DNA of 64,000 nucleotides, taken from IMG/VR virus record IMGVR_UViG_2634166338_000002; one strand, written 5' to 3'. Both the position numbers and the translations under genes were made by a program. The notes under the pieces were generated by a model. It saw nothing but the letters and a program-made list of their open reading frames with translations. It ran no database searches and was not told the origin of the DNA. This document shows, piece by piece, positions 1 through 64,000 of the stretch. The stretch is from a virus. Taxonomy: Duplodnaviria > Caudoviricetes. How positions within the stretch are numbered: the first letter of the stretch is position 1; each line of letters starts with the position of its first letter.

Positions 1-1668
1 TTAACTGATTTTCGCCTTCCTGAAAAGGGATATAACGGGCGCGATTCCGTTCCTGGTAGTCCCGCTGGTAGCTGAGGCGATCGACAAAGTATCCACCGTT
101 GCCAATTTTTCCTGCTTGCGGCGTTTCTTCTCAGCGGCCTTCTTCTTTTTCGCCTTCTTGGGCTGCTGCACCTCCGCGCCGTAGAGCAACTCGGTGACCC
201 TGCGTGTCGCCTCCTGCCGGAGCTGGGCGATGACGTGCTGGTAGCGGGCCAGCATCCGCCGGTCGGACCAGCCCATCACGGCCATCACGGTGGCGTCGTC
301 GACGCCTTGCAGCAGCAGCATGGTGGCGGCGGTGTGCCGGCCGTCGTGCACCCGGGCGTCGCGGACCTCGGCGAGCCGCAGGATCTGCTTCCACTCCTCC
401 CAGTCGGCGCGGGCGTCGATCGGCCGCCCGTTGGGCTGGCACCAGACGAGATCGTGCTCGGCCCACATGTCCCCGGCGGCCCGCCGCTCGCGATCCTGCG
501 CCGCCTTGTGCACGGTGACGTCGTCCACCATCCGCGCGGCGAGCGCGACCGGCCGGTTGCCCGAGCGGGTCTTGGGATCCTCGAAGACGATCCCGCCACC
601 GCGCTTGCGGGGGCAGGACCGGGCATGGCCGGTGCAGTCCGGCGCGCAGACCCTGGCGCAGGTCTGCGGGTTGCGGTGATTGCTGATCGCGCACCCGGGC
701 CGCGGCTTTCGCTGCGGGCAGCGGTCCACGCGGTGTTTCGTGCACTGCTCGGCCGGCTTGCCGCAGCCGTGCTGCCAGCGTGTGGGGCAGGGCTTCGTCT
801 TGCAATGCGCCTTGGCACAGGCGGCGGGGTCGGTGCAGCCGTGCTGCCACCGGTGCCGCTGGGCCTTACGGCCGACGTGCATCCAGCCACCGGCGAGATC
901 GACGCCCATGTCCCGGTCGCGGGTACTGGTCGGCGCCGTCCACCACGGCATGCCCAGCGCCTCGCCCTGGCGCAGCCCGAGCGGCAGGCCGATCGTCCAG
1001 CGGGTGCCGTTGCGCCGGTCGCGGCACACGTCGATGATCCGCTGGACCTCCGCGACCTCCAGTGGCGTGAACTCGACCTGCACGTTCTTGGGCACCCAGG
1101 TCATCAGCTCGATCGGGTTGCGCGGGATGAGCCCCCGGCGGACCGCGTCGTTGAGCGCGGACCGCAGCACGCGGAAGATCCCGTGCACGCTGGCATCGGC
1201 GAGGCCCTGCGGCCGGATGCCCAGCACCCGGGCTTCCTGCTCCTGCTCCGCGGTGCGGCGCAGGCCCTTGAAGAAGTCTTCGAGCGTCTTCGCCGGGATC
1301 TGGTCGAGGCGCCATTCACCGAGGCCGGGCACCAGGTACTTGAGAACCGCCCATTCGTAGGAGCTGTGCTCGGTGCTATAGCGCCATTCGTGATCCGGGT
1401 GATTCAGCCATTCCTTCAGGTATTCGGCGGTCTTCGGGACGACGCCCGGCCTGGTTACCTTGCCGGCCTTGGCCTGGGCGTAGAGGTCGGCGATCTTGGT
1501 TCGGACGATCGCTTCGGACTGGCCGCGGCGTTTGCGGCGATCGGGCTCGCCGTTTGGCTTGAGCCCGACGGTGATCTCGCCCTGCCAGCCCTCGACGCCT
1601 TTGTAGATGGTCCACGGCACGTCGGGGTCGTCGGGCAGCAGGATGGCCGATTTCGGGGTACGAGGCAT
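1..1668 (-). CDS. int: Tyrosine integrase with a Cys/His-rich insertion
   Basis: Catalytic motifs GLRQGE, HDGRH, MGWS and RYQH; N-terminal arm-binding and SAM-like region. Confidence 0.93.
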   Translation of the reverse strand: MPRTPKSAILLPDDPDVPWTIYKGVEGWQGEITVGLKPNGEPDRRKRRGQSEAIVRTKIADLYAQAKAGKVTRPGVVPKTAEYLKEWLNHPDHEWRYSTEHSSYEWAVLKYLVPGLGEWRLDQIPAKTLEDFFKGLRRTAEQEQEARVLGIRPQGLADASVHGIFRVLRSALNDAVRRGLIPRNPIELMTWVPKNVQVEFTPLEVAEVQRIIDVCRDRRNGTRWTIGLPLGLRQGEALGMPWWTAPTSTRDRDMGVDLAGGWMHVGRKAQRHRWQHGCTDPAACAKAHCKTKPCPTRWQHGCGKPAEQCTKHRVDRCPQRKPRPGCAISNHRNPQTCARVCAPDCTGHARSCPRKRGGGIVFEDPKTRSGNRPVALAARMVDDVTVHKAAQDRERRAAGDMWAEHDLVWCQPNGRPIDARADWEEWKQILRLAEVRDARVHDGRHTAATMLLLQGVDDATVMAVMGWSDRRMLARYQHVIAQLRQEATRRVTELLYGAEVQQPKKAKKKKAAEKKRRKQEKLATVDTLSIASATSGTTRNGIAPVISLFRKAKIS

Positions 1669-1824
1669 CGATGAATCCCAAGGGTGAGAGGTGACGCGTC
1701 GTCGAGAGCGACGCGGGCAAGAGCTATTGGGCGCGTTGAAGGAACCGCGGTCGGTGCACGCGGATCAGGGCGTTACGGAGTGCAGCCCGCCAGGGCTCGG
1801 CTGGGAAGTGGGCGTCGGGCGCGG

Positions 1825-2301
1825 TCAGCGGATGTTGCGGCGGCGGGGCATCAGATCGGCGCCGCGTGGTTCCTTCGGTTCCGGGAGGTCCGCGGCCGCG
1901 CGCCACATGTCCAGCGCCGCTTGCAGCGCCTTGCGGAGTGCGGCGCGGGCGCGAGCGGGTTGATTCTCGTCGGCGAGAATCGTGCCGGCCTTCACCACGA
2001 CGGGATCGAACGGCTCGGGCGACAAACCGAGGTCCTCGCGGGACATCAGGCCCAGAGCGATCCCGGCATGCCCCGGATGGATGCCCAGGAACCTGCACAC
2101 GTCACGGACCTGCTTGAGGTTCGGGCTGTCGACCCCACCGGCCTCCCAGCGCAGATAGGTCGAGCGACTCACGCCCGTGGCGAGGATCACATCGTCTTGG
2201 GTCTCTCCCCGGTTTCGGCGTGCGTCACGCAAAAGGGTAGCGAAAGCGGAACCCTCAGCCGAGACCTCATTGCGCATGCCGTCACCATAAGCGCTGGTCA
2301 T
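1825..2301 (-). CDS. XRE-family HTH immunity repressor (CI-like); start uncertain
   Basis: HTH LRDARRNRGETQDDVILATGVSRSTYLRWEAG; divergent from a cro-like gene; GGAGGGGAG RBS before the ATG at 2301. Confidence 0.85.
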   Translation of the reverse strand: MTSAYGDGMRNEVSAEGSAFATLLRDARRNRGETQDDVILATGVSRSTYLRWEAGGVDSPNLKQVRDVCRFLGIHPGHAGIALGLMSREDLGLSPEPFDPVVVKAGTILADENQPARARAALRKALQAALDMWRAAADLPEPKEPRGADLMPRRRNIR

Positions 2302-2311
2302 CTCCCCTCCC

Positions 2312-2469
2312 GGTCTCACTCCTGAAACGTCTTGGTCCTGATACATGCGGGAGGTTTGCCTCACTCCCCGTATAAGCACATGCCAAACCGGGTTTCACAT
2401 GTGAGACCCTACCCCAGGCATTGATCGACAAGAAGAGCGTTTCAGGGTTGAGGTTCCACATTCGAGACC
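2312..2469. promoter_or_regulatory. Putative repressor operators in the CI/Cro intergenic region
   Basis: Related 18-bp imperfect palindromes GGTCTCACTCCTGAAACG (2312), GGTTTCACATGTGAGACC (2391) and GGTTCCACATTCGAGACC (2452). Confidence 0.6.
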
Positions 2470-2484
2470 CTACGGTCTGTCGAC

Positions 2485-2748
2485 ATGACTGACACGGGGA
2501 GAACGTTTCAAGGTCCCGGAGATGACACCTCGCGGAAGCTCGTGCTCAACGAGGAACTCTTCCGCAGGCGGACCCAAGCCTTGGGCGCGCGAACCGACCG
2601 GGAGCGCTGCACCATCGCGGGCATCTCCAAAGCAAGCCTGCATCGCTGGCGTCATGGCAGCGTGACGCCGTCCTACACGCTCCTGCGCCAGATGGCCCGC
2701 CGTCTCAACGTTCCCGTCGTCGAGCTGACGGTGGAGGTGAAGCGGTGA
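2485..2748 (+). CDS. Cro-like HTH protein
   Basis: HTH AGISKASLHRWRHGSVTPS; divergent from the repressor. Confidence 0.8.
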   Translation: MTDTGRTFQGPGDDTSRKLVLNEELFRRRTQALGARTDRERCTIAGISKASLHRWRHGSVTPSYTLLRQMARRLNVPVVELTVEVKR

Positions 2749-2954
2749 GCAGCCATGAGTTGCCGGAGCTGATGCTCACGATCCCGGAAACCGCCGCGGT
2801 CATGAAGATCAGCAAGAGCTTCGCGAAGAAGCTGATCGCCGCCGGCACGGTGCCGAGCGTGCTCGTCGGCCGGTGCCGCCGCGTGCGGCTCAGCGATCTA
2901 GAGGCGCACATCGCCGCGCTGCCTGCGGCTAGGAACGACGCGCCTGCCGCGTAG
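2745..2954 (+). CDS. Excisionase-like HTH_17 protein
   Basis: MLTIPETAAVMKISKS...VPSVLVGRCRRVRLSDL is a typical Xis pattern; GTGA overlap with cro. Confidence 0.85.
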   Translation: MSSHELPELMLTIPETAAVMKISKSFAKKLIAAGTVPSVLVGRCRRVRLSDLEAHIAALPAARNDAPAA

Positions 2955-2992
2955 ATCAGGTTGTCATCGTGAGGAACGGGGGAGAGCAACTC

Positions 2993-3304
2993 ATGGGGTC
3001 AACTCGAGTCACCCCACAAACAACCAGGCAGGCCACCTTCCAGACTCAGGTGCTCGGCTGGATCGCCAGCGGCGACGTCCTGCGTGACGACAGGTTCGTC
3101 TACCGGGCGGTCGGTCGCCCTGCCGCGGTTGACGACATCGTCTACGAACTTGACGCCGCTGGCTTGGTGGAGTTGCTCGTCGACGGTCGAGTCCGGCTGA
3201 CTCCTGAGGGCCGGAGCCGGTGGGCCCGTACCCAGTCACAACGGCACGCAGCAAGCACCTGGCACCAGCTGCAATTCATTCCCGCATCGGTACCACCCTC
3301 CTAG
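2993..3304 (+). CDS. Hypothetical protein, possibly winged helix
   Basis: RBS GGAGAG; ELDAAGLVELLVDGRVRLTPEG resembles a wHTH wing. Confidence 0.5.
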   Translation: MGSTRVTPQTTRQATFQTQVLGWIASGDVLRDDRFVYRAVGRPAAVDDIVYELDAAGLVELLVDGRVRLTPEGRSRWARTQSQRHAASTWHQLQFIPASVPPS

Positions 3305-3453
3305 ATCGACACACCGCAGTCGTCGGCCGTGCGCAGCACCATATGCACGGCCAGATTCCGCACGCGCCCATGCACCCAGCCCATGCCCCGCCGGTCGAGT
3401 CCTCACATCAGACCCCGTGCTGGCAGGCATGTCGCCAACTGGACGGGAGCCTC

Positions 3454-3909
3454 ATGCCCATCTCCGACCATGACGTAGAACTCGACCGGCCACCGGCGCT
3501 GACCAGGCAGGAGCGATACCTGATCGCCGCGATCCTGCGCCGCGCACGCACCCGTGGCTGGCGGGCCGGCCACCGGCTGGGATGGGTGAACCAGCAGCGC
3601 GGCGTCGCCGTCTCCGTCTCCGTCGAGCCGGGCCTGCTGAGCCTGTGGTGGCGCGGTGCCACGGGACGGTGGCCCACCTCGCCGGTGTCGTATCCGATCG
3701 CCTCGCTGGACGAGGCGATCCACATCCTGCTCGGCCTGCGCCTGATGCCCGGCAACTTCTGCTCCCACGGGCGGGAGGCACTCGCCGACATCGCGGTGAT
3801 CTGCGACATGGCTGCCGACGAGAACCCGCAACATCCCGACGCCGTCCGGCAGTGGCGAGAACTCGCTCGGCAGGCCCGCCGCGTCGGTGGCCTGATCGAC
3901 TCGCTATGA
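3454..3909 (+). CDS. Hypothetical phage protein
   Basis: RBS GGGAG; coupled to the next gene by an ATGA overlap. Confidence 0.55.
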   Translation: MPISDHDVELDRPPALTRQERYLIAAILRRARTRGWRAGHRLGWVNQQRGVAVSVSVEPGLLSLWWRGATGRWPTSPVSYPIASLDEAIHILLGLRLMPGNFCSHGREALADIAVICDMAADENPQHPDAVRQWRELARQARRVGGLIDSL

Positions 3910-4574
3910 GCAGGCGCACCGCCGCGAGCAGAATCCCGGGCGCACGTGCCCCACGCGCCGCGCCGCCCACCCCTGGGCCCGACGAGGAACTGGAAGCGCC
4001 CCTGCAGAAGTACGTCCGCGCCGAGTGCCGGGAGCGCGATCTGCTGCACTATCACACCGCACGCTCGGATCGGTCCGAGCCAGGTTTCCCCGACTCCGTC
4101 ATCGTGGGCCCTCGCGGCGTGCTGTTTCGCGAGCTCAAGTCCGGGACGGGACGTCCGAATGCCGACCAGGTCGTCTGGCTCCAGCGCCTCCAGGATGCCG
4201 GCGCCGACGCCGACATCTGGACGCCGCAGGACAGAAGGTCCGGCCGCATCCTCAACGAGCTGAACTGGGTGGCCCGCCGGGCACCTGCGCCGGCGGACAC
4301 GGTCGGCGACGACCTGGCGAAGCTGCTCTACCTGTTCGAGAACACCCACCCCGCCGCAGACCTTCACTGGGACGCGGGCTCCCGCCATGTCGACCGCCAC
4401 CGCTGGCAGCTCCGGGCCGACACCGTCCTGCGGATGGTGCGCGCCGCCCTGCCGAGCACCCCGGAGCAGGCCGGGGCGTGGATGCGCCGGCACGGGCTGA
4501 TCAGGCCCTCGCCGGCCCAGATCTTCCGCGCCCTCGACGAGGCGCTGACCCGAACCTCGCCGGGTGGACGGTGA
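3906..4574 (+). CDS. VRR-NUC (PD-(D/E)XK) nuclease with a C-terminal extension
   Basis: PGFPDSVIV...FRELKSGTGRPNADQVVWL. Confidence 0.8.
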   Translation: MSRRTAASRIPGARAPRAAPPTPGPDEELEAPLQKYVRAECRERDLLHYHTARSDRSEPGFPDSVIVGPRGVLFRELKSGTGRPNADQVVWLQRLQDAGADADIWTPQDRRSGRILNELNWVARRAPAPADTVGDDLAKLLYLFENTHPAADLHWDAGSRHVDRHRWQLRADTVLRMVRAALPSTPEQAGAWMRRHGLIRPSPAQIFRALDEALTRTSPGGR

Positions 4575-4598
4575 ACCACACGTCCACACCCAGCACAG

Positions 4599-5000
4599 AT
4601 GATCCACGCCAACAGCGCAGCGAAGGAACCCGTCTCATGGCGCACTACCGACTCGCTCACGTTCACGCCAGGCCACGCCCAGTGGGCGTCCGCGACGCTG
4701 ATCAAACAGGCAGAGCCGCTGTCAACTCGCTTCGAGGAACCGCTCACCGACCGGCAGCAGGCCGTCCTGTCGTTCATCCGCCAGCACCTGATCCGGCATG
4801 GCTATCCGCCCACCCAGCGCCAGATCGCCGAGGGCGTCGGCCTGAGCTCGGTGTCCTCGGTCCATTATCAGCTGGCCCGCCTCGAGGGCCACGGCGTGTT
4901 GAACCGTCACGTGCGCGCGGTACGCGGTCTCCGGATGATCCAAGAGGCTCCCGCCGACACCTGGCTCCGGTCACCCGTGATCCCTGACGATGTCGCATGA
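4599..5000 (+). CDS. LexA-type DNA-binding domain without a peptidase domain; start uncertain
   Basis: LTDRQQAVLSFI...GYPPTQRQIAEGVGLSSVSSVHYQL. Confidence 0.8.
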   Translation: MIHANSAAKEPVSWRTTDSLTFTPGHAQWASATLIKQAEPLSTRFEEPLTDRQQAVLSFIRQHLIRHGYPPTQRQIAEGVGLSSVSSVHYQLARLEGHGVLNRHVRAVRGLRMIQEAPADTWLRSPVIPDDVA

Positions 5001-5018
5001 GTGGTGCGGTCATGCGCG

Positions 5019-5372
5019 TCAGAAGTCGACCGGCTCATTCATCGCTTTCGACGCACGCAGGTACCAGTCCCAGGGGACGAGCACCGCCTGAGGTGTGGCG
5101 CGCCGGACGACGAGAGCCGAGGTTCCCACGTAGGAGCCGAGATTGTCGCGGAAGTCGGTCACCCCCACCGTCGGGACCTTGCTCAGGTCGATCGGCTCGT
5201 TGAGCGCTTCCGCGGCCCGGCGCCGCCAGTCCACGGAGACCAGGACACCCCGAGGCTTGCTGTCGACGAGGACGACGGTGTGCACGGTGCCGGCATCGTC
5301 GTTGGCCTTCTGCAGGCGCTCAGCCATTGCCATTCGCACAGCCTTGATGCCCAGCAGCTCCTGCGTCGCCAT
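5019..5372 (-). CDS. Tandem Phd/YefM-like DNA-binding domain protein; start may be further upstream
   Basis: Two repeats ending KPRGVLVSVDW and TPQAVLVPWDW; VGVTDFRDNL helix. Confidence 0.55.
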   Translation of the reverse strand: MATQELLGIKAVRMAMAERLQKANDDAGTVHTVVLVDSKPRGVLVSVDWRRRAAEALNEPIDLSKVPTVGVTDFRDNLGSYVGTSALVVRRATPQAVLVPWDWYLRASKAMNEPVDF

Positions 5373-5453
5373 GACGGGAGAGTACCGACCGCTGGTGCGG
5401 ATCCCCGCCGCTGCCACCGCAGTCATCCCTGGCTCTCCTCCTCCCATTGAAGT

Positions 5454-5513
5454 GTGTACGGTTCGAGTTACGTTTCAGATTACGTTTAGGGTTACGTTAC
5501 AGGTTACGTCTCG
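5454..5513. repeat. Five tandem 12-bp repeats with a (T/G)TACG core, between divergent genes
   Basis: Cores at 5456, 5468, 5480, 5492 and 5504 (exact 12-bp period). Confidence 0.8.
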
Positions 5514-5571
5514 GATGGCCGCGTGTCTCGTCGAGGACCGGCCTCTGTGATCGGCTGGTCAATGAGGGGGA

Positions 5572-6552
5572 TTGGTGGCGTTCGTCTCGGAGCTGCAACG
5601 TGCGGTCGCCAACTCCTCCATGGCCTCCACGGGCAAGCTCATCATGCTCACCCTCGCCATCAAGGCCGACTGGGAGACCGGCGTCATCCCGCCCGCCTAT
5701 ACCCCAGCCCTGTCGACGCTCGCCACCATGACCGGCTACTCGCGATCCACTGTGGCCGAATGGCTCAACGTCCTCGAAACCTTCGGCTGGGTCAAGCGAG
5801 AACAGATCAAGGGCGGACGGACCAACTACACCCTCTTGATCGGCGCGCCACAGGTGCCACCTCCCGAACGGGCATCACGGCGCCCGACGAAGGCAGACAG
5901 TCCGCCAGGCGGACACCCCGCGAACTCTGCAACCGTGGGCAATTCACCCGAGTTTGGTAGTCCGCCCAGCGGACCAGTCCGCGAGGCGGACCCATCAAGT
6001 AGTCCGCCAGGCGGTACAGAACCAGTCCGCCTGGCGGACCCCAGCAGTCCGCCAGGCGGACACGCTTCTAAAGAGATCTCTCCTACGGAGAGATCTACCT
6101 CCAGAGACATCCCACACGCGAGCCCACCGCCATCACGCCGGCCATCATCCGGCGCACCCCGGTCTCGCTCACGAAGCCCCGCCGTCGACGGGATCCCACT
6201 GCCGCCGGACTTCCACGCCACCGAGGAGATGATCGGTTGGAGCCGAACGGAGACACCGAACGTCGGACACCGGGAAACAGCCGCTTTCGTCGACTACTGG
6301 TCAGCCCGAAGCGGGCCGGAGGCGCTCCGCCGCGACCTCAATGCCTGGGTCATGACCTGGCGAAACTGGATGCGCATGGAGCAGAAGAAGGTCGAGCGGT
6401 CGCCCGGGTTCCGGGGGACCGCCGTGCAGACAGCCGTCGACCCGATCCCTGCCCCGCGACTCAGCGCAGACGACGCCTGTCCCCGGCATATCGGGCACCG
6501 TGCCGCCACGTGCGGGCTGTGCCGGTCCGAACGCATCGGGACGAGGACCTGA
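5572..6552 (+). CDS. Phage replication initiator (N-terminal wHTH, lambda O-like layout)
   Basis: HTH PALSTLATMTGYSRSTVAEWL; Pro-rich linker containing iterons; C-terminal FVDYW...WRNWMR motif. Confidence 0.75.
   Translation: MVAFVSELQRAVANSSMASTGKLIMLTLAIKADWETGVIPPAYTPALSTLATMTGYSRSTVAEWLNVLETFGWVKREQIKGGRTNYTLLIGAPQVPPPERASRRPTKADSPPGGHPANSATVGNSPEFGSPPSGPVREADPSSSPPGGTEPVRLADPSSPPGGHASKEISPTERSTSRDIPHASPPPSRRPSSGAPRSRSRSPAVDGIPLPPDFHATEEMIGWSRTETPNVGHRETAAFVDYWSARSGPEALRRDLNAWVMTWRNWMRMEQKKVERSPGFRGTAVQTAVDPIPAPRLSADDACPRHIGHRAATCGLCRSERIGTRT
5900..6095. repeat. Putative origin: six GTCCGCCAGGCGGAC-type palindromic iterons inside the initiator gene
   Basis: Copies at 5900, 5960, 5977, 6002, 6025 and 6047, followed by a lower-GC AGATCTCTCC inverted repeat. 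Confidence 0.7.
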
Positions 6553-6664
6553 CCACGCCTCGACCGCAGCGCACCGAAGGTCGCCGCTAGCCTCTACAGC
6601 AGCCGCAGCGACAGCCAGTCGAAAGCTACTGACCTGCACAGATGATCGACAGAGGTGGGATTCG

Positions 6665-7210
6665 ATGAGCGCGGAGAACGTCGGCAAGCACATGCCGGCC
6701 CGGGTCGGGTTGCACGATCTGGCACTCATGGCGGAGGCCGACGAGCATCACCGCTACGAACTCAGTGCGGAAGGCGTGTTGACGGTGTCCCCACTCCCGC
6801 CCCCGAGCCACGCAATGCTGGTCTCGCGGCTCTTCGCCTGGCTGACGGCCAACGGCCACACCGCCGATCAGGTCGTCGCCCACTGCGGCATCGATGTCGC
6901 CGGCGCCGGCCGGGTCCCGGACCTGACGGTCTGGGCGACAGGCCACCCACCGCGCGCTTCGCGGTCGCCGTACGCGGACGTCGAAGGGCTGCTGCTCGTC
7001 GTCGAAGTGGTTGCCGACGACTCCGTAACAACGGACTGGGTCGTCAAGCACCACGAATACGCCACCGCCGGGATCCCCCGGTACTGGCTCGTCGAACGCG
7101 ACCGGGAAACCACCGTTCACCAGCACCGGCTCCACCGCGACCGGTACGCCGTCGACGTGGCAGGCGGCCAGCCACTGACCCGGCTGCTGACCAGCAACCT
7201 CACCTTCTGA
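6665..7210 (+). CDS. Uma2-family endonuclease
   Basis: RYELSAEG, RVPDLTVW, LLVVEVV and K..EYATAGIPRYWLV. Confidence 0.88.
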   Translation: MSAENVGKHMPARVGLHDLALMAEADEHHRYELSAEGVLTVSPLPPPSHAMLVSRLFAWLTANGHTADQVVAHCGIDVAGAGRVPDLTVWATGHPPRASRSPYADVEGLLLVVEVVADDSVTTDWVVKHHEYATAGIPRYWLVERDRETTVHQHRLHRDRYAVDVAGGQPLTRLLTSNLTF

Positions 7211-7488
7211 TCCGCCATCGGAAGGTGTGCCCGCAACCCACCGTGGCAACTTGATCCTGCGGGTGATGGGCCGCACGCCTGCCCCAGGCGAGTGAGTTGA
7301 CGTCGGTGTCTTCTGCTGGCCGCGCCCCACCTCCCGCAGGCGTGGCCGGCGCCGCTTGGAGTGACCTCGCCGACGTCGCTTCCCAGGATGACCGACCCGG
7401 AACGCCTCGCGCCAGCCCTGTGCATCAACCTGTGGATAACTCGCGTTCGGCCAGCTCAGGCACGTTCAGATGATCTCTGCTCTGGACC

Positions 7489-7896
7489 CTATCGGCGCGG
7501 AGCGTTGAGCCCGCCGATGAGCATCAGGCCCAGAAAGACACCGACGCCGCCGGCCACGACGATCCCAGCGGCGAAGAGAAGGAAGCGAAGGATCTCCCTG
7601 AACGTCGGCACCAGGGCGATCAGCCCGAAGAAACCGATCAGGTAGACCACGAACTTGATGGCCAGGGCCTGCGTCCACCGGGTCTGGGGGCGGGTCTTCA
7701 CGGGTGGGGCCAACCTGCTTGGAGGTCTTGCCTTCACAGAGTTCCTCGTTCCTCGAGGTCTTGGTACAGGTGGTAGTGATTCACGCCCTCGGCCTCCGCG
7801 ACTGGAGCTGAGAGCTGACGCGGCGGGGCGAACCGGAGCCCCACAGCAGCCCACGACGCGTGGGGCTCCGGAATACAGCCAGATTGCGGAGCCCAT
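7489..7896 (-). CDS. Small membrane protein; start uncertain
   Basis: Two C-terminal hydrophobic helices. Confidence 0.4.
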   Translation of the reverse strand: MGSAIWLYSGAPRVVGCCGAPVRPAASALSSSRGGRGRESLPPVPRPRGTRNSVKARPPSRLAPPVKTRPQTRWTQALAIKFVVYLIGFFGLIALVPTFREILRFLLFAAGIVVAGGVGVFLGLMLIGGLNAPRR

Positions 7897-8069
7897 CGCT
7901 GTCGGGCTTCACTCCGGCGCTTGTTCATCAACAGTGGTCATCGCCCTCTCGGCGAGCCCGGAAGTCCCTGCGGGCCTGGTCGATGACGCCGTGGTTGCCC
8001 CAGGTGAAGCGTCAGCCCGGGGACTCTTGAACGAGACGCATTCGTGCACGCAATGCTCCGATCATGGAA

Positions 8070-8186
8070 GAGCCCTGGACGCGTTGGCGTCCAGGGCTCG
8101 AGGGTTTCGGTTGGCGTCGTGAGGCTGGTCGGGTGCCCCGTCATGCAAGGAGCCCTGGACGTATGTCCAGGGCTCGAAGGGTTTCG
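8070..8186. terminator. Two copies of a GAGCCCTGGAC-loop-GTCCAGGGCTC hairpin, probably tandem terminators
   Basis: Perfect stems at 8070-8099 and 8150-8175, each followed by GA(A)GGGTTTCG; lies at the downstream end of the leftward block. Confidence 0.6.
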
Positions 8187-8302
8187 ATCGCGACATCCGC
8201 GGCCATGGATCTTTTGTGGAGCGTCAGCACTGTGGTCGCGGATGGATTAGGGGTTGATTCGCTGTGCAGGCAGGTAGGCGCTGGCCGTGGTATCACCGCA
8301 GC

Positions 8303-8617
8303 TCAATCACCCAGGCGTTCTTCAGGATCATGGGTGAGCCGCTCTTGCAGAGCTGCGTATTCAGCATGCTCCGTGAGCATTTCGGGGGTGAGGTCGATGT
8401 AAGTGGTTTGGGATCCCTCGACCTGCGCGACGATTACCTGGAGACCGACCTGCCCGCCTCCGTGGTCAACGGGTCGGACATAGATGTTCGAGCCCTTCAC
8501 CGCGTCCTTGAGTTCCAGGTGAGCGACGTGGTGACCATCTACATGTTCGACGCACCACTCCGGGCAGGGAGTAGGCGGTGGGGTGCCTTCGGGATCAGTC
8601 AACTCGGGTTCCTCCAT
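8303..8617 (-). CDS. Hypothetical protein with a CxxWCxxH motif
   Basis: PCPEWCVEHVDGHH. Confidence 0.55.
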   Translation of the reverse strand: MEEPELTDPEGTPPPTPCPEWCVEHVDGHHVAHLELKDAVKGSNIYVRPVDHGGGQVGLQVIVAQVEGSQTTYIDLTPEMLTEHAEYAALQERLTHDPEERLGD

Positions 8618-8647
8618 GGCGGCGGGAGCGGAGGTGCAGGGGGTGGA

Positions 8648-9445
8648 TCACTCGGTCGAGGCATCACGGAGCGCCTCCTTCCAATCGTGTTCGCGTTGTT
8701 TGAGCCGTTCATCGTTGTGCGGCGCGTTGGCACGCCGGTCGTGCCACCAGGCGCGTAGGTCGTCTTCCTGTTCGGTGCCCCAGGCCGGTTGCCGTCCGCC
8801 TCCGGCGGTGTGCCAGGTACGCCGGGGATACGGCATCGGGTGGTCCTCGTAGCGGTGCCGGCGCCGGTTACCGGTCGGCGTGGGGTGCGACCAGAGCAGG
8901 AAGCTGTGCACCGTTGCGACCGCAACCTCGGGGGCGTCAGGCCCTTCCTCGGCGCGGCGTTCCTCGGTCCAGATCGTGGTGACGTCCTCGGGAAACAGCA
9001 TCTCCTTCGGAGTGCTCGTGTGGTTGGCCGTGCCGGTGCGGGCTTCCTCCCATTCGCGTTTGCGGTCGGCCACGACCTCCGGGTCGCGGGGTGCGTTGGC
9101 GTGCCGGTCGTGCCACCAGGCCCGAAGGTCGGGTGCCTGATCGCCGTGCCAAACGGGCCGGCGCGGGCCACGGATGCCGCGCGGGTACGGCATCGGGTGG
9201 CCCTCGTAGCGGTGCCGTCGTTTGACGCCTACCGGGGTGGCATTGGACCAGCGCAGAAAGTCGTGCACCATGCTCACCTTCACCGCGGCGGCATCAGAGC
9301 CTTCCTCCTTGCGGCGCTCCTCGGTCCAGATAGCGGCGACGTCCTCGGGGAACAGCAGCGCCGGGGCGGTGGAGCGGTCGGGTGCCGGTGAGGGCGTCTG
9401 AGGTTCCAGGAAGTTCACGGATGGGACGCTACGGCTGGTGGGCAT
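8648..9445 (-). CDS. Protein with two tandem ~95-aa repeats, candidate DNA-binding regulator
   Basis: LFPEDV..IWTEERR...RRHRYE.HPMPYPR...DLRAWWHDR occurs twice. Confidence 0.75.
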   Translation of the reverse strand: MPTSRSVPSVNFLEPQTPSPAPDRSTAPALLFPEDVAAIWTEERRKEEGSDAAAVKVSMVHDFLRWSNATPVGVKRRHRYEGHPMPYPRGIRGPRRPVWHGDQAPDLRAWWHDRHANAPRDPEVVADRKREWEEARTGTANHTSTPKEMLFPEDVTTIWTEERRAEEGPDAPEVAVATVHSFLLWSHPTPTGNRRRHRYEDHPMPYPRRTWHTAGGGRQPAWGTEQEDDLRAWWHDRRANAPHNDERLKQREHDWKEALRDASTE

Positions 9446-9477
9446 GGTGGGCCTCGCTTACGACCTATCAACACATC

Positions 9478-9525
9478 TGTCCAGATGTTCCGGACAACGA
9501 TATCGAGTGGGTCGCTCATCCGCAA
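9478..9525 (-). promoter_or_regulatory. Leftward promoter (TTGCGG-N17-TATCGT) abutting a 19-bp operator
   Basis: TGTCCAGATGTTCCGGACA at 9478-9496 on the + strand. Confidence 0.7.
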
Positions 9526-9532
9526 CCCGCCC

Positions 9533-11470
9533 TCACGCTGCAAGCAGCACACCCGTCTCGATCAGCACCGGAACCCAAGGATCGACGTGCTCGGCCAGGT
9601 CATTGACCTCGTGGCCGGTGGCCGCCGCTTCGTCGACGGTCTGCTCCATGCCGGATCCGGCATCGCCGTCGGTGCTGGCCGTTCTCCATCCCGCGAGCGG
9701 AGCCTGCGGGTCGTCGTCCACGATCCGTGTGGTCACGGCGGCGAGGGCCTGCTGCCGGGCCCGTTCGCGCTTGCCCGGATGGCTGGCGTTCCACTGCTCC
9801 ACCAACGCCGCCTCGGTGCCGTCCGGCATCGCGTTCGCTTCCGGTCCCACCGGTGCTGCCGCCTCTTCGGTGACCGGCACGTCGCCAGGCTCCTCCTCCC
9901 AGGTGCCTGCCGGGTGAACGGCGAGCCAGACCGGCAGGCCGAACGTGCGCTCCTGCCCGCTGGTCAGCGTGATCGTCGCGAACTCGCCGCGCTCGCGCCG
10001 GTTTTGCACCTCCGATACCGCGGCGACCGGGCCGCAGAACCCGCGCATCAGCCGGGTGTTCGGGCCCCACTCGTACCAGCCGGCGACTAGGTCGCCCGGC
10101 GCGACGGCGGGGATGTCGTGGGTGAGACGCCCGGTCCGGGCAGCAGGGCGGCGTTCCGGCTCGCGGTCGGGCATCCGCCATTGTGCCTTCAACTGGATGG
10201 GGATGAAGGAGGCCTGCACGTCGCGCGGCAGTTCTCCGGCGGTCAGCCGGTCGTAGACGTCGACGAACGCGGCCTGGACCTGTCGTTCGGTCGCCAGATC
10301 GGGCACGTTGGCCAGGAAGGCGTCGACCTCCGCTGCCGTTGCCTGCAGGTCTAGGCCGAGCACAAGGCAGCGGGCCATCGCGATTCGGATCCGCTGGCGC
10401 ATCGCCTCGTCGCCGTAGTCGTGGCGGTCCAGTTCGCGCGCCAGTCCGGGCCAGCGGGCCACCTTGCGGGCCAAGTCGACCGGCCAGGGTTCACCGTTGG
10501 GGGTGTCCCACTGCATGCCGTCGCGGCGGCGGCCGGCCACCTTGTCCCACGGGATCGTGCGGGGCCAGCCGTCGCTCTTGACGCTGACCGATTTCGCGTT
10601 GACCCGGGTCACCTCGTACCAGTCTCGGAACCCCGCGTGGCGTACCCGGTCGCCGACGACGAAGTGCTCTCGGACCCACGCGACAAACGTGCCTGCGGTC
10701 GCGTGTTCGTCGAGCTGGCCACGCCAGTAGGTGATCTTCTCCGTCTCCTCGGCGATCCACCGACGAAGGTCCTCACGACGTGAGCCGGTGGCCGCGGGGT
10801 GCTTCTCCACCTGGACGATCTCGCCGCGCCCGTTAGTGAAGTTGCGCTCGTACCCGTCAAGCTCGCGTTGGTAGCGCCGGATATCGGCTTCCAGTTTCTC
10901 GATGCGGCGCATGATCGTGCGCGGGCTGTCCCGGTGCGTCTGGTTAGCGGCCGCGCCCGCTGCACGCTCGGCGAGGTGCTCGCCCTTCTTCCACTGCTGG
11001 ACGGCCTTGTCGCGGTGGTTCTGCACGCGGTCGAGGGCGTTGAGGTGCGCTTTGCGTGAGTGGTGGCCGGGCGGTTGGACGGGCTGCCCGAACGGGATCC
11101 CGTCGGTTATGCGGCGGCTGGCGTCGCGGCGAGCGTCGCCGGCGGCGTGGGCCTTCCCGGCTCGCTCGGTGAGCCGGTCGACGCGGTCGTCGGCTCGTTC
11201 TCGGCGCTCGGCTTCAACAACGGCGGTGGGCCGGGCGGTGTTGTCGATCTCGATGATGACCTCGTGGCTGGCGGCCCGTAGCGCATCGGCTGCCGCGTTG
11301 ATGTACCAGGTCTTGGCGTCGCGGTCGCGGCTGACATTGATGCAGATGCCACGGTTGCGGCGCCACTCGAAGCCGTGCTTGCGGACGATCTCGTAGACGC
11401 CGTCGCCCTTCTTCGAGCCGGTGAGCAGGGTGCCGTCTTCGTGGGTGTGGGTGATGGTGATGGTGGCCAT
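9533..11470 (-). CDS. DUF3560-domain protein
   Basis: ITITHTHEDGTLLTGS.KGDG and IPFGQPVQPPGHHS. Confidence 0.8.
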   Translation of the reverse strand: MATITITHTHEDGTLLTGSKKGDGVYEIVRKHGFEWRRNRGICINVSRDRDAKTWYINAAADALRAASHEVIIEIDNTARPTAVVEAERRERADDRVDRLTERAGKAHAAGDARRDASRRITDGIPFGQPVQPPGHHSRKAHLNALDRVQNHRDKAVQQWKKGEHLAERAAGAAANQTHRDSPRTIMRRIEKLEADIRRYQRELDGYERNFTNGRGEIVQVEKHPAATGSRREDLRRWIAEETEKITYWRGQLDEHATAGTFVAWVREHFVVGDRVRHAGFRDWYEVTRVNAKSVSVKSDGWPRTIPWDKVAGRRRDGMQWDTPNGEPWPVDLARKVARWPGLARELDRHDYGDEAMRQRIRIAMARCLVLGLDLQATAAEVDAFLANVPDLATERQVQAAFVDVYDRLTAGELPRDVQASFIPIQLKAQWRMPDREPERRPAARTGRLTHDIPAVAPGDLVAGWYEWGPNTRLMRGFCGPVAAVSEVQNRRERGEFATITLTSGQERTFGLPVWLAVHPAGTWEEEPGDVPVTEEAAAPVGPEANAMPDGTEAALVEQWNASHPGKRERARQQALAAVTTRIVDDDPQAPLAGWRTASTDGDAGSGMEQTVDEAAATGHEVNDLAEHVDPWVPVLIETGVLLAA

Positions 11471-11612
11471 GTGTCGGGTGCCTCCGAATGGCAGGGCTTG
11501 CGGGCCTCGTGCTGCGGGCCGAGCCGGAAGGTGGTCGAGGTCGGGAACGCGATCGCCCGCCGCGGTTGGGATCCGGGGCGGGCGATCGCGGTGGTACGGG
11601 AGCAGATGGGGG

Positions 11613-12272
11613 TCAGCGGCGGAGAAGGTCGCGGGCGGCCTCGATGTGCACGCGCAGCAGAGACGCGGCCTCGTCGCCCTCCAGCAGGTATTCGGTGCCG
11701 TCGGGGAGCCGTTCGCCGTCGTGGTGAAGCTCGGCGAGGCCTTGGGCGAGGGTGAGCAGGCCGGCGAAGGTCGGCTGGGCCTTCGGTTGGTCGAGCGCTT
11801 CGCTGATGTCGAGGACGATCAGGTTCAGATGGCGGTCGAGGTGCGGGTCGGAGGTGGTGTCGAGCGCGCCGTTGACGCCTTGGAACGCGGTGTAGGCGAG
11901 TTCGAGGTGGTCTTCGACCGCGGTGGCGGCATCGCCGCTCAGGCCGGTGGGCGGGTTGCCGATGTCGTCGCCGATGTGGGCGGCGCCGGGGTAGTTGCGG
12001 GCCAGGTCGTAGCGGAATTCCGGGTTGAACCACAGCAGGGTGCCGTAGGCGTCGAACAGCAACAGGAGGGTGATGTTGGGCTGGCCGTCGTAGCCGGTGT
12101 CCTTGGTGGCGACCAGGCGGGCGGCCTGGTCACCCATCGTCGCTCGCAGGATGCGGGCGGCGGCGGCGAGTTCCTGGGTACCGCAGTGGTGGGCGGCGAG
12201 GTCTGCGGCGCTGCGGGCGGCGGTCAGGTCGGCGGTGTAGGCGGGGTTCGGCTGGGGCAGGTCGAAGATCAC
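11613..12272 (-). CDS. Hypothetical protein
   Basis: GTG start with GGAAGG RBS; natural-looking translation in this frame. Confidence 0.6.
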   Translation of the reverse strand: MIFDLPQPNPAYTADLTAARSAADLAAHHCGTQELAAAARILRATMGDQAARLVATKDTGYDGQPNITLLLLFDAYGTLLWFNPEFRYDLARNYPGAAHIGDDIGNPPTGLSGDAATAVEDHLELAYTAFQGVNGALDTTSDPHLDRHLNLIVLDISEALDQPKAQPTFAGLLTLAQGLAELHHDGERLPDGTEYLLEGDEAASLLRVHIEAARDLLRR

Positions 12273-12415
12273 GAAGTGCCTTCCTCGAGGAGGGTTCCGC
12301 CGGGCAACGCACCCGGCGGTATGCATGTTCGTGCAGCTCAGGACGTTGGAACTCGGCCTGTCCTGGAGGTTCGGAGACCGTAGCGGCAAGGGGGTCAGAG
12401 CCCAAGCGGCCCAGG

Positions 12416-13840
12416 TCAGCAGAGCGACGGCAGCAGCTCGGCGAGTACGCCCGCCCACGGATCCGCGTCCTGCCCGGCGGATGCGGCCCGCGCCGCGAGC
12501 GCGGCCTGCCGTGCCGCCCACTCCCGGGCCGCCTGCGGGCAGTTGCGTTCCCACTTCACCAGCCCGTGCGGGCACAGCTCTTCCCGCCGACGGGCCTGGT
12601 CCGACCACCCCGACGAGTCGATCGAGGTGGCCAGATGCCCGACCGTTTCCAGCAGCCGCCCCTTGCCGCCGAACAGGTGCAGCCGGGTCAGCCCGGCCGC
12701 GTGCAGCAACCGCACGATCGCCGCGGCCTCCGCGCGCGGGCGGCCGAGCAACGCGCCGACCCCGACCAGCGGTTCGGCGTGCAGGTCGACGCCGGCCCGC
12801 CGGTACATGTCCAGGTGCCGCAGGTAACCGGCCGGGGTCGCGCCGGTGAGCACCGGCAGGATCGGCACGCCGGTGTCCGCCGCCCGCAGCTGGATGACCG
12901 ACACCGTCGTGCGGATCTGATGCTCGAACTCGGTCAGGCCCGTCGCTGTCAGCGTCCGAGGGCTGGCGGGCCAGTCCTGCGGCGCCGCCCAGACGAGCCG
13001 GCCGATCTCCGCCGCGTACCGGCGGATGTCGGCCGCGTACCTGGCCGCCGACACCGTCCAGGTCCGGTTCTTCTCCAGGTGCCGGTACGCGCCCGAGTCG
13101 AGCACCCACGCGGCCGTGGCCACCGGCGGCGTCTTCACCGTGCGCAGCCGGTCGTAGGAGATGAGGACCCGGTCGCCTTCCCACAGGGCGCTGACATCCC
13201 CGCCGATCCACACCAGCAGGCCCGGCCCGGCGGTGTCGGTGTCCGCGGCCGCAGCGCCCGGCAGGCGAACGAACGTGTTGACCCGCCGCTGCTCGAAGAT
13301 GCTGCCGCAGCCCTCGTAGACGTCCTGCACGTACACGTCGAGCGGCTTCAACGCCGCATCCAGCCGGGCCAGGTACGCCTTCGGCAGCAGCGCGTACACC
13401 TCCGCGCGCCAGCCGATGCCGAATGCAGTGGCCTGCGCGGCGATCGTGGCCGCGCTGACCGCGCCAGGAACGTCGATACGCTGCTCGTACGGCTCCAGCA
13501 ACTGGTCCGGGTGGACCAGGCCGTACCTGCCGGACAGGATCAGGACCCGCGCCGGACTGCCGGACTCGGCGGTGTCCGCGGCCGCGGCCCGCTCGGCGGC
13601 CACCAAGGTGTGGTGGAACATCTGCCCCAGGTAGAGGTCCCGGGCACGCGCCGGGCGATTCCGTTTCTGCGCCCCGCAGGGGACCACATAAGTGATCCCG
13701 CCGTAGACCGGGCTTATGGCGTCGGCCGCCGTGGCGGTGTCCTGTTCGAGCCCCGACACCTCGTGCCGACGACAGTGCACCGGGTACGTCCCGGCGGTCA
13801 CGGTGCGCAGCAGGTCCACCTCCGTCCGCGGCCCGCTCAC
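12416..13840 (-). CDS. DUF6884-like domain fused to a DpdA/TGT-like DNA base-exchange transglycosylase
   Basis: N-terminal VVPCGAQK...ARDLY...ILSGRYGL; C-terminal WVLDSGAY, APQDW, PVLTG, VGVG, LHLFG and SIDS; GTGA overlap with the mom-like gene. Confidence 0.72.
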   Translation of the reverse strand: MSGPRTEVDLLRTVTAGTYPVHCRRHEVSGLEQDTATAADAISPVYGGITYVVPCGAQKRNRPARARDLYLGQMFHHTLVAAERAAAADTAESGSPARVLILSGRYGLVHPDQLLEPYEQRIDVPGAVSAATIAAQATAFGIGWRAEVYALLPKAYLARLDAALKPLDVYVQDVYEGCGSIFEQRRVNTFVRLPGAAAADTDTAGPGLLVWIGGDVSALWEGDRVLISYDRLRTVKTPPVATAAWVLDSGAYRHLEKNRTWTVSAARYAADIRRYAAEIGRLVWAAPQDWPASPRTLTATGLTEFEHQIRTTVSVIQLRAADTGVPILPVLTGATPAGYLRHLDMYRRAGVDLHAEPLVGVGALLGRPRAEAAAIVRLLHAAGLTRLHLFGGKGRLLETVGHLATSIDSSGWSDQARRREELCPHGLVKWERNCPQAAREWAARQAALAARAASAGQDADPWAGVLAELLPSLC

Positions 13841-14757
13841 GCCGCGATCGCCGGCTGCGCGCCGATGGTGGCGACGGCGCGGATCGGCGGGAGCGGAGCC
13901 GGACCGGTGATTTCGAACTCGTCGGGCCGCTTGGGGAACGGTAGCGACGGCAGTGCCACCGGGTACGCGCGCCGGGCCCAGCGGGGTCCGATCGTCCAGC
14001 AGTAGCGGTGGTTGCCTGGGTGCCACACCTTGCGGGCGCCGATCGCCGCCAACGCCACCGGGAGCCACTCCCAGCCCGGCATCCCGGCCGGCTTCGGCGG
14101 TGCGCCCATGTCGACGAGCCGGGCGATCGCCCCGTTCGCCCCCTGCTCCCCGCCGATGATCTTCTGGCGGCTCCGGTCGGGGAACACCAGGCCGCCGGGC
14201 AGCACCGTCAGTTTCCGGGCGGTGCCGCGGCCGGTGTAGACCGCGCCGAGGGCCTGATAGACCGTGCCGACGTGGCCCGGCATCAGCGGCCGGTCACCGA
14301 TGCGGCGGCGCACCGGGTCGGAGAAGGCGACCACTCCGCGTACGCCCATGCGGCTGATGTCGCGAAAGACGCGGGCGACGAACCACGATTCGGCGTTCGC
14401 AGGGACCCGGTCCAAGATCACCAGACGCGAAAGCTCCACGCTCTGCTGGTAGGGCTCGAGCGCTGGGAACGGGTTGGTCAGCACCGCCGGGCTCATCGGT
14501 ACGCCGAGCACGCAGGTGCCGACCAGGTGAGCGCCGTCCTCGATCAGGCCGTAGGGCAGCTTCGCGGCCGGCCAGGCGCGGCTGTAGTGGTGGGCGAGGG
14601 TGAACTTCCGTGCGGTGTCGTGGGCCAGCGGCACCACCTGGTAGCGGTGCGGCTGGAACGTCTCGTCGTCGACGTGCCGCCAGCAGTCCTCGTGCTGGTC
14701 CCAGCGCTGGCACCAGCCGTTGAACAGGTCGAGTTCCTCGGAAGAGGTCAGGTGCAT
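13837..14757 (-). CDS. Mom-like (GNAT-fold) DNA adenine-modification protein
   Basis: HHYS, VELSRLVILDRVPANAESWF, VAFSDP and GHVGTVYQA. Confidence 0.82.
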   Translation of the reverse strand: MHLTSSEELDLFNGWCQRWDQHEDCWRHVDDETFQPHRYQVVPLAHDTARKFTLAHHYSRAWPAAKLPYGLIEDGAHLVGTCVLGVPMSPAVLTNPFPALEPYQQSVELSRLVILDRVPANAESWFVARVFRDISRMGVRGVVAFSDPVRRRIGDRPLMPGHVGTVYQALGAVYTGRGTARKLTVLPGGLVFPDRSRQKIIGGEQGANGAIARLVDMGAPPKPAGMPGWEWLPVALAAIGARKVWHPGNHRYCWTIGPRWARRAYPVALPSLPFPKRPDEFEITGPAPLPPIRAVATIGAQPAIAA

Positions 14758-14868
14758 CAGTTCGCCTCCACAGTCGGCGGCGCCGCGCAGCTGCTGCGCG
14801 GCGCCGCAGAACGCTGCTGGCCACCCCGGAAGCGAGGTGGCCAGCAGCAGGAACCAGGGATGGGTGAG

Positions 14869-15183
14869 TCAGGCGCAGGACTGCGGGTCACTGTCGTACT
14901 CGGCCTCGATCGCCGCGACGTAGGCTCGCGCGTCTCCGGTGACGGCGTACGCCCGGACGTTGTTGCCCTCGACCAGCCGTAGGTAGGTGCCGGTCGGCAC
15001 GGTTGAGGCAGGTGTGACCAGCGGTTCGGTCAGCTCGTAGAGGTATGCAGCGATCCGCCAGTCAGCCTCCCCGCCGACCGCGACCGGCTCGCCGTCGTCG
15101 CGCAGCACCTCGCACAGTTGGTCGGGCAGAGCAGTGCCCCAGGCCAGGGCGTGGCGGGCGGGGCTCGTGTCAGGACTGTTCAT
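14869..15183 (-). CDS. Hypothetical protein
   Basis: RBS GGAGA; co-oriented in the operon. Confidence 0.55.
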   Translation of the reverse strand: MNSPDTSPARHALAWGTALPDQLCEVLRDDGEPVAVGGEADWRIAAYLYELTEPLVTPASTVPTGTYLRLVEGNNVRAYAVTGDARAYVAAIEAEYDSDPQSCA

Positions 15184-15204
15184 CGCGATGGTCTCCGTTC
15201 GTGG

Positions 15205-16428
15205 TTAGGCCGCGAGCGCGAGCGGGAGGTGGCTGGTCCAGGGATCGCGGAACTGCGCGACGGGCGTGTCCTCGGCTTGCGCCCACACCGCCGGGAATGC
15301 GGGTCCGACCTTCGTCGGCACGCCGGCCGGCGCGGCGACCAGGAACGCCTCCCGGCTCGGGTAGGGCGGCCCAGCACGGTGGGTCCAGGCCCGGACGATC
15401 TGGTGTTCGCCTTCGGGCTGGCCACCCATGGCCAGCACCGTCGCGCGGGTGGAGTCGTAGGTGCCGACGCAAACCGGTTCCAGCGAGCGGGCTCCCTGGC
15501 CCTTCGCGTAGCTGTCCCGGTTCTCCAGCCCGGACGGCTTCGTCTTGTCGAGGCGGCGAGCCGGATAGGCGCGGCGCACGTCGTAGATCGCCCACGGCTG
15601 GGCGGCCAGGTCGGCGTCGACGTGTTCGACGAGGTCACGCAGCCCGGCGAGGATGGCGACCTGCCGGGCGGACCGCTTCTTGCCGAACAGCAGCGACCGG
15701 GGATTGATCGCCACCGCGGTGTACTCCAGCCGCAGCGCCTGCTCGGCCCGATCGGGTTCGTTCCGCCATCGCTGGCACAGCAGATCCAGCTCAGGACCAG
15801 CCTGGAACGGGCAGTACCCACAACATGATCTTGACCAGGTCACCCCGAACGCGTCCTGTAGGTACGCCAGGCACGACTGCCGGTCCCAGCCCCACTCGAT
15901 CAGCGGATACCACGGGTTCCGGGCCGCGCTGGTGTAGCTGGTGTCCTTGCTCGAGCGGCGGACTTCTTCGGCGGCGAACCCGACGACGTGCCGGTACGCG
16001 GCGCCGCCCAGCGCGTCGGCGATCCACCAGTCGAGGACCTGACCCTTCGCCCGGTAGCTGCAAAATCGCCGGTGCCGGACCTGCTGCGGCACCACCCCGG
16101 CCGCGGTCTGCTCGTCGCTGAGCCGCCACCGGGTGCCGTGCATGATCATCCGGCTGGTGCTGTGCGAGTCCGACAGCACCTCGTACCCGGCGGTCTCGGA
16201 CTGCCCCGCCCGGGCCAGCATCACGTAGCGCACCGCGTGCTGGGCCATCACCGGCAGCAGGTACTTCTCCATGAGCATCCGGGTGGCCGTGTACTCGTCA
16301 CCAGTCATCGCGGTCAGCACGGTCAGGTCGCTCAAGTCGAAATCCCGCGACCGTGGATCAAGCAACCATCGGAGCAGAAGCGCCGCCGAATCGACGCCCA
16401 TCCCCATCGACATGACCACCCGGCTCAC
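15205..16428 (-). CDS. PP-loop adenine-nucleotide alpha-hydrolase (PAPS-reductase/QueC-like)
   Basis: N-terminal SMGMGVDS, RFCSYRAK, YPLIEWGWDR and SCCGYCPF; GTGA overlap with the upstream gene. Confidence 0.75.
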   Translation of the reverse strand: MSRVVMSMGMGVDSAALLLRWLLDPRSRDFDLSDLTVLTAMTGDEYTATRMLMEKYLLPVMAQHAVRYVMLARAGQSETAGYEVLSDSHSTSRMIMHGTRWRLSDEQTAAGVVPQQVRHRRFCSYRAKGQVLDWWIADALGGAAYRHVVGFAAEEVRRSSKDTSYTSAARNPWYPLIEWGWDRQSCLAYLQDAFGVTWSRSCCGYCPFQAGPELDLLCQRWRNEPDRAEQALRLEYTAVAINPRSLLFGKKRSARQVAILAGLRDLVEHVDADLAAQPWAIYDVRRAYPARRLDKTKPSGLENRDSYAKGQGARSLEPVCVGTYDSTRATVLAMGGQPEGEHQIVRAWTHRAGPPYPSREAFLVAAPAGVPTKVGPAFPAVWAQAEDTPVAQFRDPWTSHLPLALAA

Positions 16429-17528
16429 CCGGCCACCACCAGCAGATCGCCGGGCAGCGTCGGCATGGCGGGCACTCCCCGGCCGGCGTAGCGGTCGGTG
16501 AACACCAGCCCGGCATCCACGTCGACGCCGACGACCCGGCACTCCCGGGCGTTGCTGGGGCCGCGCACCGTGTCGCCGGGCCGGATCACCCAGCCGCGCT
16601 GGTCGCGAAGCACACGTACCGGGACACCGGCCTCGGCCATCAGCGCGGCCATCGGCCGGTTCTGCTGGAACCGGTGGCCGGTGCGGGCCTCGACGGCGGC
16701 GTACCGCCGGGCCAGGCCGGGCCGCAGCCGGATCGCGGTGAGCAGATCCCGCTTCGACCCGAGCACACACATTGAGCAGGACAAACGTGACATTCCCGCG
16801 TCGTACGGCCACGCCCACGGCAGCCCGGATGCCCGGATCTCCGCCCACACCTGCTCGACGGTCCAGTGGTGCACCGGATACCAGTCGGTGACGTGGCGGC
16901 GGGTCTTGTTCGACGCCGCGGTGTTCACCGCGCACGGCGGCCGGTTCGCGCGACTCTTCGATTCCTCGGCGCGGTAACCGAACACCTGCAGAATCTGCGC
17001 CGGCCGGTCGAGCGCGAGTTCCCGGGTGACCTCGGTCAGCAGCTTTTGCCCCGGCTCTCGCTTGAAGCCTGAGGTGCACCAGCGGCGACGGGCGTCCGGG
17101 AACATGCCCCGCCGCTCGACCTCGTCGAGCAGGTCCCCGCCCGCCCGGGAACGAACCTCGAACCGCAGCCCGAAGTGCCGGGCGTGAGCCTCGGCGATCT
17201 CCCGGCAGCCAGGCCGGTCACCGAACCGGTCGACGAGCCACGGCTCGAAGCCCTCGGCGACCAGGTCCGCGTCGGCGTCGCGGGTGCCCGGCCACACCAT
17301 GTCGCCGAGGTCGTTGTACTGCACGACCACTCGGTGCAGCATGCCCGCGGCCGCCGCCCGGTCGGCGCCGACGATCAGGGCGGCCGGGCCGTCCTTCCCG
17401 CCCGAATGATTGAAGATCCACTTGTCCACGTTGGTCGGGTCCGGGTCAGTGGGGCGTGGTGCTCGGTGGCCACCGGCGGATGCCGGAGCGATCAGCGACT
17501 TCCACGGGTCAGAGTTGGCAGACGACAG
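16425..17528 (-). CDS. PAPS-reductase-family (DndC/CysH-like) protein; start uncertain
   Basis: HSGGKDG, RRWCTSGFKREP, GYRAEESKSR and SRLSCSMC. Confidence 0.8.
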   Translation of the reverse strand: MSSANSDPWKSLIAPASAGGHRAPRPTDPDPTNVDKWIFNHSGGKDGPAALIVGADRAAAAGMLHRVVVQYNDLGDMVWPGTRDADADLVAEGFEPWLVDRFGDRPGCREIAEAHARHFGLRFEVRSRAGGDLLDEVERRGMFPDARRRWCTSGFKREPGQKLLTEVTRELALDRPAQILQVFGYRAEESKSRANRPPCAVNTAASNKTRRHVTDWYPVHHWTVEQVWAEIRASGLPWAWPYDAGMSRLSCSMCVLGSKRDLLTAIRLRPGLARRYAAVEARTGHRFQQNRPMAALMAEAGVPVRVLRDQRGWVIRPGDTVRGPSNARECRVVGVDVDAGLVFTDRYAGRGVPAMPTLPGDLLVVAG

Positions 17529-17613
17529 GGTGAGTCCTTTCGAGGAGAGGTCGGAGCAGCCTGGGGTGCCGCGCCAGGCGAGCCGGAGCGTCCTGACGCG
17601 GCGCGGAAAGTAA

Positions 17614-18204
17614 TCAGGCAGCAGCGGGCGCCGGTGATGCGGCGATGGTGCGGTGAACGCGAGCAGCGGCTTGTGCGTCGCTGCGGGTGTTCTCGTAGGC
17701 CTTCCAGCCGCAGGTGCACAGGGCGATCGATTGGTCGGGAGTGATCCATCGCCCGCAGGAGCCGTTGCTCTTGGCCCTGTACCGCTCTTGCCGCGCGGGG
17801 TCGAGGACGGTGCGGGTGACGTGGGTGAAGGTGGCCGGGGCCGGGTGTGGCGTGAGCAGCGTCCACGGCGCTGGGTGCCCGCCCTTGCACCGAGGCTCGC
17901 AGTAGCAGGGCGTCGCATCGGTGATCCGGCCGCGCAGCCAGGTTCCGGCGCGGGTCATCAGCGCGGTGGTGACCTCGTAGTGGTCAGGGAACGTGACCGC
18001 CCAGACCTGCTGGAGCGGGGTGATCACACGGTTGACCTCGATGATCGGATCGCAGTTGAGACCGCGCTCGCGCATCCGTCCGAGAGCTGTCAGGGCGGCC
18101 TTTTTGGTGGGCCATCCGCCGGGTTTGACGGCTGGTCGGCCGACCGCGTGGGGGAAGGTGGTCAGTTGGAGCGTGTACCCGGTCGCGGCCCGGGCCAGCG
18201 GCAT
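17614..18204 (-). CDS. Hypothetical Cys-rich protein
   Basis: CYC..C, CGRW and CTCGW motifs; RBS GAGGAAGGA. Confidence 0.6.
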   Translation of the reverse strand: MPLARAATGYTLQLTTFPHAVGRPAVKPGGWPTKKAALTALGRMRERGLNCDPIIEVNRVITPLQQVWAVTFPDHYEVTTALMTRAGTWLRGRITDATPCYCEPRCKGGHPAPWTLLTPHPAPATFTHVTRTVLDPARQERYRAKSNGSCGRWITPDQSIALCTCGWKAYENTRSDAQAAARVHRTIAASPAPAAA

Positions 18205-18238
18205 GCTCAGATCCTTCCTCTGCAGGACCGGGGGCGAG

Positions 18239-19201
18239 TCAGAAGGTGACCGCGACGATTTCGTCGAGCAGGACGCGGGTGCCGTCGGCGAACTGCACGG
18301 CTTCGGTGTCGAGACTCGTGATCTGCCCGGCGAACTTGGTGACGTAGGCGCTGCCCGTGTCTCCGGCGTACACCGTGGCGTCGCTGATGACCCAGCGTTC
18401 TTCGATCACCCGGGACAGCGCCGCGTGCAGCACTTTCTGGAAATCGCCGGGCCACTCGGGTCGGCTGGAGACGAAGCTGATGGCGCCCGGGCTGCACCGC
18501 CGTATCTCCGCTTCCTCGGCCTTGGCGATGATCGTGGGCGGTGTGGCGTGGTCTGGCTCCGGGTGCTGCGGCACGGCCAGTGAGAAGTTGACCGTGAGCC
18601 ACTGGTGCATCGCGTTGGTTGCGGCGTCGCGTAGGGCCTGCTCGGTGACCGCGTCGTTGGCGCCGTTGTGCACCCGGGGGAACACGGTCTGGGTCACGTG
18701 GTCCCAGAACGCGTTGAGCGCGGAGTCGACCGCATCGCCGCCGGCGAGCGCGTGGTAGAGCTTCTCCCGCTGCGCTCGGCGGGCCACTACCTCGTGGTGC
18801 AGCGCTGCCGCCCGCTGGGCGATCTCCTCCTCGGTGTCGGTGTCGCGGACCCGGTAGACGGGCACGACATCGACGGTGTCCTGCACGATCTCCACCTCGC
18901 CCGCGACGGCGCCGCTGATGACTTCGCCGTTGAGGCGGCATCGCTGACCGGGCCCGACGAGCACCGTGTATCGAGGTGTGCCGTATTCGTCGGCAGTGAC
19001 GCCGACGAATACGGCTTCGATGCCGCTGCCGCTGTCGGCGGCGATCGCGTTGACGCCCATCATGCGGATCAGCCGGGCGACGGTGTCCAGGTTGAACACC
19101 TTCGCGGGCGCTAGCTGCATCACGCGGGCGAGGGCTTGTGTTCCCGGTGTGATTGCGGTGTCGCCGGTCGCATCCGTTGGGGCACCGTTGACTGCTTCCA
19201 T
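18239..19201 (-). CDS. Hypothetical multidomain protein
   Basis: RBS AAGGA; shares an AFW...FP...W..N module with ORF 25089-25973. Confidence 0.65.
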   Translation of the reverse strand: MEAVNGAPTDATGDTAITPGTQALARVMQLAPAKVFNLDTVARLIRMMGVNAIAADSGSGIEAVFVGVTADEYGTPRYTVLVGPGQRCRLNGEVISGAVAGEVEIVQDTVDVVPVYRVRDTDTEEEIAQRAAALHHEVVARRAQREKLYHALAGGDAVDSALNAFWDHVTQTVFPRVHNGANDAVTEQALRDAATNAMHQWLTVNFSLAVPQHPEPDHATPPTIIAKAEEAEIRRCSPGAISFVSSRPEWPGDFQKVLHAALSRVIEERWVISDATVYAGDTGSAYVTKFAGQITSLDTEAVQFADGTRVLLDEIVAVTF

Positions 19202-19282
19202 CGAGCGTGTCCTTTCGCGAGGTGGCGGCGGGAAGGTGTGGACCGGCCGGAGAAGGTGCGCGCCATCTCCTGCCGGGATCGG

Positions 19283-19717
19283 TCAGGCAGGCACGGCGGT
19301 GGTGGTCGGTGCGATGCAGCGGCGTACGTAGGGCGGAAGGTCGCAGCGCTGGCCCGGCTGGGCTCCGCAGGAGTGCGGCAGAGCTCGGAGCGCGGTGAGC
19401 GTGGTGTCCTGGTGGAAGCCGAGTTCGCGGCCGCCCGGCCGGGCACCGCGCTGGAATGAACGGCAGCCCGGGATCAGAGCGAACAGGCCGCGTCCGTCCA
19501 GCCTCGCCGCCGGGCCGGTCAGGGTGCCCCGCACGTTGATGACCTTGTGGTTCCAGGCTCGCCACCGCTCGTCGGTCCAAGTGGTGACGGTGAATGTGGA
19601 CTCGTCGTCGGGCAGCAGGATCTGGGTGCCGAAGCCGGGCATGCCGAGGGCGGGCGGGCTGGAGGGATGGCACGCCCGGGGCATGGACAGCAGGTCCAGC
19701 ACGGTGATCGCGATCAT
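19283..19717 (-). CDS. Hypothetical protein
   Basis: RBS GAGGA; co-oriented with neighbours. Confidence 0.6.
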   Translation of the reverse strand: MIAITVLDLLSMPRACHPSSPPALGMPGFGTQILLPDDESTFTVTTWTDERWRAWNHKVINVRGTLTGPAARLDGRGLFALIPGCRSFQRGARPGGRELGFHQDTTLTALRALPHSCGAQPGQRCDLPPYVRRCIAPTTTAVPA

Positions 19718-19806
19718 CGGGTGTTCCTCTCGCGTGGGTGGGGTCGTGGGCGGAGAAAAGCCGCGGCCCGCACCGTGGTGGTGCGGGCCGCCGGTGGTTG
19801 CTGGGT

Positions 19807-21015
19807 TCATTCGTCGCTGCCGAGCCCGTCGACGATCACGGCGATCGCCTCCGGGATTGACGAGTTCGGGATCGCGTCGTCCAGGCTGTACACGTCGTCA
19901 TCGGTCAGGGACCGGCCCGCCCACTCCTGCAGCTGCTCCCGGGTGATCTCCACCGTGAGCTGGCCGAACCGGTCGACGGGGACAAACTCCGTGGCCGCCT
20001 GGGGCGTGTGCCACGAGCCGCGAAGATCGCTGGTTCCGCCGCAGGGCTGGCCGTCCTCCCGCGCCAGGTGCTCGTCGTCGGCGGGGACGAACGTCTCGTG
20101 GCACCGGCGGCACGACGCTTCGGGGATGGCCCCGGCCGGCGTCGTCGGCTGCGGTTCGGAGGACGACTCGGTGACCGCGCGGCGGTCGCCCGCGGGCTGA
20201 TGGTCGACGCCCCGCAGGCGGTCCGTCCCCCGGCCGTCCCGCCGTTCGTACCAGGCGGCGGCGGACTTGGCAGCGGCGAGATCGGGGTAATGCCCGAGCC
20301 GCTGCTTCCCCGCCCGCCCCTCCTCGTTTTCGAGGTGGAACGTCAGCGCCCATTCCGGCTCGTCGTTCGGCTCGTCGAGATGTGAGCCGCTGTCGTGGGT
20401 GATGGCGTAGAAGGCGCTGGTGAACGGCGCATAGTGCCGACTGCTCTGAGCGGTGATCCTGTCGGCGCCCAGAGGGTCTTGGTCGAGCCAGGTCAGCTCC
20501 TGGACGAGGACCGGCACGCCAGGCGAAGTGAAGGTCTCGTTGTCCTCGCCGTTCTCGTCGGGCCAGATCACGACCTGGACGGGGCGGTCCTCGTAGGCCA
20601 TGACCACGCCGACGTACTCGCGGCCATCCACTTCGACGGTGAGCGCGGCGTCCTCGTCGAGGTGGAAGTCGGCGTAAACGCCGTTACTGCTGGTGAGCCG
20701 GACCCGGGCCATTCTGCCGCGCACGCCGGCGGGTGCCTGTCCCGTCTGCTCGTACTCCTCGGCGGCAGCCTTCGCGCTGTCGAGGTCGATGTAGCGGCCC
20801 AGCGGTATCGAGTCGGCGTCGCCCTCGTCGTCCTCGTGGACGTAGTCGAGGTGCCACTGCGCGCGCTCGTTCGGTCGGCCGGGCCGGAATCCGCTGTCGT
20901 GCTCGATCGTGTAGTGCGCGCCGGTGTAGGGGGCGTCGTGCGGGCGCTTGCTGACGGCTTCGATCAGGTCGTCGCTGTGGCTGTCGGTCCAGGTGAGCGG
21001 GGCGGGTTTGGTCAT
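19807..21015 (-). CDS. Acidic hypothetical protein with a duplicated ~85-aa domain
   Basis: LTW...AP(Y/F)T.A.Y.I.HDSG...PN...W.L...LG.Y.DL..AK.AA occurs twice. Confidence 0.7.
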   Translation of the reverse strand: MTKPAPLTWTDSHSDDLIEAVSKRPHDAPYTGAHYTIEHDSGFRPGRPNERAQWHLDYVHEDDEGDADSIPLGRYIDLDSAKAAAEEYEQTGQAPAGVRGRMARVRLTSSNGVYADFHLDEDAALTVEVDGREYVGVVMAYEDRPVQVVIWPDENGEDNETFTSPGVPVLVQELTWLDQDPLGADRITAQSSRHYAPFTSAFYAITHDSGSHLDEPNDEPEWALTFHLENEEGRAGKQRLGHYPDLAAAKSAAAWYERRDGRGTDRLRGVDHQPAGDRRAVTESSSEPQPTTPAGAIPEASCRRCHETFVPADDEHLAREDGQPCGGTSDLRGSWHTPQAATEFVPVDRFGQLTVEITREQLQEWAGRSLTDDDVYSLDDAIPNSSIPEAIAVIVDGLGSDE

Positions 21016-21098
21016 CGGTGAGGTCCTTTCACGGGTGAGCAGCGGGTACGGGTCAGGGAAATGGCGAGGTTTCCCTGACCCGTCGGGGTTCGGGGTGG

Positions 21099-23111
21099 TC
21101 AGAACTGCGGGTGTGGGATGAGAACCTCGGCAACGGCCTCGCCGAGCCACTGGGCGGCGTTGCAGCTCACGGCGTTTCCGGCCTGCATCATCTGCTCGCC
21201 GTTGCCGCCGAGGACGAGGTAGTCGTCCGGGAAGGTCTGAGCTTTCAGGCTTTCCCGCGCCTTGAGCATTCGGTAGTAGGCGTCGAAGACGTCGTCGTCG
21301 TTGAGGATCGCCAGTTCGGCTTCGGTGGCGGTGACCAGCGCGTGGCGGTCGTGGGTGGTGACGGTGCCGAGCGGGTGTCCGGCAAGGTCGGCCTGGCCGT
21401 TGCCGTAGTAGGGCACGACCAGGGCGTTGTGCCGGGCGGTGGTGATGGTGGCCAATGGATCCTCGACCGACTGCGCTTCGGCGTGGTTGCGCTGGACGTC
21501 GATGAACGCGCCGGGGTACGGGGTGACCAGGGCTTCGCAGCCCTTCCCGTTGGCCATCACAGTGCGGCCGGGCCCGCCGATGAGGTCGATGGGCTCTTCG
21601 GCCCAGGTGCCGCCGACGGGGACGGACATCGGCGGGAAGACCACGGCGTCGCCCTGCTTGACGGTCTGGGCGGCGAGCGGTTCGTCGCTGAGTGCGTGCA
21701 GGCGCAGGCTGTCGTGGTTGAGCGCCACCCGGAACGGCTGGGGCGGAGTGACGATGCCGTGGTGGTCGACGGTGGTGACGGTGCCGAGCGGCTCGTCGTG
21801 CACGCCCTTGACCATGCGCCGGGGGTCCGGGTCGCTGAAGTTCTTGACGTAGAAGACGTTCGGCGGGACGACGGCGCTGAGAGTTGGTGAGCACTGGGCG
21901 GTGGTCATCGGCGTCTGGTCGGCCGGCCACGCCCGCAGGGCGCCGGGGCGTTCGTGGGTGTTCCCGGCGACCGTGGCGATCATCCGGCGGCGGCCGTACT
22001 TGCGCATCCCGGCACGGATGCGGCCCATCGTCTTCGGGGCGAGACCCTCGGGCTTCTTGGCGGTGCGGGGAAGGTCACCGATCCGAATGCCGACATCCGA
22101 CCAGTCGATGGCGGTGGCAGCGGGCAGGACGTACGGCTCGACGCGCTGGCCGCACCCGCCGTTCGGGCAGGTGTACCAGTATTGGCCGTACGAGGAGTTC
22201 GGGTTGCGCCGGTAGCGGCCGACAAGGAACTTGCGCTGGTGCATCTTCGGCAGCCACGTCTGCAAGCCGTGGACCTGGCGCTCGCAGTTGAAGCACCAGG
22301 ACACCGGCTTCGGGGTGACGTCCGGGCTGCGGCCGATGTCCTTGCGGACGAAGACGATGTAGAGCCGGTCACGCCATTGGGGGGCGTAGGGGATGCCGTT
22401 GCCGCCGACGTGCGCGCTGTTCACGGACGCGAGCTGGTAGTGGTAGCCCAGGCGCTCCATACCGCTGAGCCACCAGTCGAACAACTCCCAGCGCTCGGCG
22501 ACATCGGGGACGTTCTCGATGATGATCGCCTTGAAGCGCCACACTTCGGTGGCGCGGATGACGTCCATGAAGGTCGCTCGGGTGCGCTCGCGGCCCTTTT
22601 CCGAGACGTGGCCGAGCATCTCGACCATGTCGAAGCCGCCGCCCTCGTAGCGCTTCGGGCCGCCGTTGCCGCCCGCGGGGCTGAGTTCGGTGCAGATCGG
22701 GGACGCCCACAGCACGTCGGCGCCGCGCGGCAGGTAGCGGAAGTCGTAGTTGTTGACGTCCGCGCACAGGTGCTCGGCGTTGGTGAAGTTAGCGGCGTGG
22801 GTGTCGATGGCGGTGCGCCAGTGGTTCGCGGCGAGCAGGAGTTCGTACCCGGCGTTACTCAGGCCGATCGAGGAGCCGCCCGCGCCGCAGAAGATGTCGA
22901 CGAACTTGAGGCCGTTGCTGCGGCGTGGGGTCCACAGCTGGTTCCCTGCGGCCAGGTAGTTGAGGCGCTGTTGTTCGCGCCGGGCGACGGCTTGGGCGTC
23001 GCGGAGCTTGGTGGTGGCCACCTCCGCGCTGACCTGGTTACGGACGGCCTGACGGGTGAAGGCTTCGATCTTGCTGTTGGCGGGTTTGGCGGCTACGGCA
23101 GTCGCGGACAT
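21099..23111 (-). CDS. DNA cytosine-C5 methyltransferase with a long repetitive target-recognition region
   Basis: FCGAGG, ASPIC, IENV, PQWRDRLY and QAGNAV. Confidence 0.9.
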   Translation of the reverse strand: MSATAVAAKPANSKIEAFTRQAVRNQVSAEVATTKLRDAQAVARREQQRLNYLAAGNQLWTPRRSNGLKFVDIFCGAGGSSIGLSNAGYELLLAANHWRTAIDTHAANFTNAEHLCADVNNYDFRYLPRGADVLWASPICTELSPAGGNGGPKRYEGGGFDMVEMLGHVSEKGRERTRATFMDVIRATEVWRFKAIIIENVPDVAERWELFDWWLSGMERLGYHYQLASVNSAHVGGNGIPYAPQWRDRLYIVFVRKDIGRSPDVTPKPVSWCFNCERQVHGLQTWLPKMHQRKFLVGRYRRNPNSSYGQYWYTCPNGGCGQRVEPYVLPAATAIDWSDVGIRIGDLPRTAKKPEGLAPKTMGRIRAGMRKYGRRRMIATVAGNTHERPGALRAWPADQTPMTTAQCSPTLSAVVPPNVFYVKNFSDPDPRRMVKGVHDEPLGTVTTVDHHGIVTPPQPFRVALNHDSLRLHALSDEPLAAQTVKQGDAVVFPPMSVPVGGTWAEEPIDLIGGPGRTVMANGKGCEALVTPYPGAFIDVQRNHAEAQSVEDPLATITTARHNALVVPYYGNGQADLAGHPLGTVTTHDRHALVTATEAELAILNDDDVFDAYYRMLKARESLKAQTFPDDYLVLGGNGEQMMQAGNAVSCNAAQWLGEAVAEVLIPHPQF

Positions 23112-23286
23112 GTGTTGGGTGCCTCCAACGAAAACGCCGCCCGGCGATGCCGGACGGCGAGGTGGGTTCTGGTTTCGAGGGGATCGAGGGATCGGTACGC
23201 GGCTGTGTCGGCCGGGTGCAGCCATCCGGGGGCGCCCGGATGGCTAGGTGTGGTGCACGTGCCGGAACTCGCACACCAAGCGGTGC

Positions 23287-23349
23287 TGTCCGGAACGTCT
23301 GGACAAAGCTAGATCATGGTGCTGCTCCGGACCAAGATCTGCAGGTCAG
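23287..23349 (-). promoter_or_regulatory. Leftward promoter (TTGGTC-N18-TAGCTT) abutting a 19-bp operator
   Basis: TGTCCGGAACGTCTGGACA at 23287-23305; TGACCTGCAGA upstream of the -35. Confidence 0.75.
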
Positions 23350-23445
23350 GAGAGGGCTCCTTGCGCTGCGCACGTGGCGTGTGCCGTGCCGGTGTGGGTG
23401 TGTGAGCGCTCGCCGGCGGGCAGGCGCCTGTAGACGCCGGGGTGG

Positions 23446-24981
23446 TTAGATCGCCGCGCCCAGGTCCAGGTGCATCTGGCCGAACATGACGCCCCACGGG
23501 TCCGAGGTCTCGGCTACCTCGATCGGCGGCGCGTACCGGTCGCTGCGCCACAGCAGAGCCGCCCGGTCGACGTCGTCCAGATCGGCGTCGACGTCGAGCC
23601 GGTCGGCATACGCCTGCAGGTATCGGGCCGCGAGCCGGTCCCGGCCACCGCGCCACGCCTGCTGCACGTCGATCAGGTCGGTTTCGGGGGTGTGTTCGGA
23701 GAGACCGAACGCGGCGCGCATGGCGGCCTGTACCCGGGTGTGCCGCTCGCGTTCGAGGTCGCTGACCGGCAGCATCCCGCCGCTCCAGAGCAGCAGGCTC
23801 CATACCGACACCGGCACGGTCTTCGTCGGCGGTGACTTCCAGATCTCATGGGCGGCCTTCTCCGCGGCCCGTTTGGTGTCGCTGGTGTTGGCACAGGTGA
23901 TGCACAGGCCGATGGTCGGGCCGACCTTGCCGTCCTCGTCAGCGTCCAGGCTGGCGGGCGCGGCGTGCTCGCCGAGGGCCATGTCGTCGTTGCCGTCGAA
24001 CTGCCACAGCAGCCACCCGCATCCCCAGCACTGCGCCCGGTACCGGAACACCCGCTCCCGGTTGGTGCTGGGGTCGTGCCACACCTGCACCGGTGCTTCC
24101 TGCACCGCCCGGGTGGTGAGCCACGGGTAGCGCACCGGCACCGGTTCGATCGCGTCCGGGTAGTGCCGGAACAGGTATGGCGGCAGCCCTTCATGGCCGC
24201 GCACCGGCCGGGCCATCCAGATCACGCACGTCTTGAGCCCGTCGAAGGTGTCGTCCGGCAGGTTCTCCCATCCTCCGAAGTCCTCGACGAGCCGCCGTAC
24301 GTCCTTGTGCTGGCGGTCGCGGCGGAAGGAGAAACCGTTCGGCACCACCGCGACCAGGCGGCCGCCGGGTTCGAGCATGTTCCACGCCGTCATCACGTGG
24401 TCGATCCAGAGGGCGGGTTGACCCGGCGCCGAGAACGGCGGGTTCATGACCACTCCGTCGAACAGTTCGGCCCTGCCCGGGCCGGCCGCGTACTCCTCGA
24501 ACGTCGTGTCGATCACTGTGACCCGGTCAGGGTGGCCGTCCAGTTTGGCGGCGCGGGCGGTGTTCGGCTCGACGGCGACGACGTGCAGTTCGTCGTTGGC
24601 CTCCAGGATCGCCCGGACGATCTGGCCGTCCCCGGCTGACGGCTCCAGGATCCGCGATCCGGGAGGCATCCGGGCCAGGTCGCTGAACGGGCAGGTGGTG
24701 GTCAGTTGCTCGGCAAGCCAGTCCGGGGTGGGGACGTAGCCGTCATCCTTGGTCGCGGAGAAACACATGCCGGAGGCGATGACCGCGCGGAGTGCCGGGC
24801 GTGGGTCGAACTCGAAGATGAACGCGCTGCGGTTGGTCTCGTAGCGGCCGCCGAGCAGGATGAGCACCCTGGCCACGGATCTCCACACATCACCGGCGAG
24901 TTGGCCGGTGATGTGGATACGGTCGCGGGCGGTCTGAGCGTTGGCCAGCGCGGCTCGTGTCCGCGCGTCGACCTGATGCAT
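23446..24981 (-). CDS. SAM-dependent amino (N6A/N4C) DNA methyltransferase
   Basis: ILEPSAGDG and VVMNPPF; C-terminal Cys motifs. Confidence 0.85.
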   Translation of the reverse strand: MHQVDARTRAALANAQTARDRIHITGQLAGDVWRSVARVLILLGGRYETNRSAFIFEFDPRPALRAVIASGMCFSATKDDGYVPTPDWLAEQLTTTCPFSDLARMPPGSRILEPSAGDGQIVRAILEANDELHVVAVEPNTARAAKLDGHPDRVTVIDTTFEEYAAGPGRAELFDGVVMNPPFSAPGQPALWIDHVMTAWNMLEPGGRLVAVVPNGFSFRRDRQHKDVRRLVEDFGGWENLPDDTFDGLKTCVIWMARPVRGHEGLPPYLFRHYPDAIEPVPVRYPWLTTRAVQEAPVQVWHDPSTNRERVFRYRAQCWGCGWLLWQFDGNDDMALGEHAAPASLDADEDGKVGPTIGLCITCANTSDTKRAAEKAAHEIWKSPPTKTVPVSVWSLLLWSGGMLPVSDLERERHTRVQAAMRAAFGLSEHTPETDLIDVQQAWRGGRDRLAARYLQAYADRLDVDADLDDVDRAALLWRSDRYAPPIEVAETSDPWGVMFGQMHLDLGAAI

Positions 24982-25088
24982 GATAGGTGTCTCCTGGGAT
25001 GTGTTGGGGAACCGTTCCAGGTGCCGCGGCCGGGCTCGGGGTGCCTCCCGACAAGCCCGGCCGCGTTGGTTCTTCCGGCGATTGGCGG

Positions 25089-25973
25089 TCAGCCGATGTC
25101 GTCGTTCTCCGCGCGCCAGATCGCGACCACCCGATCGGCGATGCCGTCCTGGACCTCGCTGAGTTCAGCGTGCGGGTCGTCTCGGATCTCGGCGAGCGTG
25201 TGCAGCGCGCACCGAATCTCGTCCGGGGTGAGCTGGGCGAAACCCTGTTGCGGCGGTGCGGTGGCCGCGATGCCGCCCGGCGGCTGGTTGTCGTCGATCC
25301 AGAGCGTCGCCGTGTGGCGCATGGCCTGCTCGATCCGCATGCCCTCCGCCGGGTCGACCTCGTCGGTGGTGATCTCGGGGAAGGCGGCGGCCAACTGGTT
25401 CCAGAACGCCGCCGTCGCCTCGTCGATCGCGGTTCCGACACGCTGACGGCGGGCGAGGTCGTCGTTGACCGCTGCGGCGACCAGCGCGGCGACCTCGGCG
25501 GGCTGTGCCAGGTACGGCACGGTCTGGCTGTGCCGGTCGTCGTTGGGTGGACCGTAGGACACGCTTTCGGCGGTGTCGATGTACGCGTGGCGGTGGCCCG
25601 GGCCGACGTAGTCGCAGGGCCCCAGTGTGACCGTCCACGGTTCGTTGGCATCCCGGCCGGGCCACGAGGCGTTCGGGGCGGCGTACAGGGTGGCGCAGTT
25701 GCCGCTGGAGTGCAGGATCATCGTGGCGACGTCGAACCTGCCCAACTCGGCGGCGATCACATCGAGGCCCACCTGAGTGGGTCGGCGACCCTCGTCGTAG
25801 GCGTCCCGCAGGCTGGTCATGTCGACGGGGTCAGGCTCCACGCCGAACCGGGCGGGATCGATGTTGCGGGCCAGCCCCCACAGTTGGCTGTCGGTTGGCA
25901 GTAGGGCGCAGTTGTCGGCGTGCTCGCGACCGATGCGCGTCAGCTCCTGGTGCGTGTTCTCGATGGATGCCAT
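25089..25973 (-). CDS. Hypothetical multidomain protein
   Basis: RBS GAAGGGA; module shared with 18239-19201. Confidence 0.65.
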   Translation of the reverse strand: MASIENTHQELTRIGREHADNCALLPTDSQLWGLARNIDPARFGVEPDPVDMTSLRDAYDEGRRPTQVGLDVIAAELGRFDVATMILHSSGNCATLYAAPNASWPGRDANEPWTVTLGPCDYVGPGHRHAYIDTAESVSYGPPNDDRHSQTVPYLAQPAEVAALVAAAVNDDLARRQRVGTAIDEATAAFWNQLAAAFPEITTDEVDPAEGMRIEQAMRHTATLWIDDNQPPGGIAATAPPQQGFAQLTPDEIRCALHTLAEIRDDPHAELSEVQDGIADRVVAIWRAENDDIG

Positions 25974-26100
25974 CGGATGCTGTCCCTTCACAGGCGAAGG
26001 GGCCGCCGTCGCCCGGCGGCCCCTTCGGTCGAAATTCGGTGTTGTGTCGTCTGGTGACGCAGCCGCATGTCGCTCGGTATCCCGCAAATCGTGCGGATGA

Positions 26101-26119
26101 CGTCCGGAATGTCTGGACG
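26101..26119. promoter_or_regulatory. 19-bp operator copy
   Basis: CGTCCGGAATGTCTGGACG, with TGAGCTGCGGAA upstream on the - strand. Confidence 0.65.
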
Positions 26120-26276
26120 TCTTCCGTGCGGGAGAATGCCTTGCGATTCCGCAGCTCACGTGGTCCAGGCTTGCGCCGTCAGTCCCGGTGGTTCTGGCAG
26201 CCGTCGTAGGCCAGCGTGCCGTACTGACCGTCGCGCACGTCCTCGGGCTAGGCGTCGCGGCCGTCGCCCTGTTGGC

Positions 26277-27626
26277 CTAAGCCTGATGCGGGCCCTGATC
26301 GTTCACTGCCGTCTCCGGCTGGGCGGCCAGCAGTGCACCGGCCTGCATCCGCCGACTGACCTCGTCCTCGACCGCGTTGATCAGATCGCTGCTGGCCGGG
26401 TCCTCAGGGTCATACTCCAGCCCGGCCTGGTGGGAGTACATATTCGCGTCGACGAAGGCGTGCAGGTGGGAGAAGCAGGTCACCGTACGCGGCACGATCC
26501 CCTCGGCAACATCCCTACGCACCTCTGCCATGACCTTGTCGGCGAATGCCGTGACCTGTTTCGGCACGGCTGCCGGCTCGCCCGCCAGAAGCCGGGCCGC
26601 GTCGGTCACTGTCCGGCAGCCCGCGAGGACCTGCCGCAGTTCCCGGACGCTCATCCCGGCCCGCATCAGGCTTTCGTCGAGGTGCGACCAGTTGCTCATG
26701 ATGACGCTAGCGCCTTCGCCCGTCAGCATCCGCAGGCCCTCGATCGCCAAGCCAATGGACTCGGCGGTGATCCATTCCCCGGACCCATACACCCCCTCCG
26801 CCCGGTTGAAGGGCAGGCCTGCTGCGCGGGCGATCTGCTCGGACGGCTCTACCGGGAAGCCTTTCGCCGGGTAGTCGTCGATCTGCTGTTCGGGCAGCGA
26901 CCCGTTCAACAGTGCCCGCACAATGCCGAAAAGTGCGGCCGCAGGCTGCGGATTCCAGTGGTCGCACGTCTCCAGGAGCACGGCCGTGGCCCGTCCCCGC
27001 ATCTCCACAGCGGTGGCCAGGCTGTCGCTGGCATCGTCGGCGGGCAGGCCGACGGGAACCGGCGGCTTGACCCCGAGCAGGATCTCGTATGCCAGGTAGA
27101 CGGCGGCTTTCGCCGCGTCGTTGCCGTCCTGCCGATAGTCGGCCTCCGGCAATCCCTTCGCACCGGTCCGCAGGCTCCGGGCGAGCTTGCGGTCCGCCTC
27201 CTCGTACTGGGCGTACATGACCAGCGCCGTGGTACGGAATCGTTCGATCAGCTCCGCGATCGGGCTGTTGCCGCCAGCCTGCCGGGTGAACCGGGGAGTC
27301 AGCGGCTCCAGCGGCTGGAACCGGTACACGTCCGCCGCGTCGCTGCCCTCCAAGTCGGCGATCTTCGCCTGGGCGGCCGGGTCCTCGATCCCGGTCGGCC
27401 CGTACAGCGTGAAACCGTCCGCCAGGCTGCCGGTGAGCAGCACCTGCCGGAGCGGTCCGAACCGGTCGACCAGCGCCTGTCCGAGGCTCGCCAGGTCCTC
27501 GCCGCTGCCGGTCATCTCGTAGTCGCCGTTCAATCGCACGCCGACCTGCCGGTAGCCGACGAATCCGCCCCGACGCAGCGGGTCGCCTTCGCTCAAGAAC
27601 TCGTCGATGTAGTCGCTGCTGTTCAT
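26277..27626 (-). CDS. Hypothetical multidomain phage protein
   Basis: RBS AAGGAGGAGG; C-terminal FSHLHAFVDANMY segment. Confidence 0.65.
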   Translation of the reverse strand: MNSSDYIDEFLSEGDPLRRGGFVGYRQVGVRLNGDYEMTGSGEDLASLGQALVDRFGPLRQVLLTGSLADGFTLYGPTGIEDPAAQAKIADLEGSDAADVYRFQPLEPLTPRFTRQAGGNSPIAELIERFRTTALVMYAQYEEADRKLARSLRTGAKGLPEADYRQDGNDAAKAAVYLAYEILLGVKPPVPVGLPADDASDSLATAVEMRGRATAVLLETCDHWNPQPAAALFGIVRALLNGSLPEQQIDDYPAKGFPVEPSEQIARAAGLPFNRAEGVYGSGEWITAESIGLAIEGLRMLTGEGASVIMSNWSHLDESLMRAGMSVRELRQVLAGCRTVTDAARLLAGEPAAVPKQVTAFADKVMAEVRRDVAEGIVPRTVTCFSHLHAFVDANMYSHQAGLEYDPEDPASSDLINAVEDEVSRRMQAGALLAAQPETAVNDQGPHQA

Positions 27627-27763
27627 GGTAGTGCCTCCTCCTTCGGGCCCGAGCGTTCTGCCCAGTGCCACTCGATGCCCCGCCAGCCCTGCACGCAGCG
27701 GGGGTGACGGGCCGTCGGACGGCACAGGTCAGGGAATTCCGCGAGGTTCCTGACCGGTGGCCG

Positions 27764-28222
27764 TCACCCTGTGATCAGGTAGGCGTCCTTGCCGGGGATC
27801 ATGTGGACGGTGCCGATGGGGTGCAGGTCCACGTTGGCGTTGAAGTCGCGCCAGGTGCGGGTGTCGGGGTTCCAGTCGCCCTCGCCGACGACCGGGACCC
27901 GTAGCTCCGGGTAGTGGGCGACAGCCCACCAGCGATCGGCCATGGCCCACGACCAGTTCCGCAGGTTGAGGCCCTCGGGGATCGGGCTGTCGCCGTACGC
28001 GGTGATCAGCGTGCTGAAGGTGTCGTACATCCACGTCCCGGTGGGGAATGGCCGGGACTCACCGCCCGCCCGCCCGGGGAACTCGCGCCAGGCGTCCTTG
28101 CGTTCGTGCTCCATGCGGCGGGCGATCTCATCGGGCACGATGACGACCTCGCGGCCGTCGGCTTTGGTGGTGATCAGGATCCGGTCGGGGGTGAGTGTCG
28201 GGACCGGATGGGTGTCCTGCAC
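27764..28222 (-). CDS. Hypothetical protein, paralog family A copy 3
   Basis: VPDEIARR...FPTGTWMYDT...PIPEGL...DLHP. Confidence 0.7.
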   Translation of the reverse strand: MQDTHPVPTLTPDRILITTKADGREVVIVPDEIARRMEHERKDAWREFPGRAGGESRPFPTGTWMYDTFSTLITAYGDSPIPEGLNLRNWSWAMADRWWAVAHYPELRVPVVGEGDWNPDTRTWRDFNANVDLHPIGTVHMIPGKDAYLITG

Positions 28223-28269
28223 GGTGGTGTCCTTTCTTCGGGGTGGGTTGTTCGCGGGCGGGCTGGCGG

Positions 28270-28734
28270 TCAGCCCTTGAACATGAAGGCGTGCGGGTTC
28301 CAGCAGGAGGTCCAGGCGTGGCCCTGCGGGTGCAGGTCGGCGTTGCCGTTGAGGTCGCACCACATGCCGTTCGTGTCGTCCCAGTCGCTGGCGCCACCGA
28401 TACCGGGCACCAGGTGTGAGCGGTAGGCGGCTTCGGCTCGGTGCCCGCCGGCCCGAGCCCGCTCGCGGATGTCGTAGTGGGCGGGGATGTCGCTGGCCGC
28501 GTAGGCGACCATCAGGGTCGTGACCGTGTCGTACATCCACGTGCCGGTCGGGAACTCGCAGGACTCCCCGTAGGCGTAGCCGCCGCGCTGTTCGCGCCAT
28601 CCGGCTCTGATCTCGCGGGCCATCCGGCGGGTGATCTCGTCGGGCAGAACGAGCACCTCAAGGCCGAGCCAGTCGGTGGCGAAGCGGATTTGGTTGACGG
28701 TCAGCGTCGATACGGCCGCAGCGGTGTTCGGCAT
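28270..28734 (-). CDS. Hypothetical protein, paralog family A copy 2
   Basis: LPDEITRR...FPTGTWMYDT...DLHP. Confidence 0.7.
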   Translation of the reverse strand: MPNTAAAVSTLTVNQIRFATDWLGLEVLVLPDEITRRMAREIRAGWREQRGGYAYGESCEFPTGTWMYDTVTTLMVAYAASDIPAHYDIRERARAGGHRAEAAYRSHLVPGIGGASDWDDTNGMWCDLNGNADLHPQGHAWTSCWNPHAFMFKG

Positions 28735-28837
28735 GGGCGGTCGGCTCCTCTCAGGCGAAGGGGTGTGGTGCCGGGAGACGGACCGGCCGCGCCCTCGATG
28801 AGGTCGCGGCCGGAGAGCGGGGTGGCGCAGTGGTGGG

Positions 28838-29293
28838 TCAGTCGCCCTTTACGGCGCGCTTGAAGGCGATCGCGTGATCGGGGCAGAGGTGCGGGCCGAC
28901 GACGTGTAGGTCGGGGTCGACCGGGGCGTCCGGTGTCCGGGTCTGCTCGTTCCAGTCGTCGGCGCTGATGATCGGCGGCCACAGCGTGAGGCCGTGGGCG
29001 GCGGAAAACCGGTTCGTCAGGGCGTCCATGTACTGGTCGTGGCCGAGGCCCTCAGGGATCGGGCAGGCGGCGAGCGCCCACATGATGGTGGTGACGGTCG
29101 TGTACGTCCAGGTCCCGGAGGTGAACACCCTCACAGGGCCGGGCAGCGTGCCGAAGTGCGGGGACCAGCCGTCGGTGATCTCGGCGCGGATCCGTGCGGC
29201 GACCTCGTCTGGCACGAGTAAGGCCTGGTGGCCGTCACGGTCGTAGGCCACTCGGACCTGGTCGGTGGTGAGCGGGGGCCCGGGTTCGGTCAT
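28838..29293 (-). CDS. Hypothetical protein, paralog family A copy 1
   Basis: VPDEVAAR...FTSGTWTYTT...PIPEGL...DLH. Confidence 0.7.
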   Translation of the reverse strand: MTEPGPPLTTDQVRVAYDRDGHQALLVPDEVAARIRAEITDGWSPHFGTLPGPVRVFTSGTWTYTTVTTIMWALAACPIPEGLGHDQYMDALTNRFSAAHGLTLWPPIISADDWNEQTRTPDAPVDPDLHVVGPHLCPDHAIAFKRAVKGD

Positions 29294-29375
29294 GTGGGGC
29301 TCCGTTCTGTGTGGGGGTGGGCTTGGACGGCGACCGGCCGTGACCTCGGTGGTCACGGCCGGTCGGATGGGTCGC

Positions 29376-29651
29376 TCAGGAGGCGGTGGCGACGGTGGCG
29401 CTCAGGCGGCCGTTCTCGCTGGTGGCCCAGCTGCCGGTGATCATGTATCCGGCATAGCGCCGCAGGATGCGCTCGGCCTGGGCCGTGGCGGTCCGCTGCC
29501 ACAGCCGCAGCATGTGCGGGTCGATCTTGAAGCCGGTGCGGTCGCCGTCAATATCGACGTGCAGGTACGGGGTGCCGAGGGTGTCGAAGGTGATCTCGGC
29601 GGTCGTGGTCTCGGTTGCGGTGGTGGCGGCGGGCAGGGCGGCGATCGACAT
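29376..29651 (-). CDS. Hypothetical protein, short member of paralog family B
   Basis: PYLHV...AERILRRYAGYMITGSWA aligns with PCLHV...AVRLLRRKTGYAPTGSWA of 35690-36124. Confidence 0.65.
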   Translation of the reverse strand: MSIAALPAATTATETTTAEITFDTLGTPYLHVDIDGDRTGFKIDPHMLRLWQRTATAQAERILRRYAGYMITGSWATSENGRLSATVATAS

Positions 29652-29748
29652 GGTGATGCCTTTCTCGTGGGTGTGGTGGGGGTTGCTCCGGCGCTGGTGG
29701 GCCGGGGGGCGGGTGACGTGTGGGCCGGGTGCCGTGCAGTGGAAGTAC

Positions 29749-29810
29749 CGTCCGGAACGTCTGGACAAATCTAGAGCGAGGTGATGTCCCGGATCAATTT
29801 CCGCAGCTCA
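29749..29810 (-). promoter_or_regulatory. Leftward promoter (TTGATC-N18-TAGATT) abutting a 19-bp operator
   Basis: CGTCCGGAACGTCTGGACA at 29749-29767; TGAGCTGCGGAAA upstream of the -35. Confidence 0.75.
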
Positions 29811-29915
29811 GAAGGGCTCTCTCGTGTTGCGCATGCGACGTGCGCATACGTGTTGTGCGCCAGTGAGCGACCGTGGGCGCATGCGTGAGTGGCATGTGCG
29901 CGCCACCCACGCCTG

Positions 29916-31808
29916 TCAGATCTGGAGTTCCTTGATCACGGCCGACCACAGCAGCGCGGGATCCGTGTCGTCGTCCGCGTCCGCATTTCCCGCATCCGTG
30001 CTGCTCGCGTCCGGGTGCTGCGCGACCTGCTCGCGCTGGCGGCGGACGAAGCTGTACAGCCCGTCCCAACCGTCGTGGCCGGGCACGACGTGGCGGGGGT
30101 GGTAGTTGTCGCCCGCGTCGATCAACCGAGCGGCTAGGGCGTAGTCACCGGCGGTCACGGCCTGTAAGACTCGCTCGACCACCGCGTCGGCAGCGGCCGC
30201 CCGGTCGAACGCCGCGTCGGGCTCGGGCACGAACCCAGGGTGGTCGATCGGGTTGCACTCGATGTCTACGCACTTCACGGTGTGCGCGCACACCGCGCAG
30301 CAGCCGATCCGGTCCGCCTCCTGTTTCAGCTGCACCCAGGGGCAGGTGAACAGGTGGAAGCACACCGGGCAGGTCACCCGTGCTGGTTCGAGCCCGTACA
30401 CGTGGGACGAGGTGTCACCGTCGGGCAGGTCGATCCGGCCACACCAGCACGGGTTGGCGATGCCCTGCCGCCCGTTGCCGTGGTCGACCAACCTCACCGT
30501 CTCCGCCCGGACATGTCTGCGGCCCTGCGGCGCCGCATGATCAATCAGCGCCAGAGTAGGCGCGACCGTCTCGGAAGAGGACCCGTCGTGGAGCGCGATC
30601 ACGTGAGACGGGCCGGGGCAGGTGTCGGGCTCCTCCATGGCCTCCCATTCGTCGCGCGCCTTCCCGCACAGCGGGCAGAACGGCAGCATGACGTAGCGGC
30701 CCCAGTAGTGGCCGCCTGTTCCTGCCTGCGGCCCGAATGCTTCCTGCTGGCATTCGGTGCACGCGGCCGGGTGCCCGTCGTGACCTTGCTCGCTGTGCCG
30801 GTAGGCGGCCACCTGCCTGCGGTAGTCGTACCGACGCCCGTAGCGCGCCCGCGTGTCGTTCCCGGCCAGGGCGAAACCGCCGTAGGCCGCCGTCCACCAT
30901 CCGCCCCGACCGTCCGGCCGGTCGAGGAACCGGCTGTTGCCGTCCACGTCGACCACTCGCAGCGTGGACCCGTCGTTGGTGGACGCCTCGTTGACCTCGA
31001 CGAGGCCGAATTGCACGTGCTTGACGTTGAACCCGATCGGCGGATGCTTCAACTGCCACCAGCCGTTCGCGGCCGGCGCCGCGAGTGTCTGCTCGTCGAC
31101 GAGGCGCTCGACGGCCTTGATGATCGCCTCGGCGATCTGGTGCTCCCGGGCGTAGCGCTGCTCCAGAACGCAGGTGTCGCCGACGTAGACGACCGTGTAG
31201 GTATCCTGGCATTCCAGCCGTGACGCCCGTGACTCGTACGTCAGCACCCGCACCGGCAGGATGCCCACGGTGAATCCGATCCCGTCAACGCGGCGCACCG
31301 GCGCGCTCGACCAGCCGTTTTCCGCTACCCGGCCCTCCACGACCGGCAGCCCGCTGCCCCGGCTGACCCGTTCCATCACCTCGCGGGCGTGACTGACCAC
31401 CCCGTTCTCGGCGGGGTGCTTCTCCGCCGGGACCGATACGACGTGGCGGTCCAACGGGGTGGTCACCGGCGGGCGGCCCTCGCAGCTCACCAGTTCACAT
31501 GCCGGGTCGCCGGCGAGGTGCGTGCACCCCTGCGGCTTCGGCGGGATGGTCACCCACGCCTGGCTCGGCACGTGCCGGACCGGCGAGTGCTTCGGACCTT
31601 GCCGGTGTTCCACTGCGGTCTCGTCCACGCCGAAATACGCAGCGATCGCCCGCGTCAGCGCGCCGGTGTCGGCCCTGCCGCCCACCAGCGGCACTCTCAC
31701 GTCCGCGACCGCCTGGCCACGGTCCCACGCCTGCCAGCGCACGCTACTGCGGTTGCGGGTCTCGTCGATCCCGACCTTGACCTGCACCTGTTCCTGCTCC
31801 TTCATCAT
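29916..31808 (-). CDS. Large hypothetical protein with several Cys/His Zn-binding motifs
   Basis: CTEC, CPLC, CWCG, CPVC and CCAVC motifs; RBS GAAGGA. Confidence 0.7.
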   Translation of the reverse strand: MMKEQEQVQVKVGIDETRNRSSVRWQAWDRGQAVADVRVPLVGGRADTGALTRAIAAYFGVDETAVEHRQGPKHSPVRHVPSQAWVTIPPKPQGCTHLAGDPACELVSCEGRPPVTTPLDRHVVSVPAEKHPAENGVVSHAREVMERVSRGSGLPVVEGRVAENGWSSAPVRRVDGIGFTVGILPVRVLTYESRASRLECQDTYTVVYVGDTCVLEQRYAREHQIAEAIIKAVERLVDEQTLAAPAANGWWQLKHPPIGFNVKHVQFGLVEVNEASTNDGSTLRVVDVDGNSRFLDRPDGRGGWWTAAYGGFALAGNDTRARYGRRYDYRRQVAAYRHSEQGHDGHPAACTECQQEAFGPQAGTGGHYWGRYVMLPFCPLCGKARDEWEAMEEPDTCPGPSHVIALHDGSSSETVAPTLALIDHAAPQGRRHVRAETVRLVDHGNGRQGIANPCWCGRIDLPDGDTSSHVYGLEPARVTCPVCFHLFTCPWVQLKQEADRIGCCAVCAHTVKCVDIECNPIDHPGFVPEPDAAFDRAAAADAVVERVLQAVTAGDYALAARLIDAGDNYHPRHVVPGHDGWDGLYSFVRRQREQVAQHPDASSTDAGNADADDDTDPALLWSAVIKELQI

Positions 31809-31903
31809 CGGTCCTTCGCTCGCTCGTGGGTGCTAGGCGGGAGGCCGGGTCGTGACGCGCCCACCGGGGACGCGACACGACCCGGCCGTGGCAGTGGTGC
31901 AGG

Positions 31904-34843
31904 TCAGCCGACGCGGGCCGGAACCACGTCCGGCAGGGCCGTGAGGACGGCCCGGTCGACGGTCGCGTTGGCCGCCGTCAGGGCTCCGGCGGTCGCGAAC
32001 CGGATGCGCAGCCGGTACGGCCGCTCCGCCTTCTCCACCTCGACGCTCGGCATGGCCGCGATCACGCCGTCCCGCTTGGCGTCGACCAGCCGGTCGAGCA
32101 CGTCTTTGCGCAGCGCCCTCAACCGGGTTCCGGCCGGAAGCAGCCACACTCGCTCTCCGCCGGTGGTGCTCGGAGCCGTCATCCCGAACTTCGTCCAGTT
32201 CGACGTGCCAGTGGCGGCCGCAGCCGTCCGGGCCGGGGCCGGGCTGGGCACCGCAGCGGCTGCACGGCGCGGCGCGGGAACGGTGCGCTGCGGCTGCTCC
32301 GGCTTAGCGGCCGCCGGGCGGGGTGCCGTCTGCCGCGGCATCGGCGCGGCCGCCGCGGTAGGTGCTGCCGCCATCGCGGCGGCCACCGCCGCCTCGATCA
32401 CCTCTTCCGGGTGCCCGGCCAGAGCCTCCCGCAGCCGCTGCGCCACCGGGTTGCCCTCGATCGGGGCCGCCTCCTGCTCACGCTCAGCCACCGTCTCCGG
32501 CCCGGTCTCCGCGCTGCCGTGCGTAAGCTCGTCGGCGGCGTCCGTCTCCTCGGTGTCGGCCACCGCCTCGGCGGCGATGTCCGCGAGCGCCTGCTTCTCG
32601 GTGTCGGCCGCGATCTCCGCCTCGACCTGCTTCGCCAGGATCGCCTCCTGGATCGTCTCCCACCCGTAGGTGAGGCCGCCGCCACGGAAGAGGTGGGCGG
32701 GGGCGTTCTGCATGCCCAGGTCGATGAGTTCGAGCGCTCCATCGAAGTCGCCCATGCTCAGCCGGTTGAACGCCTGCAACGACGTCGCCTTCGGGTCGAA
32801 CTTCGGCTCACCGCCCACGATCACCGGCGCCTGCTCCTGTGCCTTCACCTGCTCGCCTCCCACCTCGTTCACGGCCGCCGCACCCTGCGGCGGCCACACG
32901 CCCTGTGCCGTGTGCGCCGGAATGGACGCCGCGAGAGCGCACAGCTTCATCCGCTCGGCCTCCTCCGCGCTTCGCACGGCCACGTACATCCGCTTGCCGT
33001 CGGGGGTGTCGGCGACCAGCACGCCCGTGGTCGTGTCCTCGCCGAAGACCCGGACCGCCGTCATTCCCGCTTGCACGGTCGCCTCCGTGACCATCTGCCC
33101 GCCGCTGCGGGCGGTCAGCTGAAGGACCGCCATCCACACCGGCCCGGCAGCCAACGCCGTCTGCTTGGTCTCCTTCGCCGCTGCGGCCCGGCCGCCGTGC
33201 ACCTTGGCGTTGCGGGTGGTCCCGCAGACACACTTCGTGAACGGGTTGGTCTTCCTGCCGTCATCGACCGCCCGTTGGAACGGGTGCGGGGTGGTCCGGT
33301 CCGGCGCCGCCGCGCTCGGCTTCGGCACGGCGGCGCCCTGCCCGCTGATGTCCGGCTGCCCGGCCGGTTTCGCCTGCGGCCCGTCGCCCAGCATGGCGGC
33401 GCTCTCCTGAGACGCGGAGGCGTCATCGGTCGGCTCGGCCGCCGCCCCCGCCGCGTCTGCCTCGGCCGTCTCCGGGCCAGTGGTCAGCGCGGGCGGGATC
33501 GCGATGCTGTCCTTGGTCTCGCCGATCCGGATGGGCATCTGGAGGTTCGTCACGCCCGGCAGCGGCTGCCCGTCGCGGTCCAGTGGCACGGCTACGAACG
33601 GCTTGTACGGGTCGACGAACCGCAGGCGCACCCGCTTCGACCCGGCGGTCTTGAGCGTGTCGGCCAGGTAGTCGGGGTTCGCGCCGACGACCATGCCCGC
33701 GCCCACCCTCGCCAGCGCATCCGCCGTCTGCTGCCCGGCTTCTGCGACCTTCCGGTCGCGCACCTCCTTGGGGTCGCGGGAGTGCCTCTTGCGCGCCTGC
33801 TTCTCGGCCTCTTTGACCGCTGCCTTCACGGCCGCAGCAGTTTCCTTCGGTGTGCCCGTGACGAACGTGAAGTCGGAGAACGTCTCGCTCGCGGCCCCGT
33901 CCTCGTCGGTGCCGCCACCGACGGTGAATGTGTCCGGCCCGAACTCCATCAGCACCGGCAGCGCCCGGGTGAGAGCGACCTGCACCCGCTCGATGGTGCT
34001 GATGAGCGAGGCCACGTCCACGTCGACGTCGAGGACGAACGCTTTCGGCACCAGCGACGCCACCGGCGGGTAGGTGCCCCCGTCGAGCGTGCGTGTCACC
34101 ACTCGCATGGTCGCGTTCTCGATGCCGAACCAGCCCGCACCGGGGCCCTTGGGGTCGTACCCGAGCGTGACGTTGGGGCTCTGGCCGATCGTCTTGGTGA
34201 CCTCCGTGAGCAGCTTCGCAGGCACCAGGGCGGTGAACTTGTCGACGTCGTTGGCCCAGTCGAGGTCCCGTACGGTCACCCGGTAACGGTCGGTGGCGAC
34301 CAGGTGCAGGGTCGTGCCCTCACCACGCAGGTGGATGCCGGTCAGCGACGGCAGCGTCTCGTCGGTGCCCGCGAATCTGGTCGCCTGTGCAACCTGGTCG
34401 GCCAGCGCCTTGCCGTCGACCAGGCCCATCAGGGGCGGCATGTCCGGCCGGGTCGGGTAGTCCTCGACCGGCATCGTCGGCAGCGTGTATGTGGTCTTGC
34501 CATTGGACAGCCGTGCCTGCACACCCTCGCCGGCGAACGCGATGGGACGGTCCTTGGCGAGCACCTTCACCCGTGTGAGCAGGTTGGCCGCGCTCACCAG
34601 CACCGTGCCGGGCTGCGTGCACGTCGCGCCGGGGAGCGTGACCGTCCGCGACTGGTCGTAGTCGAACGCCTCGATCGTGACGGTCTCGCCGTCGCTGGTC
34701 AGGATCACGCCCGCGAGGACGGGAACCGGCGGCTTCTTCGGGATGGCCCTGCCCACGAACGTGAGCGCGGCCAGCAGTTCTGGCTGCGGAACGACGAACG
34801 TCAGGTGGCCCTCCACGGGCGCCTGATTGTCGGTGGTGGACAT
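31904..34843 (-). CDS. dnaN: DNA polymerase III beta-clamp-like protein fused to a long C-terminal extension
   Basis: PVPVLAGV, AFDYD, LPTMPVEDYP, LTGIHL, LVATDRYR, GANPDYL and LQMPIR; 979 aa in total. Confidence 0.82.
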   Translation of the reverse strand: MSTTDNQAPVEGHLTFVVPQPELLAALTFVGRAIPKKPPVPVLAGVILTSDGETVTIEAFDYDQSRTVTLPGATCTQPGTVLVSAANLLTRVKVLAKDRPIAFAGEGVQARLSNGKTTYTLPTMPVEDYPTRPDMPPLMGLVDGKALADQVAQATRFAGTDETLPSLTGIHLRGEGTTLHLVATDRYRVTVRDLDWANDVDKFTALVPAKLLTEVTKTIGQSPNVTLGYDPKGPGAGWFGIENATMRVVTRTLDGGTYPPVASLVPKAFVLDVDVDVASLISTIERVQVALTRALPVLMEFGPDTFTVGGGTDEDGAASETFSDFTFVTGTPKETAAAVKAAVKEAEKQARKRHSRDPKEVRDRKVAEAGQQTADALARVGAGMVVGANPDYLADTLKTAGSKRVRLRFVDPYKPFVAVPLDRDGQPLPGVTNLQMPIRIGETKDSIAIPPALTTGPETAEADAAGAAAEPTDDASASQESAAMLGDGPQAKPAGQPDISGQGAAVPKPSAAAPDRTTPHPFQRAVDDGRKTNPFTKCVCGTTRNAKVHGGRAAAAKETKQTALAAGPVWMAVLQLTARSGGQMVTEATVQAGMTAVRVFGEDTTTGVLVADTPDGKRMYVAVRSAEEAERMKLCALAASIPAHTAQGVWPPQGAAAVNEVGGEQVKAQEQAPVIVGGEPKFDPKATSLQAFNRLSMGDFDGALELIDLGMQNAPAHLFRGGGLTYGWETIQEAILAKQVEAEIAADTEKQALADIAAEAVADTEETDAADELTHGSAETGPETVAEREQEAAPIEGNPVAQRLREALAGHPEEVIEAAVAAAMAAAPTAAAAPMPRQTAPRPAAAKPEQPQRTVPAPRRAAAAVPSPAPARTAAAATGTSNWTKFGMTAPSTTGGERVWLLPAGTRLRALRKDVLDRLVDAKRDGVIAAMPSVEVEKAERPYRLRIRFATAGALTAANATVDRAVLTALPDVVPARVG

Positions 34844-34980
34844 GGTTGGGGAACCTCCAGATGGGTTGCGCCCGGCCGTGCCTGACCGGGCGGAACGGGA
34901 TGTCGAGCGGGTTGGCCCGGCACCACTCGACGACCACCGGCCCGCACACGGGCCGGTTGTCGCCGGGCAGCGCCGGTCAG
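34841..34980. repeat. Conserved structured intergenic repeat, copy 1
   Basis: Closely similar to 35562-35693; spans from the upstream stop codon to the RBS/ATG. Confidence 0.85.
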
Positions 34981-35564
34981 TGGTGTCGGGCGTGCAGGAC
35001 CAGTTGCCGGTCGGGCAGGGCCAGCACCTTCGCGAAGTCGCAGGTGGGTGTGCCTTTCACACGGATGCCCGAGCAGCCGTGGTGGCGACAGGCGTACGAG
35101 GTGAACTGGCAGTCGCAGCTGCGGTTCACGCACGTCTCGCAGCGGCCTGCCATCGCTCGAATCGCGGCCGTGTAGGTGCCCAGGCCGGGCGCGGGCAGCC
35201 ATTCGCCGTCGAGGGCGAAGCCGCAGTGCCGTGCCAGGTCGACCTCGGCGCGGGTGAAGACGTCCGTCATGTCGAAGCGCCCACGCCTGCGGATGACCGC
35301 GTTCATGTCGATGCGCCGCCGGTCGATCGCGTCGCCGCTGCCGATCTCCAGACTGGGTTCGATGCGGCCGCCGGTGCGCCGACGAAGCAGACGGGCGGCC
35401 CTGCGGGCGGCGGCGGGCAGCAGCGTCCCCGGCCGTTGCGATTCGGCGACCAGACGGGCCAGGTCGACTCGCACTCGCCACGTGAAAGAGCCGATCTCCA
35501 GGTGCAGGAGATCCAGGGTGCCCGTGTCGAGGAGGGCGTACATCTGCTCGGGTGTGTCGTTCAT
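34977..35564 (-). CDS. Hypothetical protein, paralog family B with a Cys-rich tail
   Basis: RVDLARL...LLRRRTG...GRCETCV..CDC...C.H.GC. Confidence 0.7.
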   Translation of the reverse strand: MNDTPEQMYALLDTGTLDLLHLEIGSFTWRVRVDLARLVAESQRPGTLLPAAARRAARLLRRRTGGRIEPSLEIGSGDAIDRRRIDMNAVIRRRGRFDMTDVFTRAEVDLARHCGFALDGEWLPAPGLGTYTAAIRAMAGRCETCVNRSCDCQFTSYACRHHGCSGIRVKGTPTCDFAKVLALPDRQLVLHARHH

Positions 35565-35693
35565 GGGGAACCTCCAGATGCTCACGCCCGGCCGTGCCTG
35601 GCTGGGCGGAACGGGATACCGAACGGCTGTCCGGCACCACTCGACGACCGCCGGCCCGTGCGGGGCCGGTTGTCGCCGGGCAGCGCCGGTCAG
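35562..35693. repeat. Conserved structured intergenic repeat, copy 2 (partial third copy at 36122-36180)
   Basis: GGGGAACCTCCAGATG...GGCCGGTTGTCGCCGGGCAGCGCCGGTCAG. Confidence 0.85.
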
Positions 35694-36124
35694 CGGCGAC
35701 TCCGGTTTCGCGGGATCGCGGTGAGCACCGCGACGCCGGGGCAGGTGTTCGCTCGGTCCGGGGTCCGCTGGCCCCGACATCCGAGGTGCTCGCAGCCGTC
35801 GCTTCCGGCCCGGCATTCGCAGCGGGACACACACGTCTCGCAGCGGCCCGGCATCTCCGCGATCGGGACCGTGAATGCGTTCCGGTCCGTGCTCGTCCGC
35901 GCCCAGCTGCCGGTCGGCGCGTAGCCGGTCTTGCGGCGCAGCAGCCGGACCGCCTCGGTGGCGACCGCGCTCACCAGCGAGCCCCGGCTGCGGGTGATCA
36001 CGCGGGCGAGGTCGACGCGGAACTGCACGGTGGCGAAGCCGACGGTCACGTGCAGGCACGGGTCGGTGTGTGGGTTGGTCAGGGTGGCCGTCCAGGCGTG
36101 GGCGGACACGGTGGCGCTGATCAT
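35690..36124 (-). CDS. Hypothetical protein, paralog family B with a Cys-rich tail
   Basis: RVDLARV...LLRRKTG...GRCETCV.RCEC...C.H.GC. Confidence 0.7.
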   Translation of the reverse strand: MISATVSAHAWTATLTNPHTDPCLHVTVGFATVQFRVDLARVITRSRGSLVSAVATEAVRLLRRKTGYAPTGSWARTSTDRNAFTVPIAEMPGRCETCVSRCECRAGSDGCEHLGCRGQRTPDRANTCPGVAVLTAIPRNRSRR

Positions 36125-36245
36125 GGGGAACCTCCTGATGATGTGGCGACGCCCCTCAGCCGTGCCTGGCCGAGGGGCGATTCGTGCGGGTGGGTGAGAG
36201 TCGGAAACCGTCACGCGCCTGCCGCGTGAGTTCCGCTCGGCTCTC

Positions 36246-36307
36246 TGTCCGGAACGTCTGGACAAGAGCAGGGCAGGGATCAAATCACAAAACACCCAAC
36301 GTGTCAA
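36246..36307 (-). promoter_or_regulatory. Leftward promoter TTGACA-N17-TTTGAT with a downstream 19-bp operator
   Basis: -35 at 36302-36307, -10 at 36279-36284, operator at 36246-36264. Confidence 0.7.
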
Positions 36308-36598
36308 ATCTAGGTTCCAATCCGCGCATACGCGCGCAACCCGCCCACACGCGCCGCGCGCGTACATGGGCACGCCGGCGACGCCCTCACGCGCGCCCGC
36401 CGCACGCGCACCGCAGTCACGCGCGTGGACGCAAGGGTGCGCGTGGCTGATGACCAGCGGGTTCCACTCGCGCGCCTAAGCGATGCGCCGCGCGGGCACC
36501 AGTGCGACGCGCTCCACGGGCGCGCCCGCGAGCACGGCAGCGCACGCAGGCACCTCGCGCGAGCGCGCAAGACGCGCCCACCCGAGTGAATGAACGCA

Positions 36599-36851
36599 CC
36601 GGCACGCGCGCGCGACCGCCTGAGAGGCTCGGAGACGGCCGTGCACGCCTGTCCGGAACGCCTGGACGTCAGGATGCGCGTGCGGCCCCCACGGACGCCC
36701 TGAGGCGGTCGCGCACACCTGCCGGGATCGGCCGAGCACACCGGCACGCACGCGACCGCCCGAGAAGCTCAGGGCAACCGTTCGCGCCTGCCCGGAGCCT
36801 GGACGTCAGGATGCGCGTGCGGCCCTCACGGACGCTCTGAGGCAGTCGTGC
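36599..36851. repeat. Two tandem ~110-bp imperfect repeats, each a fold-back with a central operator-like motif
   Basis: Units at 36599-36714 and 36741-36851; GCGCGACCGCCT...AGGCGGTCGCGC arms in unit 1. Confidence 0.75.
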
Positions 36852-36867
36852 CCCACAATCGGACACG

Positions 36868-36903
36868 AAAAAGGGCGTGCCCCCGTACGGGAGCACGCCC
36901 TTT
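36868..36903 (-). terminator. Intrinsic terminator
   Basis: AAAGGGCGTGC stem with a T-tract on the - strand, downstream of ORF 36956-37780. Confidence 0.75.
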
Positions 36904-36955
36904 GCGCGCTTGCGAGTGTGGGGGTACGCGCCGTGACACGTACCCCGATCGGCCG

Positions 36956-37780
36956 TTAGGCGACGCTGGCCACTGCCGCGATCATCACGGCGTCAACGTC
37001 GGTGGACACCGCCCCGCCGTCGTGGCCGTAGGCGACCAACGTGCGCCCCTCTTTGCGGACGCTCACGCCCTTGACCTTCGCCCGCGACAGCGCCTGCCGC
37101 GCGGCCTTTGCCGCAGCCGCGATGGGCACACCAGCCGCAACCGTGAGCACGCGCTCACCCTCACTGGTCACGGCCACGCCACCCGCCGTGGCCTTGCGGG
37201 TAGCGGGCTTCACCGCAGCCGGGACGGGCTTCGCCGTCGCGCCCCTGCGGGTGGCGGGCTTCGCCGTCGCGGTCTTCGCCAGCGTATTCGCCTTAGCGAC
37301 CGCCGCAGCGACCGCCGCAGCGATGATCTCGGCGTCGACCCCATCCGCGACTAGTGCCGCCGTAATCGTCTCCGCCAGCGTCGCGCCGGTGACGGGCTGC
37401 ACCGCAGCCGGGGCGGGCTTCGCGGCCGCCCTGCGGGTGGCGGGATTCGCCGCAGCCGTCGCACCCTTGCGGGTGGCGGGCTTCGCGATCGCGGGCTTCG
37501 CCGCCGCGCCCGTCAAGTCGATCACGTCGACGCCGTGCTCAGCGAGCGTCATGATCACGTCATCGGCCGTGAACGCGCTGTCGGTGGTGGGCACCCAACC
37601 GCCGTTGTCGCGGTCCCACTCCCAACCGAAGCCGTGGCGGTTCATGAGCCGACGTGCCTGCCCGGGCTTCCCGTCCTCGCGGAGCCCATCGATCATCCAC
37701 GGGAGGCCGGTCAGGATGGGCTGGCCGTCCGCTCGCAGGGCGAGGGTCGTGATCTTCGCGGTGGTGGTGGTTGCAGCCAT
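36956..37780 (-). CDS. Ala/Lys-rich protein with histone-H1-like KPATR repeats
   Basis: Repeated (A)KPATR(K/R)(G)ATA; RBS GGGAGG. Confidence 0.7.
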   Translation of the reverse strand: MAATTTTAKITTLALRADGQPILTGLPWMIDGLREDGKPGQARRLMNRHGFGWEWDRDNGGWVPTTDSAFTADDVIMTLAEHGVDVIDLTGAAAKPAIAKPATRKGATAAANPATRRAAAKPAPAAVQPVTGATLAETITAALVADGVDAEIIAAAVAAAVAKANTLAKTATAKPATRRGATAKPVPAAVKPATRKATAGGVAVTSEGERVLTVAAGVPIAAAAKAARQALSRAKVKGVSVRKEGRTLVAYGHDGGAVSTDVDAVMIAAVASVA

Positions 37781-37804
37781 GGTGCGCCTCCCTGGCGGGT
37801 GTGC

Positions 37805-37871
37805 TGTCCAGACGTTCCGGACAGCGACGTTGCGGCCCAGACATTCCCCAGAGAGACCCAATTCTGTCAAG
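37805..37871 (-). promoter_or_regulatory. First leftward promoter (TTGACA at 37866-37871; -10 non-canonical) with a 19-bp operator
   Basis: TGTCCAGACGTTCCGGACA at 37805-37823. Confidence 0.6.
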
Positions 37872-37959
37872 CCCTAGGCGGCTAATTTGTGACTCACGAC
37901 ACAACAAAATGCGGGCAAAGGTGTACCAAAGGTGAGGCTCGCGTATAGGCCTACGCGTA

Positions 37960-38075
37960 CGTAGGGGCGGGGGTGCCCCTGCCCCCGCGTGTACGGGTGC
38001 CGCCCGGAAGGTTCGGCATCCCGCCGTCCGGACGGGATAGAAAACTTTGAGACCCGAAATTTTCGGGGTCAACGT
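37960..38075. other. Candidate cos / genome-terminus region
   Basis: GGGGCGGGGGTGCCCCTGCCCCC followed by CGGAAGGTT and CGGCATCCCGCCGTCCGGACGGG, then the inverted repeat GACCCGAAATTTTCGGGGTC; located at the strand switch. Confidence 0.4.
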
Positions 38076-38165
38076 GTCGCCCCGGTGGCGATCGCTAAGC
38101 GGAGACGGTTCGGGCCGGGCATTTTTCGTTCGCGGACGCTCGTCCTAGAGTGCTCCAATAGCGGT

Positions 38166-39860
38166 GTGAACCTTGACCTTGGTGGCGAGCAGCGGTCGGA
38201 AGAGCCTGGCGGTCAGGCCGATCGACGAGAAACTGACGTTGACTTCCCGCTTCTGATTCATGTGCTCGGCGAGCCCTTCGTCAAGTGGATCCTGGTGGCA
38301 CCGTTTGAGTTGCCCTCGCCGGGACAGCTTGAGGTGGCGGCAGCACTGACGCGCTTCGTTCGTGAAGGCAGTGCTGATCATTCCGGCCGGTCGGCAGACC
38401 TCGTGGGTATGCGTCTGTCGTTCTACGTGCCTGCGTGGAACGCGACGTTCGTCGAGGGCTTGCGTCAGCGTGCTGGCGGACAGCCGGCTGAGGCTGAGGC
38501 TTCCGAGGACGATCTGCAGAATGCTGTCGTCGACCTGGCGGCGCAGAGTTATGGGCAACTGCTTCTGCCTGCAGGGTTCACCGGTCCTTCGCTGTCTGCC
38601 AACCTGATGTCGCCGGCTGGTGCTCGGGTCGTGGCCGCGGTCCGGGCCGACGGCATCTTTCCCGGCGCTGACGACGACTGGGGGTCGGAGTCAATAGTCC
38701 TCGGAACAACTCTGGGGACCGCGCAGGGGCAACAGGCTGCCATCTTCGGTAACCACGTTCTGCTGGCGGCTTGGGATGCGGTGAGGCTCCGGGTTGAGGG
38801 CCCGACTTTAGAAGAGTATCTATCCGCAGTGCGGCAGATGCTGACTCAAACCCGTGCACTCTTGCGTGGGGAGGAGGTGCTCGTCCCGTCCCTTGTGGGT
38901 TTCACCGGCATCGTCGTTGATCAGGATGTCGAGGTTGTCGGATCTTGGGGCCGACTCCGCTCCGCTCGTCCGAGCGACCTCCCCTCTTTCGCGAGCAGCA
39001 TGTCCGAGCGGCGCATCAACACGACTACCGAAACGGGTGAGCACATCGAGATCACCGACGCCGGTGATGTCGTCCTGGAGACCCGCATCCCTTACCGAGT
39101 TCGAATCCAGTCCCCTGACGAAATGATCATGGAGGGAACGACCACGGTCGGCCTGGAGGCATTAGTTGAGCAGGCCCGAATCTGCTTGGCGTTGTCCTGG
39201 GATGGGGATCAGATACCCGTCGTGTTGCCGACCTGGCGCCGCACGATCTCCTTCATGACCTCGAGTATCGGCTACTGGACCGATCCGCAGCACTCGGCAC
39301 CAAGACATCCCACCAAGGCAACGCGGGCCCAGATGGATGCATGGGGCTCCTGGCTCGGCACTGTGGACACGGAAGCGTTGTCTCATGTCAGGCTTGCCGC
39401 AACCAGGACGTTACGCGCACTAACTGAACGACGTGTTCAGGACGACATGCTGATCGATGCAGTGATCGCCTGGGAATCGCTGTTCGGAGCCAAGACCGAG
39501 AGCACTCTTCGCGTATCCGGCGCCCTGGCCTGTCTTCTCTACCCGCCGGGGGCAGACAGAGAAGCCGCCCAGAAGAGATACAGCAAGATCTACAACTCGC
39601 GGAGCGAGATCGTACATGCGAGTCTTACCAAGAAGACGACGCCGGAGGTCATCGCTGAGAACGCCCGAGAGGCGGCCCAGGTTGCCATCCGGGCACTACG
39701 GGCGATCCTTGACACTCGACGCGACCTGATCACCCTCGACAGCGCCAGTCGCGGTCTTCAGCTACTGCTTGAGGGCTCTTTTCCGCAAGCGGCGGACGCC
39801 GAGACTCTGACGTCCGAAGCCGCCTCCGGCGATGGCTCCGCGATTGATGCCAACGGGTGA
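38166..39860 (+). CDS. ApeA-like HEPN-domain protein (putative anti-phage RNase); start uncertain
   Basis: IAWESLFG and the Rx4H motif YNSRSEIVH. Confidence 0.72.
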   Translation: MNLDLGGEQRSEEPGGQADRRETDVDFPLLIHVLGEPFVKWILVAPFELPSPGQLEVAAALTRFVREGSADHSGRSADLVGMRLSFYVPAWNATFVEGLRQRAGGQPAEAEASEDDLQNAVVDLAAQSYGQLLLPAGFTGPSLSANLMSPAGARVVAAVRADGIFPGADDDWGSESIVLGTTLGTAQGQQAAIFGNHVLLAAWDAVRLRVEGPTLEEYLSAVRQMLTQTRALLRGEEVLVPSLVGFTGIVVDQDVEVVGSWGRLRSARPSDLPSFASSMSERRINTTTETGEHIEITDAGDVVLETRIPYRVRIQSPDEMIMEGTTTVGLEALVEQARICLALSWDGDQIPVVLPTWRRTISFMTSSIGYWTDPQHSAPRHPTKATRAQMDAWGSWLGTVDTEALSHVRLAATRTLRALTERRVQDDMLIDAVIAWESLFGAKTESTLRVSGALACLLYPPGADREAAQKRYSKIYNSRSEIVHASLTKKTTPEVIAENAREAAQVAIRALRAILDTRRDLITLDSASRGLQLLLEGSFPQAADAETLTSEAASGDGSAIDANG

Positions 39861-39989
39861 ATGTTTTCCGACCGCCATCGCTCCGCTTCGCTGCTGACCG
39901 ACAGGCGGAGCGAGACTGAGATCGTGCCGGTCCCGGCTGCTGCACGGCCGACGTGGCGCCGGAGTCGACTGATGGCAGAGGATGGTCGG

Positions 39990-40469
39990 ATGACTCCCAG
40001 GATGATCTTCGCAGGAATAGCCATTTGTGCTCTGGTGGCCGGCTGCGGCGGTCAGACCGACGCCGCCGATGGCACACGCTCTGCCGCTGCGGGCGAGACT
40101 TCGGTTCCGGCGGCCGGTACTGCCGCCAGTTCCGACACGGCATCACCCACTGCCGTCGCCGTCGATGCGCAGAACGAGTTGAAGGCCGCGGTTCAGGCTT
40201 ACAGCGACGCCTTTCTTACCGGCGACCCGAAGGCGGCCTACGAACTGCTGTCGCAGCGGTGTCGGAAGCGGCACTCGCTGGCCGAGTTCACCTCCATCGT
40301 CAGCGCGGCCGAGCAGATGTACGGCAGTGCGCTGCCGATTGAGACCTTCTCGGCGCAGGTGTCGGGAGATCTGGCCAGAGTGACGTATACCTACTCGGTC
40401 AAGGCGATCAATCAAGATTCTGAGCCCTGGGCCCGCGAGCAGGAGAGTTGGCGCCAGGACGATTGCTGA
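39990..40469 (+). CDS. Lipoprotein, possibly NTF2-like
   Basis: Signal peptide with lipobox LVAGC; AYELLS.RC. Confidence 0.75.
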   Translation: MTPRMIFAGIAICALVAGCGGQTDAADGTRSAAAGETSVPAAGTAASSDTASPTAVAVDAQNELKAAVQAYSDAFLTGDPKAAYELLSQRCRKRHSLAEFTSIVSAAEQMYGSALPIETFSAQVSGDLARVTYTYSVKAINQDSEPWAREQESWRQDDC

Positions 40470-40602
40470 TCGCCTGAGGTCGGACGACACCTTCCTCGCC
40501 AAGCCGTTCACCGCTGACGAACTGGCCGGCACGATCCGCACCCTCCCCGCCGCTGGCGCTCGCCGGCACCTCACGCGATGGCGGTACCCGGCGGTCTGTG
40601 CG

Positions 40603-40863
40603 TCAAGCGATCAGGGCCGCCACCGCGACCGCGAGGCCTAGAGCCGCACCAGAGGCTGAACCGCCGACCAACACCGCGCGGGCCAAGCGGGAATCGTCCA
40701 GCCACGACAACCAGCCAGCGACAGCGCCGACTACCACCGCTGCAAGCACCGCCACCGCAACGTACAACCCGACAACCGTGAGCTTGTCCACCGAGGATCG
40801 TCCTCTTTCGTTTGCCCGTCGGCCCGGCATCGCGCCGGGCCTGTTCCCTACGGGCATGGCCAA
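40603..40863 (-). CDS. Small membrane protein
   Basis: Two hydrophobic helices. Confidence 0.4.
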   Translation of the reverse strand: MAMPVGNRPGAMPGRRANERGRSSVDKLTVVGLYVAVAVLAAVVVGAVAGWLSWLDDSRLARAVLVGGSASGAALGLAVAVAALIA

Positions 40864-41027
40864 AGGCTCCAGTACCGCCAGCCCCAGAACAAACGGCCTT
40901 CTGACCGATCAGCCGCGCCTCGGACTCGTGAAGCCGCAGGTCACAGGACTGGCCATTCTCTCCGACGCAGCCTTTACAGCCACGAACTTCTTGGTGCGGC
41001 TGATCGGTCACGATAACTTCTTCACCC

Positions 41028-42014
41028 GTGAACATCCGTGATCGGAAACGCCATCGCGCCCGCGCCACCACGCTGCTCACCCACGCGAAGGCGTACGACC
41101 ACGCGCAGGCCCGACTGCACCAGATCCACCACGCCGGCGGGCAAACGCCCCAGCGCTACCTGATCCGCCGAGCCCTCGTCCGGGCCCGCACCCCAGCTGC
41201 GGACCGACCTGTGGTGGCCTCACCGGCCGCGGCACTCGCCCCGATGAAAGGCTGGGCCCTGCACCTGTACCTGATCGCGATCTTCGAGGCACAAGCCCGG
41301 CTCACACCCGCCTTCGCCGTCAACAACGACAGACCGCTGCTGTACGGCACCCGCCAGGCGGCCGCCTGGGTCGACCTGCTCCCCACCATCACCGACACCG
41401 TCCCCCGTTCGGCAGGAATGCGACGCCAACTCGTCCGTGCCCTGGCCTTGCTCCACCGCGAACACCTGGTCGGCCTCCGCAGCCGCATCGGCGCACGAGG
41501 CAGGTACGAACGCTTCGAGCTTCGCCATGAGGACGGTGAATCTTGGTCGCCCGTCTACACCATCCCGCGAGGCGACTCCACCAGCGCCAGCGAGCCGCTC
41601 TGGATCCGGCCACCAGGACCCGTCGCCGGACGCACCGCGGTCGTCGCGCTTCCCGCCACCTTCTTCCTCAACGGGTGGGCGCACGTGCTGTCCGCCGCGG
41701 AGATCACCACCTACCTGATGCTCTGCGATCTTGAAGCCCGCTACCCGCAAGCTCGTGCCGGCGGGGTGTACCTGACCGATCCCCAGCGAGAGGCCTGGTA
41801 TGGCATCCACCGCGACGTGTACGCCACCCACCGGCAACTATCCGCATTCGGGCTCATCGAACGCCTCGACGACCCGGACCGGCGCCCGGACGGAACGATC
41901 ACCCGCGGAGCCGGCCAGCAGATGCGGCAACCATATCGATTCCGAACACTGCCCCAGGGCTTCAGCCAACCGGCACGAATCACCGTGGCCCACCACCTCA
42001 CCGAACACCAATGA
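41028..42014 (+). CDS. Hypothetical protein, possibly a tandem wHTH DNA-binding protein
   Basis: Long ORF; LVRALALL.REHLV and HRQLSAFGLIE segments. Confidence 0.6.
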   Translation: MNIRDRKRHRARATTLLTHAKAYDHAQARLHQIHHAGGQTPQRYLIRRALVRARTPAADRPVVASPAAALAPMKGWALHLYLIAIFEAQARLTPAFAVNNDRPLLYGTRQAAAWVDLLPTITDTVPRSAGMRRQLVRALALLHREHLVGLRSRIGARGRYERFELRHEDGESWSPVYTIPRGDSTSASEPLWIRPPGPVAGRTAVVALPATFFLNGWAHVLSAAEITTYLMLCDLEARYPQARAGGVYLTDPQREAWYGIHRDVYATHRQLSAFGLIERLDDPDRRPDGTITRGAGQQMRQPYRFRTLPQGFSQPARITVAHHLTEHQ

Positions 42015-42238
42015 CAGACGCCTGGACTGCTGGTACGGAACTCAAAAACGATGCTGACGTTGACGGCCGGTTCGGGTGGGTCCTTCCGCTTGAGTGCGGT
42101 GGCCGTGTTTCGATCCTCATGCCCGGGTCTGATCTTGCGGCGATCCGGGACGATCCCTCCGCGCTGACATACTGCGTCCGGGTCCGTGGGTGCTGGTGGT
42201 GGTGGCGTGATGCCATCGGCATGGCTATTCCGCTCTAG
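42011..42238 (+). CDS. Small hypothetical protein
   Basis: ATGA overlap with the upstream gene. Confidence 0.4.
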   Translation: MTDAWTAGTELKNDADVDGRFGWVLPLECGGRVSILMPGSDLAAIRDDPSALTYCVRVRGCWWWWRDAIGMAIPL

Positions 42239-42601
42239 CCTGGCCGATGGGAACCAAAGTGTTAGCGGTTCCTGAGGCAACTCGATGCGGCGGGTGGTGC
42301 GTGGTCGGCGGCCCATGGCGTCTCGGAAATCTTCGAGGTCAGAGTGATCAGGTGCCCAACGCTCTCATGAAGGCCCAGATCTTGCTAAACGGATTAATGC
42401 AAATATTGCTGTTGGGCCTCGCACTAGACGCTTTAACCAGCAATTAGATAACACGGTCGACGAAACCTGTATACCCACTAGAGTTCCCGCCAGGACCTGC
42501 GGCTAACAGGTGTACTCATGTTGCCCGCTGGCTGGCTCGTGAGTGCGGCCGAAAGGGCGACCGTCCGATCGGCGACGACTGCAAGCAATCGGAGGTAATC
42601 G

Positions 42602-43447
42602 GTGTCGCGATCGAACCAGGCCACGTGGCGATGTGCTTTCTGCGGCAATCCGGGTTCCAAGTCGGCTGAGCATGTCCTGCCGCAATGGCTGCGGGCCGGT
42701 ACGGCGCCGTTGCCCATGCAGCGCACCTCCTATTGGACCGGATTCGGGTTACGAGACGACAAACAGGCTTACGCAAGCGTGGACCCGGCGGTTCGGGAAT
42801 CGCGGAACTCCATGCTCCACCAGACCACGCGCGCTGTCTGCGTGAGCTGCAACAACGGTTGGATGAGCCGCCTCGAAACGAAGGTGAAGCCCATCATGGA
42901 GTCGCTGTTTCACTCGCGACGAACCGGCAACACGTTGACCCTACCGCCGGCCGAAGCCTCGACTCTTGCTCGCTGGGCAGTAAAGACGTCCTGGACAGCA
43001 GAGCTGTCTGGTCTGGGCAATCAGAACCAAGATCAGACCTGGCTCTCTCCGCACGCTTTGAAGCAGTTCGCCTCGCGCGATGTGCCGCCAACTGTGTCCT
43101 GGGTCTGGCTCGCCTCTCATCAGGATCTCGACCGGGTCGAGCAGATGCAGGCCCATGTCGCGATTGACCGGACCAGCCCGCCTGCTCCCGGAGAGGCTGC
43201 TCGGCGTCTGCATGCCAGTGCCCTGGTCATCAACGGCATCGTCCTGGTCGTCTACAACTTCGAAAGCCGCGAGCACTTCCCGCCACCGTTCCGCCCCATG
43301 CACGGACTGCGGCTCTGGCCCCGTCCCACAGCGGTGGAGTTTCCGCCCCCTGAGGTAAGCCATCAGGAGGTCACCGGAGCGATCGCGCACTACGGGCACT
43401 GGTTTCCGCTGCACAACCGCGCTTTCGACCACAGCACGCGCATCTGA
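42602..43447 (+). CDS. HNH-like Zn-finger nuclease-domain protein
   Basis: CAFCG...SAEHVLPQWL...VCVSCNNGWMS. Confidence 0.7.
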   Translation: MSRSNQATWRCAFCGNPGSKSAEHVLPQWLRAGTAPLPMQRTSYWTGFGLRDDKQAYASVDPAVRESRNSMLHQTTRAVCVSCNNGWMSRLETKVKPIMESLFHSRRTGNTLTLPPAEASTLARWAVKTSWTAELSGLGNQNQDQTWLSPHALKQFASRDVPPTVSWVWLASHQDLDRVEQMQAHVAIDRTSPPAPGEAARRLHASALVINGIVLVVYNFESREHFPPPFRPMHGLRLWPRPTAVEFPPPEVSHQEVTGAIAHYGHWFPLHNRAFDHSTRI

Positions 43448-43509
43448 TCGACGGAGCCGTCGCGGTTCACCCCCGGCCGGCGCCAGATGGTGCACTAGGC
43501 TGCCCGGCC

Positions 43510-44094
43510 ATGACCTCCGCGTTGGCCGTCGCCGCGTTGTTTATCAGTCTCGTGGCTTTGGCGGTTGCATGGTGGAACGGCAACTCCGCCCGCCGGTCGG
43601 CAGACGCCGCCGAGGGGGCACAGCAGGCCGCAGATCGATCTGCCGACGCCGCGAAGGACTCTGCCGAAGCAGCGCGGCAGGTCGCCTCGGCGGAACTCGA
43701 ACGCGATCACGAGTCGTACCGCCCCGACCTTAGTCAGGCGAAGTTCGCCTATCCGCGTAGTCGGCCGAAGCCGCCTTTCGAGTACACCTTCGTGCCGTCA
43801 CGGCGCTACCGGCTGCGGGCGTACGCCGGGAAGGCGGGGGAGCCCATGCGTGACCTGACCGATGGCAACTTCCGAGCCATCACCTCGGGTGTTTCGGTAT
43901 CGATCGCGGCTGCCGAGGCCGGAGCCGAGGCGCATCCGGATTTTCTCCTTCTGCAGTTTTGGCCGCCCGCGCCCGCAGCCGGGGAGGAAGTGTGGATGTG
44001 CCCGTGCGGCCGGCCGACTGAGCCGTCGGAGCAACCGCATTGGGATATGCGCGTTGAGGTGCCGCGGAAGCGGGGCAAGGTGGTGGTGTTCTGA
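43510..44094 (+). CDS. Membrane-anchored hypothetical protein
   Basis: N-terminal TM helix followed by RSADAA repeats. Confidence 0.6.
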   Translation: MTSALAVAALFISLVALAVAWWNGNSARRSADAAEGAQQAADRSADAAKDSAEAARQVASAELERDHESYRPDLSQAKFAYPRSRPKPPFEYTFVPSRRYRLRAYAGKAGEPMRDLTDGNFRAITSGVSVSIAAAEAGAEAHPDFLLLQFWPPAPAAGEEVWMCPCGRPTEPSEQPHWDMRVEVPRKRGKVVVF

Positions 44095-44174
44095 TGTCCT
44101 CTGCGGCAGTAATCACCTCCCATCTCTTACTAGTTAAGCCGTGGAGCGCCCGACGAGTTGGGCATCACGGTTCG

Positions 44175-44708
44175 CTACCGGCCGGGCGGAGTGAGCCTGG
44201 ACTGCTGATCCGGAGCCTGCGGGTCGATCACGGTCAACCCGACCTGGGCGAAGCCCTCGACACTCGCTTCGGAGTCCTCGTCGGTCCACCAGCGGGCGAT
44301 GGCGTCGCGCAGCGCATGGTCGGCGACCGGAGAGAGTCGGCCGACGTACTCAAGGAGTTCTTTCTCGTCGACGTCCCACTTGCGGCCGTACGACGCGAGG
44401 TCGGGCACGGGGGTGTCGCGGGCGATCGTGAACCCGTCGGCCAGGGACATATACACCGTGCCACCGAGTGTCGCGTCGATCGCCGTGCCGGTGAGGACGT
44501 CGGCGATGCAGGACGCCTGCGCGACGGTGAGCCGGATCCGGCGTAGCTCCAGGGCCAGCGCGGAGCGCCAAAGGCCTAACTCAATCACTGCTTGCTGGTG
44601 GTGACTGGGTGTGAACATGCGTTCGGTCCGGCCTTTGAGCCAGGCCGCGGTTTCAGGGTTGCTGATACGTGCCTGGATGCGGTTGTCAGGCTGCTTGTCG
44701 TCGACCAT
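44175..44708 (-). CDS. Hypothetical protein
   Basis: RBS GAAAGGA; natural-looking translation. Confidence 0.65.
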   Translation of the reverse strand: MVDDKQPDNRIQARISNPETAAWLKGRTERMFTPSHHQQAVIELGLWRSALALELRRIRLTVAQASCIADVLTGTAIDATLGGTVYMSLADGFTIARDTPVPDLASYGRKWDVDEKELLEYVGRLSPVADHALRDAIARWWTDEDSEASVEGFAQVGLTVIDPQAPDQQSRLTPPGR

Positions 44709-44786
44709 CTCAGTCAGTTCCTTTCAGGCCGTTAAATCGTTTAGGCAACGGGTCTCGGGTGCGAGCATTCGGGAGCGGACGGCGAG

Positions 44787-45623
44787 TCAGTCGCCGGTTC
44801 CCCAGACTCCGCTGCGGCCGTGAGCGTAGGCGCGCTGCTGGAGAAAACGGACCGGGTGGTCGAGCCGGAGCGCGCGGTGGGTGCGGCCGTCGTCAGGATG
44901 GTGGGTGAGCAGCCGATTTGTGGCGTCCCAGTGGTGGGAGGTGACCCGTCGTCCGTCGGGGTCTTTGCGCCAGTCGTCGCCGAGCCATCCGGTCGGTGCG
45001 TCGTGTGCCCGGCTGGTGGCGATGGCGTAGATGTCGCCCTGCCGGTCGATCTGTTTGCCGGCGGCGAGTGCTTTGGTGACGGCGGCGGGCGTGAGCCAGG
45101 TGAGTGCGGCGGTCACGGTGGTGACGGTTCCGGGTAGACGGACGGCCCAGTCGCCGGCGTCGTCGTGTCCACACAGGTACGACAAGCTAGCGCGGCGGGA
45201 GCCGTAGGCGCGACTGTAGTAGCGCCAGCCCTCGACGTGCAGCACGACCAGGCCGGCCTCACGGTCGACGAGTCGCAGCGGCAAGGTGCGCAGCGCTGAC
45301 GCCTTCTCGCCGGACTCGATGCCAGTCTCGCCACCGCGGCGCGCGATCTCTGCGGTGCACCGGACGGTCAGTGCTGAGACTAGGCGGGAGGCGAGATCCG
45401 ACGGCGGTGAGGCCACCTGCCGCGCCGTTGCCCGAGCCCGGCGGAGCTTTGCGATGGCGGTCTTCGATCGCGCACCGGGAAGATTGGATGCGCGAAGCGC
45501 GTCGGCGAGCGCGGCCGGCGAGTCAATCACTGCGGGACTCAGAACAGTGGTGGACACGGTCCTCTCCAGCTTCATCAGGAGGTTCTTGAGGTTGCGCGAT
45601 CGGAGGGGATCAAGCAACACCAT
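44787..45623 (-). CDS. Hypothetical mobile-element protein; start uncertain
   Basis: GWRYYSR..G...LSYLCG.DD.G.WAVR and RQGDIYAI. Confidence 0.65.
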   Translation of the reverse strand: MVLLDPLRSRNLKNLLMKLERTVSTTVLSPAVIDSPAALADALRASNLPGARSKTAIAKLRRARATARQVASPPSDLASRLVSALTVRCTAEIARRGGETGIESGEKASALRTLPLRLVDREAGLVVLHVEGWRYYSRAYGSRRASLSYLCGHDDAGDWAVRLPGTVTTVTAALTWLTPAAVTKALAAGKQIDRQGDIYAIATSRAHDAPTGWLGDDWRKDPDGRRVTSHHWDATNRLLTHHPDDGRTHRALRLDHPVRFLQQRAYAHGRSGVWGTGD

Positions 45624-45957
45624 CGTATGACATAAGTCTACATTCGTCTACAGCTGTACTCGACTGGAGGGCGTGGCGGCGCTGATCGGCACGACGTACC
45701 GCGATGAGGTTGAGCGTGCTGATCCCCAACCGCGTGGGGCGGCGCGGATGCGAGTCGGGCGGTCGCCCCGCGGAGGGCTTTTGCGGAGGTCGTGCGATGT
45801 ACGTCGGCGCCCCGGCTGGCGCTGGCCGGCGTGGGCTTATGTCGGGTGCCGTGGAGGTCGAGGGGGATGACCGGGCGCCGCTCCCACGTCAGAGCTCGTA
45901 GCTCGGGATTTACTCAGGCGTCTCCGGTCACCCTCCTCGGCCTCCGCAGTGATCCTG

Positions 45958-47202
45958 CTATTCGGGCTGTCGTGCGCGGGGAAAGGCGAGGTGTTCCTCG
46001 AAGTGGGCGCCCGCGGTCAGGCAGTGATGCAGGCCGGTGAGCAGGCGTGTGCTGACGCGGCGCAGCGCCCCGGCGTAGGTGTCGCCGGCGGCGCGGCGCT
46101 GGTCGTAGCGGGCGCGGGCGCCGGGGGATCGGGTCAGGGAGCAGAACGCCCATTGGTGGCAGACGGCTTTGAGGCGCCGGTTGCAGACGTATCGGTGGGC
46201 GACCTGGCTGCTGTTGCCGCTGGACCAGGTCAGCGGGGCGATCCCGGCGTAGGCGCGCAGACCGCGCGCGGTGGCGAACCGTCGGGGGTCGTCGCCGAGT
46301 TCGGCCAGGAGCCGGGCGCCGCCGAGGGGGCCGCAACCGGGGAACGACAGATAGATCGAGGCGTGCGGGTGTTGGAGGAACGCGTCGGTCAGTTCGGTCG
46401 TGAGCTGGTCGGTGGTGTTGCAGGCGTGGTTGAACTGGTTCAGCAGGGCGCGGACTTCTACGGCGGTGGCCTTCTCGATTTCGCGGGGTAGCCGCAGGAC
46501 GGGTTGGGCGAACAGGTCGCGTAACCGGTAGGCCTCGTCGTCGACGAGCCTCAGCCGGACCGGTGCGAGGATCTTGGAGAGGCGGTACTGGGTCAGCCGT
46601 GCCGCGGCTTCTGCCGTCGGGCCGGCCTCAAGGACCGTCCGGGCTTCGAGTCGGCGCAGCCCGAAGTCGCGGCCTTCCCAGGCGATCAACGCGGTGGGAT
46701 GGACCTGGTGCAGCAGCCGGCGAAGTTTCGCCTGCAACTGCTCGCGCAGCAGCTGGGACCGGTACTGGGCACGGGCCAGCACGGTGATGGCCTCGGCGAC
46801 GGGACTTGTGGCCGGTAGGGGCTGGAGTTCGCCCCACTTGTCGCGTAGCAACCTCGCCAGTAGCTCGGCATCCGAGCGGTCGGCCTTCTTCCGGGTCACC
46901 GACCGGTAGGCGCGGAATCGGGCCATGTCGCTCGGCGGGATCTGGAAGACGGTCTGGCCGCGGGCGCGCAACGCCTGGACCAGCAGGCCGCCGTTGGTCT
47001 CGATCGCTATCGGGACCTGCTTGCGGCTGTGCTGGTGGCCGGCGAGCAGCCCGGACAGCAGCGTGAACAGCTCACGCAGACCATCGGGGGAGGCGGCGAT
47101 CCGTAGGTGGTGCACGGTGGTGCCGTGGGCGTCGATCACCGCGGCGTCATTGAGCCGGTCGGCCCAGTCGATCCCGCAGTAGAAGCGTGGTGGCCGTTGC
47201 AT
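45958..47202 (-). CDS. IS110-family recombinase/transposase
   Basis: DEDD residues in GIDW, IAIE and KADRSDA; C-terminal AYAGIAP.TWSSG serine motif. Confidence 0.9.
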   Translation of the reverse strand: MQRPPRFYCGIDWADRLNDAAVIDAHGTTVHHLRIAASPDGLRELFTLLSGLLAGHQHSRKQVPIAIETNGGLLVQALRARGQTVFQIPPSDMARFRAYRSVTRKKADRSDAELLARLLRDKWGELQPLPATSPVAEAITVLARAQYRSQLLREQLQAKLRRLLHQVHPTALIAWEGRDFGLRRLEARTVLEAGPTAEAAARLTQYRLSKILAPVRLRLVDDEAYRLRDLFAQPVLRLPREIEKATAVEVRALLNQFNHACNTTDQLTTELTDAFLQHPHASIYLSFPGCGPLGGARLLAELGDDPRRFATARGLRAYAGIAPLTWSSGNSSQVAHRYVCNRRLKAVCHQWAFCSLTRSPGARARYDQRRAAGDTYAGALRRVSTRLLTGLHHCLTAGAHFEEHLAFPRARQPE

Positions 47203-47209
47203 GCAGGTC

Positions 47210-47520
47210 TCCTATCCCGGGCACGGTGGGGTGGCTTCAGCCGAACCGCCGAGATGACGCGGATCGCCGCCGAATACGACTGAACTCACCGCTGCCGGCG
47301 AAGTGCCGGTGGGAGTCATGTCGTGCGGCAGCAGGCCGCTGTTACTCGGGCAGCTGCTGAAGTGAGCACCCCCGCGTGGGCGGGGAAGAGGAGCACCGTG
47401 ACCGACAGCTCGGTAGGTCACGGCAGGGACCGCTGTTCTGTGGAAGAACGCTCTCGTCCGATATGGACTGTAGCGAACGGTCCGCCGCGACTGCCACCTT
47501 GATCGGCACCCGGGTTCGGT
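47210..47520 (-). ncRNA. Candidate IS110 bridge/guide RNA in the 5' non-coding leader
   Basis: Several stem-loops upstream of the recombinase (e.g. CCGTGACC..GGTCACGG and TTCAGTCG..CGGCTGAA with internal loops); position matches IS110-group bridge RNAs. Confidence 0.4.
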
Positions 47521-47826
47521 CGCTGAGGGGCGGGTGCCGGACGCGTCGGTGATTACCGTGTGCGCGCTGGGGCGGCGGATCGGCTTGGTTCGCTGCCGCC
47601 CGGGCGATCATGCGTGCTTGGTTCGGGTGGCGTGTGGAGCCGAGCGGCGGCCATCGCGTGGGGGAGAAACCTTGCGATAGAAAGACCGCCGCCCGGCGTC
47701 CTACAGGGTAGAGATGCAGACGGAACGGCAGGTTGGCCGGACCTGACTCAACCGCCTGGCCGAACCAGTGACGCCAGGGCTAGCTGATCGGTGATCGACT
47801 CCGTCGCGCGTCGCCACCGCGGTGCT

Positions 47827-49299
47827 TCAGCGAAGCTGGTTGATCCGCACGCCGTCGGCGTCGACCGTGACCCGGCATCCTGGCATGCAGCCCAGCACTC
47901 TGCGGATCTGATGGTCGATCGCGTATCGGAACCGTGCTGCGTGCTCGGCTGGCGGCGACATCCTTCGGCGGGAGTCGTCTGCCCTATCCGCGGCCGGGGC
48001 GGGGAGTTCGCCTTTGTCGTTGCGTTCGCCGAAGCGTTGCCACATCTGGTCCCAGCTGTAGGTGACCGGTTCCAGGAACGTGCGGGCGTGGCGGGCGAGC
48101 CATTGGTAGAGCTCCAGGAGCCGGGCGTCGTGGGCGAGGTGATGAACGATCAGCGGGTCGAGGTGGACGGTCTCCCGGATGACCTGGTCGGTGAATTCGG
48201 CGGACAGGGTGAACTCCGCGTGGTGGGGGCCGTCGTCGCTCCACCTCCAGCCGATCATCAGGCGCCGGCTCACCTCGTAGGGATCGGCTGCTGAAGCCGG
48301 CCGGTCCATGCAGATCGTGGTGGTGAACAGCGCCTGTAACTGTTCGCGCACCCGAGCGGGCTCGTGAGCGGCGTCCTCGATGCCGTTACCGGCCAGGAAC
48401 GCGTACAGGTCCCTGGTGTGCAACTCGCGCTGTCCGCCGATCAGGGCCTGCCCGCCGAGCCAGGCCAGCATCAGCCGCGCGATGTTCCCCCAGGGCAGCG
48501 TCCCGCCAGCCCGCTCCCCGGGTGCGCCGTGGTTTGGCCCGGCCGACAGGTACACGGCCGTCCCGCTGCGGCTGTCGGGGCGCAGCGGCCAGAACCTGGC
48601 CTCGTCCGAGGCGGCCTTCACCGGGAGGCCGACGTGGGTACTGATCGCCGGCACGGCCAGGGTGCGGTGCCAGGCCAGCTCCGGGAAGCGGCGGCTGGCC
48701 TCGTGGGCTCGAAGGTTCCCGGCGTTGTGTTGATGGGTGTGCAGGTGGCGCAGCAGTCTGCTCGCCTGGGCGGCGTCGTGGGCGGATGTCGTGGCGGTCT
48801 GTTCGTCGGCGTTCACCGCGGTCTGTCGCCTCCACCGTGTTCCGCGCGGCAGAGCGTCGAGGAGTTTCTGTGCCTGTTGGCCGGTGCGGATGGTGACTTT
48901 GGCCGGGCCGCGGACCAGGTCGATGTCCTGCCTGTTCGGGCACGTCGCCCGGATGCCGGGGGCGCCGTACAGCTGCTTGTTGAGTCGCCGGGGCAGCAGC
49001 AGACGCAACAGGCGATCGGCGTGTTCCGGCTCGACGACCAGACGGATGCTCGTGGGCTCGGGGCTGACGAAGCGGATGGCCCGCAGGGTCGCGGTGTCGC
49101 TGCGCAGCAACGCCCAGACGTCGTGTTCGAGTTCGGCCTGCGCCCCGGAGGTCTCCGGGATGGCGGGGCCGGTCGTGCCGAGCATCTGCTTGGCGCGGCT
49201 GTAGCTCTCGTTGGTGTTCAGGGACCTGTCGAAGGCGGCCTGGCTGTACACAGTGGATCCTTGTCTCGACGTGAACGCCCGGCTCGCCACGTCGATCAT
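47827..49299 (-). CDS. Protein with a C-terminal plasmid RepA (RepA_C / IncW-like) domain
   Basis: LPWGNIARLMLAWL, VREQLQALF, LSAEF, LELYQWL and YSWDQMWQRFG. Confidence 0.65.
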   Translation of the reverse strand: MIDVASRAFTSRQGSTVYSQAAFDRSLNTNESYSRAKQMLGTTGPAIPETSGAQAELEHDVWALLRSDTATLRAIRFVSPEPTSIRLVVEPEHADRLLRLLLPRRLNKQLYGAPGIRATCPNRQDIDLVRGPAKVTIRTGQQAQKLLDALPRGTRWRRQTAVNADEQTATTSAHDAAQASRLLRHLHTHQHNAGNLRAHEASRRFPELAWHRTLAVPAISTHVGLPVKAASDEARFWPLRPDSRSGTAVYLSAGPNHGAPGERAGGTLPWGNIARLMLAWLGGQALIGGQRELHTRDLYAFLAGNGIEDAAHEPARVREQLQALFTTTICMDRPASAADPYEVSRRLMIGWRWSDDGPHHAEFTLSAEFTDQVIRETVHLDPLIVHHLAHDARLLELYQWLARHARTFLEPVTYSWDQMWQRFGERNDKGELPAPAADRADDSRRRMSPPAEHAARFRYAIDHQIRRVLGCMPGCRVTVDADGVRINQLR

Positions 49300-49504
49300 G
49301 ATCGACCGTGGGTGTTGAGTGACGGTGTTCGCTGGCTAGACCACAACCTGCGTGCTTTTTCGTCCGAACGAGCGTGGCGCTGTCAGCCGGGACACACCAC
49401 TACAGACGAGGCATCTGCACTACCTATGCCCGCACGCTACCGCACCCGTGCCGGTCGGCCGTCGACTGTTCACCCCATCGTGGCTGGCGGTGCGCCCACT
49501 GGTC

Positions 49505-49532
49505 TTGACACAGCTTGTCGTAAAACTATAGT
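49505..49532 (+). promoter_or_regulatory. Sigma70-type promoter, likely giving a leaderless transcript
   Basis: TTGACA-N16-TATAGT ending 7 bp before the ATG at 49540. Confidence 0.6.
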
Positions 49533-49539
49533 CGTAGAA

Positions 49540-49749
49540 ATGTCAGTGAAGCCGGTCCGTCTCATGGGCGCACACGAGATCCGTATCCGTCTCGGTGGCG
49601 TCAGCCGCCAGCGCGCCTACCAGATCACCAGCAGGTCAGATTTTCCGACTCCGATCGCCGACCTGGCCCAGGGCAAGGTCTGGCTGATCGAGGATGTCGA
49701 GACGTGGATGAAGGCGCACCGGCGCGACGCGTCCGAGGACGATATCTAG
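49540..49749 (+). CDS. AlpA-like HTH DNA-binding protein
   Basis: LMGAHEI...GVSRQRAYQI..R.DFP.P.A.L..GKVW. Confidence 0.8.
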   Translation: MSVKPVRLMGAHEIRIRLGGVSRQRAYQITSRSDFPTPIADLAQGKVWLIEDVETWMKAHRRDASEDDI

Positions 49750-49792
49750 CCGTGCGCCGGCATGCCGGCGCCAATTCCTGGCGGCGAATCTC

Positions 49793-49884
49793 TTGACAGA
49801 GATCGCTAACTCACCCATCCTGAATATCTTCGCAGCACCATAACCAAGATCAGCGGCCCCCGGAGGTATCGGGAGCCGCTTTTT
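49793..49884 (+). promoter_or_regulatory. Putative late promoter followed immediately by an intrinsic terminator
   Basis: TTGACA-N17-CATCCT; hairpin AGCGGC...GCCGCT-TTTT at 49852-49884. Confidence 0.55.
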
Positions 49885-49896
49885 GCGTCTTCGGGG

Positions 49897-50247
49897 GTGG
49901 TCATGGCGACGCGACAAGGCCGAACGCCGTGGGAGGGCTCCACCCGCAGAAGGCGGCTGCCCGCGAACTGGGACAGCGAACTGAAACCAGCCGCACACCA
50001 GCGCAATCCGCAGCACATCTGCCACTGGTGCGGCAGGCCGGACGGCAACGACCTGGACCATCTCCAGCGCGGTGACGATCACCGGATCGAAAACCTCGAC
50101 TGGATCCACGGCCGTAACGACGTGCTGGCCGGCCGGTCGGAACGCAACTGCCACGGCGAGAAATCCGGAGCGGAAGGCGCGGCTGCCGCCGCCGCGAAAC
50201 TGCGAGCACAACGACGCCCACCGGAACCGCATCCCGCGTTCACGTGA
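49897..50247 (+). CDS. Phage packaging HNH endonuclease
   Basis: CHWCG...DLDH...DDH..ENL...CH..KS; lies upstream of the terminases. Confidence 0.85.
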   Translation: MVMATRQGRTPWEGSTRRRRLPANWDSELKPAAHQRNPQHICHWCGRPDGNDLDHLQRGDDHRIENLDWIHGRNDVLAGRSERNCHGEKSGAEGAAAAAAKLRAQRRPPEPHPAFT

Positions 50248-50365
50248 GCCGGCCTTTCCGCCCGGCTCCCTCAGGCATTTCCCTCGCGTGCGCGAGGCGT
50301 ACCGGAGCCCGGTCCCCCGCTGGTCTCTCGTATGCCTCGCGCCGCATCTCTTTCTGGAGGTCAGC

Positions 50366-50602
50366 GTGGCTTCGTTCGGCGACGCGGCAAAACAGCAACC
50401 CGACGAGCCGGACGGCGACTTCACGATCCTCGGCGGCACGCTGCTGGTCGAGGTCGCCGTAGACCCGTCCCGGCTGGAAGTGTTGTACGGGCAGGTCCGG
50501 GACGCGACCCGGCGTGGTGTCCTCGACGGGTACGCCGACGCGGCTGAAGAGATCGCCCGTTTCGAGCAGGCGCAGGACACCGCTGGTGGAGCCGCGCCGT
50601 GA
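50366..50602 (+). CDS. Hypothetical protein
   Basis: RBS GGAGG; GTGA overlap with the next gene. Confidence 0.5.
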   Translation: MASFGDAAKQQPDEPDGDFTILGGTLLVEVAVDPSRLEVLYGQVRDATRRGVLDGYADAAEEIARFEQAQDTAGGAAP

Positions 50603-51168
50603 CCACGGTTGTCGGTCTGGCCGGGCCGGCCGGTGTGTGGATGGCAGCCGATTCCCGGACCAACGTCTACGACCGGCCGGTCGGCGGTGCGGTGAAGATC
50701 CTGCGGATGCCGCTCGACGGCGACCAGGTCGTGCTGGTCGGGTTCTCGGGCAACGCGGGGATGCCCGGACTCGCCCGCCGCGTTTGGCGCGAGGACCTGC
50801 GGCTCCCCACCCGGGGCGACGGCCTTCAGCAGTGGTGCGACGAGATCGCATCGCTGTTCACGGAGCCCATGGTCGCGGCGGGGATGAGTGACGCCGGCCT
50901 GCTCGACGGCAACTTCCTGCTCGGCGTCCCCGGCGCCGGGGATCTGCCGTCGACGCTGTGGACGATCGGGCATCACATGGCGATCCGGCACCACGACGAC
51001 CGCGGCGCTGTCGGCTCCGGCGAGGGCCCGGCGATCGGCGCGCTCGACGCGCTACTCGCCCTCGGCACGGAGCCCAGCGCCGCGGTTCACCAAGCCTGCA
51101 TGATCGCGATCTCTCGGGATCGCTGGTCCGGGCGCCCGGTCCAGCAGGAGTTCACACCAGCGGCCTGA
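50599..51168 (+). CDS. Ntn-hydrolase (proteasome beta/HslV-like) peptidase
   Basis: N-terminal (M)TTVVG...MAADSR...K and AVGSG...A.GAL. Confidence 0.75.
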   Translation: MTTVVGLAGPAGVWMAADSRTNVYDRPVGGAVKILRMPLDGDQVVLVGFSGNAGMPGLARRVWREDLRLPTRGDGLQQWCDEIASLFTEPMVAAGMSDAGLLDGNFLLGVPGAGDLPSTLWTIGHHMAIRHHDDRGAVGSGEGPAIGALDALLALGTEPSAAVHQACMIAISRDRWSGRPVQQEFTPAA

Positions 51169-51179
51169 CCCGGGGATTC

Positions 51180-51563
51180 TCAGCCGATACCGCTCCAGGC
51201 CAGCATCCATTGCGGCTCCTCGTCGTCGGGAACCTTGAGGATCCGCGCCGCCCACCGGAGGTTCGCCGTCTCGGCGCCCAACGGCAGCTCGGCCAGGAAC
51301 GCGATGGGTTCCTTCTCGGTGCGTTCGAGGTAGGAAGCCAGCACGAACTGCTCCGGTTGCCCGTCGCCGACGTCCTCGTTGAAGAGCCCGAGCAACCCGA
51401 GTTGGTAATCCGGATCGCGGTTCGCCTCATCGTCCAGGAAGCCGCTGGCGCTGGCGTCGGTGAACATGTTCTGGGCGTGCGCGGCCGTCAGCAGCAGGGT
51501 CGTCGCGTCCTCGCTGTCGTAGTTGCTGATGGCGAATCCGTAGGCGAGAACCGCGTCTCTCAT
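51180..51563 (-). CDS. Acidic hypothetical protein, antisense moron-like
   Basis: RBS GAAGGA; natural-looking translation. Confidence 0.55.
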   Translation of the reverse strand: MRDAVLAYGFAISNYDSEDATTLLLTAAHAQNMFTDASASGFLDDEANRDPDYQLGLLGLFNEDVGDGQPEQFVLASYLERTEKEPIAFLAELPLGAETANLRWAARILKVPDDEEPQWMLAWSGIG

Positions 51564-51798
51564 CGACGTCCTTCGGTAGATGGTGATACCCGCTCATGTT
51601 CTCCGCGCGCCTACGGCGACGACGGACAAACTGTGCGACCTCGGCCGCTCGTCCAGCCGGGCCCGCTCGCTTACCTGAGCAGGCCGGTGCAGTACCCCGC
51701 TGCTCCCTTGCGCGCCCGTTGGCGCATATCAGGCCGTGCTCCCGCAACAGGACAGGCCGATTTTCTGCCCGCGATTCCCGGAATGGGAGTGAACACCG

Positions 51799-52263
51799 AT
51801 GCCCGGACCCCCGCCGAAGGACGTGAAGCACGGCCACACTGCCCGCGCATTGGCATGGACGGAAGTCCCGGATGTGCCGTACGAGGACGGGCCGCCGTTG
51901 CCGCCGCTGGGCGGCCGCAAGAAGTGGCATCCGCTCGTCGAACAGTGGTGGGCGATCGTCTCGCGGATGCCGCACTGCGTGCTGTGGAGGCCTGAGGACT
52001 GGCACAAGGCCCTCGAACTGGCCTACGACAAGGACTTGTACTGGCGCAACGGCAACGACCGGACCACCTCGCAGGCCACCGAGATCCGCCGCAAGGAGGA
52101 CCAGCTCGGGATCGGCATGGACGCTCGGACCAAGCTGCGGATCCGGTATGTGACGCCGAAGAACGACGAGCAGCCGGCGGTGGCCGCCGTGCCGCCGGCC
52201 GCCGCGAGTGGCAAGGTGCTGTCCATCGCCGAGCGCCGCAAGGCCGCGCAGAAGACTGCGTAA
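51799..52263 (+). CDS. terS: Terminase small subunit
   Basis: MPGPPPK...WW...W...DW...EIR..E..LG...R..LRI; directly upstream of terL. Confidence 0.8.
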   Translation: MPGPPPKDVKHGHTARALAWTEVPDVPYEDGPPLPPLGGRKKWHPLVEQWWAIVSRMPHCVLWRPEDWHKALELAYDKDLYWRNGNDRTTSQATEIRRKEDQLGIGMDARTKLRIRYVTPKNDEQPAVAAVPPAAASGKVLSIAERRKAAQKTA

Positions 52264-52278
52264 CGGGGCGGGGCCGGG

Positions 52279-54000
52279 ATGCCGCACCAGCGAATCCTGT
52301 CGCCCGACTACGACCCCAACCGCTCGCTCGGGTGGCTCGCCACCGCCTGGATCGAGTTCTTCGTGCGGCATGGGCCCGGTGACGTAGCGGGCCAAGCCGT
52401 CCACCACGGCCAGGAGTACACCGAGTTCATCGTCGCCGCCTACGCGGTCGGCGACGACCCGACCAACAACCACTTCCTACACGACACGATCTTCTTGAGC
52501 AGGCCGAAGGGCTGCGACAAGAGCGGCATCGCCGGCCGGCTGTGCCTGTGGGAGGCCTTCGGACCCTGCCGGTTCGCCGGCTGGGCCGAAGGCGGCGAGA
52601 CCTACACCGATCCGCACGGATTCGGGTTCACCTACACCTACGAGCCCGGCGAGCCGATGGGCCGGCCGGTGCAGTCACCGTTCATCAGGATCCTCGCCAC
52701 CGAGGAGAACCAGACCGGCAACACCTTCCGGACCGTTCACTACAACCTGACCAACGACGACTGCCCGCTCTACTACTGGCCCGGCCACGACACCACCAAG
52801 GACAAGGTCTTCCTCAAGGGCAACGGCGGCGGAGAGATCCGCACGTCGACGGCATCCGCCGCGTCGAAAGACGGCGGGCTCGAAACGTTCGTGGTCGCCG
52901 ACGAGTCACACCTCTACGACACCACCGAACTGCTCGACATGAAGGAGACCGTCGCGCAGAACCTGGAGAAGCGCAAGCAGAACGCCGGCACGCTGCTCCT
53001 GGAAACCACGACGATGTTCGCGCCCGGCGACGGATCCGCCGCCGAGGCCACCTTCGAAGAAGCCAAGGCGATCCTCGAAGGCCGCAAGAAGCGGGGCGCA
53101 GCCCGGCTGTACTACGACCACCGGTGGGGCCACATCGTCAACCTCGCCGACGAGGTCGCCCTGCGGCAGGCGATCCGCGACGCCTATGGCGACGCCCTCG
53201 AATGGATCAGCCTCGAATCGCTGGTCAACAAGGCCTACGACTCCCGCACCTCCCCGGCCAGGTTCCGCCGCTACTTTTTGAACGCCCAGACCTCCGCGAA
53301 GGACGCCTGGATCACGGTCGAGCAGTGGGACGACTGCGGCCGTGCCGACCGGGAACTGCGCGACGGTGACCTGGTAACGCTCGGCATGGACGGCAGCGTC
53401 ACCGGGGATGCCACCTGTGTTTCGGCATGCCGGGTGTCGGACGGTCACGTCGAGTTGCTCGGCTGCTGGGAGCACCCGCCCGGTGCCGCCGGCGAGGACT
53501 GGATGGTCCCGCGTGAGGAAGTCGACGCGTGCATCGCCGACGCGTTCCGCCGCTTCCAGGTCGTCGGCTTCTTCGCCGACCCCCCACACTGGACGGACTT
53601 TCTCGCGGTCTGGACAAACCAGTTCGGCGACCAGCTGAAAGTCAAGGCGAGTCTGAAGTTCCCGATCCACTGGTGGACGAACCGGCAGACGCAGATGGCC
53701 GAGGCCCTCGCCGCGTTCCGCGAGGCCGTGGTCGAGAAACGTCTGTCGTTCACCCCGTCCGACGATCGGGCGGGCCGGGTCGCGGAGCTGTCGGCGACGC
53801 TTAAACGCCATGTCGGGAATGCCCGTGAACGGCCGTCCCGAGCGGGGTTGCAGATCGGCAAGGAACACAAAAATTCGGACAAGAAGATCGATGGAGCGAT
53901 GAGTACCGTTCTCGCGTGGACCGCGCGGACCGCCGCGATCGCGGCCGGCGTGAAGCCGCAGGCGCCACCGGAGCTCTACCTGCCCAAGCGGATCCGGTAA
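52279..54000 (+). CDS. terL: Terminase large subunit
   Basis: RPKGCDKS Walker A, VVADESH Walker B, and nuclease motifs LGMDGS and KIDG. Confidence 0.92.
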   Translation: MPHQRILSPDYDPNRSLGWLATAWIEFFVRHGPGDVAGQAVHHGQEYTEFIVAAYAVGDDPTNNHFLHDTIFLSRPKGCDKSGIAGRLCLWEAFGPCRFAGWAEGGETYTDPHGFGFTYTYEPGEPMGRPVQSPFIRILATEENQTGNTFRTVHYNLTNDDCPLYYWPGHDTTKDKVFLKGNGGGEIRTSTASAASKDGGLETFVVADESHLYDTTELLDMKETVAQNLEKRKQNAGTLLLETTTMFAPGDGSAAEATFEEAKAILEGRKKRGAARLYYDHRWGHIVNLADEVALRQAIRDAYGDALEWISLESLVNKAYDSRTSPARFRRYFLNAQTSAKDAWITVEQWDDCGRADRELRDGDLVTLGMDGSVTGDATCVSACRVSDGHVELLGCWEHPPGAAGEDWMVPREEVDACIADAFRRFQVVGFFADPPHWTDFLAVWTNQFGDQLKVKASLKFPIHWWTNRQTQMAEALAAFREAVVEKRLSFTPSDDRAGRVAELSATLKRHVGNARERPSRAGLQIGKEHKNSDKKIDGAMSTVLAWTARTAAIAAGVKPQAPPELYLPKRIR

Positions 54001-54623
54001 CCGGGACGTCCTCGAGGAGACGAAGCCGGTCAGAGGGTAAGCCGGTCGAGTAGGTCACGCAGAGCCCTCAACCGGCGCTGCGTTTGTGGTTCCGGCGGAC
54101 GGGTGAGGCTTAGCGGCCCGATCTCGTGGATGACCGCACGGAACAGGACTTCCCGGTCTTCGTCGGTGTGAATCAGGCAGCCCCAGGAGGCCCGGCCCCG
54201 TTCACTGGCCAGGGTGGCGCGCAGTTCGCGTAGATGATCGGCGGGCTTACCGCTGGACCGCGCGATCTCGTGGTCAACAGCCTCAACCAGCGCGGCGCGA
54301 TCGTCGTCGTCGTCACGCAGCAGACCGGATGTGACTTTCGGCGATAGTTAGCACCCGGCCGCAGCCCACACGCTGGTCAGTGCCGTGGCGTTCGGCGATG
54401 GTTGGCACCGATTTCCGGTTTTAGTTGGCACCGGTACGGCTTTTCGGCGGTAGCTGGCACTGGCTTGCTCCGACCGGCGCCGGATGTCCGTCACCCTCGG
54501 TAGCACGATGTTGGTCGGGTCTTCGGGGAGCGAGCGCTATCTGCGGCATGAGAGCGCACCAAGGGGCAAAGAGCAATGGCTTGCGTACGACTCTGTCGGT
54601 TGCGTTCCTGACGGATTTTTAGC

Positions 54624-54794
54624 TTACCGTCCGTCGTCCTTGCTTGCTCGCAAGCTTTCATATCGGTCAATAAGGCAATCGGCGCACTGGCCGCTCGCGT
54701 GTTTATTGGTTTGAAAATGTTGGCGCTCCTTTTGGGTGTGCACGTTGCAAACGTCTTCACATATGACGCACTGAGTTGGCAGCCTAGCCATCAT
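54624..54794 (-). CDS. Small putative Zn-binding cargo protein
   Basis: CVIC..C..H...H...H..CADC. Confidence 0.4.
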   Translation of the reverse strand: MMARLPTQCVICEDVCNVHTQKERQHFQTNKHASGQCADCLIDRYESLRASKDDGR

Positions 54795-54875
54795 CCTTGA
54801 TCCTCTCACGTCGGCGAGACCCTGGTGGCTTACGCACAATCTGCAGGGGTTGGCCGATAGAATTCAAAGCTAATT

Positions 54876-55610
54876 CTATCGAATGACCTCATGCAAAATG
54901 TTGACCGCGGCATTAATCGTTGACCCGATTTTCGTGTCGTCCATTTGAATATGGATTCCTTGTGCTGCAGGTGACCGAGAAAAGAGTGAACCACTGAAAA
55001 CTGTAAGCGGCTGACCGTAACCCTCACCCGTGTGCCAATTCTGTGCAAGTCGCGCCTCCGTCCAGCAGCGTCCAGATCCAGCCGGAGCAGGCTGGGCTAG
55101 TAGCGGCGTCCATACGGCGAGGACCGGGCGTACCTCATGTTTTGAAAAATCTGCGGGCAGCGAGCCTCTGTCTAGATTTCCGAGGACCTTTGCGGCGGCT
55201 TTCCAAGCCAAAAACGTATGGCGCTCTATATCAAATTTCCATTCGTCCAGCCCTTGATGCCAGGACGCCCAGGCGTAGTCTTCGATCGGCCCATTTTTTG
55301 GTACCGCCTTTCCCTGGTAACTGGAAGCGGTCCAAAATTTGTATTCAACCGAAAGAAGCTCTTGGATGCCGGACTTGTCCGCTACAACGATTGCATCGTC
55401 CAGAACCGCCCTGTTCCCATTTACCTCAACCCTAGGGCGACATTTATTGAGCCGGGTCACACTCACGAATCTCTGCTGTAGGTGAGCGACCAGTAGTGCC
55501 CTGAGGATATCTTCGCCTGCCGCCTTACTCACAAGACCGACGGACGCCGTGCGCCTTCTTACCCGCTCGTCGAAATTCTTTACCAATGCTTGGATTTGAA
55601 GCTCCGGCAT
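54876..55610 (-). CDS. Putative PD-(D/E)XK nuclease cargo protein
   Basis: GEDI...LDDAIVV...SVEYKFW; RBS GAGGA. Confidence 0.55.
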   Translation of the reverse strand: MPELQIQALVKNFDERVRRRTASVGLVSKAAGEDILRALLVAHLQQRFVSVTRLNKCRPRVEVNGNRAVLDDAIVVADKSGIQELLSVEYKFWTASSYQGKAVPKNGPIEDYAWASWHQGLDEWKFDIERHTFLAWKAAAKVLGNLDRGSLPADFSKHEVRPVLAVWTPLLAQPAPAGSGRCWTEARLAQNWHTGEGYGQPLTVFSGSLFSRSPAAQGIHIQMDDTKIGSTINAAVNILHEVIR

Positions 55611-55937
55611 GTCGTTCCTCTGGCTCGGCAATATGCTCCGGAATTCTAGTTCACGTCGACCGTAGGTGGGTCCGTATGCACGCATTCTCATCGGCAAATC
55701 CCTGCTTAGGCAACCTCGCGGGCCCGTGACGGAGGGTAGCCAAGAGGCTCGTGGTTGCGGCTTCCACTGGCGCCGCATCGGCGACCGGTGTCAACAAGCC
55801 CTGAAAAGTGCCAACTAGGACCGAAAGTCACACCGGACCAGGCGATCCGGCCTTTCGGTGCGACGGTCATACCGTCGAATGGCACATGCGTTCGATCATG
55901 CGGTGTGGGGGTGTGGCGGGTCTGGCTGCTGTCTTGC

Positions 55938-57092
55938 TGTGACTTTCGGTTCCAGTTGGCACCTTTCGGCGTTAGTTGGCACCAGCGACCCGATGTCGCA
56001 GGAGGACGTAGGCTTCGACCCGCCCACTTGGTTACCCTGCGTCACCGCGATCGACGTGTTCGGCGCACGGATCTGTTTGATATGCAGGTGATCGTGAGGC
56101 TCCAGGATCGGGGTGCGCAGCGCCTCGATCACTCTGCATATCAGGCGTTATGCGGCCCGCCAGGGCGAAGGTGAACGAAGTTCACCCGCATAATGCCGAT
56201 GTGAGTGCATTGACGTGCCACTACTGCAGGCGAACAAGTTTGAATTTTGCGAACTTTGTGCCACTAGGCCAAAGGGACCGATAGTAGTCGTTTGCCAATT
56301 TGAACGATTCGTCGACGCGATCAAGAGTCGACATTCCTCGGCGGGTGCTTGACAGCAAAGCGGCGTAGAACGACATGTCGAAGGCAGTGAGGTTGGCGGG
56401 CGTCACCTCGTCAGGAGAAGCGATTAGTATTCTTACACCGCATGCCTTCAGGGCAACCTTCCATGCGTCATTGAAGAAGGTGCACGCAGTACTTACGACG
56501 GTTTCCGGGAGCTTGTCGCCTTTCGCGCCCATGCGGGTGAAGTCGTCGGCAGTAGTATTGGTCTTCCCGTTTCCGGTCTGAATCTTTGGGCCTTGCCCAT
56601 GCGCAATTATATGAAGTATGTGGACGGGTTGCTTCGTGAAGCTCAGTAGTTCGGTCTTGTTGAAAGCGCGGCTCATCGAGACATTTGCCCTAGGCATAGC
56701 CCTGCCCTGCTGGATACTATTCCGGTATAGGCCAAGAGAATTGGTGAGAAACATCGCTTCTTGGTCACTCATCAAATCTCGCATCCCACCGCACGACACG
56801 ATGTGCACTCGAAGAGTCTGAACCGAAGGTTCCTTTGGGTTGGCACCCGTCATGACCTTGACCGTACTCGACCAAACGAACTGCGGTCAGCGCAATCGAG
56901 CTGCGTTGTAGACCAGTATTGGCGTCGTCGAGGTTGGGGCCGAGTTCGTCTTCATCACCTCCGCAAGGGCACTGCGCTGCCGCTGATCGCGCGGTGCCGC
57001 TGTCCGAGACGCGGGCAGGGTGGCTGAGGTTCGGTCGTGCCCGGTGTGAGTGAGTAAGCGGCGATACAGAACGTGAGCTATTCGTGATTTGA
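55938..57092. mobile_element. Second, truncated Tn5053/Tn402-like element; only one end is visible
   Basis: TGTGACTTTCGGTTCCAGTTGGCAC plus an adjacent second site (55943-55982); lower-GC cargo; no matching ACA end found. Confidence 0.65.
56221..56853 (-). CDS. Stand-alone CHAT/caspase-like protease domain
   Basis: ILHIIAHG (His) and VVSTAC (Cys) dyad motifs. Confidence 0.6.
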   Translation of the reverse strand: MTGANPKEPSVQTLRVHIVSCGGMRDLMSDQEAMFLTNSLGLYRNSIQQGRAMPRANVSMSRAFNKTELLSFTKQPVHILHIIAHGQGPKIQTGNGKTNTTADDFTRMGAKGDKLPETVVSTACTFFNDAWKVALKACGVRILIASPDEVTPANLTAFDMSFYAALLSSTRRGMSTLDRVDESFKLANDYYRSLWPSGTKFAKFKLVRLQ

Positions 57093-57527
57093 GACGAGCC
57101 GGTGTCGCACTGGTACCGCGGCCGCTGGTCGGACGTCTATCGCGACGTTCCCACCATCCCCGGGCAAGTGCGGCCATCAGCGGCGATCAAGGCCCGCGGC
57201 AGAACACCGCACACCGGCGTGATCGGCACCGGCGGCTACGAGTACGGGGCGACCCGGCTCGCCCGGTCGGTGCTGCGGGTGCGCTCGATGCACCGGCGCG
57301 CGATCCATCCGACGCAGAATCCGGTCGGCCTGCTCGACCCGCTGATCCGCTACGGGTGTCCGCCTGGCGGACTAGTCATCGATCCGTGCGCCGGATCCGC
57401 ATCGACCGGCGTCGCAGCCCGCGCGGCGGGCCGCCGCGCGCTACTCGTCGAGGCCGACGAGGCGATGTGCGAGGCCGCGGCTCGCAGGCTTGCCGACCCG
57501 CAACAGCTCGGCCTGGACGCCGGATAG
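57093..57527 (+). pseudogene. 3' remnant of an N4C/N6A DNA methyltransferase
   Basis: HPTQNP and VIDPCAGSAST (degenerate HPTQKP / DPFAGS); the N-terminal DPPY half is missing. Confidence 0.75.
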
Positions 57528-57555
57528 TCCGGCCGGTATTGGACGGGAGGTACGG

Positions 57556-58719
57556 ATGAACATCAGCACGGACATCGCCACGGTGTCGTCGTTGCGGACC
57601 TGGCACGCGGCACTGGCCGGCCGGCACTACAGCCCGGCGGTGATCGCGGCGATCGGCACGACAGCAACAGAGGGCGTCGGTGTCACCGCGTACGGCCGTG
57701 ACTACCTCGGCCAGCTCGCCACGGCGTTGCGCACCCGGTTTCCGGTGTCGCCGGAGATAGCGGGCGAGGCATATATCGAGCTGCGGCGCCGTCACGGGCA
57801 ACCGGCGGTCGGCGGCGGTGCCGCGACGGTCGGCGGGAACTTCGTGTCGGCCTGGAGCGAGATGGGCGACTGGGGTTCCTACCCGTGGCCGGCGGTGCGG
57901 TCCGGTGGAACCGCGAACGGCACCACCGGATGGGGCCTGCGGGCGGTGCAGTTCAGTGCCGCCGGGCAGACGCTGACCTACTCTTTCGTCGGCAGCTCGG
58001 TGCACGTGTGGTACGGCATCCTTGCTGGTGGAGGCACGTTCTCGGTCACGATTGACGGGGTCGTGGTGGCCGCGTCGGTAACCACCGACAGCACGGTGAC
58101 CGGCGGCAACGCCCGCTGGATGTCGCCAGTATTGCCGCCGGGCCAGCATCAGGTGGTGATCACCTGCTTGGCCCCGGGCAGTGCGGGAACGTACGTGCAC
58201 GGGTTCGCCACGTTCCACGGCGACGAGGGCCGGGGCATCCAGGTCTACAACGGCGGGCACAGCGGCCGGGTGACCGCCGACTTCACTACTCAGTCGACCG
58301 GCTGGGCGCCGCGGCTGGCCACCATCCAGCCACACCTGGTAATCATCGAGCTCGGGTTCCAGGACTGGCGCATGAACGTGGCGGTCGCCACGATGAAAGC
58401 AAACCTCAAGACCATCATCGCGACGGTGCGGGCGAACACCACCACCAGCCCTTCCTTCGTGATCATCGGGTCGCCGAAGCTCACCAACCTCGCTCTCACC
58501 CAGGACTTCGCGCTGTTCACCACTGCCTGGCGGGAGATCGTCGCGGAGGACACCGCAGGGATCGGCGGGAGCGGGGTCGCGTACTTCGACCTGGCCGCGC
58601 GGCAGACCGCCCCCGCGACGAACAACTCCCTCGGTCTGTACGGCAGTGACCAGCTGAGCCCCACCGACAAAGGGGCTGCGCACATCGCTGACGCGTTGAC
58701 GGCGTTCCTCGCCCCCTGA
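57556..58719 (+). CDS. SGNH/GDSL-fold protein with an inserted beta-sandwich; catalytic residues substituted
   Basis: AIGTTATEG, NGGHSG, ELGFQD and DQLSPTDKG blocks. Confidence 0.7.
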   Translation: MNISTDIATVSSLRTWHAALAGRHYSPAVIAAIGTTATEGVGVTAYGRDYLGQLATALRTRFPVSPEIAGEAYIELRRRHGQPAVGGGAATVGGNFVSAWSEMGDWGSYPWPAVRSGGTANGTTGWGLRAVQFSAAGQTLTYSFVGSSVHVWYGILAGGGTFSVTIDGVVVAASVTTDSTVTGGNARWMSPVLPPGQHQVVITCLAPGSAGTYVHGFATFHGDEGRGIQVYNGGHSGRVTADFTTQSTGWAPRLATIQPHLVIIELGFQDWRMNVAVATMKANLKTIIATVRANTTTSPSFVIIGSPKLTNLALTQDFALFTTAWREIVAEDTAGIGGSGVAYFDLAARQTAPATNNSLGLYGSDQLSPTDKGAAHIADALTAFLAP

Positions 58720-58758
58720 CCGCTCGCCGCCCACCGGCAGGCGGAAAGGGGGCGGCTG

Positions 58759-60279
58759 TTGATCTCCACGGACGTTTCCTACTCACCCGGCTGGTACCTC
58801 AAGACGCTGTTCAACCGGCTCGGCGACAAGCAACGCCGGGACCGGCTCCAGCTACTCGACAACCACCGGCGCGGGAAAGCGCCGCTGCCGCGCGGCGCGG
58901 AGAACGCCCGCGAAGCGTTCGAAGCCTTTTCAAGGATGGCCCGCAGCAACTTCGCCGAGCTGATCGTGTCCGCACTGGCCGAGCGGATGCGGCCGGTCGG
59001 GTTCCGCACGGCCGGCGACGGTGACGTGACCGGCGATCCCGAGGTGGGGTCGCTGTGGCGGCGCGCCGGCCTGTCGGTGATCTCCGGGGACGTGCACCAC
59101 GCGATGCTCGCGCTGTCGGAGTCGTACGTGATCGTCGGCGAGGTCGACGACGAGATCGACGCGGCAGTGGTCACCCGTGAAGATCCGCACCTGATGATCG
59201 GCATGCCCGATCCGTGGCGGCCGCGCAGGTTGATCGCCGCGCTGAAGGTGAAACACGACGAGGCCGACGACGTCGACCGCCTGTACCTGTACCTCGACGG
59301 GTCGGTGTTCGGTCCTGGCCGGCCGGCGCAGATCCTGGTCGCCTGGCGTAAGGCACGAGGTCAGATGGGTCCGGTCGGCGCGTTCGACCCGAGATCCTGG
59401 TCATGGGACGAACGGCGCTCCGGCGTGCTGGCGCACGACCGGATCCCGGTCGTCCAGTTTCTGAACAAGGACGAGCTCGGCGAGTACGAGCCGCACCTGG
59501 ACCTGATCGACCGTGTCAATCACCAGGTGCTGCAACGGATGACCGTGGCCGTGATGCAGGCATTCCGGCAGCGCGCCGTCAAAGGCCTGCCGCTGCGATA
59601 CCCCACCGACTTCCCGGACCCGGCGCTCGCCGGTAAAGAGATCGACTACTCCGGCGTGTTCGCCGCGGACCCCGCCGCGATCTGGCAGCTGCCGGAGACC
59701 GCAGAGATGTGGGAGTCCGGCGCCGTGGACCTACGGCCGCTGGTCGAAGGCGTATCCGCCGACGTACAGCACCTCGCGTCGGTGACCCGCACACCGCTGC
59801 ACCTGATGCAGCCGGCCGGAGACAACCAGTCCGCCGAAGGCGCCAACCTCCAACGGGAGGGCCTGACGTTCAAAGCCCGCGACCGCATCGACCGAACCTC
59901 CGACCGGTGGACCCAGGTCGTGGGGCTGATGCTGTTGCAAGCCGGCGCCACTGACCGGCGAGCGCTGGCCCGGATGGAAACGATCTGGGCGTCGCCGGAA
60001 CTGCTATCGCTGGCCGAACGCGCCGACGCCGCGTCGAAGGCCAAGGACGACATCCCCGTGCGGTCTCGGCTGACGCACATCTGGCAGTTCAGCCCCGACA
60101 CCGTCGACCAGATGATGGCCGAACGCGCTGACGAACTGGTGCTGGCGCAGCAGGTCGCCTACGCGACCGCCATAGCCGCACAGGCCACCGCGGCCCCCGC
60201 CCCCGTGCTCGTGGGCGCGGCGGGCGGTGCACCGGTGCCGGACCCGCTCGCCCCGCCGACCACCGGAACGAGGACGTGA
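58759..60279 (+). CDS. Portal protein (SPP1 gp6-like)
   Basis: SNFAELIV.A..ER....GF, GEYEPHLDLIDR, QAFRQRAVKG and SAEGA. Confidence 0.9.
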   Translation: MISTDVSYSPGWYLKTLFNRLGDKQRRDRLQLLDNHRRGKAPLPRGAENAREAFEAFSRMARSNFAELIVSALAERMRPVGFRTAGDGDVTGDPEVGSLWRRAGLSVISGDVHHAMLALSESYVIVGEVDDEIDAAVVTREDPHLMIGMPDPWRPRRLIAALKVKHDEADDVDRLYLYLDGSVFGPGRPAQILVAWRKARGQMGPVGAFDPRSWSWDERRSGVLAHDRIPVVQFLNKDELGEYEPHLDLIDRVNHQVLQRMTVAVMQAFRQRAVKGLPLRYPTDFPDPALAGKEIDYSGVFAADPAAIWQLPETAEMWESGAVDLRPLVEGVSADVQHLASVTRTPLHLMQPAGDNQSAEGANLQREGLTFKARDRIDRTSDRWTQVVGLMLLQAGATDRRALARMETIWASPELLSLAERADAASKAKDDIPVRSRLTHIWQFSPDTVDQMMAERADELVLAQQVAYATAIAAQATAAPAPVLVGAAGGAPVPDPLAPPTTGTRT

Positions 60280-60282
60280 TTC

Positions 60283-60600
60283 ATGGCGGTCGTCCACATC
60301 GCCATCGGCAACAGCGACGACCGGCTCACCCCACGGCAGTGGTCGGCGCTGATGACCGCGGTCGGCGGCGCGGTGTCCCGGGCCGCCGTGATGCCGGGCG
60401 CGCGGGTGCACGGGGCCTGGACCAGTGGCAACCACCTGCCGTGGCAGAACGCCTGCTGGTGCTCCCCGTTGCCCGCCGGCCAACGGTTCGTCACGGTCCG
60501 GCGGATTCGGCTTGGCCGGCTGGCCAGCCGGTTCCGGCAGGGCCCGATCGCCCGGGCGGTCGCCGGCACCGAGTTCATCGGACCCACCGGCGGCCTGTGA
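60283..60600 (+). CDS. Hypothetical phage protein
   Basis: IAIGNSDDRLT..QWS...PWQNACW. Confidence 0.65.
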   Translation: MAVVHIAIGNSDDRLTPRQWSALMTAVGGAVSRAAVMPGARVHGAWTSGNHLPWQNACWCSPLPAGQRFVTVRRIRLGRLASRFRQGPIARAVAGTEFIGPTGGL

Positions 60601-61550
60601 TGGACGTTCCCCGGCACACCGGGCGGCGCCTGGCCGAGACCGAGGACCAGCTGATCACGCGGATGCTCGGCCACCCCACGTTCCCGGCACCGTTGCGGGG
60701 CCTGTGGTACTCGCCCGCGCTGCCCGGCCCGCCGGTGCCGCAGCCGTCCCGGTTCCGCGACGCGACGAACACCGGTCTGGCCAGGCTCGGCATCACCGAG
60801 ACGGACCTGGCCGAATACACCGGCCCGGGCGGCTACGACAGAGGCGGCCCGTACCTGATCGAGGATCAGGTCATCGGCGTGGACATCCGGCTCTACAACT
60901 CGGTGCAGATGACGATCCGCCGCTGCAAGATCCTCGCGCACATCGACGTCGACTCGGTGGACGCGGCGCTGACGCTGGAGGACTCCCACGTCGACGCCGG
61001 CCCGTGGTCGAACGCGGCGATCGGGTTCCAGAATCTGACGATCCTGCGCTGCAACGTCCAAGGTGGAATCACGGCCGTCAACGGGTCGTACAACGTTGTC
61101 GTGCAGGACTCCTACCTGCACGGACAGGTGATCAGTGCGGCCGGTTCCGACCATGCCGGCGGATTCCTGTGCTCCGGCGGCGGCAACATCGAGCTCCGCG
61201 GCAGCACGATCTGGTGCAGCGTCCAGGACAACGGCCACGGTGGCGGACCGTCGAACAATCTGAACCTTTTCGGTGATCTCGGACCGCTGCGCAACATCCG
61301 GGTCAAGGGCTGCTACTTCCCGGCGACCGCGGGCGGCTACTCCGTCAGTTTGGGTCACAACCCGGGCAAGCCGTACGGCGACAACCCGGCCGGCATCGTC
61401 TTCGTCGACAACGTGCTCGGCCGTGACCTGCAAACCGGCCGTGGCGGGGCGTACGGGACGGTCACCAGCTTCCTGGCGAGCGAGCCGTCGAACCTGTACG
61501 CGGGCAACGTCTGGGCGGACAACGGCCAGCCCGTACCGGTGAACACCTGA
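60600..61550 (+). CDS. Right-handed beta-helix protein
   Basis: NTGL motif, repeated I.RC/V.DS/I.N rungs and GGYSV. Confidence 0.65.
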   Translation: MDVPRHTGRRLAETEDQLITRMLGHPTFPAPLRGLWYSPALPGPPVPQPSRFRDATNTGLARLGITETDLAEYTGPGGYDRGGPYLIEDQVIGVDIRLYNSVQMTIRRCKILAHIDVDSVDAALTLEDSHVDAGPWSNAAIGFQNLTILRCNVQGGITAVNGSYNVVVQDSYLHGQVISAAGSDHAGGFLCSGGGNIELRGSTIWCSVQDNGHGGGPSNNLNLFGDLGPLRNIRVKGCYFPATAGGYSVSLGHNPGKPYGDNPAGIVFVDNVLGRDLQTGRGGAYGTVTSFLASEPSNLYAGNVWADNGQPVPVNT

Positions 61551-61751
61551 GCAACGCCCCTCGCGGCGCATTCGGCGCCTCCGGTATCGAGGCGATCACC
61601 GAGCTCGCCGCCGCAACGGCCGCCACCTGGCCCTCCAGCGCACGCCCATACCCGGCCCCCGCATGGCGGGCTCGACTAGGCGCGTATCTCGAACCCCTTC
61701 TTTCGAGCCCGCGCCTGGTTGGCGGCGGGCCTTCCTCGAGGAGACATCTCT

Positions 61752-62318
61752 GTGGCTGCGGCCTTTCCCGGTCCCGGTGACGTGCTGGTCATGGCCGTCC
61801 CCGGCGGCTGGCTCAAGAAGATCGTCCGGTTCTTCATTCAGCTTCAGGCGTGGCTGACCGGCACCCCGGCCCGGCAGGACCACGTCGCGATCCTGACGCA
61901 CCAGGACCAGGCCATGAACTGGTGGTGCATCGAAGGCAAGCCGTCGTCGGTCGGCTACGTCCGCGCGGACAAGTACCTGCGGCACGAATCGCTGGTCACC
62001 AACGCCGAGCAGCCGAAGACCGACGAGCAGCGCGACCTGATCGTCAAGGTCGCGACCGAACTGCTCGGCACCCCCTACGACTGGGAGGCCATCCTCACCC
62101 TCGGCACGCGAGCGGCCCGGGTCAGCCGGCTGTGGGACCTGGCGGAAGCCAAGGACTGGGGCGAGAACGAGATCCCGGTCCACGTCATCTGCTCGTCGAT
62201 GGCCGACCTCGCCTACGAAAAAACGGGACTCGCGTCACCGGGCGGCACCCAGGGCACCCGCTTCACCAGACCTACCGACTGGCTGGCGTTCTGCCGCGGC
62301 CGGGAGTGGACCCGATGA
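61752..62318 (+). CDS. Permuted papain-like (YiiX/YebB, NlpC/P60) protein
   Basis: PGDVL...DHVAI...LGTPYDW...ICSSM. Confidence 0.72.
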   Translation: MAAAFPGPGDVLVMAVPGGWLKKIVRFFIQLQAWLTGTPARQDHVAILTHQDQAMNWWCIEGKPSSVGYVRADKYLRHESLVTNAEQPKTDEQRDLIVKVATELLGTPYDWEAILTLGTRAARVSRLWDLAEAKDWGENEIPVHVICSSMADLAYEKTGLASPGGTQGTRFTRPTDWLAFCRGREWTR

Positions 62319-62587
62319 ACGCGCCGCGCGTGGTCGACCTGGTCCACTACACCAGCTACGGCACGCCCGGCGGCGAGTATCCGAGCGTCTGCCGGGCCGC
62401 GGTCGTCACCGCCGCCGGCCAACCAGGCGAGAACGCGCGGACACCGGTCGCGTTGTGCGTGCTCAACCCGGCCGGTGCACAGTTCGTCCAGCGGGTGCTC
62501 CAGTCGGGCGCCGCCGACGGTGGACCGCACCCGGGCGGCACCTGGCACCGGCCGGGCCCCGGTTGCGTGGGTGAAGACGTTGACTGA
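62315..62587 (+). CDS. Small conserved-type phage protein
   Basis: VHYTSYGTPGGEY...CRAAVVT...LNP.G...GGTWH. Confidence 0.7.
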   Translation: MNAPRVVDLVHYTSYGTPGGEYPSVCRAAVVTAAGQPGENARTPVALCVLNPAGAQFVQRVLQSGAADGGPHPGGTWHRPGPGCVGEDVD

Positions 62588-64000
62588 CGCCCGGCATCCG
62601 TTCGGCGGCGGCATCGCGGACTGGGCGTTCGCCGCCGACGCCGAAGGCGGTCTGGCCCTAGCCGCCGGCATGTCGATCACGTTCTGGGACGCCCGCGTGG
62701 AAGGCATCCAATACACCGACCTGGCCACGGACGCGGCCGGCACCACCACGATGACGCAGGTGGCAACCGTCGCCGTGGCCGAGGACGGCTACGTGGTCGG
62801 CGACATCCCCGTCTTCTTCGGCCCGCCCGGCGTGACCGCGATGTGGGCGTCCGCGGGCGGCGGCCCCCGGCGGCTGATGACCAGCCCCGACCACGGCCTC
62901 ACGGTACGACCCGAGGTGATCGTCTCCGACCGGCTGTTCGACGCCGCCGACTACGGCGCCAAGCTGGACGGCACCACCGACGACACCACGGCCATCCAGG
63001 CCGCCATCAACGCGGCCGCCGCCCACACCGGCAACGCCCGGTCGCGGATCGTGCACGTGGCCGGGATCGCCCGGATCTCGGCACCGCTGATCCTGCCGCC
63101 GCTGATCACCCTGCGCGGCGGGTATCCGGCCCGCGCCGAGACGCCCACCCCACCGGCGATGATCAAAGCGCTGGCGACGTTCACCGGCGAAGCGATGATC
63201 CGCATGATCGACCAGGACACCGGCGGCTACAGCACCGACAGCTACGGCCAGCGCATCTGCGACCTCACCCTCGACGGCAGCGCCGCCAAGGCCACCACCA
63301 CATTCTCCGGCATCCGCTCCGACGGACTGGTCCGCGGCGTGCTCCTACAGAACGTGTCGATCTTCCAGGTCAGCGACCGCGGGGTACAGGCCGACAGCGC
63401 GAACGGCCGGACCGCCTCCTCCTGGCATCTGGACAACGTGCAGGTCGGCGCTGCCGGACTCGACGGGTTCCGGCTCTCGGGCCTGACCGACGCGACGATC
63501 GTCGGCTGCCGGGCGATCGGCTGCGGCCGCAACGGCTGGTTCCTCGACGCGATGCCCAACTCGACGTTCACCAACTGCCGGTCCGAGGGGAACCTGGTCG
63601 GCTGGTACATCTCCAGCAACTGGGGCTCCAACAACGCAGCTGGCGGCGCGATGTGGGTCAACTGCTCCACCGACCGCAACACCCAGGACGGCTGGTACGT
63701 CGCCTCCACCGGCACCCCGCCGATGCTGTTCTCCAACATCTACTGCCGCCGTGACGGCCGCAACGCCGGAAACGGCGCAGGCGGCTACGCCGGATTCCGC
63801 ATCGACGCGGCGACCACCCCGATCAGCATCAGCAACCTGGTGGTCTACCCCGGCGTCGACGACGACGGCGCCGGTACCAACAGCCCGCAGTACGGGCTGC
63901 GCGCCAACGCCGCGACCTGGGTGTCGGTGACCTCCGGCTACCTGCACGCCGCAGCCACCCCGCACCAGAACACCAGCGGAAACACCTACTACCACGTCGC
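62580..64000 (+). CDS. Tailspike-like pectate-lyase-3 beta-helix protein, running off the window end
   Basis: Open frame from TTG at 62580: RHPFGGGIADW...DYGAKLDGTTDDTTAIQAAINAA, then beta-helix rungs. Confidence 0.75.
   Translation, partial: MTDARHPFGGGIADWAFAADAEGGLALAAGMSITFWDARVEGIQYTDLATDAAGTTTMTQVATVAVAEDGYVVGDIPVFFGPPGVTAMWASAGGGPRRLMTSPDHGLTVRPEVIVSDRLFDAADYGAKLDGTTDDTTAIQAAINAAAAHTGNARSRIVHVAGIARISAPLILPPLITLRGGYPARAETPTPPAMIKALATFTGEAMIRMIDQDTGGYSTDSYGQRICDLTLDGSAAKATTTFSGIRSDGLVRGVLLQNVSIFQVSDRGVQADSANGRTASSWHLDNVQVGAAGLDGFRLSGLTDATIVGCRAIGCGRNGWFLDAMPNSTFTNCRSEGNLVGWYISSNWGSNNAAGGAMWVNCSTDRNTQDGWYVASTGTPPMLFSNIYCRRDGRNAGNGAGGYAGFRIDAATTPISISNLVVYPGVDDDGAGTNSPQYGLRANAATWVSVTSGYLHAAATPHQNTSGNTYYHV

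Follow-up and report, generated by a model that had tools for sequence, protein, structure and literature searches.

A prophage operon with a DUF6884-DpdA fusion, a Mom-like enzyme and two PP-loop enzymes: candidate writers of stacked anti-restriction marks

A temperate actinophage, integrated as a prophage in the chromosome of a high-GC actinomycete, carries in its early, leftward operon a protein in which two Dpd enzymes (DpdC-like and DpdA) are joined, together with a Mom-like enzyme and two paralogous PP-loop enzymes, P4 and P5. On balance, and with modest confidence, we favour the reading that these enzymes act independently and lay stacked anti-restriction marks on DNA over the reading that all four serve one joint pathway.

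Layout of the operon and its prophage context

The window, by which we mean the whole 64,000-nucleotide stretch analysed (IMG/VR record IMGVR_UViG_2634166338_000002), had been described as phage DNA, and a terminase (TerL, phrog_9 at 2.2e-60), a portal protein (phrog_104 at 1.2e-84) and a tyrosine integrase are indeed present. The region 12416-17429 is part of the early operon. The ORF listing and a GC3-based gene call agree on a co-directional minus-strand run (16425-17429, with an open frame continuing to 17918; 15205-16428; 14869-15183; 13837-14757; 12416-13840), as the preliminary description had claimed for the four enzyme genes, which span 12416-17429. That description left out the small ORF interspersed among them (14869-15183), which has no family match in Pfam, phrog, NCBIfam or PADLOC profile searches and is conserved at 59-66% identity, in the same position, in two related loci (L006 and L111). 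Two proposed GTGA overlaps can both be read in the sequence, one between P5 and P4 (GTG start 16428, TGA stop 16425) and one between the Mom-like gene and the fusion (GTG 13840, TGA 13837). The upstream end formerly given for P5, 17528, does not stand: the codon there is CTG, and with translation from GTG 17429 homologue alignments begin at residues 1-2, so this GTG is the likelier start. The features, with their profile matches, are:

9533-11470, minus: DUF3560 protein, 645 aa, downstream part of the operon (PF12083, 1e-23)
12416-13840, minus: fusion of DUF6884 (DpdC-like) and DpdA, 474 aa as drawn (two Pfam domains; phrog_1279, 2.8e-44)
12485-13168, minus: DpdA (TGT-fold) domain of the fusion, aa 225-452 (PF23859, 9.2e-41)
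13343-13690, minus: DUF6884 domain of the fusion, aa 51-166 (PF21818, 7.4e-14)
13837-14757, minus: Mom-like GNAT-fold enzyme of the DNA adenine modification family, 306 aa (PF25680, 1.6e-17; phrog_1384, 1.6e-28)
14869-15183, minus: small conserved ORF between P4 and Mom, 79-104 aa
15205-16428, minus: P4, 407 aa, of a family without a Pfam model (phrog_424, 4.4e-14; SspD, 2.4e-4)
16425-17429, minus: P5, PAPS-reductase/DndC-like PP-loop enzyme, 334 aa from GTG 17429 (PF01507, 2.1e-8; phrog_424, 2.6e-25)
17614-18075, minus: conserved gene directly upstream of P5, 153-196 aa
21099-23111, minus: orphan C5 cytosine DNA methyltransferase, 670 aa (PF00145, 2.4e-30; PADLOC MTase_II, 8.4e-31)
23446-24876, minus: second DNA methyltransferase, MTS/N6-type fold, 476 aa (PF05175, 1.5e-5; phrog_6263, annotated as DNA methyltransferase, 6.3e-23; PADLOC mad2, 2.8e-17)

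The gene upstream of P5 has no family match in Pfam, phrog or NCBIfam; in the metagenome loci L114 and L117 a homologue (54-64% identity) immediately precedes the fusion gene, and L006 has another. The C5 methyltransferase belongs to the same leftward operon as the four enzymes, and its homologues adjoin the fusion in L109, L110, L123, L125, L134, L138 and L140. DUF3560 homologues accompany the cassette in L006, L109, L111, L112 and L123, and DnaN is a further neighbour.

The four enzymes and their nearest known systems

A TGT barrel in the 12416 ORF, which the preliminary description had named beforehand as a check, is present: for the AF2 model of the fusion (pLDDT 85.9) the best Foldseek match is DpdA 7UI4 (E 2.5e-5), followed by TGTs, and at the sequence level 7UI4 is not matched. 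The TGT-like motifs LDSG (D248), LHLFG (H388) and SIDS (D408) pointed out earlier are found and are invariant in 37 homologues. The 37-homologue alignment conserves D248, D289 and D408 without exception and H342 almost without exception, with a spacing that matches Asp95/Asp130/His181/Asp256 of Salmonella DpdA (PMC10164549). The Pfam scan and genome search give no PF01702 (TGT) match, and no PADLOC Dpd or NCBIfam model is matched. Both domains are present in more than 100 fusion homologues; these begin near residue 40, and residues ~1-37, disordered in the model, are probably either disordered or untranslated.

The DUF6884 domain carries the motifs CxxxK (C55, K59) and LSxxxG (S103, G107), both named in PMC11701544 and both invariant in the homologue alignment. 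According to Pfam, DUF6884 and the DpdC/YaaA families are distant relatives (PMC11701544), and DpdC has been placed under DUF6884 in one account (PMC11888242) and under DUF328/PF03883 in another (PMC12839542). The earlier call of a DUF6884-DpdA fusion had the families right and missed this kinship, by which the protein is a DpdC-like/DpdA fusion rather than DpdA with an unknown domain. It resembles the DpdA/DpdB/DpdC module of Salmonella Montevideo (PMC10164549) in its TGT-fold DNA transglycosylase, which keeps the two catalytic Asp residues as well as the Asp/His that recognise the base, and in its YaaA/DUF6884-superfamily partner, but here the two form one chain, the gene is in a prophage, and there are no DpdB ATPase, dpdD-K restriction genes or preQ0 genes in element or host. 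The fusion also recalls the 76 'DpdA-only' phages that make up group 3 of Hutinet et al. 2019, among them Mycobacterium phage Orion (PMC6884629): it is an actinobacterial phage DpdA in a phage and host without que genes; its nearest cultured-phage matches are mycobacteriophage 'queuine tRNA-ribosyltransferase' genes. It differs from them in its N-terminal DUF6884 and its Mom-like and PAPS-reductase-like companions, whereas KiSi and Agent47 have the DpdA gene by itself.

The Mom/GNAT signature previously noted is borne out by a PF25680 match of 64.3 bits (cut-off 27.1) and by S124, which aligns with the catalytic S124 of Mu Mom in a column that is S or T in 28/28 sequences, beside an invariant E123. 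Like Mu Mom (PMC7261163, PMC13219725) this is a phage gene amid anti-restriction functions, but identity is only 24-26% (E 5e-6 for the alignment with 26%), the protein has 306 residues against 241 with a longer C-terminal part, and there is no Com regulator here.

Two PP-loop and CxxC signatures had been proposed, and both hold. P5 exceeds the PF01507 cut-off (34.8 bits against 22.5), carries SGGKDG and CxxC, and conserves in 32 homologues the PP-loop residues S9-G11-K12-D13 together with C118, C218 and C221; its best PADLOC match is BrxP (2.2e-11), with DndC at 1.1e-7. P4 has no Pfam or NCBIfam match and no tblastn match among 50,697 phage records, and its model (AF2 pLDDT 93) has a PAPS-reductase-fold domain at residues 1-219, with a divergent PP-loop (SxGxGxDS) and a Cys triad, and a beta-rich C-terminal domain of unassigned fold at about residues 279-395. 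It resembles PAPS reductase 7rge (VIA Z 11.9) and the [4Fe-4S] thiolase NcsA 6scy (Z 10.0). G11, D13, C123, K128, E155, C203 and C206 are invariant in 40 P4 homologues, hhalign aligns the C..K, EE, YPL and CxxC motifs of P4 and P5, and the Cys triads of both are probably Fe-S. With the Pfam and phrog profiles and this model, the families assigned earlier are right for all four enzymes.

P4 and P5 share the PP-loop fold and the one-plus-CxxC cysteine pattern with DndC/SspD/BrxP and with an anti-Dnd phage PAPS reductase (Piel et al. 2022, cited in PMC13551039), and they too are carried by phages and mobile elements. They differ in being two tandem paralogues with no DndA/D/E or SspA/B/C nearby, and P4 in its expanded non-canonical PP-loop, novel C-terminal domain and lack of a Pfam model. 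BREX-related capture (BRC) systems, a computational proposal in which DNA acquires 7-deazaguanine and acyl marks with neither DpdB nor DpdC involved (PMC12839542), likewise have a TGT-family enzyme adjoining a GNAT-fold enzyme, but HerA/FtsK, STAND NTPases and nucleases form the core of those defence islands, no such partner was found here, and the present cassette is phage-borne.

Stacked marks or one joint pathway

In the reading we favour, each enzyme would add its own mark to phage DNA independently of the others and, should the lysogen express the operon, to host DNA too, and the stack would block many restriction systems; we infer the activities from the enzyme families, and infer the independence of the steps as well. 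The two orphan methyltransferases, one C5-cytosine and one N6-type, would form a first layer. The Mom-like enzyme would aminoacylate adenine N6 with a charged tRNA as donor, the role that Gly-tRNAGly has for Mu Mom; Mu Mom is sufficient alone for its modification (PMC13219725). As a third layer P5 and P4, as paralogous PP-loop Cys-triad enzymes of the DndC/SspD/BrxP branch, would spend ATP on activating an oxygen of DNA, which would be replaced most likely by sulfur (a backbone phosphorothioate or a thio-base). Finally, the TGT barrel of the fusion would exchange guanine in DNA for another base via a covalent Asp intermediate, and DUF6884 would flip and process the inserted base by analogy with DpdC, which converts preQ0 to amide ADG. 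Known phosphorothioate writers require DndA/D/E or SspB/C partners. Because these are lacking here the chemistry of P4 and P5 is a guess, and their lack, like the non-canonical PP-loop of P4, counts against the stacked-mark reading. Phage DpdA protects DNA from restriction (PMC6884629), and a phage PAPS reductase helps its phage evade host Dnd (Piel et al. 2022, cited in PMC13551039).

Across about 120 related loci the cassette genes recur reordered and drop out singly. The order in the window is P5-P4-small ORF-Mom-fusion, and an Actinoplanes genome (L006) has the entire cassette in synteny; other orders are P5-Mom-P4-fusion-C5 methyltransferase (L109), P4-fusion-C5 methyltransferase (L110), Mom-P4-fusion (L121) and, on a plasmid, DpdA-Mom-P4 (L001). 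Where upstream sequence of 3 kb or more is available (12 fusion loci), P4, P5 or Mom accompanies the fusion in 8 loci, and none does in four. Among 80 P4 loci, tblastn detects P5 in 25, DpdA or DUF6884 in 8, and in 5 it detects Mom, with no DpdA within 10 kb of P4 in 72; in the gene-cluster view P5 is within the four nearest neighbours of P4 in 23/74 loci. The usual neighbours of P4 in isolates are TrwC relaxase, SSB, DprA and ParB_N, and P4 lies mostly in establishment or leading regions of conjugative elements.

A single pathway, in which the four enzymes cooperate on one undescribed, preQ0-independent hypermodified base, seems to us rather unlikely. P5 and P4 might, for example, adenylate and thiolate or aminate a guanine-type base, free or in DNA, which the DpdA domain would insert or exchange and DUF6884 and/or Mom would finish. 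Consistent with this, the genes co-occur in at least nine loci in three orders (among them L109, the window, L006, L111, L112, L121, L131 and L133), with frequent 4-nt stop/start overlaps across all four genes, P4 immediately precedes the fusion gene in L109, L110, L121, L131 and the P0170 contig, and the P4 fold resembles the 6-thioguanine enzyme YcfA (Z 9.2). QueC is absent from the window host and from the hosts of L006, L007 and L061, so the DpdA domain would need another source of base. P4, P5, Mom and DpdA cluster far more often than would be expected of unrelated genes, frequently with 4-nt overlaps, a closeness that functional coupling could also explain and that to this extent speaks against stacked marks. 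However, every gene is dispensable in some loci, P4 is mostly without DpdA or Mom, and a standalone DUF6884 adjoins P4 with no DpdA in L036 and L066. With 1484 representative clusters, the Mom-like family far exceeds the fusion family in size, and Mu Mom needs no partner. Unrelated genes are, moreover, expected together in anti-defence hot spots: the C5 methyltransferase, clearly independent, adjoins the fusion at about the same frequency as P4, and the orphan C5 and N6-type methyltransferases share the cassette about as often. The preliminary description had offered both readings, the single pathway in the form of a base exchange with subsequent ATP-dependent activation and acylation; stacked marks fit the shuffled orders and single losses, and a single pathway is left unsupported.

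A host without preQ0 genes, and two further readings

That no preQ0 pathway is present had been stated for the window and extends to the whole host genome: profile searches find no que or dnd partner genes among the window ORFs scanned, and the 100%-complete host genome has no QueC (only ArgG matches), QueE, TGT or YhhQ. The host is not able to make 7-deazaguanines, and a DpdC-like/DpdA fusion without a known substrate in this host is a puzzle that can be tested. In Orion, a DpdA-only mycobacteriophage of a similar host, 0/5 tested 7-deazaguanines were found in the DNA (PMC6884629). Because of this result and the lack of preQ0 genes in the host, the fusion layer may be inactive, or its role may differ from what the DpdC/DpdA analogy predicts.

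It is improbable that the cassette is the self-marking half of a prophage-borne defence of Dpd-, Dnd-, BREX- or BRC-like type, in which the lysogen's DNA would be marked and restriction partners elsewhere in the element would attack unmarked invaders. DpdA/DpdC, DndC/SspD/BrxP and methyltransferases are writers of known modification-dependent defence systems (PMC10164549, PMC12839542), BrxP is the best PADLOC match of P5, and a Uma2-family putative endonuclease lies at 6665-7210; yet no DpdB, DpdD-K, DndD/E/FGH, SspB/C/E, PglZ, BrxC or helicase-nuclease is found among the scanned operon ORFs, and the presence of the same genes in conjugative leading regions near SSB, ParB_N and relaxase, and on phage-sized contigs, fits counter-defence. 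Several operon ORFs have no family match, and a new effector could be among them.

We consider it very improbable that no DNA is modified, with P5 and P4 as auxiliary sulfur metabolism (true PAPS/APS reductases) and the TGT-fold protein acting on tRNA: PF01507 and phrog_424 carry PAPS-reductase and 'auxiliary metabolic gene' annotations and the TGT fold belongs primarily to tRNA enzymes, but the nearest defence-library relatives of P5 are the DNA writers BrxP and DndC rather than CysH (TIGR00434, only 0.0033), the fusion matches the DpdA model rather than PF01702 and is joined to a DNA-binding YaaA-like domain, and the neighbours are DNA methyltransferases, Mom, DnaN and DUF3560.

A prophage with a leftward early operon

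The window corresponds to bases 7,668,281–7,732,280 of a single-contig actinomycete chromosome of 10.65 Mb and ∼70% GC. The element is a prophage rather than a plasmid. A tyrosine integrase gene lies at the left window edge, and the right side of the window encodes, on the plus strand, a large terminase (phrog_9, 2.2e-60) along with a portal protein (phrog_104, 1.2e-84). Hits to Streptomyces plasmids had first suggested a conjugative plasmid or ICE, an assignment that was dropped once these two genes were found; the cassette described here nonetheless occurs on both kinds of element, phage and conjugative plasmid or ICE. A Uma2-family putative endonuclease (6665–7210, plus strand; 1.9e-17) lies close to the integrase end, an IS110-family transposase (45958–47202, minus strand; DEDD_Tnp_IS110, 2.4e-25) separates the early arm of the prophage from its packaging genes, and the GC content is lower at 38–44 kb and 54–58 kb of the window.

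The ORF listing together with a GC3-based gene call gives a run of minus-strand genes from ∼35.6 kb to 9.5 kb, in which the five central genes are transcribed in the order P5, P4, small ORF, Mom-like gene and fusion. A consensus scan of 11400–19400 found no minus-strand promoter or terminator, a result that is uninformative at 70% GC.

Genes of the leftward operon discussed in the text; the five from P5 to the fusion are placed by the ORF listing and the GC3 gene call
31904–34843, minus strand, DnaN fusion protein, 979 aa, heading the operon
23446–24876, minus strand, second DNA methyltransferase, operon member
21099–23111, minus strand, C5 cytosine methyltransferase, 670 aa, operon member
16425–17429, minus strand, P5, a PAPS-reductase/DndC-like PP-loop enzyme
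15205–16428, minus strand, P4, a PAPS-reductase-fold protein
14869–15183, minus strand, small ORF
13837–14757, minus strand, Mom-like gene
12416–13840, minus strand, DUF6884-DpdA fusion
9533–11470, minus strand, DUF3560 protein, operon member

Both of the GTGA stop/start overlaps that the preliminary description had reported are present in the sequence. The upstream boundary given there, 17528, coincides with a CTG codon, and the GTG at 17429 is the likelier start of P5 because homologues align from residues 1–2 of that form.

The DnaN fusion protein carries all three DnaN beta-clamp domains within its first ∼420 residues, followed by a ∼550-aa tail that has no family match, and its homologues lie near P4 in two related loci (L040 and L064). 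The C5 methyltransferase is unusually long, with its methylase motifs split between residues 68–270 and ∼613–665; the ∼340-aa insert has only a faint FMN_bind_2 match and may serve as a large domain for target recognition or in an accessory role. A 402-aa protein of the early operon (19807–21015, minus strand) has a weak Imm1 immunity-domain match. Upstream of P5 lies a Cys-containing protein (17614–18075, minus strand), which may be a further cassette member since its homologues (54–64% identity) directly precede the DUF6884-DpdA gene in the metagenome loci L114 and L117.

The cassette enzymes

The fusion carries on one chain a DUF6884 domain (aa 51–166; PF21818, 7.4e-14, 52.5 bits against a cut-off of 30) and a DpdA domain (aa 225–452; Pfam PF23859, 9.2e-41, 140 bits against a cut-off of 27). 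Its AlphaFold (AF2) model, built on 37 homologues (pLDDT 85.9), has as its top Foldseek match the DNA preQ0 insertase DpdA (7UI4; E 2.5e-5, prob 1.00), and the next ranks are taken by more than 30 structures of tRNA-guanine transglycosylases (TGTs). The preliminary description had held that its proposal would fall if the ORF at 12416 lacked a TGT barrel, and with DpdA followed by TGTs as the best matches this objection fails. The first ∼37 residues are disordered in the model, and homologue alignments begin near residue 40.

In the 37 fusion homologues D248 (LDSG), D289 (QDWP) and D408 (SIDS) are invariant and H342 is nearly so, the D248/D289/H342/D408 spacing being 41/119/53 residues as against 35/126/51 in 7UI4 numbering. 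In Salmonella DpdA, Asp95 is the general acid/base, Asp130 and His181 read the base edge, and Asp256 is the nucleophile (PMC10164549); judged by motif and spacing, the fusion residues appear to match this catalytic and base-reading set. The mapping rests on motifs, spacing and Foldseek because PDB sequence searches gave nothing useful for the fusion alone and only chance-level rows for the fusion profile.

The DUF6884 domain retains C55-x3-K59 (CxxxK) and L102-S103-x3-G107 (LSxxxG), all invariant or nearly so; CxxxK and LSAxxG are the motifs of DUF6884, a family of YaaA-like 'cantaloupe' fold that the Pfam curators consider a distant relative of YaaA (PF03883) (PMC11701544), and some fusion homologues also match PF03883. 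DpdC has been filed under DUF6884 (PMC11888242) but also under PF03883 (PMC12839542). Given this kinship of DUF6884 with YaaA and DpdC, the fusion joins a relative of DpdC to a relative of DpdA, both of them enzymes of the Dpd modification module. Its DUF6884 domain is a distant relative of Salmonella DpdC, whose conversion of DNA-borne preQ0 to the amide ADG in vitro is the only demonstrated instance of this hydrolysis (PMC10164549). Bacterial DpdA requires DpdB, a ParB-like ATPase, whereas phage DpdA works without it (PMC6884629); no ParB/DndB-like (DpdB) match was found among the window ORFs scanned, several of which have no family match. The fused architecture is populous (more than 100 clusters at 90% identity), mainly in Micromonospora, Actinoplanes, Verrucosispora and soil metagenomes, and has automatic names only.

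The Mom-like protein is assigned by PF25680 (64.3 bits against a cut-off of 27.1) and by phrog_1384 (1.6e-28), the profile spanning residues 32–280, and belongs to a family of 1484 representative clusters; a PDB sequence search with it gave nothing useful. It is 26% identical to Mu Mom (BLASTP, E 5e-6). Mu Mom has an HTH-like insertion at residues ∼175–209 that is needed for activity. S124 of the Mom-like protein aligns exactly to Mu S124, in a column that holds S in 18 and T in 10 of 28 family members, and the adjacent E123 is invariant in the 28 sequences. Ser124 is the catalytic serine of Mu Mom, which alone takes glycine from Gly-tRNAGly to yield N6-carbamoylmethyl-adenine (PMC13219725), and because Mu Mom works as a single enzyme, a Mom-type enzyme needs no PP-loop partner. 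In one metagenome contig (L112, 2211–6663) the Mom-like gene is broken by a ∼4.4-kb insertion between alignment residues ∼124 and ∼123; since P4, the fusion and the DUF3560 gene stay intact beside it, the insertion is probably a mobile element that inactivates Mom.

P5 is an ordinary PF01507 member (34.8 bits against a cut-off of 22.5) whose PP-loop, SGGKD(S/G), has S9, G11, K12 and D13 nearly invariant across homologues, with C118 invariant and C218 and C221 nearly so. Its nearest defence-system models are BrxP (2.2e-11) and DndC (1.1e-7), phosphorothioation writers, and not CysH; on the DndC equivalog, scoring stays far below the cut-off (27 bits against 290). The absence of dndA and dndD from the window, as the preliminary description had it, holds in Pfam, PHROGs and PADLOC scans, which found no DndA, DndD, DndE, SspA, SspB or SspC partner among the ORFs scanned. 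A C-terminal extension of ∼65 residues in P5 (residues ∼268–334; 16425–16625, minus strand) is kept by its closest relatives only, most homologues lacking it (typical length 250–300 aa, ∼80% query coverage).

P4 has no Pfam (including PF01507) or NCBIfam match at E ≤ 0.01; its profile matches are phrog_424 (4.4e-14) and a weak one to SspD. The AF2 model is confident (pLDDT 93), and residues 1–219 have the PAPS-reductase/PP-loop fold, with matches in the VIA wide search to 7rge (Z 11.9, rmsd 3.7, 162 aligned), to the [4Fe-4S] tRNA thiolase NcsA (6scy, Z 10.0) and to APS reductases (Z 9.7–9.8; 2goy 9.7). Foldseek with the whole model returned only rows of E > 1e-3. The C-terminal domain (residues ∼279–395) is beta-rich. 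The loop S7-x-G9-x-G11-x-D13-S14 is two residues longer than the canonical SGGxDS, and C123, C203 and C206, kept in 40 homologues and spaced as in P5, form a triad reminiscent of Fe-S PP-loop enzymes. Because the P4 and P5 profiles align through their C..K, EE, YPL and CxxC motifs, the two are distant paralogues. The protein atlas contains ∼1000 relatives of P4, in clusters annotated as 'hypothetical protein', and a tblastn search with P4 against 50,697 sequenced phage records gave zero matches.

Supply of a substrate for DpdA

The lack of a preQ0 pathway noted in the preliminary description extends beyond the window, which has no folE, to the host genome. This genome, 100% complete by marker genes, contains no QueC (its single PF06508 match is the argininosuccinate synthase PP-loop), no QueE (TIGR04508), no TGT and no YhhQ importer; it has one PTPS gene, beside a glycosyltransferase, and its only DpdA is that of this prophage. 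QueC is also missing from the genome of L006 (an Actinoplanes with a fully syntenic cassette) and, among four further genomes that carry related clusters, from two, those of L007 and L061. We considered P4 or P5 as a preQ0-making QueC analogue and rejected this, there being no QueE, no clustered QueD and no folE in the window.

The prophage thereby resembles the DpdA-only phages in having DpdA in a host without the 7-deazaguanine pathway. DpdA-only phages number 76, the pathway is wholly absent from mycobacteria, and the DNA of one of these phages, Orion, contains no dPreQ0, dADG, dG+, dPreQ1 or dQ (PMC6884629). Because the host offers no supply and Orion has none of these five 7-deazaguanines, either the fusion stays idle as long as no 7-deazaguanine reaches it from outside or from another host, or it acts on a base for which no one has searched. 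It is conceivable, if distinctly unlikely, that the DpdA of que-less actinophages acts with the tandem Fe-S PP-loop proteins P5 and P4, and perhaps DUF6884, to make a guanine-derived base new to DNA that is not a 7-deazaguanine; a thiolated or aminated purine would be an example, and such a product would explain why known 7-deazaguanines are absent from DpdA-only actinophages such as Orion.

Assortment of the cassette and possible roles

Around P4 we compared 80 loci from isolate genomes and MAGs, in which tblastn detected P5 in 25, DpdA or DUF6884 in 8 and Mom in 5. Gene clustering places P5 within the four nearest neighbours of P4 in 23 of 74 loci, immediately upstream in 20; the commonest neighbours besides P5 encode a TrwC relaxase, SSB, DprA and a ParB_N protein, which together mark the establishment or leading region of conjugative elements. 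Around the fusion, in metagenome, viral and Logan contigs, 12 loci have a full-length fusion with at least 3 kb upstream, and P4, P5 or Mom is found in 8 of these and none of them in 4; a scan of viral contigs with the fusion gave 12 loci, mostly of single-domain relatives. The C5 methyltransferase, certainly an independent enzyme, is found beside the fusion roughly as frequently as P4, and a standalone DUF6884 gene with no DpdA domain lies beside P4 in L036 and L066. Among cultured phages the nearest DpdA genes belong to the mycobacteriophages KiSi and Agent47, where each is solitary, unaccompanied by Mom, a PAPS reductase or que genes.

Gene orders of the cassette in the window and in related loci
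P5-P4-small ORF-Mom-fusion: window, L006, L111
P5-Mom-P4-fusion-C5 methyltransferase, 4-nt overlaps throughout: L109
P4-fusion-C5 methyltransferase: L110
Mom-P4-fusion: L121
DpdA-Mom-P4: Streptomyces plasmid L001
P4-Mom-P5, no DpdA: plasmid L002

Such assortment is that of a cassette whose modules are interchangeable, each useful by itself, and accumulate in anti-defence hot spots; an obligate multi-step pathway would give an all-or-none pattern. With the folds, conserved residues and assortment observed here, and with activities predicted from enzyme families throughout, we lean somewhat towards a set of independent DNA marks. These would comprise C5-methylcytosine plus a second methylation; an aminoacyl-derived N6-adenine modification by the Mom-like enzyme, with charged tRNA as donor; an ATP-dependent substitution, probably sulfur insertion, by P5 and P4 as a DndC/SspD-like pair; and guanine exchange by the DpdA domain, followed by further chemistry that the DpdC-like domain performs. 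Some cooperation may occur, especially of P5 with P4 and of P4 with the fusion, given how often they are co-located, and the same co-location speaks for one joint pathway to a new base, which the modular pattern nonetheless makes unlikely. That the operon serves a prophage-borne defence system as its writer half is very unlikely, with no restriction nuclease, helicase-nuclease or DpdB, DndD/E or Ssp partner recognisable among the ORFs scanned, and that the cassette has no DNA role at all is hardly credible.

Each part belongs to or borders on a known kind (DpdA/DpdC, Mom, DndC-like PAPS reductases, orphan methyltransferases), and the stacking of DNA modifications by phages is an established idea. 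The literature searched contains no description of the DUF6884-DpdA fusion, of such a DpdC-like/DpdA protein as a phage gene in que-less hosts, of the P4 family, or of the recurrent cassette of fusion and P4 with Mom and P5. The locus bears on a question raised in 2019, the role of DpdA in 76 phages whose genomes and hosts have no 7-deazaguanine pathway (PMC6884629): in this locus, and in its complete copy in the cultured Actinoplanes sp. URMC 104 (L006), DpdA comes with a DpdC-like domain built in and with a set of candidate partner genes. P4, from a large family with a PAPS-reductase fold and no Pfam model that is found in phage early operons and conjugative leading regions, is a promising candidate for an anti-restriction or DNA-modifying enzyme not yet described. 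With five or six different DNA-modifying enzymes in a single operon, the cassette is a compact natural toolkit with which to study the layering of protection by mobile elements, and is a possible source of new DNA-marking enzymes.

In L109, a 45.9-kb Logan contig, a gene for an AcrVA2-like protein (PF26125; 15662–16381, minus strand) lies a few kb from the P5-Mom-P4-fusion-C5 methyltransferase run, which fits an anti-defence neighbourhood.

What the first reader, a model, noticed from the sequence alone, without database searches (positions are those of the whole stretch)
54325..55837. Intact non-autonomous Tn5053/Tn402-like mini-transposon carrying a putative nuclease
Seen: TGT..ACA ends and a perfect 5-bp target duplication (CCGGA). 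A 20-bp repeat, roughly YTTTCGG-N4-AGTTGGCAC, occurs four times at the left end (54335, 54389, 54412, 54441) and twice at the right end (55788, 55808). There is no transposase, and removing the element restores a 110-aa ORF. Established, from memory: Tn402/Tn5053 have 25-bp IRs of the form TGT...TTTC.G...GCAC, 5-bp duplications, and four versus two TniA-binding sites. Inference: an actinobacterial mobile cassette, moved in trans, that delivers defence-type genes into a prophage.
Basis: partly seen in the sequence, partly recalled or inferred. Interest (0 to 1): 0.78.

Follow-up and report, generated by a model that had tools for sequence, protein, structure and literature searches.

The report
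Orphan mini Tn7-like transposon in prophage
A 1.5-kb jumping-gene cassette with no transposase of its own has placed a probable DNA-cutting defence gene in a resident virus of an Actinoplanes-like bacterium, and its family tends to land about 42 bases from a DNA-damage (SOS) control sequence, a landing-site rule I found in no paper I could search.

Summary
Window 54330-55832 is an intact element with TGT..ACA tips, a perfect 5-bp duplication (CCGGA), four transposase-site repeats at one end and two at the other, and no transposase gene.

Elements with the same ends, each with its own 5-bp duplication, occur in other Micromonosporaceae with different cargo. Two metagenome contigs carry the uninterrupted phage allele.

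The family assignment needs correcting. Full-length relatives encode TnsA-like, TnsB, TnsC and TniQ proteins and no resolvase, so this is a Tn7-like element, not a Tn5053/Tn402 member. The window's own complete genome has no helper genes, so the element is an orphan here.

The cargo is a 244-aa protein of an unnamed family. Its invariant E..D..ExK motif and confident model indicate a PD-(D/E)xK nuclease.

A new point concerns target sites. In at least six independent loci the two-site end lies 42-46 bp from an SOS-box-like palindrome. The element and a truncated sibling at 55938 flank one such box.

This scan has already found transposase-less Tn7-like elements on other DNA. I found the SOS-box rule in no paper I could search.

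The parts
54325..54329 (.). Left copy of the 5-bp target-site duplication (CCGGA)
   Evidence: The empty-site contigs L105 and L106 carry one copy of the homologous 5 bp.
54330..54548 (+). tnsA-side arm of element 1: TGT tip and four TnsB-type sites at +7, +61, +84 and +113
   Evidence: The same 1+3 spacing is found at the tnsA-proximal end of the autonomous elements in G099, G068 and G041. 83% identical to the arm of the 843-bp element in G272.
54876..55610 (-). Cargo gene: 244-aa PD-(D/E)xK-fold protein of an unnamed family, in a low-GC block (about 50-55% against 69% for the genome)
   Evidence: invariant G32 E33 D71 E89 K91 K141 in 35 relatives; pLDDT 92.7; best fold matches are nucleases, Z up to 5.3.
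55691..55832 (-). tniQ-side arm of element 1: ACA tip, two adjacent sites (+7, +27) and a conserved 18-bp block at 55724-55741
55833..55837 (.). Right copy of the target-site duplication (CCGGA)
54029..54329 (-). 3' part (about 99 codons plus stop) of the phage gene split by element 1
55838..55870 (-). 5' part (first 11 codons from the ATG) of the split phage gene
55880..55895 (.). SOS-box-like palindrome (2 mismatches to TCGAAC-N4-GTTCGA), 10 nt upstream of the split gene's ATG. It starts +48 from the tip of element 1 and +43 from the tip of element 2.
55938..55982 (+). tniQ-side end of a second, truncated sibling element (two perfect adjacent sites), facing right
56221..56853 (-). Cargo of element 2: 210-aa small CHAT/caspase-like protein
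   Evidence: weak CHAT leads; homologues sit beside Gabija-like, ApeA, PNP-NLR and deaminase genes.
57093..57527 (+). Remnant of a phage DNA methyltransferase gene (equivalent to residues 115-258 of Mx8 Mox). It marks the far edge of the deletion that removed the other end of element 2.

Best explanation
Element 1 (54330-55832) is a deletion-derived, non-autonomous member of a Micromonosporaceae family of Tn7-like transposons. It keeps only the two arms that the TnsB transposase binds: four sites at the tnsA-side end and two at the tniQ-side end. Between them lies one captured low-GC gene. It was moved in trans by TnsA-like, TnsB, TnsC and TniQ proteins from a full-length relative. It entered codon 12-13 of a conserved 109-aa phage gene lying between terL and the portal gene, and duplicated 5 bp. 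This genome has no helper genes, so the element is now immobile. It most likely came in with the phage, or it outlived its helper. The cargo is a PD-(D/E)xK nuclease, most likely a defence or exclusion enzyme. Target choice in this family is probably guided by an SOS-box-like palindrome about 42 bp from the tniQ-side end. Elements 1 and 2 sit on opposite sides of one such box. Shown here: the anatomy, the duplication, the empty site, the autonomous relatives, the cargo motif and fold, and the box association. Inferred: trans-mobilisation, the defence role, and which protein reads the box.
For: Anatomy and chance levels.

Same ends with their own 5-bp duplications:
- G290, 5.0 kb, GCGGG
- G280, 3.1 kb, CGATC
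- G272, 0.84 kb, ACTCG
- G099, 6.8 kb, ATGGT
- G041, 7.95 kb, CAGAT

G099 is filled by four genes: TnsA-like (NF033179, 3.1e-43), TnsB (matches ShCAST TnsB at 2e-7), a TniB/AAA protein, and TniQ (3.6e-19). The gene order is conserved in six further relatives.

The 4-site end is always on the tnsA side and the 2-site end on the tniQ side.

The G280 element keeps a tnsA remnant, which fits origin by internal deletion.

Empty site: contigs L105 and L106 are 86% identical over about 1.15 kb to the excised window and run unbroken across the junction.

No helper in the complete one-contig genome.

Cargo.

Defence context: the cargo's homologues lie beside TIR-SEFIR and deaminase genes. A sibling element carries a Hachiman-type helicase.

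SOS-like box: it starts +42 to +46 from the tip in E2, L106, G280, L100, L103, L104 and the G290/L089/G304 locus. None of 9 tnsA-side flanks has one.
Against: No transposition was observed. No helper was found in the genomes that hold intact mini elements (G290, G280, G272).

The autonomous elements found (G099, G068, G041) do not sit beside a box. The selector that would read the box is therefore unidentified.

Element 1 lies at +48 with the weaker half of the box nearest it, not at the usual +42 to +46.

I noticed the box motif in the data first and matched it to the LexA consensus afterwards, so the nominal P of about 6e-17 is too small.

Fold matches for the cargo are modest (Z 5.3 or less, no significant Foldseek hit). 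No Pfam or NCBIfam family names it.

The TnsA-like proteins carry D-V-R where TnsA has an (E/D)-x-K lysine, so cut-and-paste transposition is not assured.
Confidence: 0.85

Rival explanations
1. It is a Tn5053/Tn402-family (tniABQ-res-tniR) derivative that moves replicatively through a cointegrate and targets res sites.
For: 5-bp duplications, 25-bp TGT-type inverted repeats and several transposase sites at each end. TniB- and TniQ-type Pfam matches in the autonomous relatives. Defective Tn402-type integrons are moved in trans by tni genes (PMC7765201).
Against: Every autonomous relative examined encodes a TnsA-like endonuclease directly upstream of tnsB. The 6.8-kb G099 element is filled by four genes and has no resolvase. 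The flanks show SOS-like boxes, not resolvase genes.
Confidence: 0.06
2. The position next to the SOS-like box is not targeting. It reflects shared ancestry of the sites, or a general liking for promoter regions.
For: E2 and L106 share one locus, as do G290, L089 and G304. Seven of 16 distinct tniQ-side ends, including all autonomous ones, have no box. An exact-match scan of 381 genomes added no new case at the 42-bp spacing.
Against: At least six unrelated loci have the box at the same offset with the stronger half nearest the element, and no other similarity in the 42-bp spacer. No tnsA-side flank has it. The genome-wide frequency of such boxes is 1.05e-4 per bp. The empty contig L105 shows the box was there before insertion.
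Confidence: 0.25
3. The cargo is not a defence nuclease. It is a toxin or addiction module, a phage-encoded superinfection-exclusion gene, or an inactive nuclease-fold protein.
For: It is a single gene with no partner. No PADLOC model matches it. The fold matches are weak.
Against: The catalytic E..D..ExK residues are invariant in 35 relatives at a mean column identity of 24%, which argues for an active enzyme. The homologues lie in low-GC patches beside defence-type genes. Sibling elements carry Hachiman-type and CHAT-like cargo.
Confidence: 0.3
4. It derives from an IS21-type or other insertion sequence (a 'mobile insertion cassette').
For: IS21 elements also have several terminal repeats and TG..CA tips (from memory). 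The genome holds three IS21 copies.
Against: Those IS21 copies have unrelated ends and 6-bp duplications. The matching ends flank TnsA-like/TnsB/TnsC/TniQ elements instead.
Confidence: 0.01

Closest known systems
Tn7 and Tn7-like transposons (TnsA, TnsB, TnsC with TnsD/TniQ), in particular the uncharacterised Actinobacteria-dominated clade 2 of Benler et al. 2021 (PMC8649781)
   Same: TGT..ACA tips, asymmetric arrays of TnsB sites, 5-bp duplication, tnsA-tnsB-tnsC-tniQ gene order in the full-length relatives, defence genes as cargo, and insertion at a fixed distance and orientation from a recognised sequence.
   Different: The window element encodes none of the proteins. The TnsA-like subunit has D-V-R in place of the usual lysine motif. 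The apparent target is a short operator-like palindrome found at many loci, including a phage, and not the end of one conserved gene. I did not place the TnsB on the published tree, so clade 2 membership is inferred from host taxonomy only.
Tn5053/Tn402 'res-site hunters' and the defective class 1 integrons derived from them (PMC7765201)
   Same: 25-bp inverted repeats, 5-bp direct repeats and TniB/TniQ-type proteins. There is experimental precedent for defective elements with intact ends being moved by tni genes supplied in trans.
   Different: Those elements lack TnsA, carry res-tniR, transpose replicatively and target res sites. The relatives found here have TnsA-like proteins and no resolvase.
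Laboratory mini-Tn7 and mini-CAST donors, and the natural transposase-less Tn7-like elements noted earlier in this scan
   Same: Two ends plus cargo, dependent on Tns proteins supplied in trans.
   Different: This is a natural actinobacterial family. Each member carries a single orphan defence-type gene, and one copy is inside a prophage structural-gene region.
PD-(D/E)xK nucleases of defence systems (catalytic domains of MspJI/AspBHI, Shedu SduA, McrC, HamA)
   Same: Invariant E..D..ExK motif and a predicted alpha-beta-beta-beta-alpha-beta core. These are the best structural matches (Z 4.8-5.3).
   Different: No detectable sequence homology to any of them. It is a stand-alone 244-aa protein with no sensor domain or partner gene.

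Membership tests
Tn7-like transposons (heteromeric TnsA+TnsB transposase, TnsC, TniQ/TnsD) | TGT..ACA termini with several, asymmetrically arranged TnsB-binding repeats | tested here: met
   sites at +7, +61, +84, +113 at one end and +7, +27 at the other, conserved from autonomous to mini elements.
Tn7-like transposons (heteromeric TnsA+TnsB transposase, TnsC, TniQ/TnsD) | 5-bp target-site duplication | tested here: met
   Window CCGGA. Five further elements each have their own 5-bp duplication. The empty site has one copy.
Tn7-like transposons (heteromeric TnsA+TnsB transposase, TnsC, TniQ/TnsD) | TnsB (DDE, Mu/TniA type) transposase in cognate full-length elements | tested here: met
   G099 ORF: weak rve and Mu-transpos_C matches; ShCAST TnsB at 2e-7 and Tn6677 TnsB at 2.6e-4. 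Not encoded in the window or its genome.
Tn7-like transposons (heteromeric TnsA+TnsB transposase, TnsC, TniQ/TnsD) | TnsA endonuclease subunit | tested here: met
   NF033179 TnsA_like_Actin, 147.7 bits against a cut-off of 110. PF08722 in 7 of 7 relatives. GC3 supports the reading frame. Caveat: the third catalytic position is an invariant R, not K.
Tn7-like transposons (heteromeric TnsA+TnsB transposase, TnsC, TniQ/TnsD) | TnsC/TniB AAA+ regulator and TniQ/TnsD target selector | tested here: met
   AAA_22 and TniB (3.1e-7); TniQ (3.6e-19). The order A-B-C-Q is conserved in the four relatives with all four genes in the fetched stretch; the other two (G238, G304) show only the first two or three genes.
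Tn7-like transposons (heteromeric TnsA+TnsB transposase, TnsC, TniQ/TnsD) | Mobilisation of the mini element by these proteins in trans | not testable with these tools
   Inferred from shared ends, independent insertions and the empty site. Needs a transposition assay.
Tn5053/Tn402 family (tniABQ-res-tniR) | Resolvase TniR and a res site; no TnsA | tested here: not met
   The G099 element (6,772 bp) is filled by tnsA-like, tnsB, tnsC and tniQ with no resolvase ORF. TnsA-like is present in all relatives. Family definition from PMC7765201.
Tn5053/Tn402 family (tniABQ-res-tniR) | Preferential insertion into res sites beside a resolvase gene | tested here: inconclusive
   The flanking ORFs scanned were ISL3 transposase, SDR, lectin-like and unknown proteins, with no resolvase. 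I made no res-site search.
PD-(D/E)xK nuclease superfamily (cargo protein) | Catalytic E..D..(D/E)xK residues on an alpha-beta-beta-beta-alpha-beta core | tested here: met
   E33, D71, E89 and K91 are invariant in 35 relatives. They map to helix 21-47 and strands 66-69/72-77 and 83-91 of a model with pLDDT 92.7.
PD-(D/E)xK nuclease superfamily (cargo protein) | Structural similarity to solved members | tested here: inconclusive
   Foldseek: no hit at E 0.001 or better. VIA-align: best Z 5.3, and the top of the list is nearly all nucleases (AF1548, SduA, LlaBIII, MspJI, McrC, AspBHI, HamA), but Z below 8 is not decisive.
Actinobacterial LexA operator (SOS box) | 16-bp imperfect palindrome tCGAAC-N4-GNNCGa (PMC9380542) | tested here: met
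   The boxes at +42 to +46 have 1-2 mismatches to TCGAAC-N4-GTTCGA, and the TCGAAC half is usually perfect. The genome's own lexA has such a box upstream.
Actinobacterial LexA operator (SOS box) | Bound by LexA, with SOS-regulated expression | not testable with these tools
   Needs EMSA or ChIP and expression data.

The most novel reading that the evidence does not exclude
A Micromonosporaceae Tn7-like family uses LexA-operator-like palindromes (SOS boxes) as its landing signal. It inserts about 42 bp away with the tniQ-side end nearest the box. Because such boxes occur at many promoters and on phages, its transposase-less derivatives spread single orphan defence genes (a nuclease, a CHAT-like protease, a Hachiman-type pair) into chromosomes and prophages. 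The dyad symmetry of the box would explain two elements lying tail to tail around it. A further, more speculative link: the nuclease cargo may be modification-dependent, which would fit the loss of the neighbouring phage methyltransferase.
Probability: 0.5. Interest if true: 0.82.

Novelty: new variant of a known kind. Interest (0 to 1): 0.66.

Why it matters
Tn7-like transposons are studied for their precise target selection and as genome-engineering tools. The published selector surveys I could search list gene ends, tRNA genes, CRISPR guides and replication forks as targets, but no repressor operator.

A family that homes to SOS-box-like sequences would be a new class of target. It would also link transposon spread to DNA-damage-regulated promoters and to phages. 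That idea can be tested directly with a plasmid target assay.

The window also shows a concrete way in which orphan defence genes reach a phage genome: on ends-only cassettes that outlive their helpers.

The cargo family has about 36 distant relatives, no Pfam model and an invariant nuclease motif. It is a candidate single-gene defence nuclease.

Tried and rejected
1. IS21 parentage. The three IS21 copies in the genome have unrelated ends and 6-bp duplications.
2. Helper genes in the window's genome. Pfam TniB hits are unspecific AAA proteins in 860-965-aa frames. There is one sub-threshold TniQ hit and no Mu-transpos_C hit. Protein and tblastn searches with the G099 proteins found nothing at E up to 1.
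3. A second full element at genome position 2.74 Mb. Only a solitary four-site arm is there. The candidate partner block lies inside a methyltransferase gene and is a chance match.
4. The missing end of element 2. No site or tip was found to the right of 55982 in the window, and there is no arm-like similarity in 56700-57300.
5. A conserved target gene. The flanks of seven insertions share no gene.
6. The cargo's homologues in Micromonospora, Paractinoplanes and a Logan contig are not inside such elements.
7. Rfam found nothing in 53900-57300.
8. The first structure model, from 4 sequences, was unusable (pLDDT 46) and was replaced by the 35-sequence model.
9. More empty-site relatives. None was found in 400 family genomes, the phage collection, IMG/VR or the JGI contig collection. 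Five 20-mer matches were chance.
10. A profile of the TnsA-like proteins found no solved structure by sequence.
11. Autonomous relatives G079 and G085. I could not define their ends, and no box lies near tniQ.
12. An exact scan for end, gap and TCGAAC in 381 genomes returned only E2 and G280 (gap 42) and one match at gap 51.
13. One hit genome (G138) is unpublished. No claim here rests on it.

Full report
SETTING. The window is G000:C1:7668281-7732280 of a 10.65-Mb, 69.4% GC, single-contig genome. Named records that share the element's ends place it in the Micromonosporaceae, most likely Actinoplanes. The region is a prophage. The small terminase subunit gene is at 51799-52263, the large subunit gene (terL) at 52279-54000 and the portal gene at 58720-60279. 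In the nearest named phage, Streptomyces phage Samy (TerL 56% identical), the portal gene follows terL directly. The 4.7 kb between them here is therefore accessory DNA.

The interior is a low-GC block with one real ORF. Excision restores a minus-strand ORF.

OTHER ELEMENTS WITH THESE ENDS EXIST. A scan of 401 genomes of the same family for the 25-bp end found paired ends in four genomes and single ends in others. Each paired element has its own perfect 5-bp duplication:
- G290 (Actinoplanes sp. NBRC 103695): 5,032 bp.
- G280 (Actinoplanes sp. CPCC 206377): 3,143 bp.
- G272 (Micromonospora sp.): 843 bp.
- G099 (a Micromonosporaceae MAG): 6,772 bp.
- G041: about 7.95 kb.

An exact scan of 185,579 species representatives found the end only in Micromonosporaceae, apart from one evident chance hit. 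IMG/VR had none.

THE PARENT IS Tn7-LIKE. The G099 element consists of four genes (call numbers for each below):
- a TnsA-like endonuclease (NF033179 at 3.1e-43; frame supported by GC3);
- TnsB (matches ShCAST TnsB);
- a TniB/AAA ATPase;
- TniQ.

It has no resolvase. The same tnsA-tnsB-tnsC-tniQ order recurs in G068, G041, G079 and G085. The G238 and G304 copies, which are truncated or reach a contig end, show only its first genes. TniQ is the most divergent of the four proteins (35-79% identity). In every case the four-site arm is next to tnsA and the two-site arm next to tniQ. The mini elements keep exactly this layout. The G280 element still holds a tnsA remnant, and an IS3-type insertion sits in its arm, which fits origin by internal deletion. 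Tn5053/Tn402 membership fails on TnsA and on the resolvase (definition from PMC7765201).

THE ELEMENT IS AN ORPHAN. The complete genome has no TnsA, TnsB, TnsC or TniQ relative. It has only a solitary four-site arm at 2.74 Mb. G290, G280 and G272 also lack an intact cognate TnsB.

THE EMPTY SITE EXISTS. The split gene has two 109-aa homologues. They lie on JGI contigs L105 and L106. Both contigs align at 86% identity over about 1.15 kb with the window after in-silico excision, and run unbroken across the junction. The gene is therefore a conserved phage gene. It converges on terL, and the element entered after its 12th codon.

THE SECOND ELEMENT. A two-site end at 55938 faces right. It is followed by a conserved 18-bp arm block and a 210-aa CHAT-like gene. 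Homologues of that gene sit in defence islands. The other end of this element is missing. A phage methyltransferase gene resumes at 57093 at the position equivalent to residue 115 of Mx8 Mox, and its first half is nowhere in the genome. L106 carries an end of the same family, with a different sequence, at exactly the same position as element 2. L105 is empty there.

THE CARGO. The 244-aa protein has three close homologues and about 36 relatives by profile search. None has a Pfam family. G32, E33, D71, E89, K91 and K141 are invariant. The 35-sequence model is confident (pLDDT 92.7). Fold searches return almost only PD-(D/E)xK nucleases, at modest scores. The cargo DNA is 74% identical to a Paractinoplanes locus where the homologue lies 0.5 kb from a TIR-SEFIR gene and outside any such element, so it was captured from such a locus. 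The G290 sibling carries a Hachiman-type helicase (PADLOC HamB and PDC-M23B). Two further mini elements in Paractinoplanes toevensis, 4 bp apart, carry unnamed genes.

THE TARGET RULE. I read outward from every distinct two-site end. A match to the actinobacterial SOS box (TCGAAC-N4-GTTCGA, 2 mismatches or fewer) starts at these offsets:
- +42 or +43 in E2, L106, G280, L100, L103 and L104;
- +45 or +46 at the G290/L089/G304 locus;
- +44 in G104, with 3 mismatches.

The stronger half of the box is usually nearest the element. The spacers share nothing else. None of nine tnsA-side flanks has a box. Such boxes occur at 1.05e-4 per bp in this genome. Six of 14 independent loci gives a nominal P of about 6e-17, though the motif was seen first and named afterwards. 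The consensus agrees with the Streptomyces venezuelae LexA motif (PMC9380542), and the genome's own lexA has a box upstream. Element 1 lies on the other side of the same box as element 2, at +48 and inverted. This accounts for the tail-to-tail pair, although element 1 is 2-6 bp off the usual register.

Limits of this reading:
- The autonomous elements found are not next to boxes, so the selector is unknown.
- An exact-match scan added no new case.
- No paper I could search links TniQ to LexA or SOS boxes. The broad survey of Tn7 target selectors does not mention them.

VERDICT. This is a genuine, intact, non-autonomous Tn7-like cassette carrying a probable defence nuclease, inserted in a prophage gene. 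The kind is known: Benler et al. 2021 describe defence cargo and an uncharacterised actinobacterial clade, and this scan has met transposase-less Tn7-like elements on other DNA. The SOS-box landing rule is the new and testable part.

Noticed in passing
window 55938-57092: Second element of the same family with only one end left. Its two-site end lies 105 bp from element 1, tail to tail. It carries a 210-aa CHAT/caspase-like gene, and a deletion runs into the phage methyltransferase gene.
   Followed up: partly
window 57093-57527: The phage Mox-like DNA methyltransferase gene lacks its first 114 codons (the half expected to hold the DPPY motif). Losing a methylase next to a newly acquired nuclease might not be a coincidence if the nuclease depends on DNA modification.
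   Followed up: partly
window 4737-4928: A LexA_DNA_bind-domain ORF (PF01726, E 6e-19, 141-aa open frame) lies in the window, 50 kb from the elements. It may be a phage-encoded LexA-like regulator that reads the same kind of box.
   Followed up: no
window 55724-55741 and 56030-56047; L036 and L039 two-site arms: A conserved 18-bp block (GGCTACCCTCCGTCACGG or a near variant) lies about 95 bp inside the two-site end of four elements, beyond the TnsB sites. Its function is unknown; it could be a third degenerate site or a host-factor site.
   Followed up: partly
G000:C1:2744781-2744912 (L001 16782-16913): A solitary four-site arm of the same family with a degenerate tip and no partner end, next to NB-ARC/TPR, methyltransferase and IS256-type genes. 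It is a trace of past activity in this chromosome.
   Followed up: partly
L087 967-2529 and 2534 onward (Paractinoplanes toevensis): Two mini elements lie head to tail only 4 bp apart. The second entered at the very tip of the first. They carry unnamed 396-aa and 306-aa genes.
   Followed up: partly
L036 2103-7134 (Actinoplanes sp. NBRC 103695): A 5-kb mini element carrying a Hachiman-type helicase (1,165 aa; HamB and PDC-M23B models) with 310-aa and 122-aa partner ORFs that have no family.
   Followed up: partly
alignment A4 (TnsA-like proteins of seven autonomous relatives): All have E..PD..D-V-R, with arginine where TnsA has its catalytic lysine. This may mean altered chemistry or an inactive subunit.
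   Followed up: no
G000:C1:834435-837166, 2845828-2848559, 10274237-10276968: Three identical 2,732-bp IS21-family copies with 6-bp target duplications.
   Followed up: yes
L106 1-81: A related metagenomic phage carries an end of the same transposon family, with a different sequence, at exactly the position of element 2. This is either a hotspot or an old shared insertion.
   Followed up: partly
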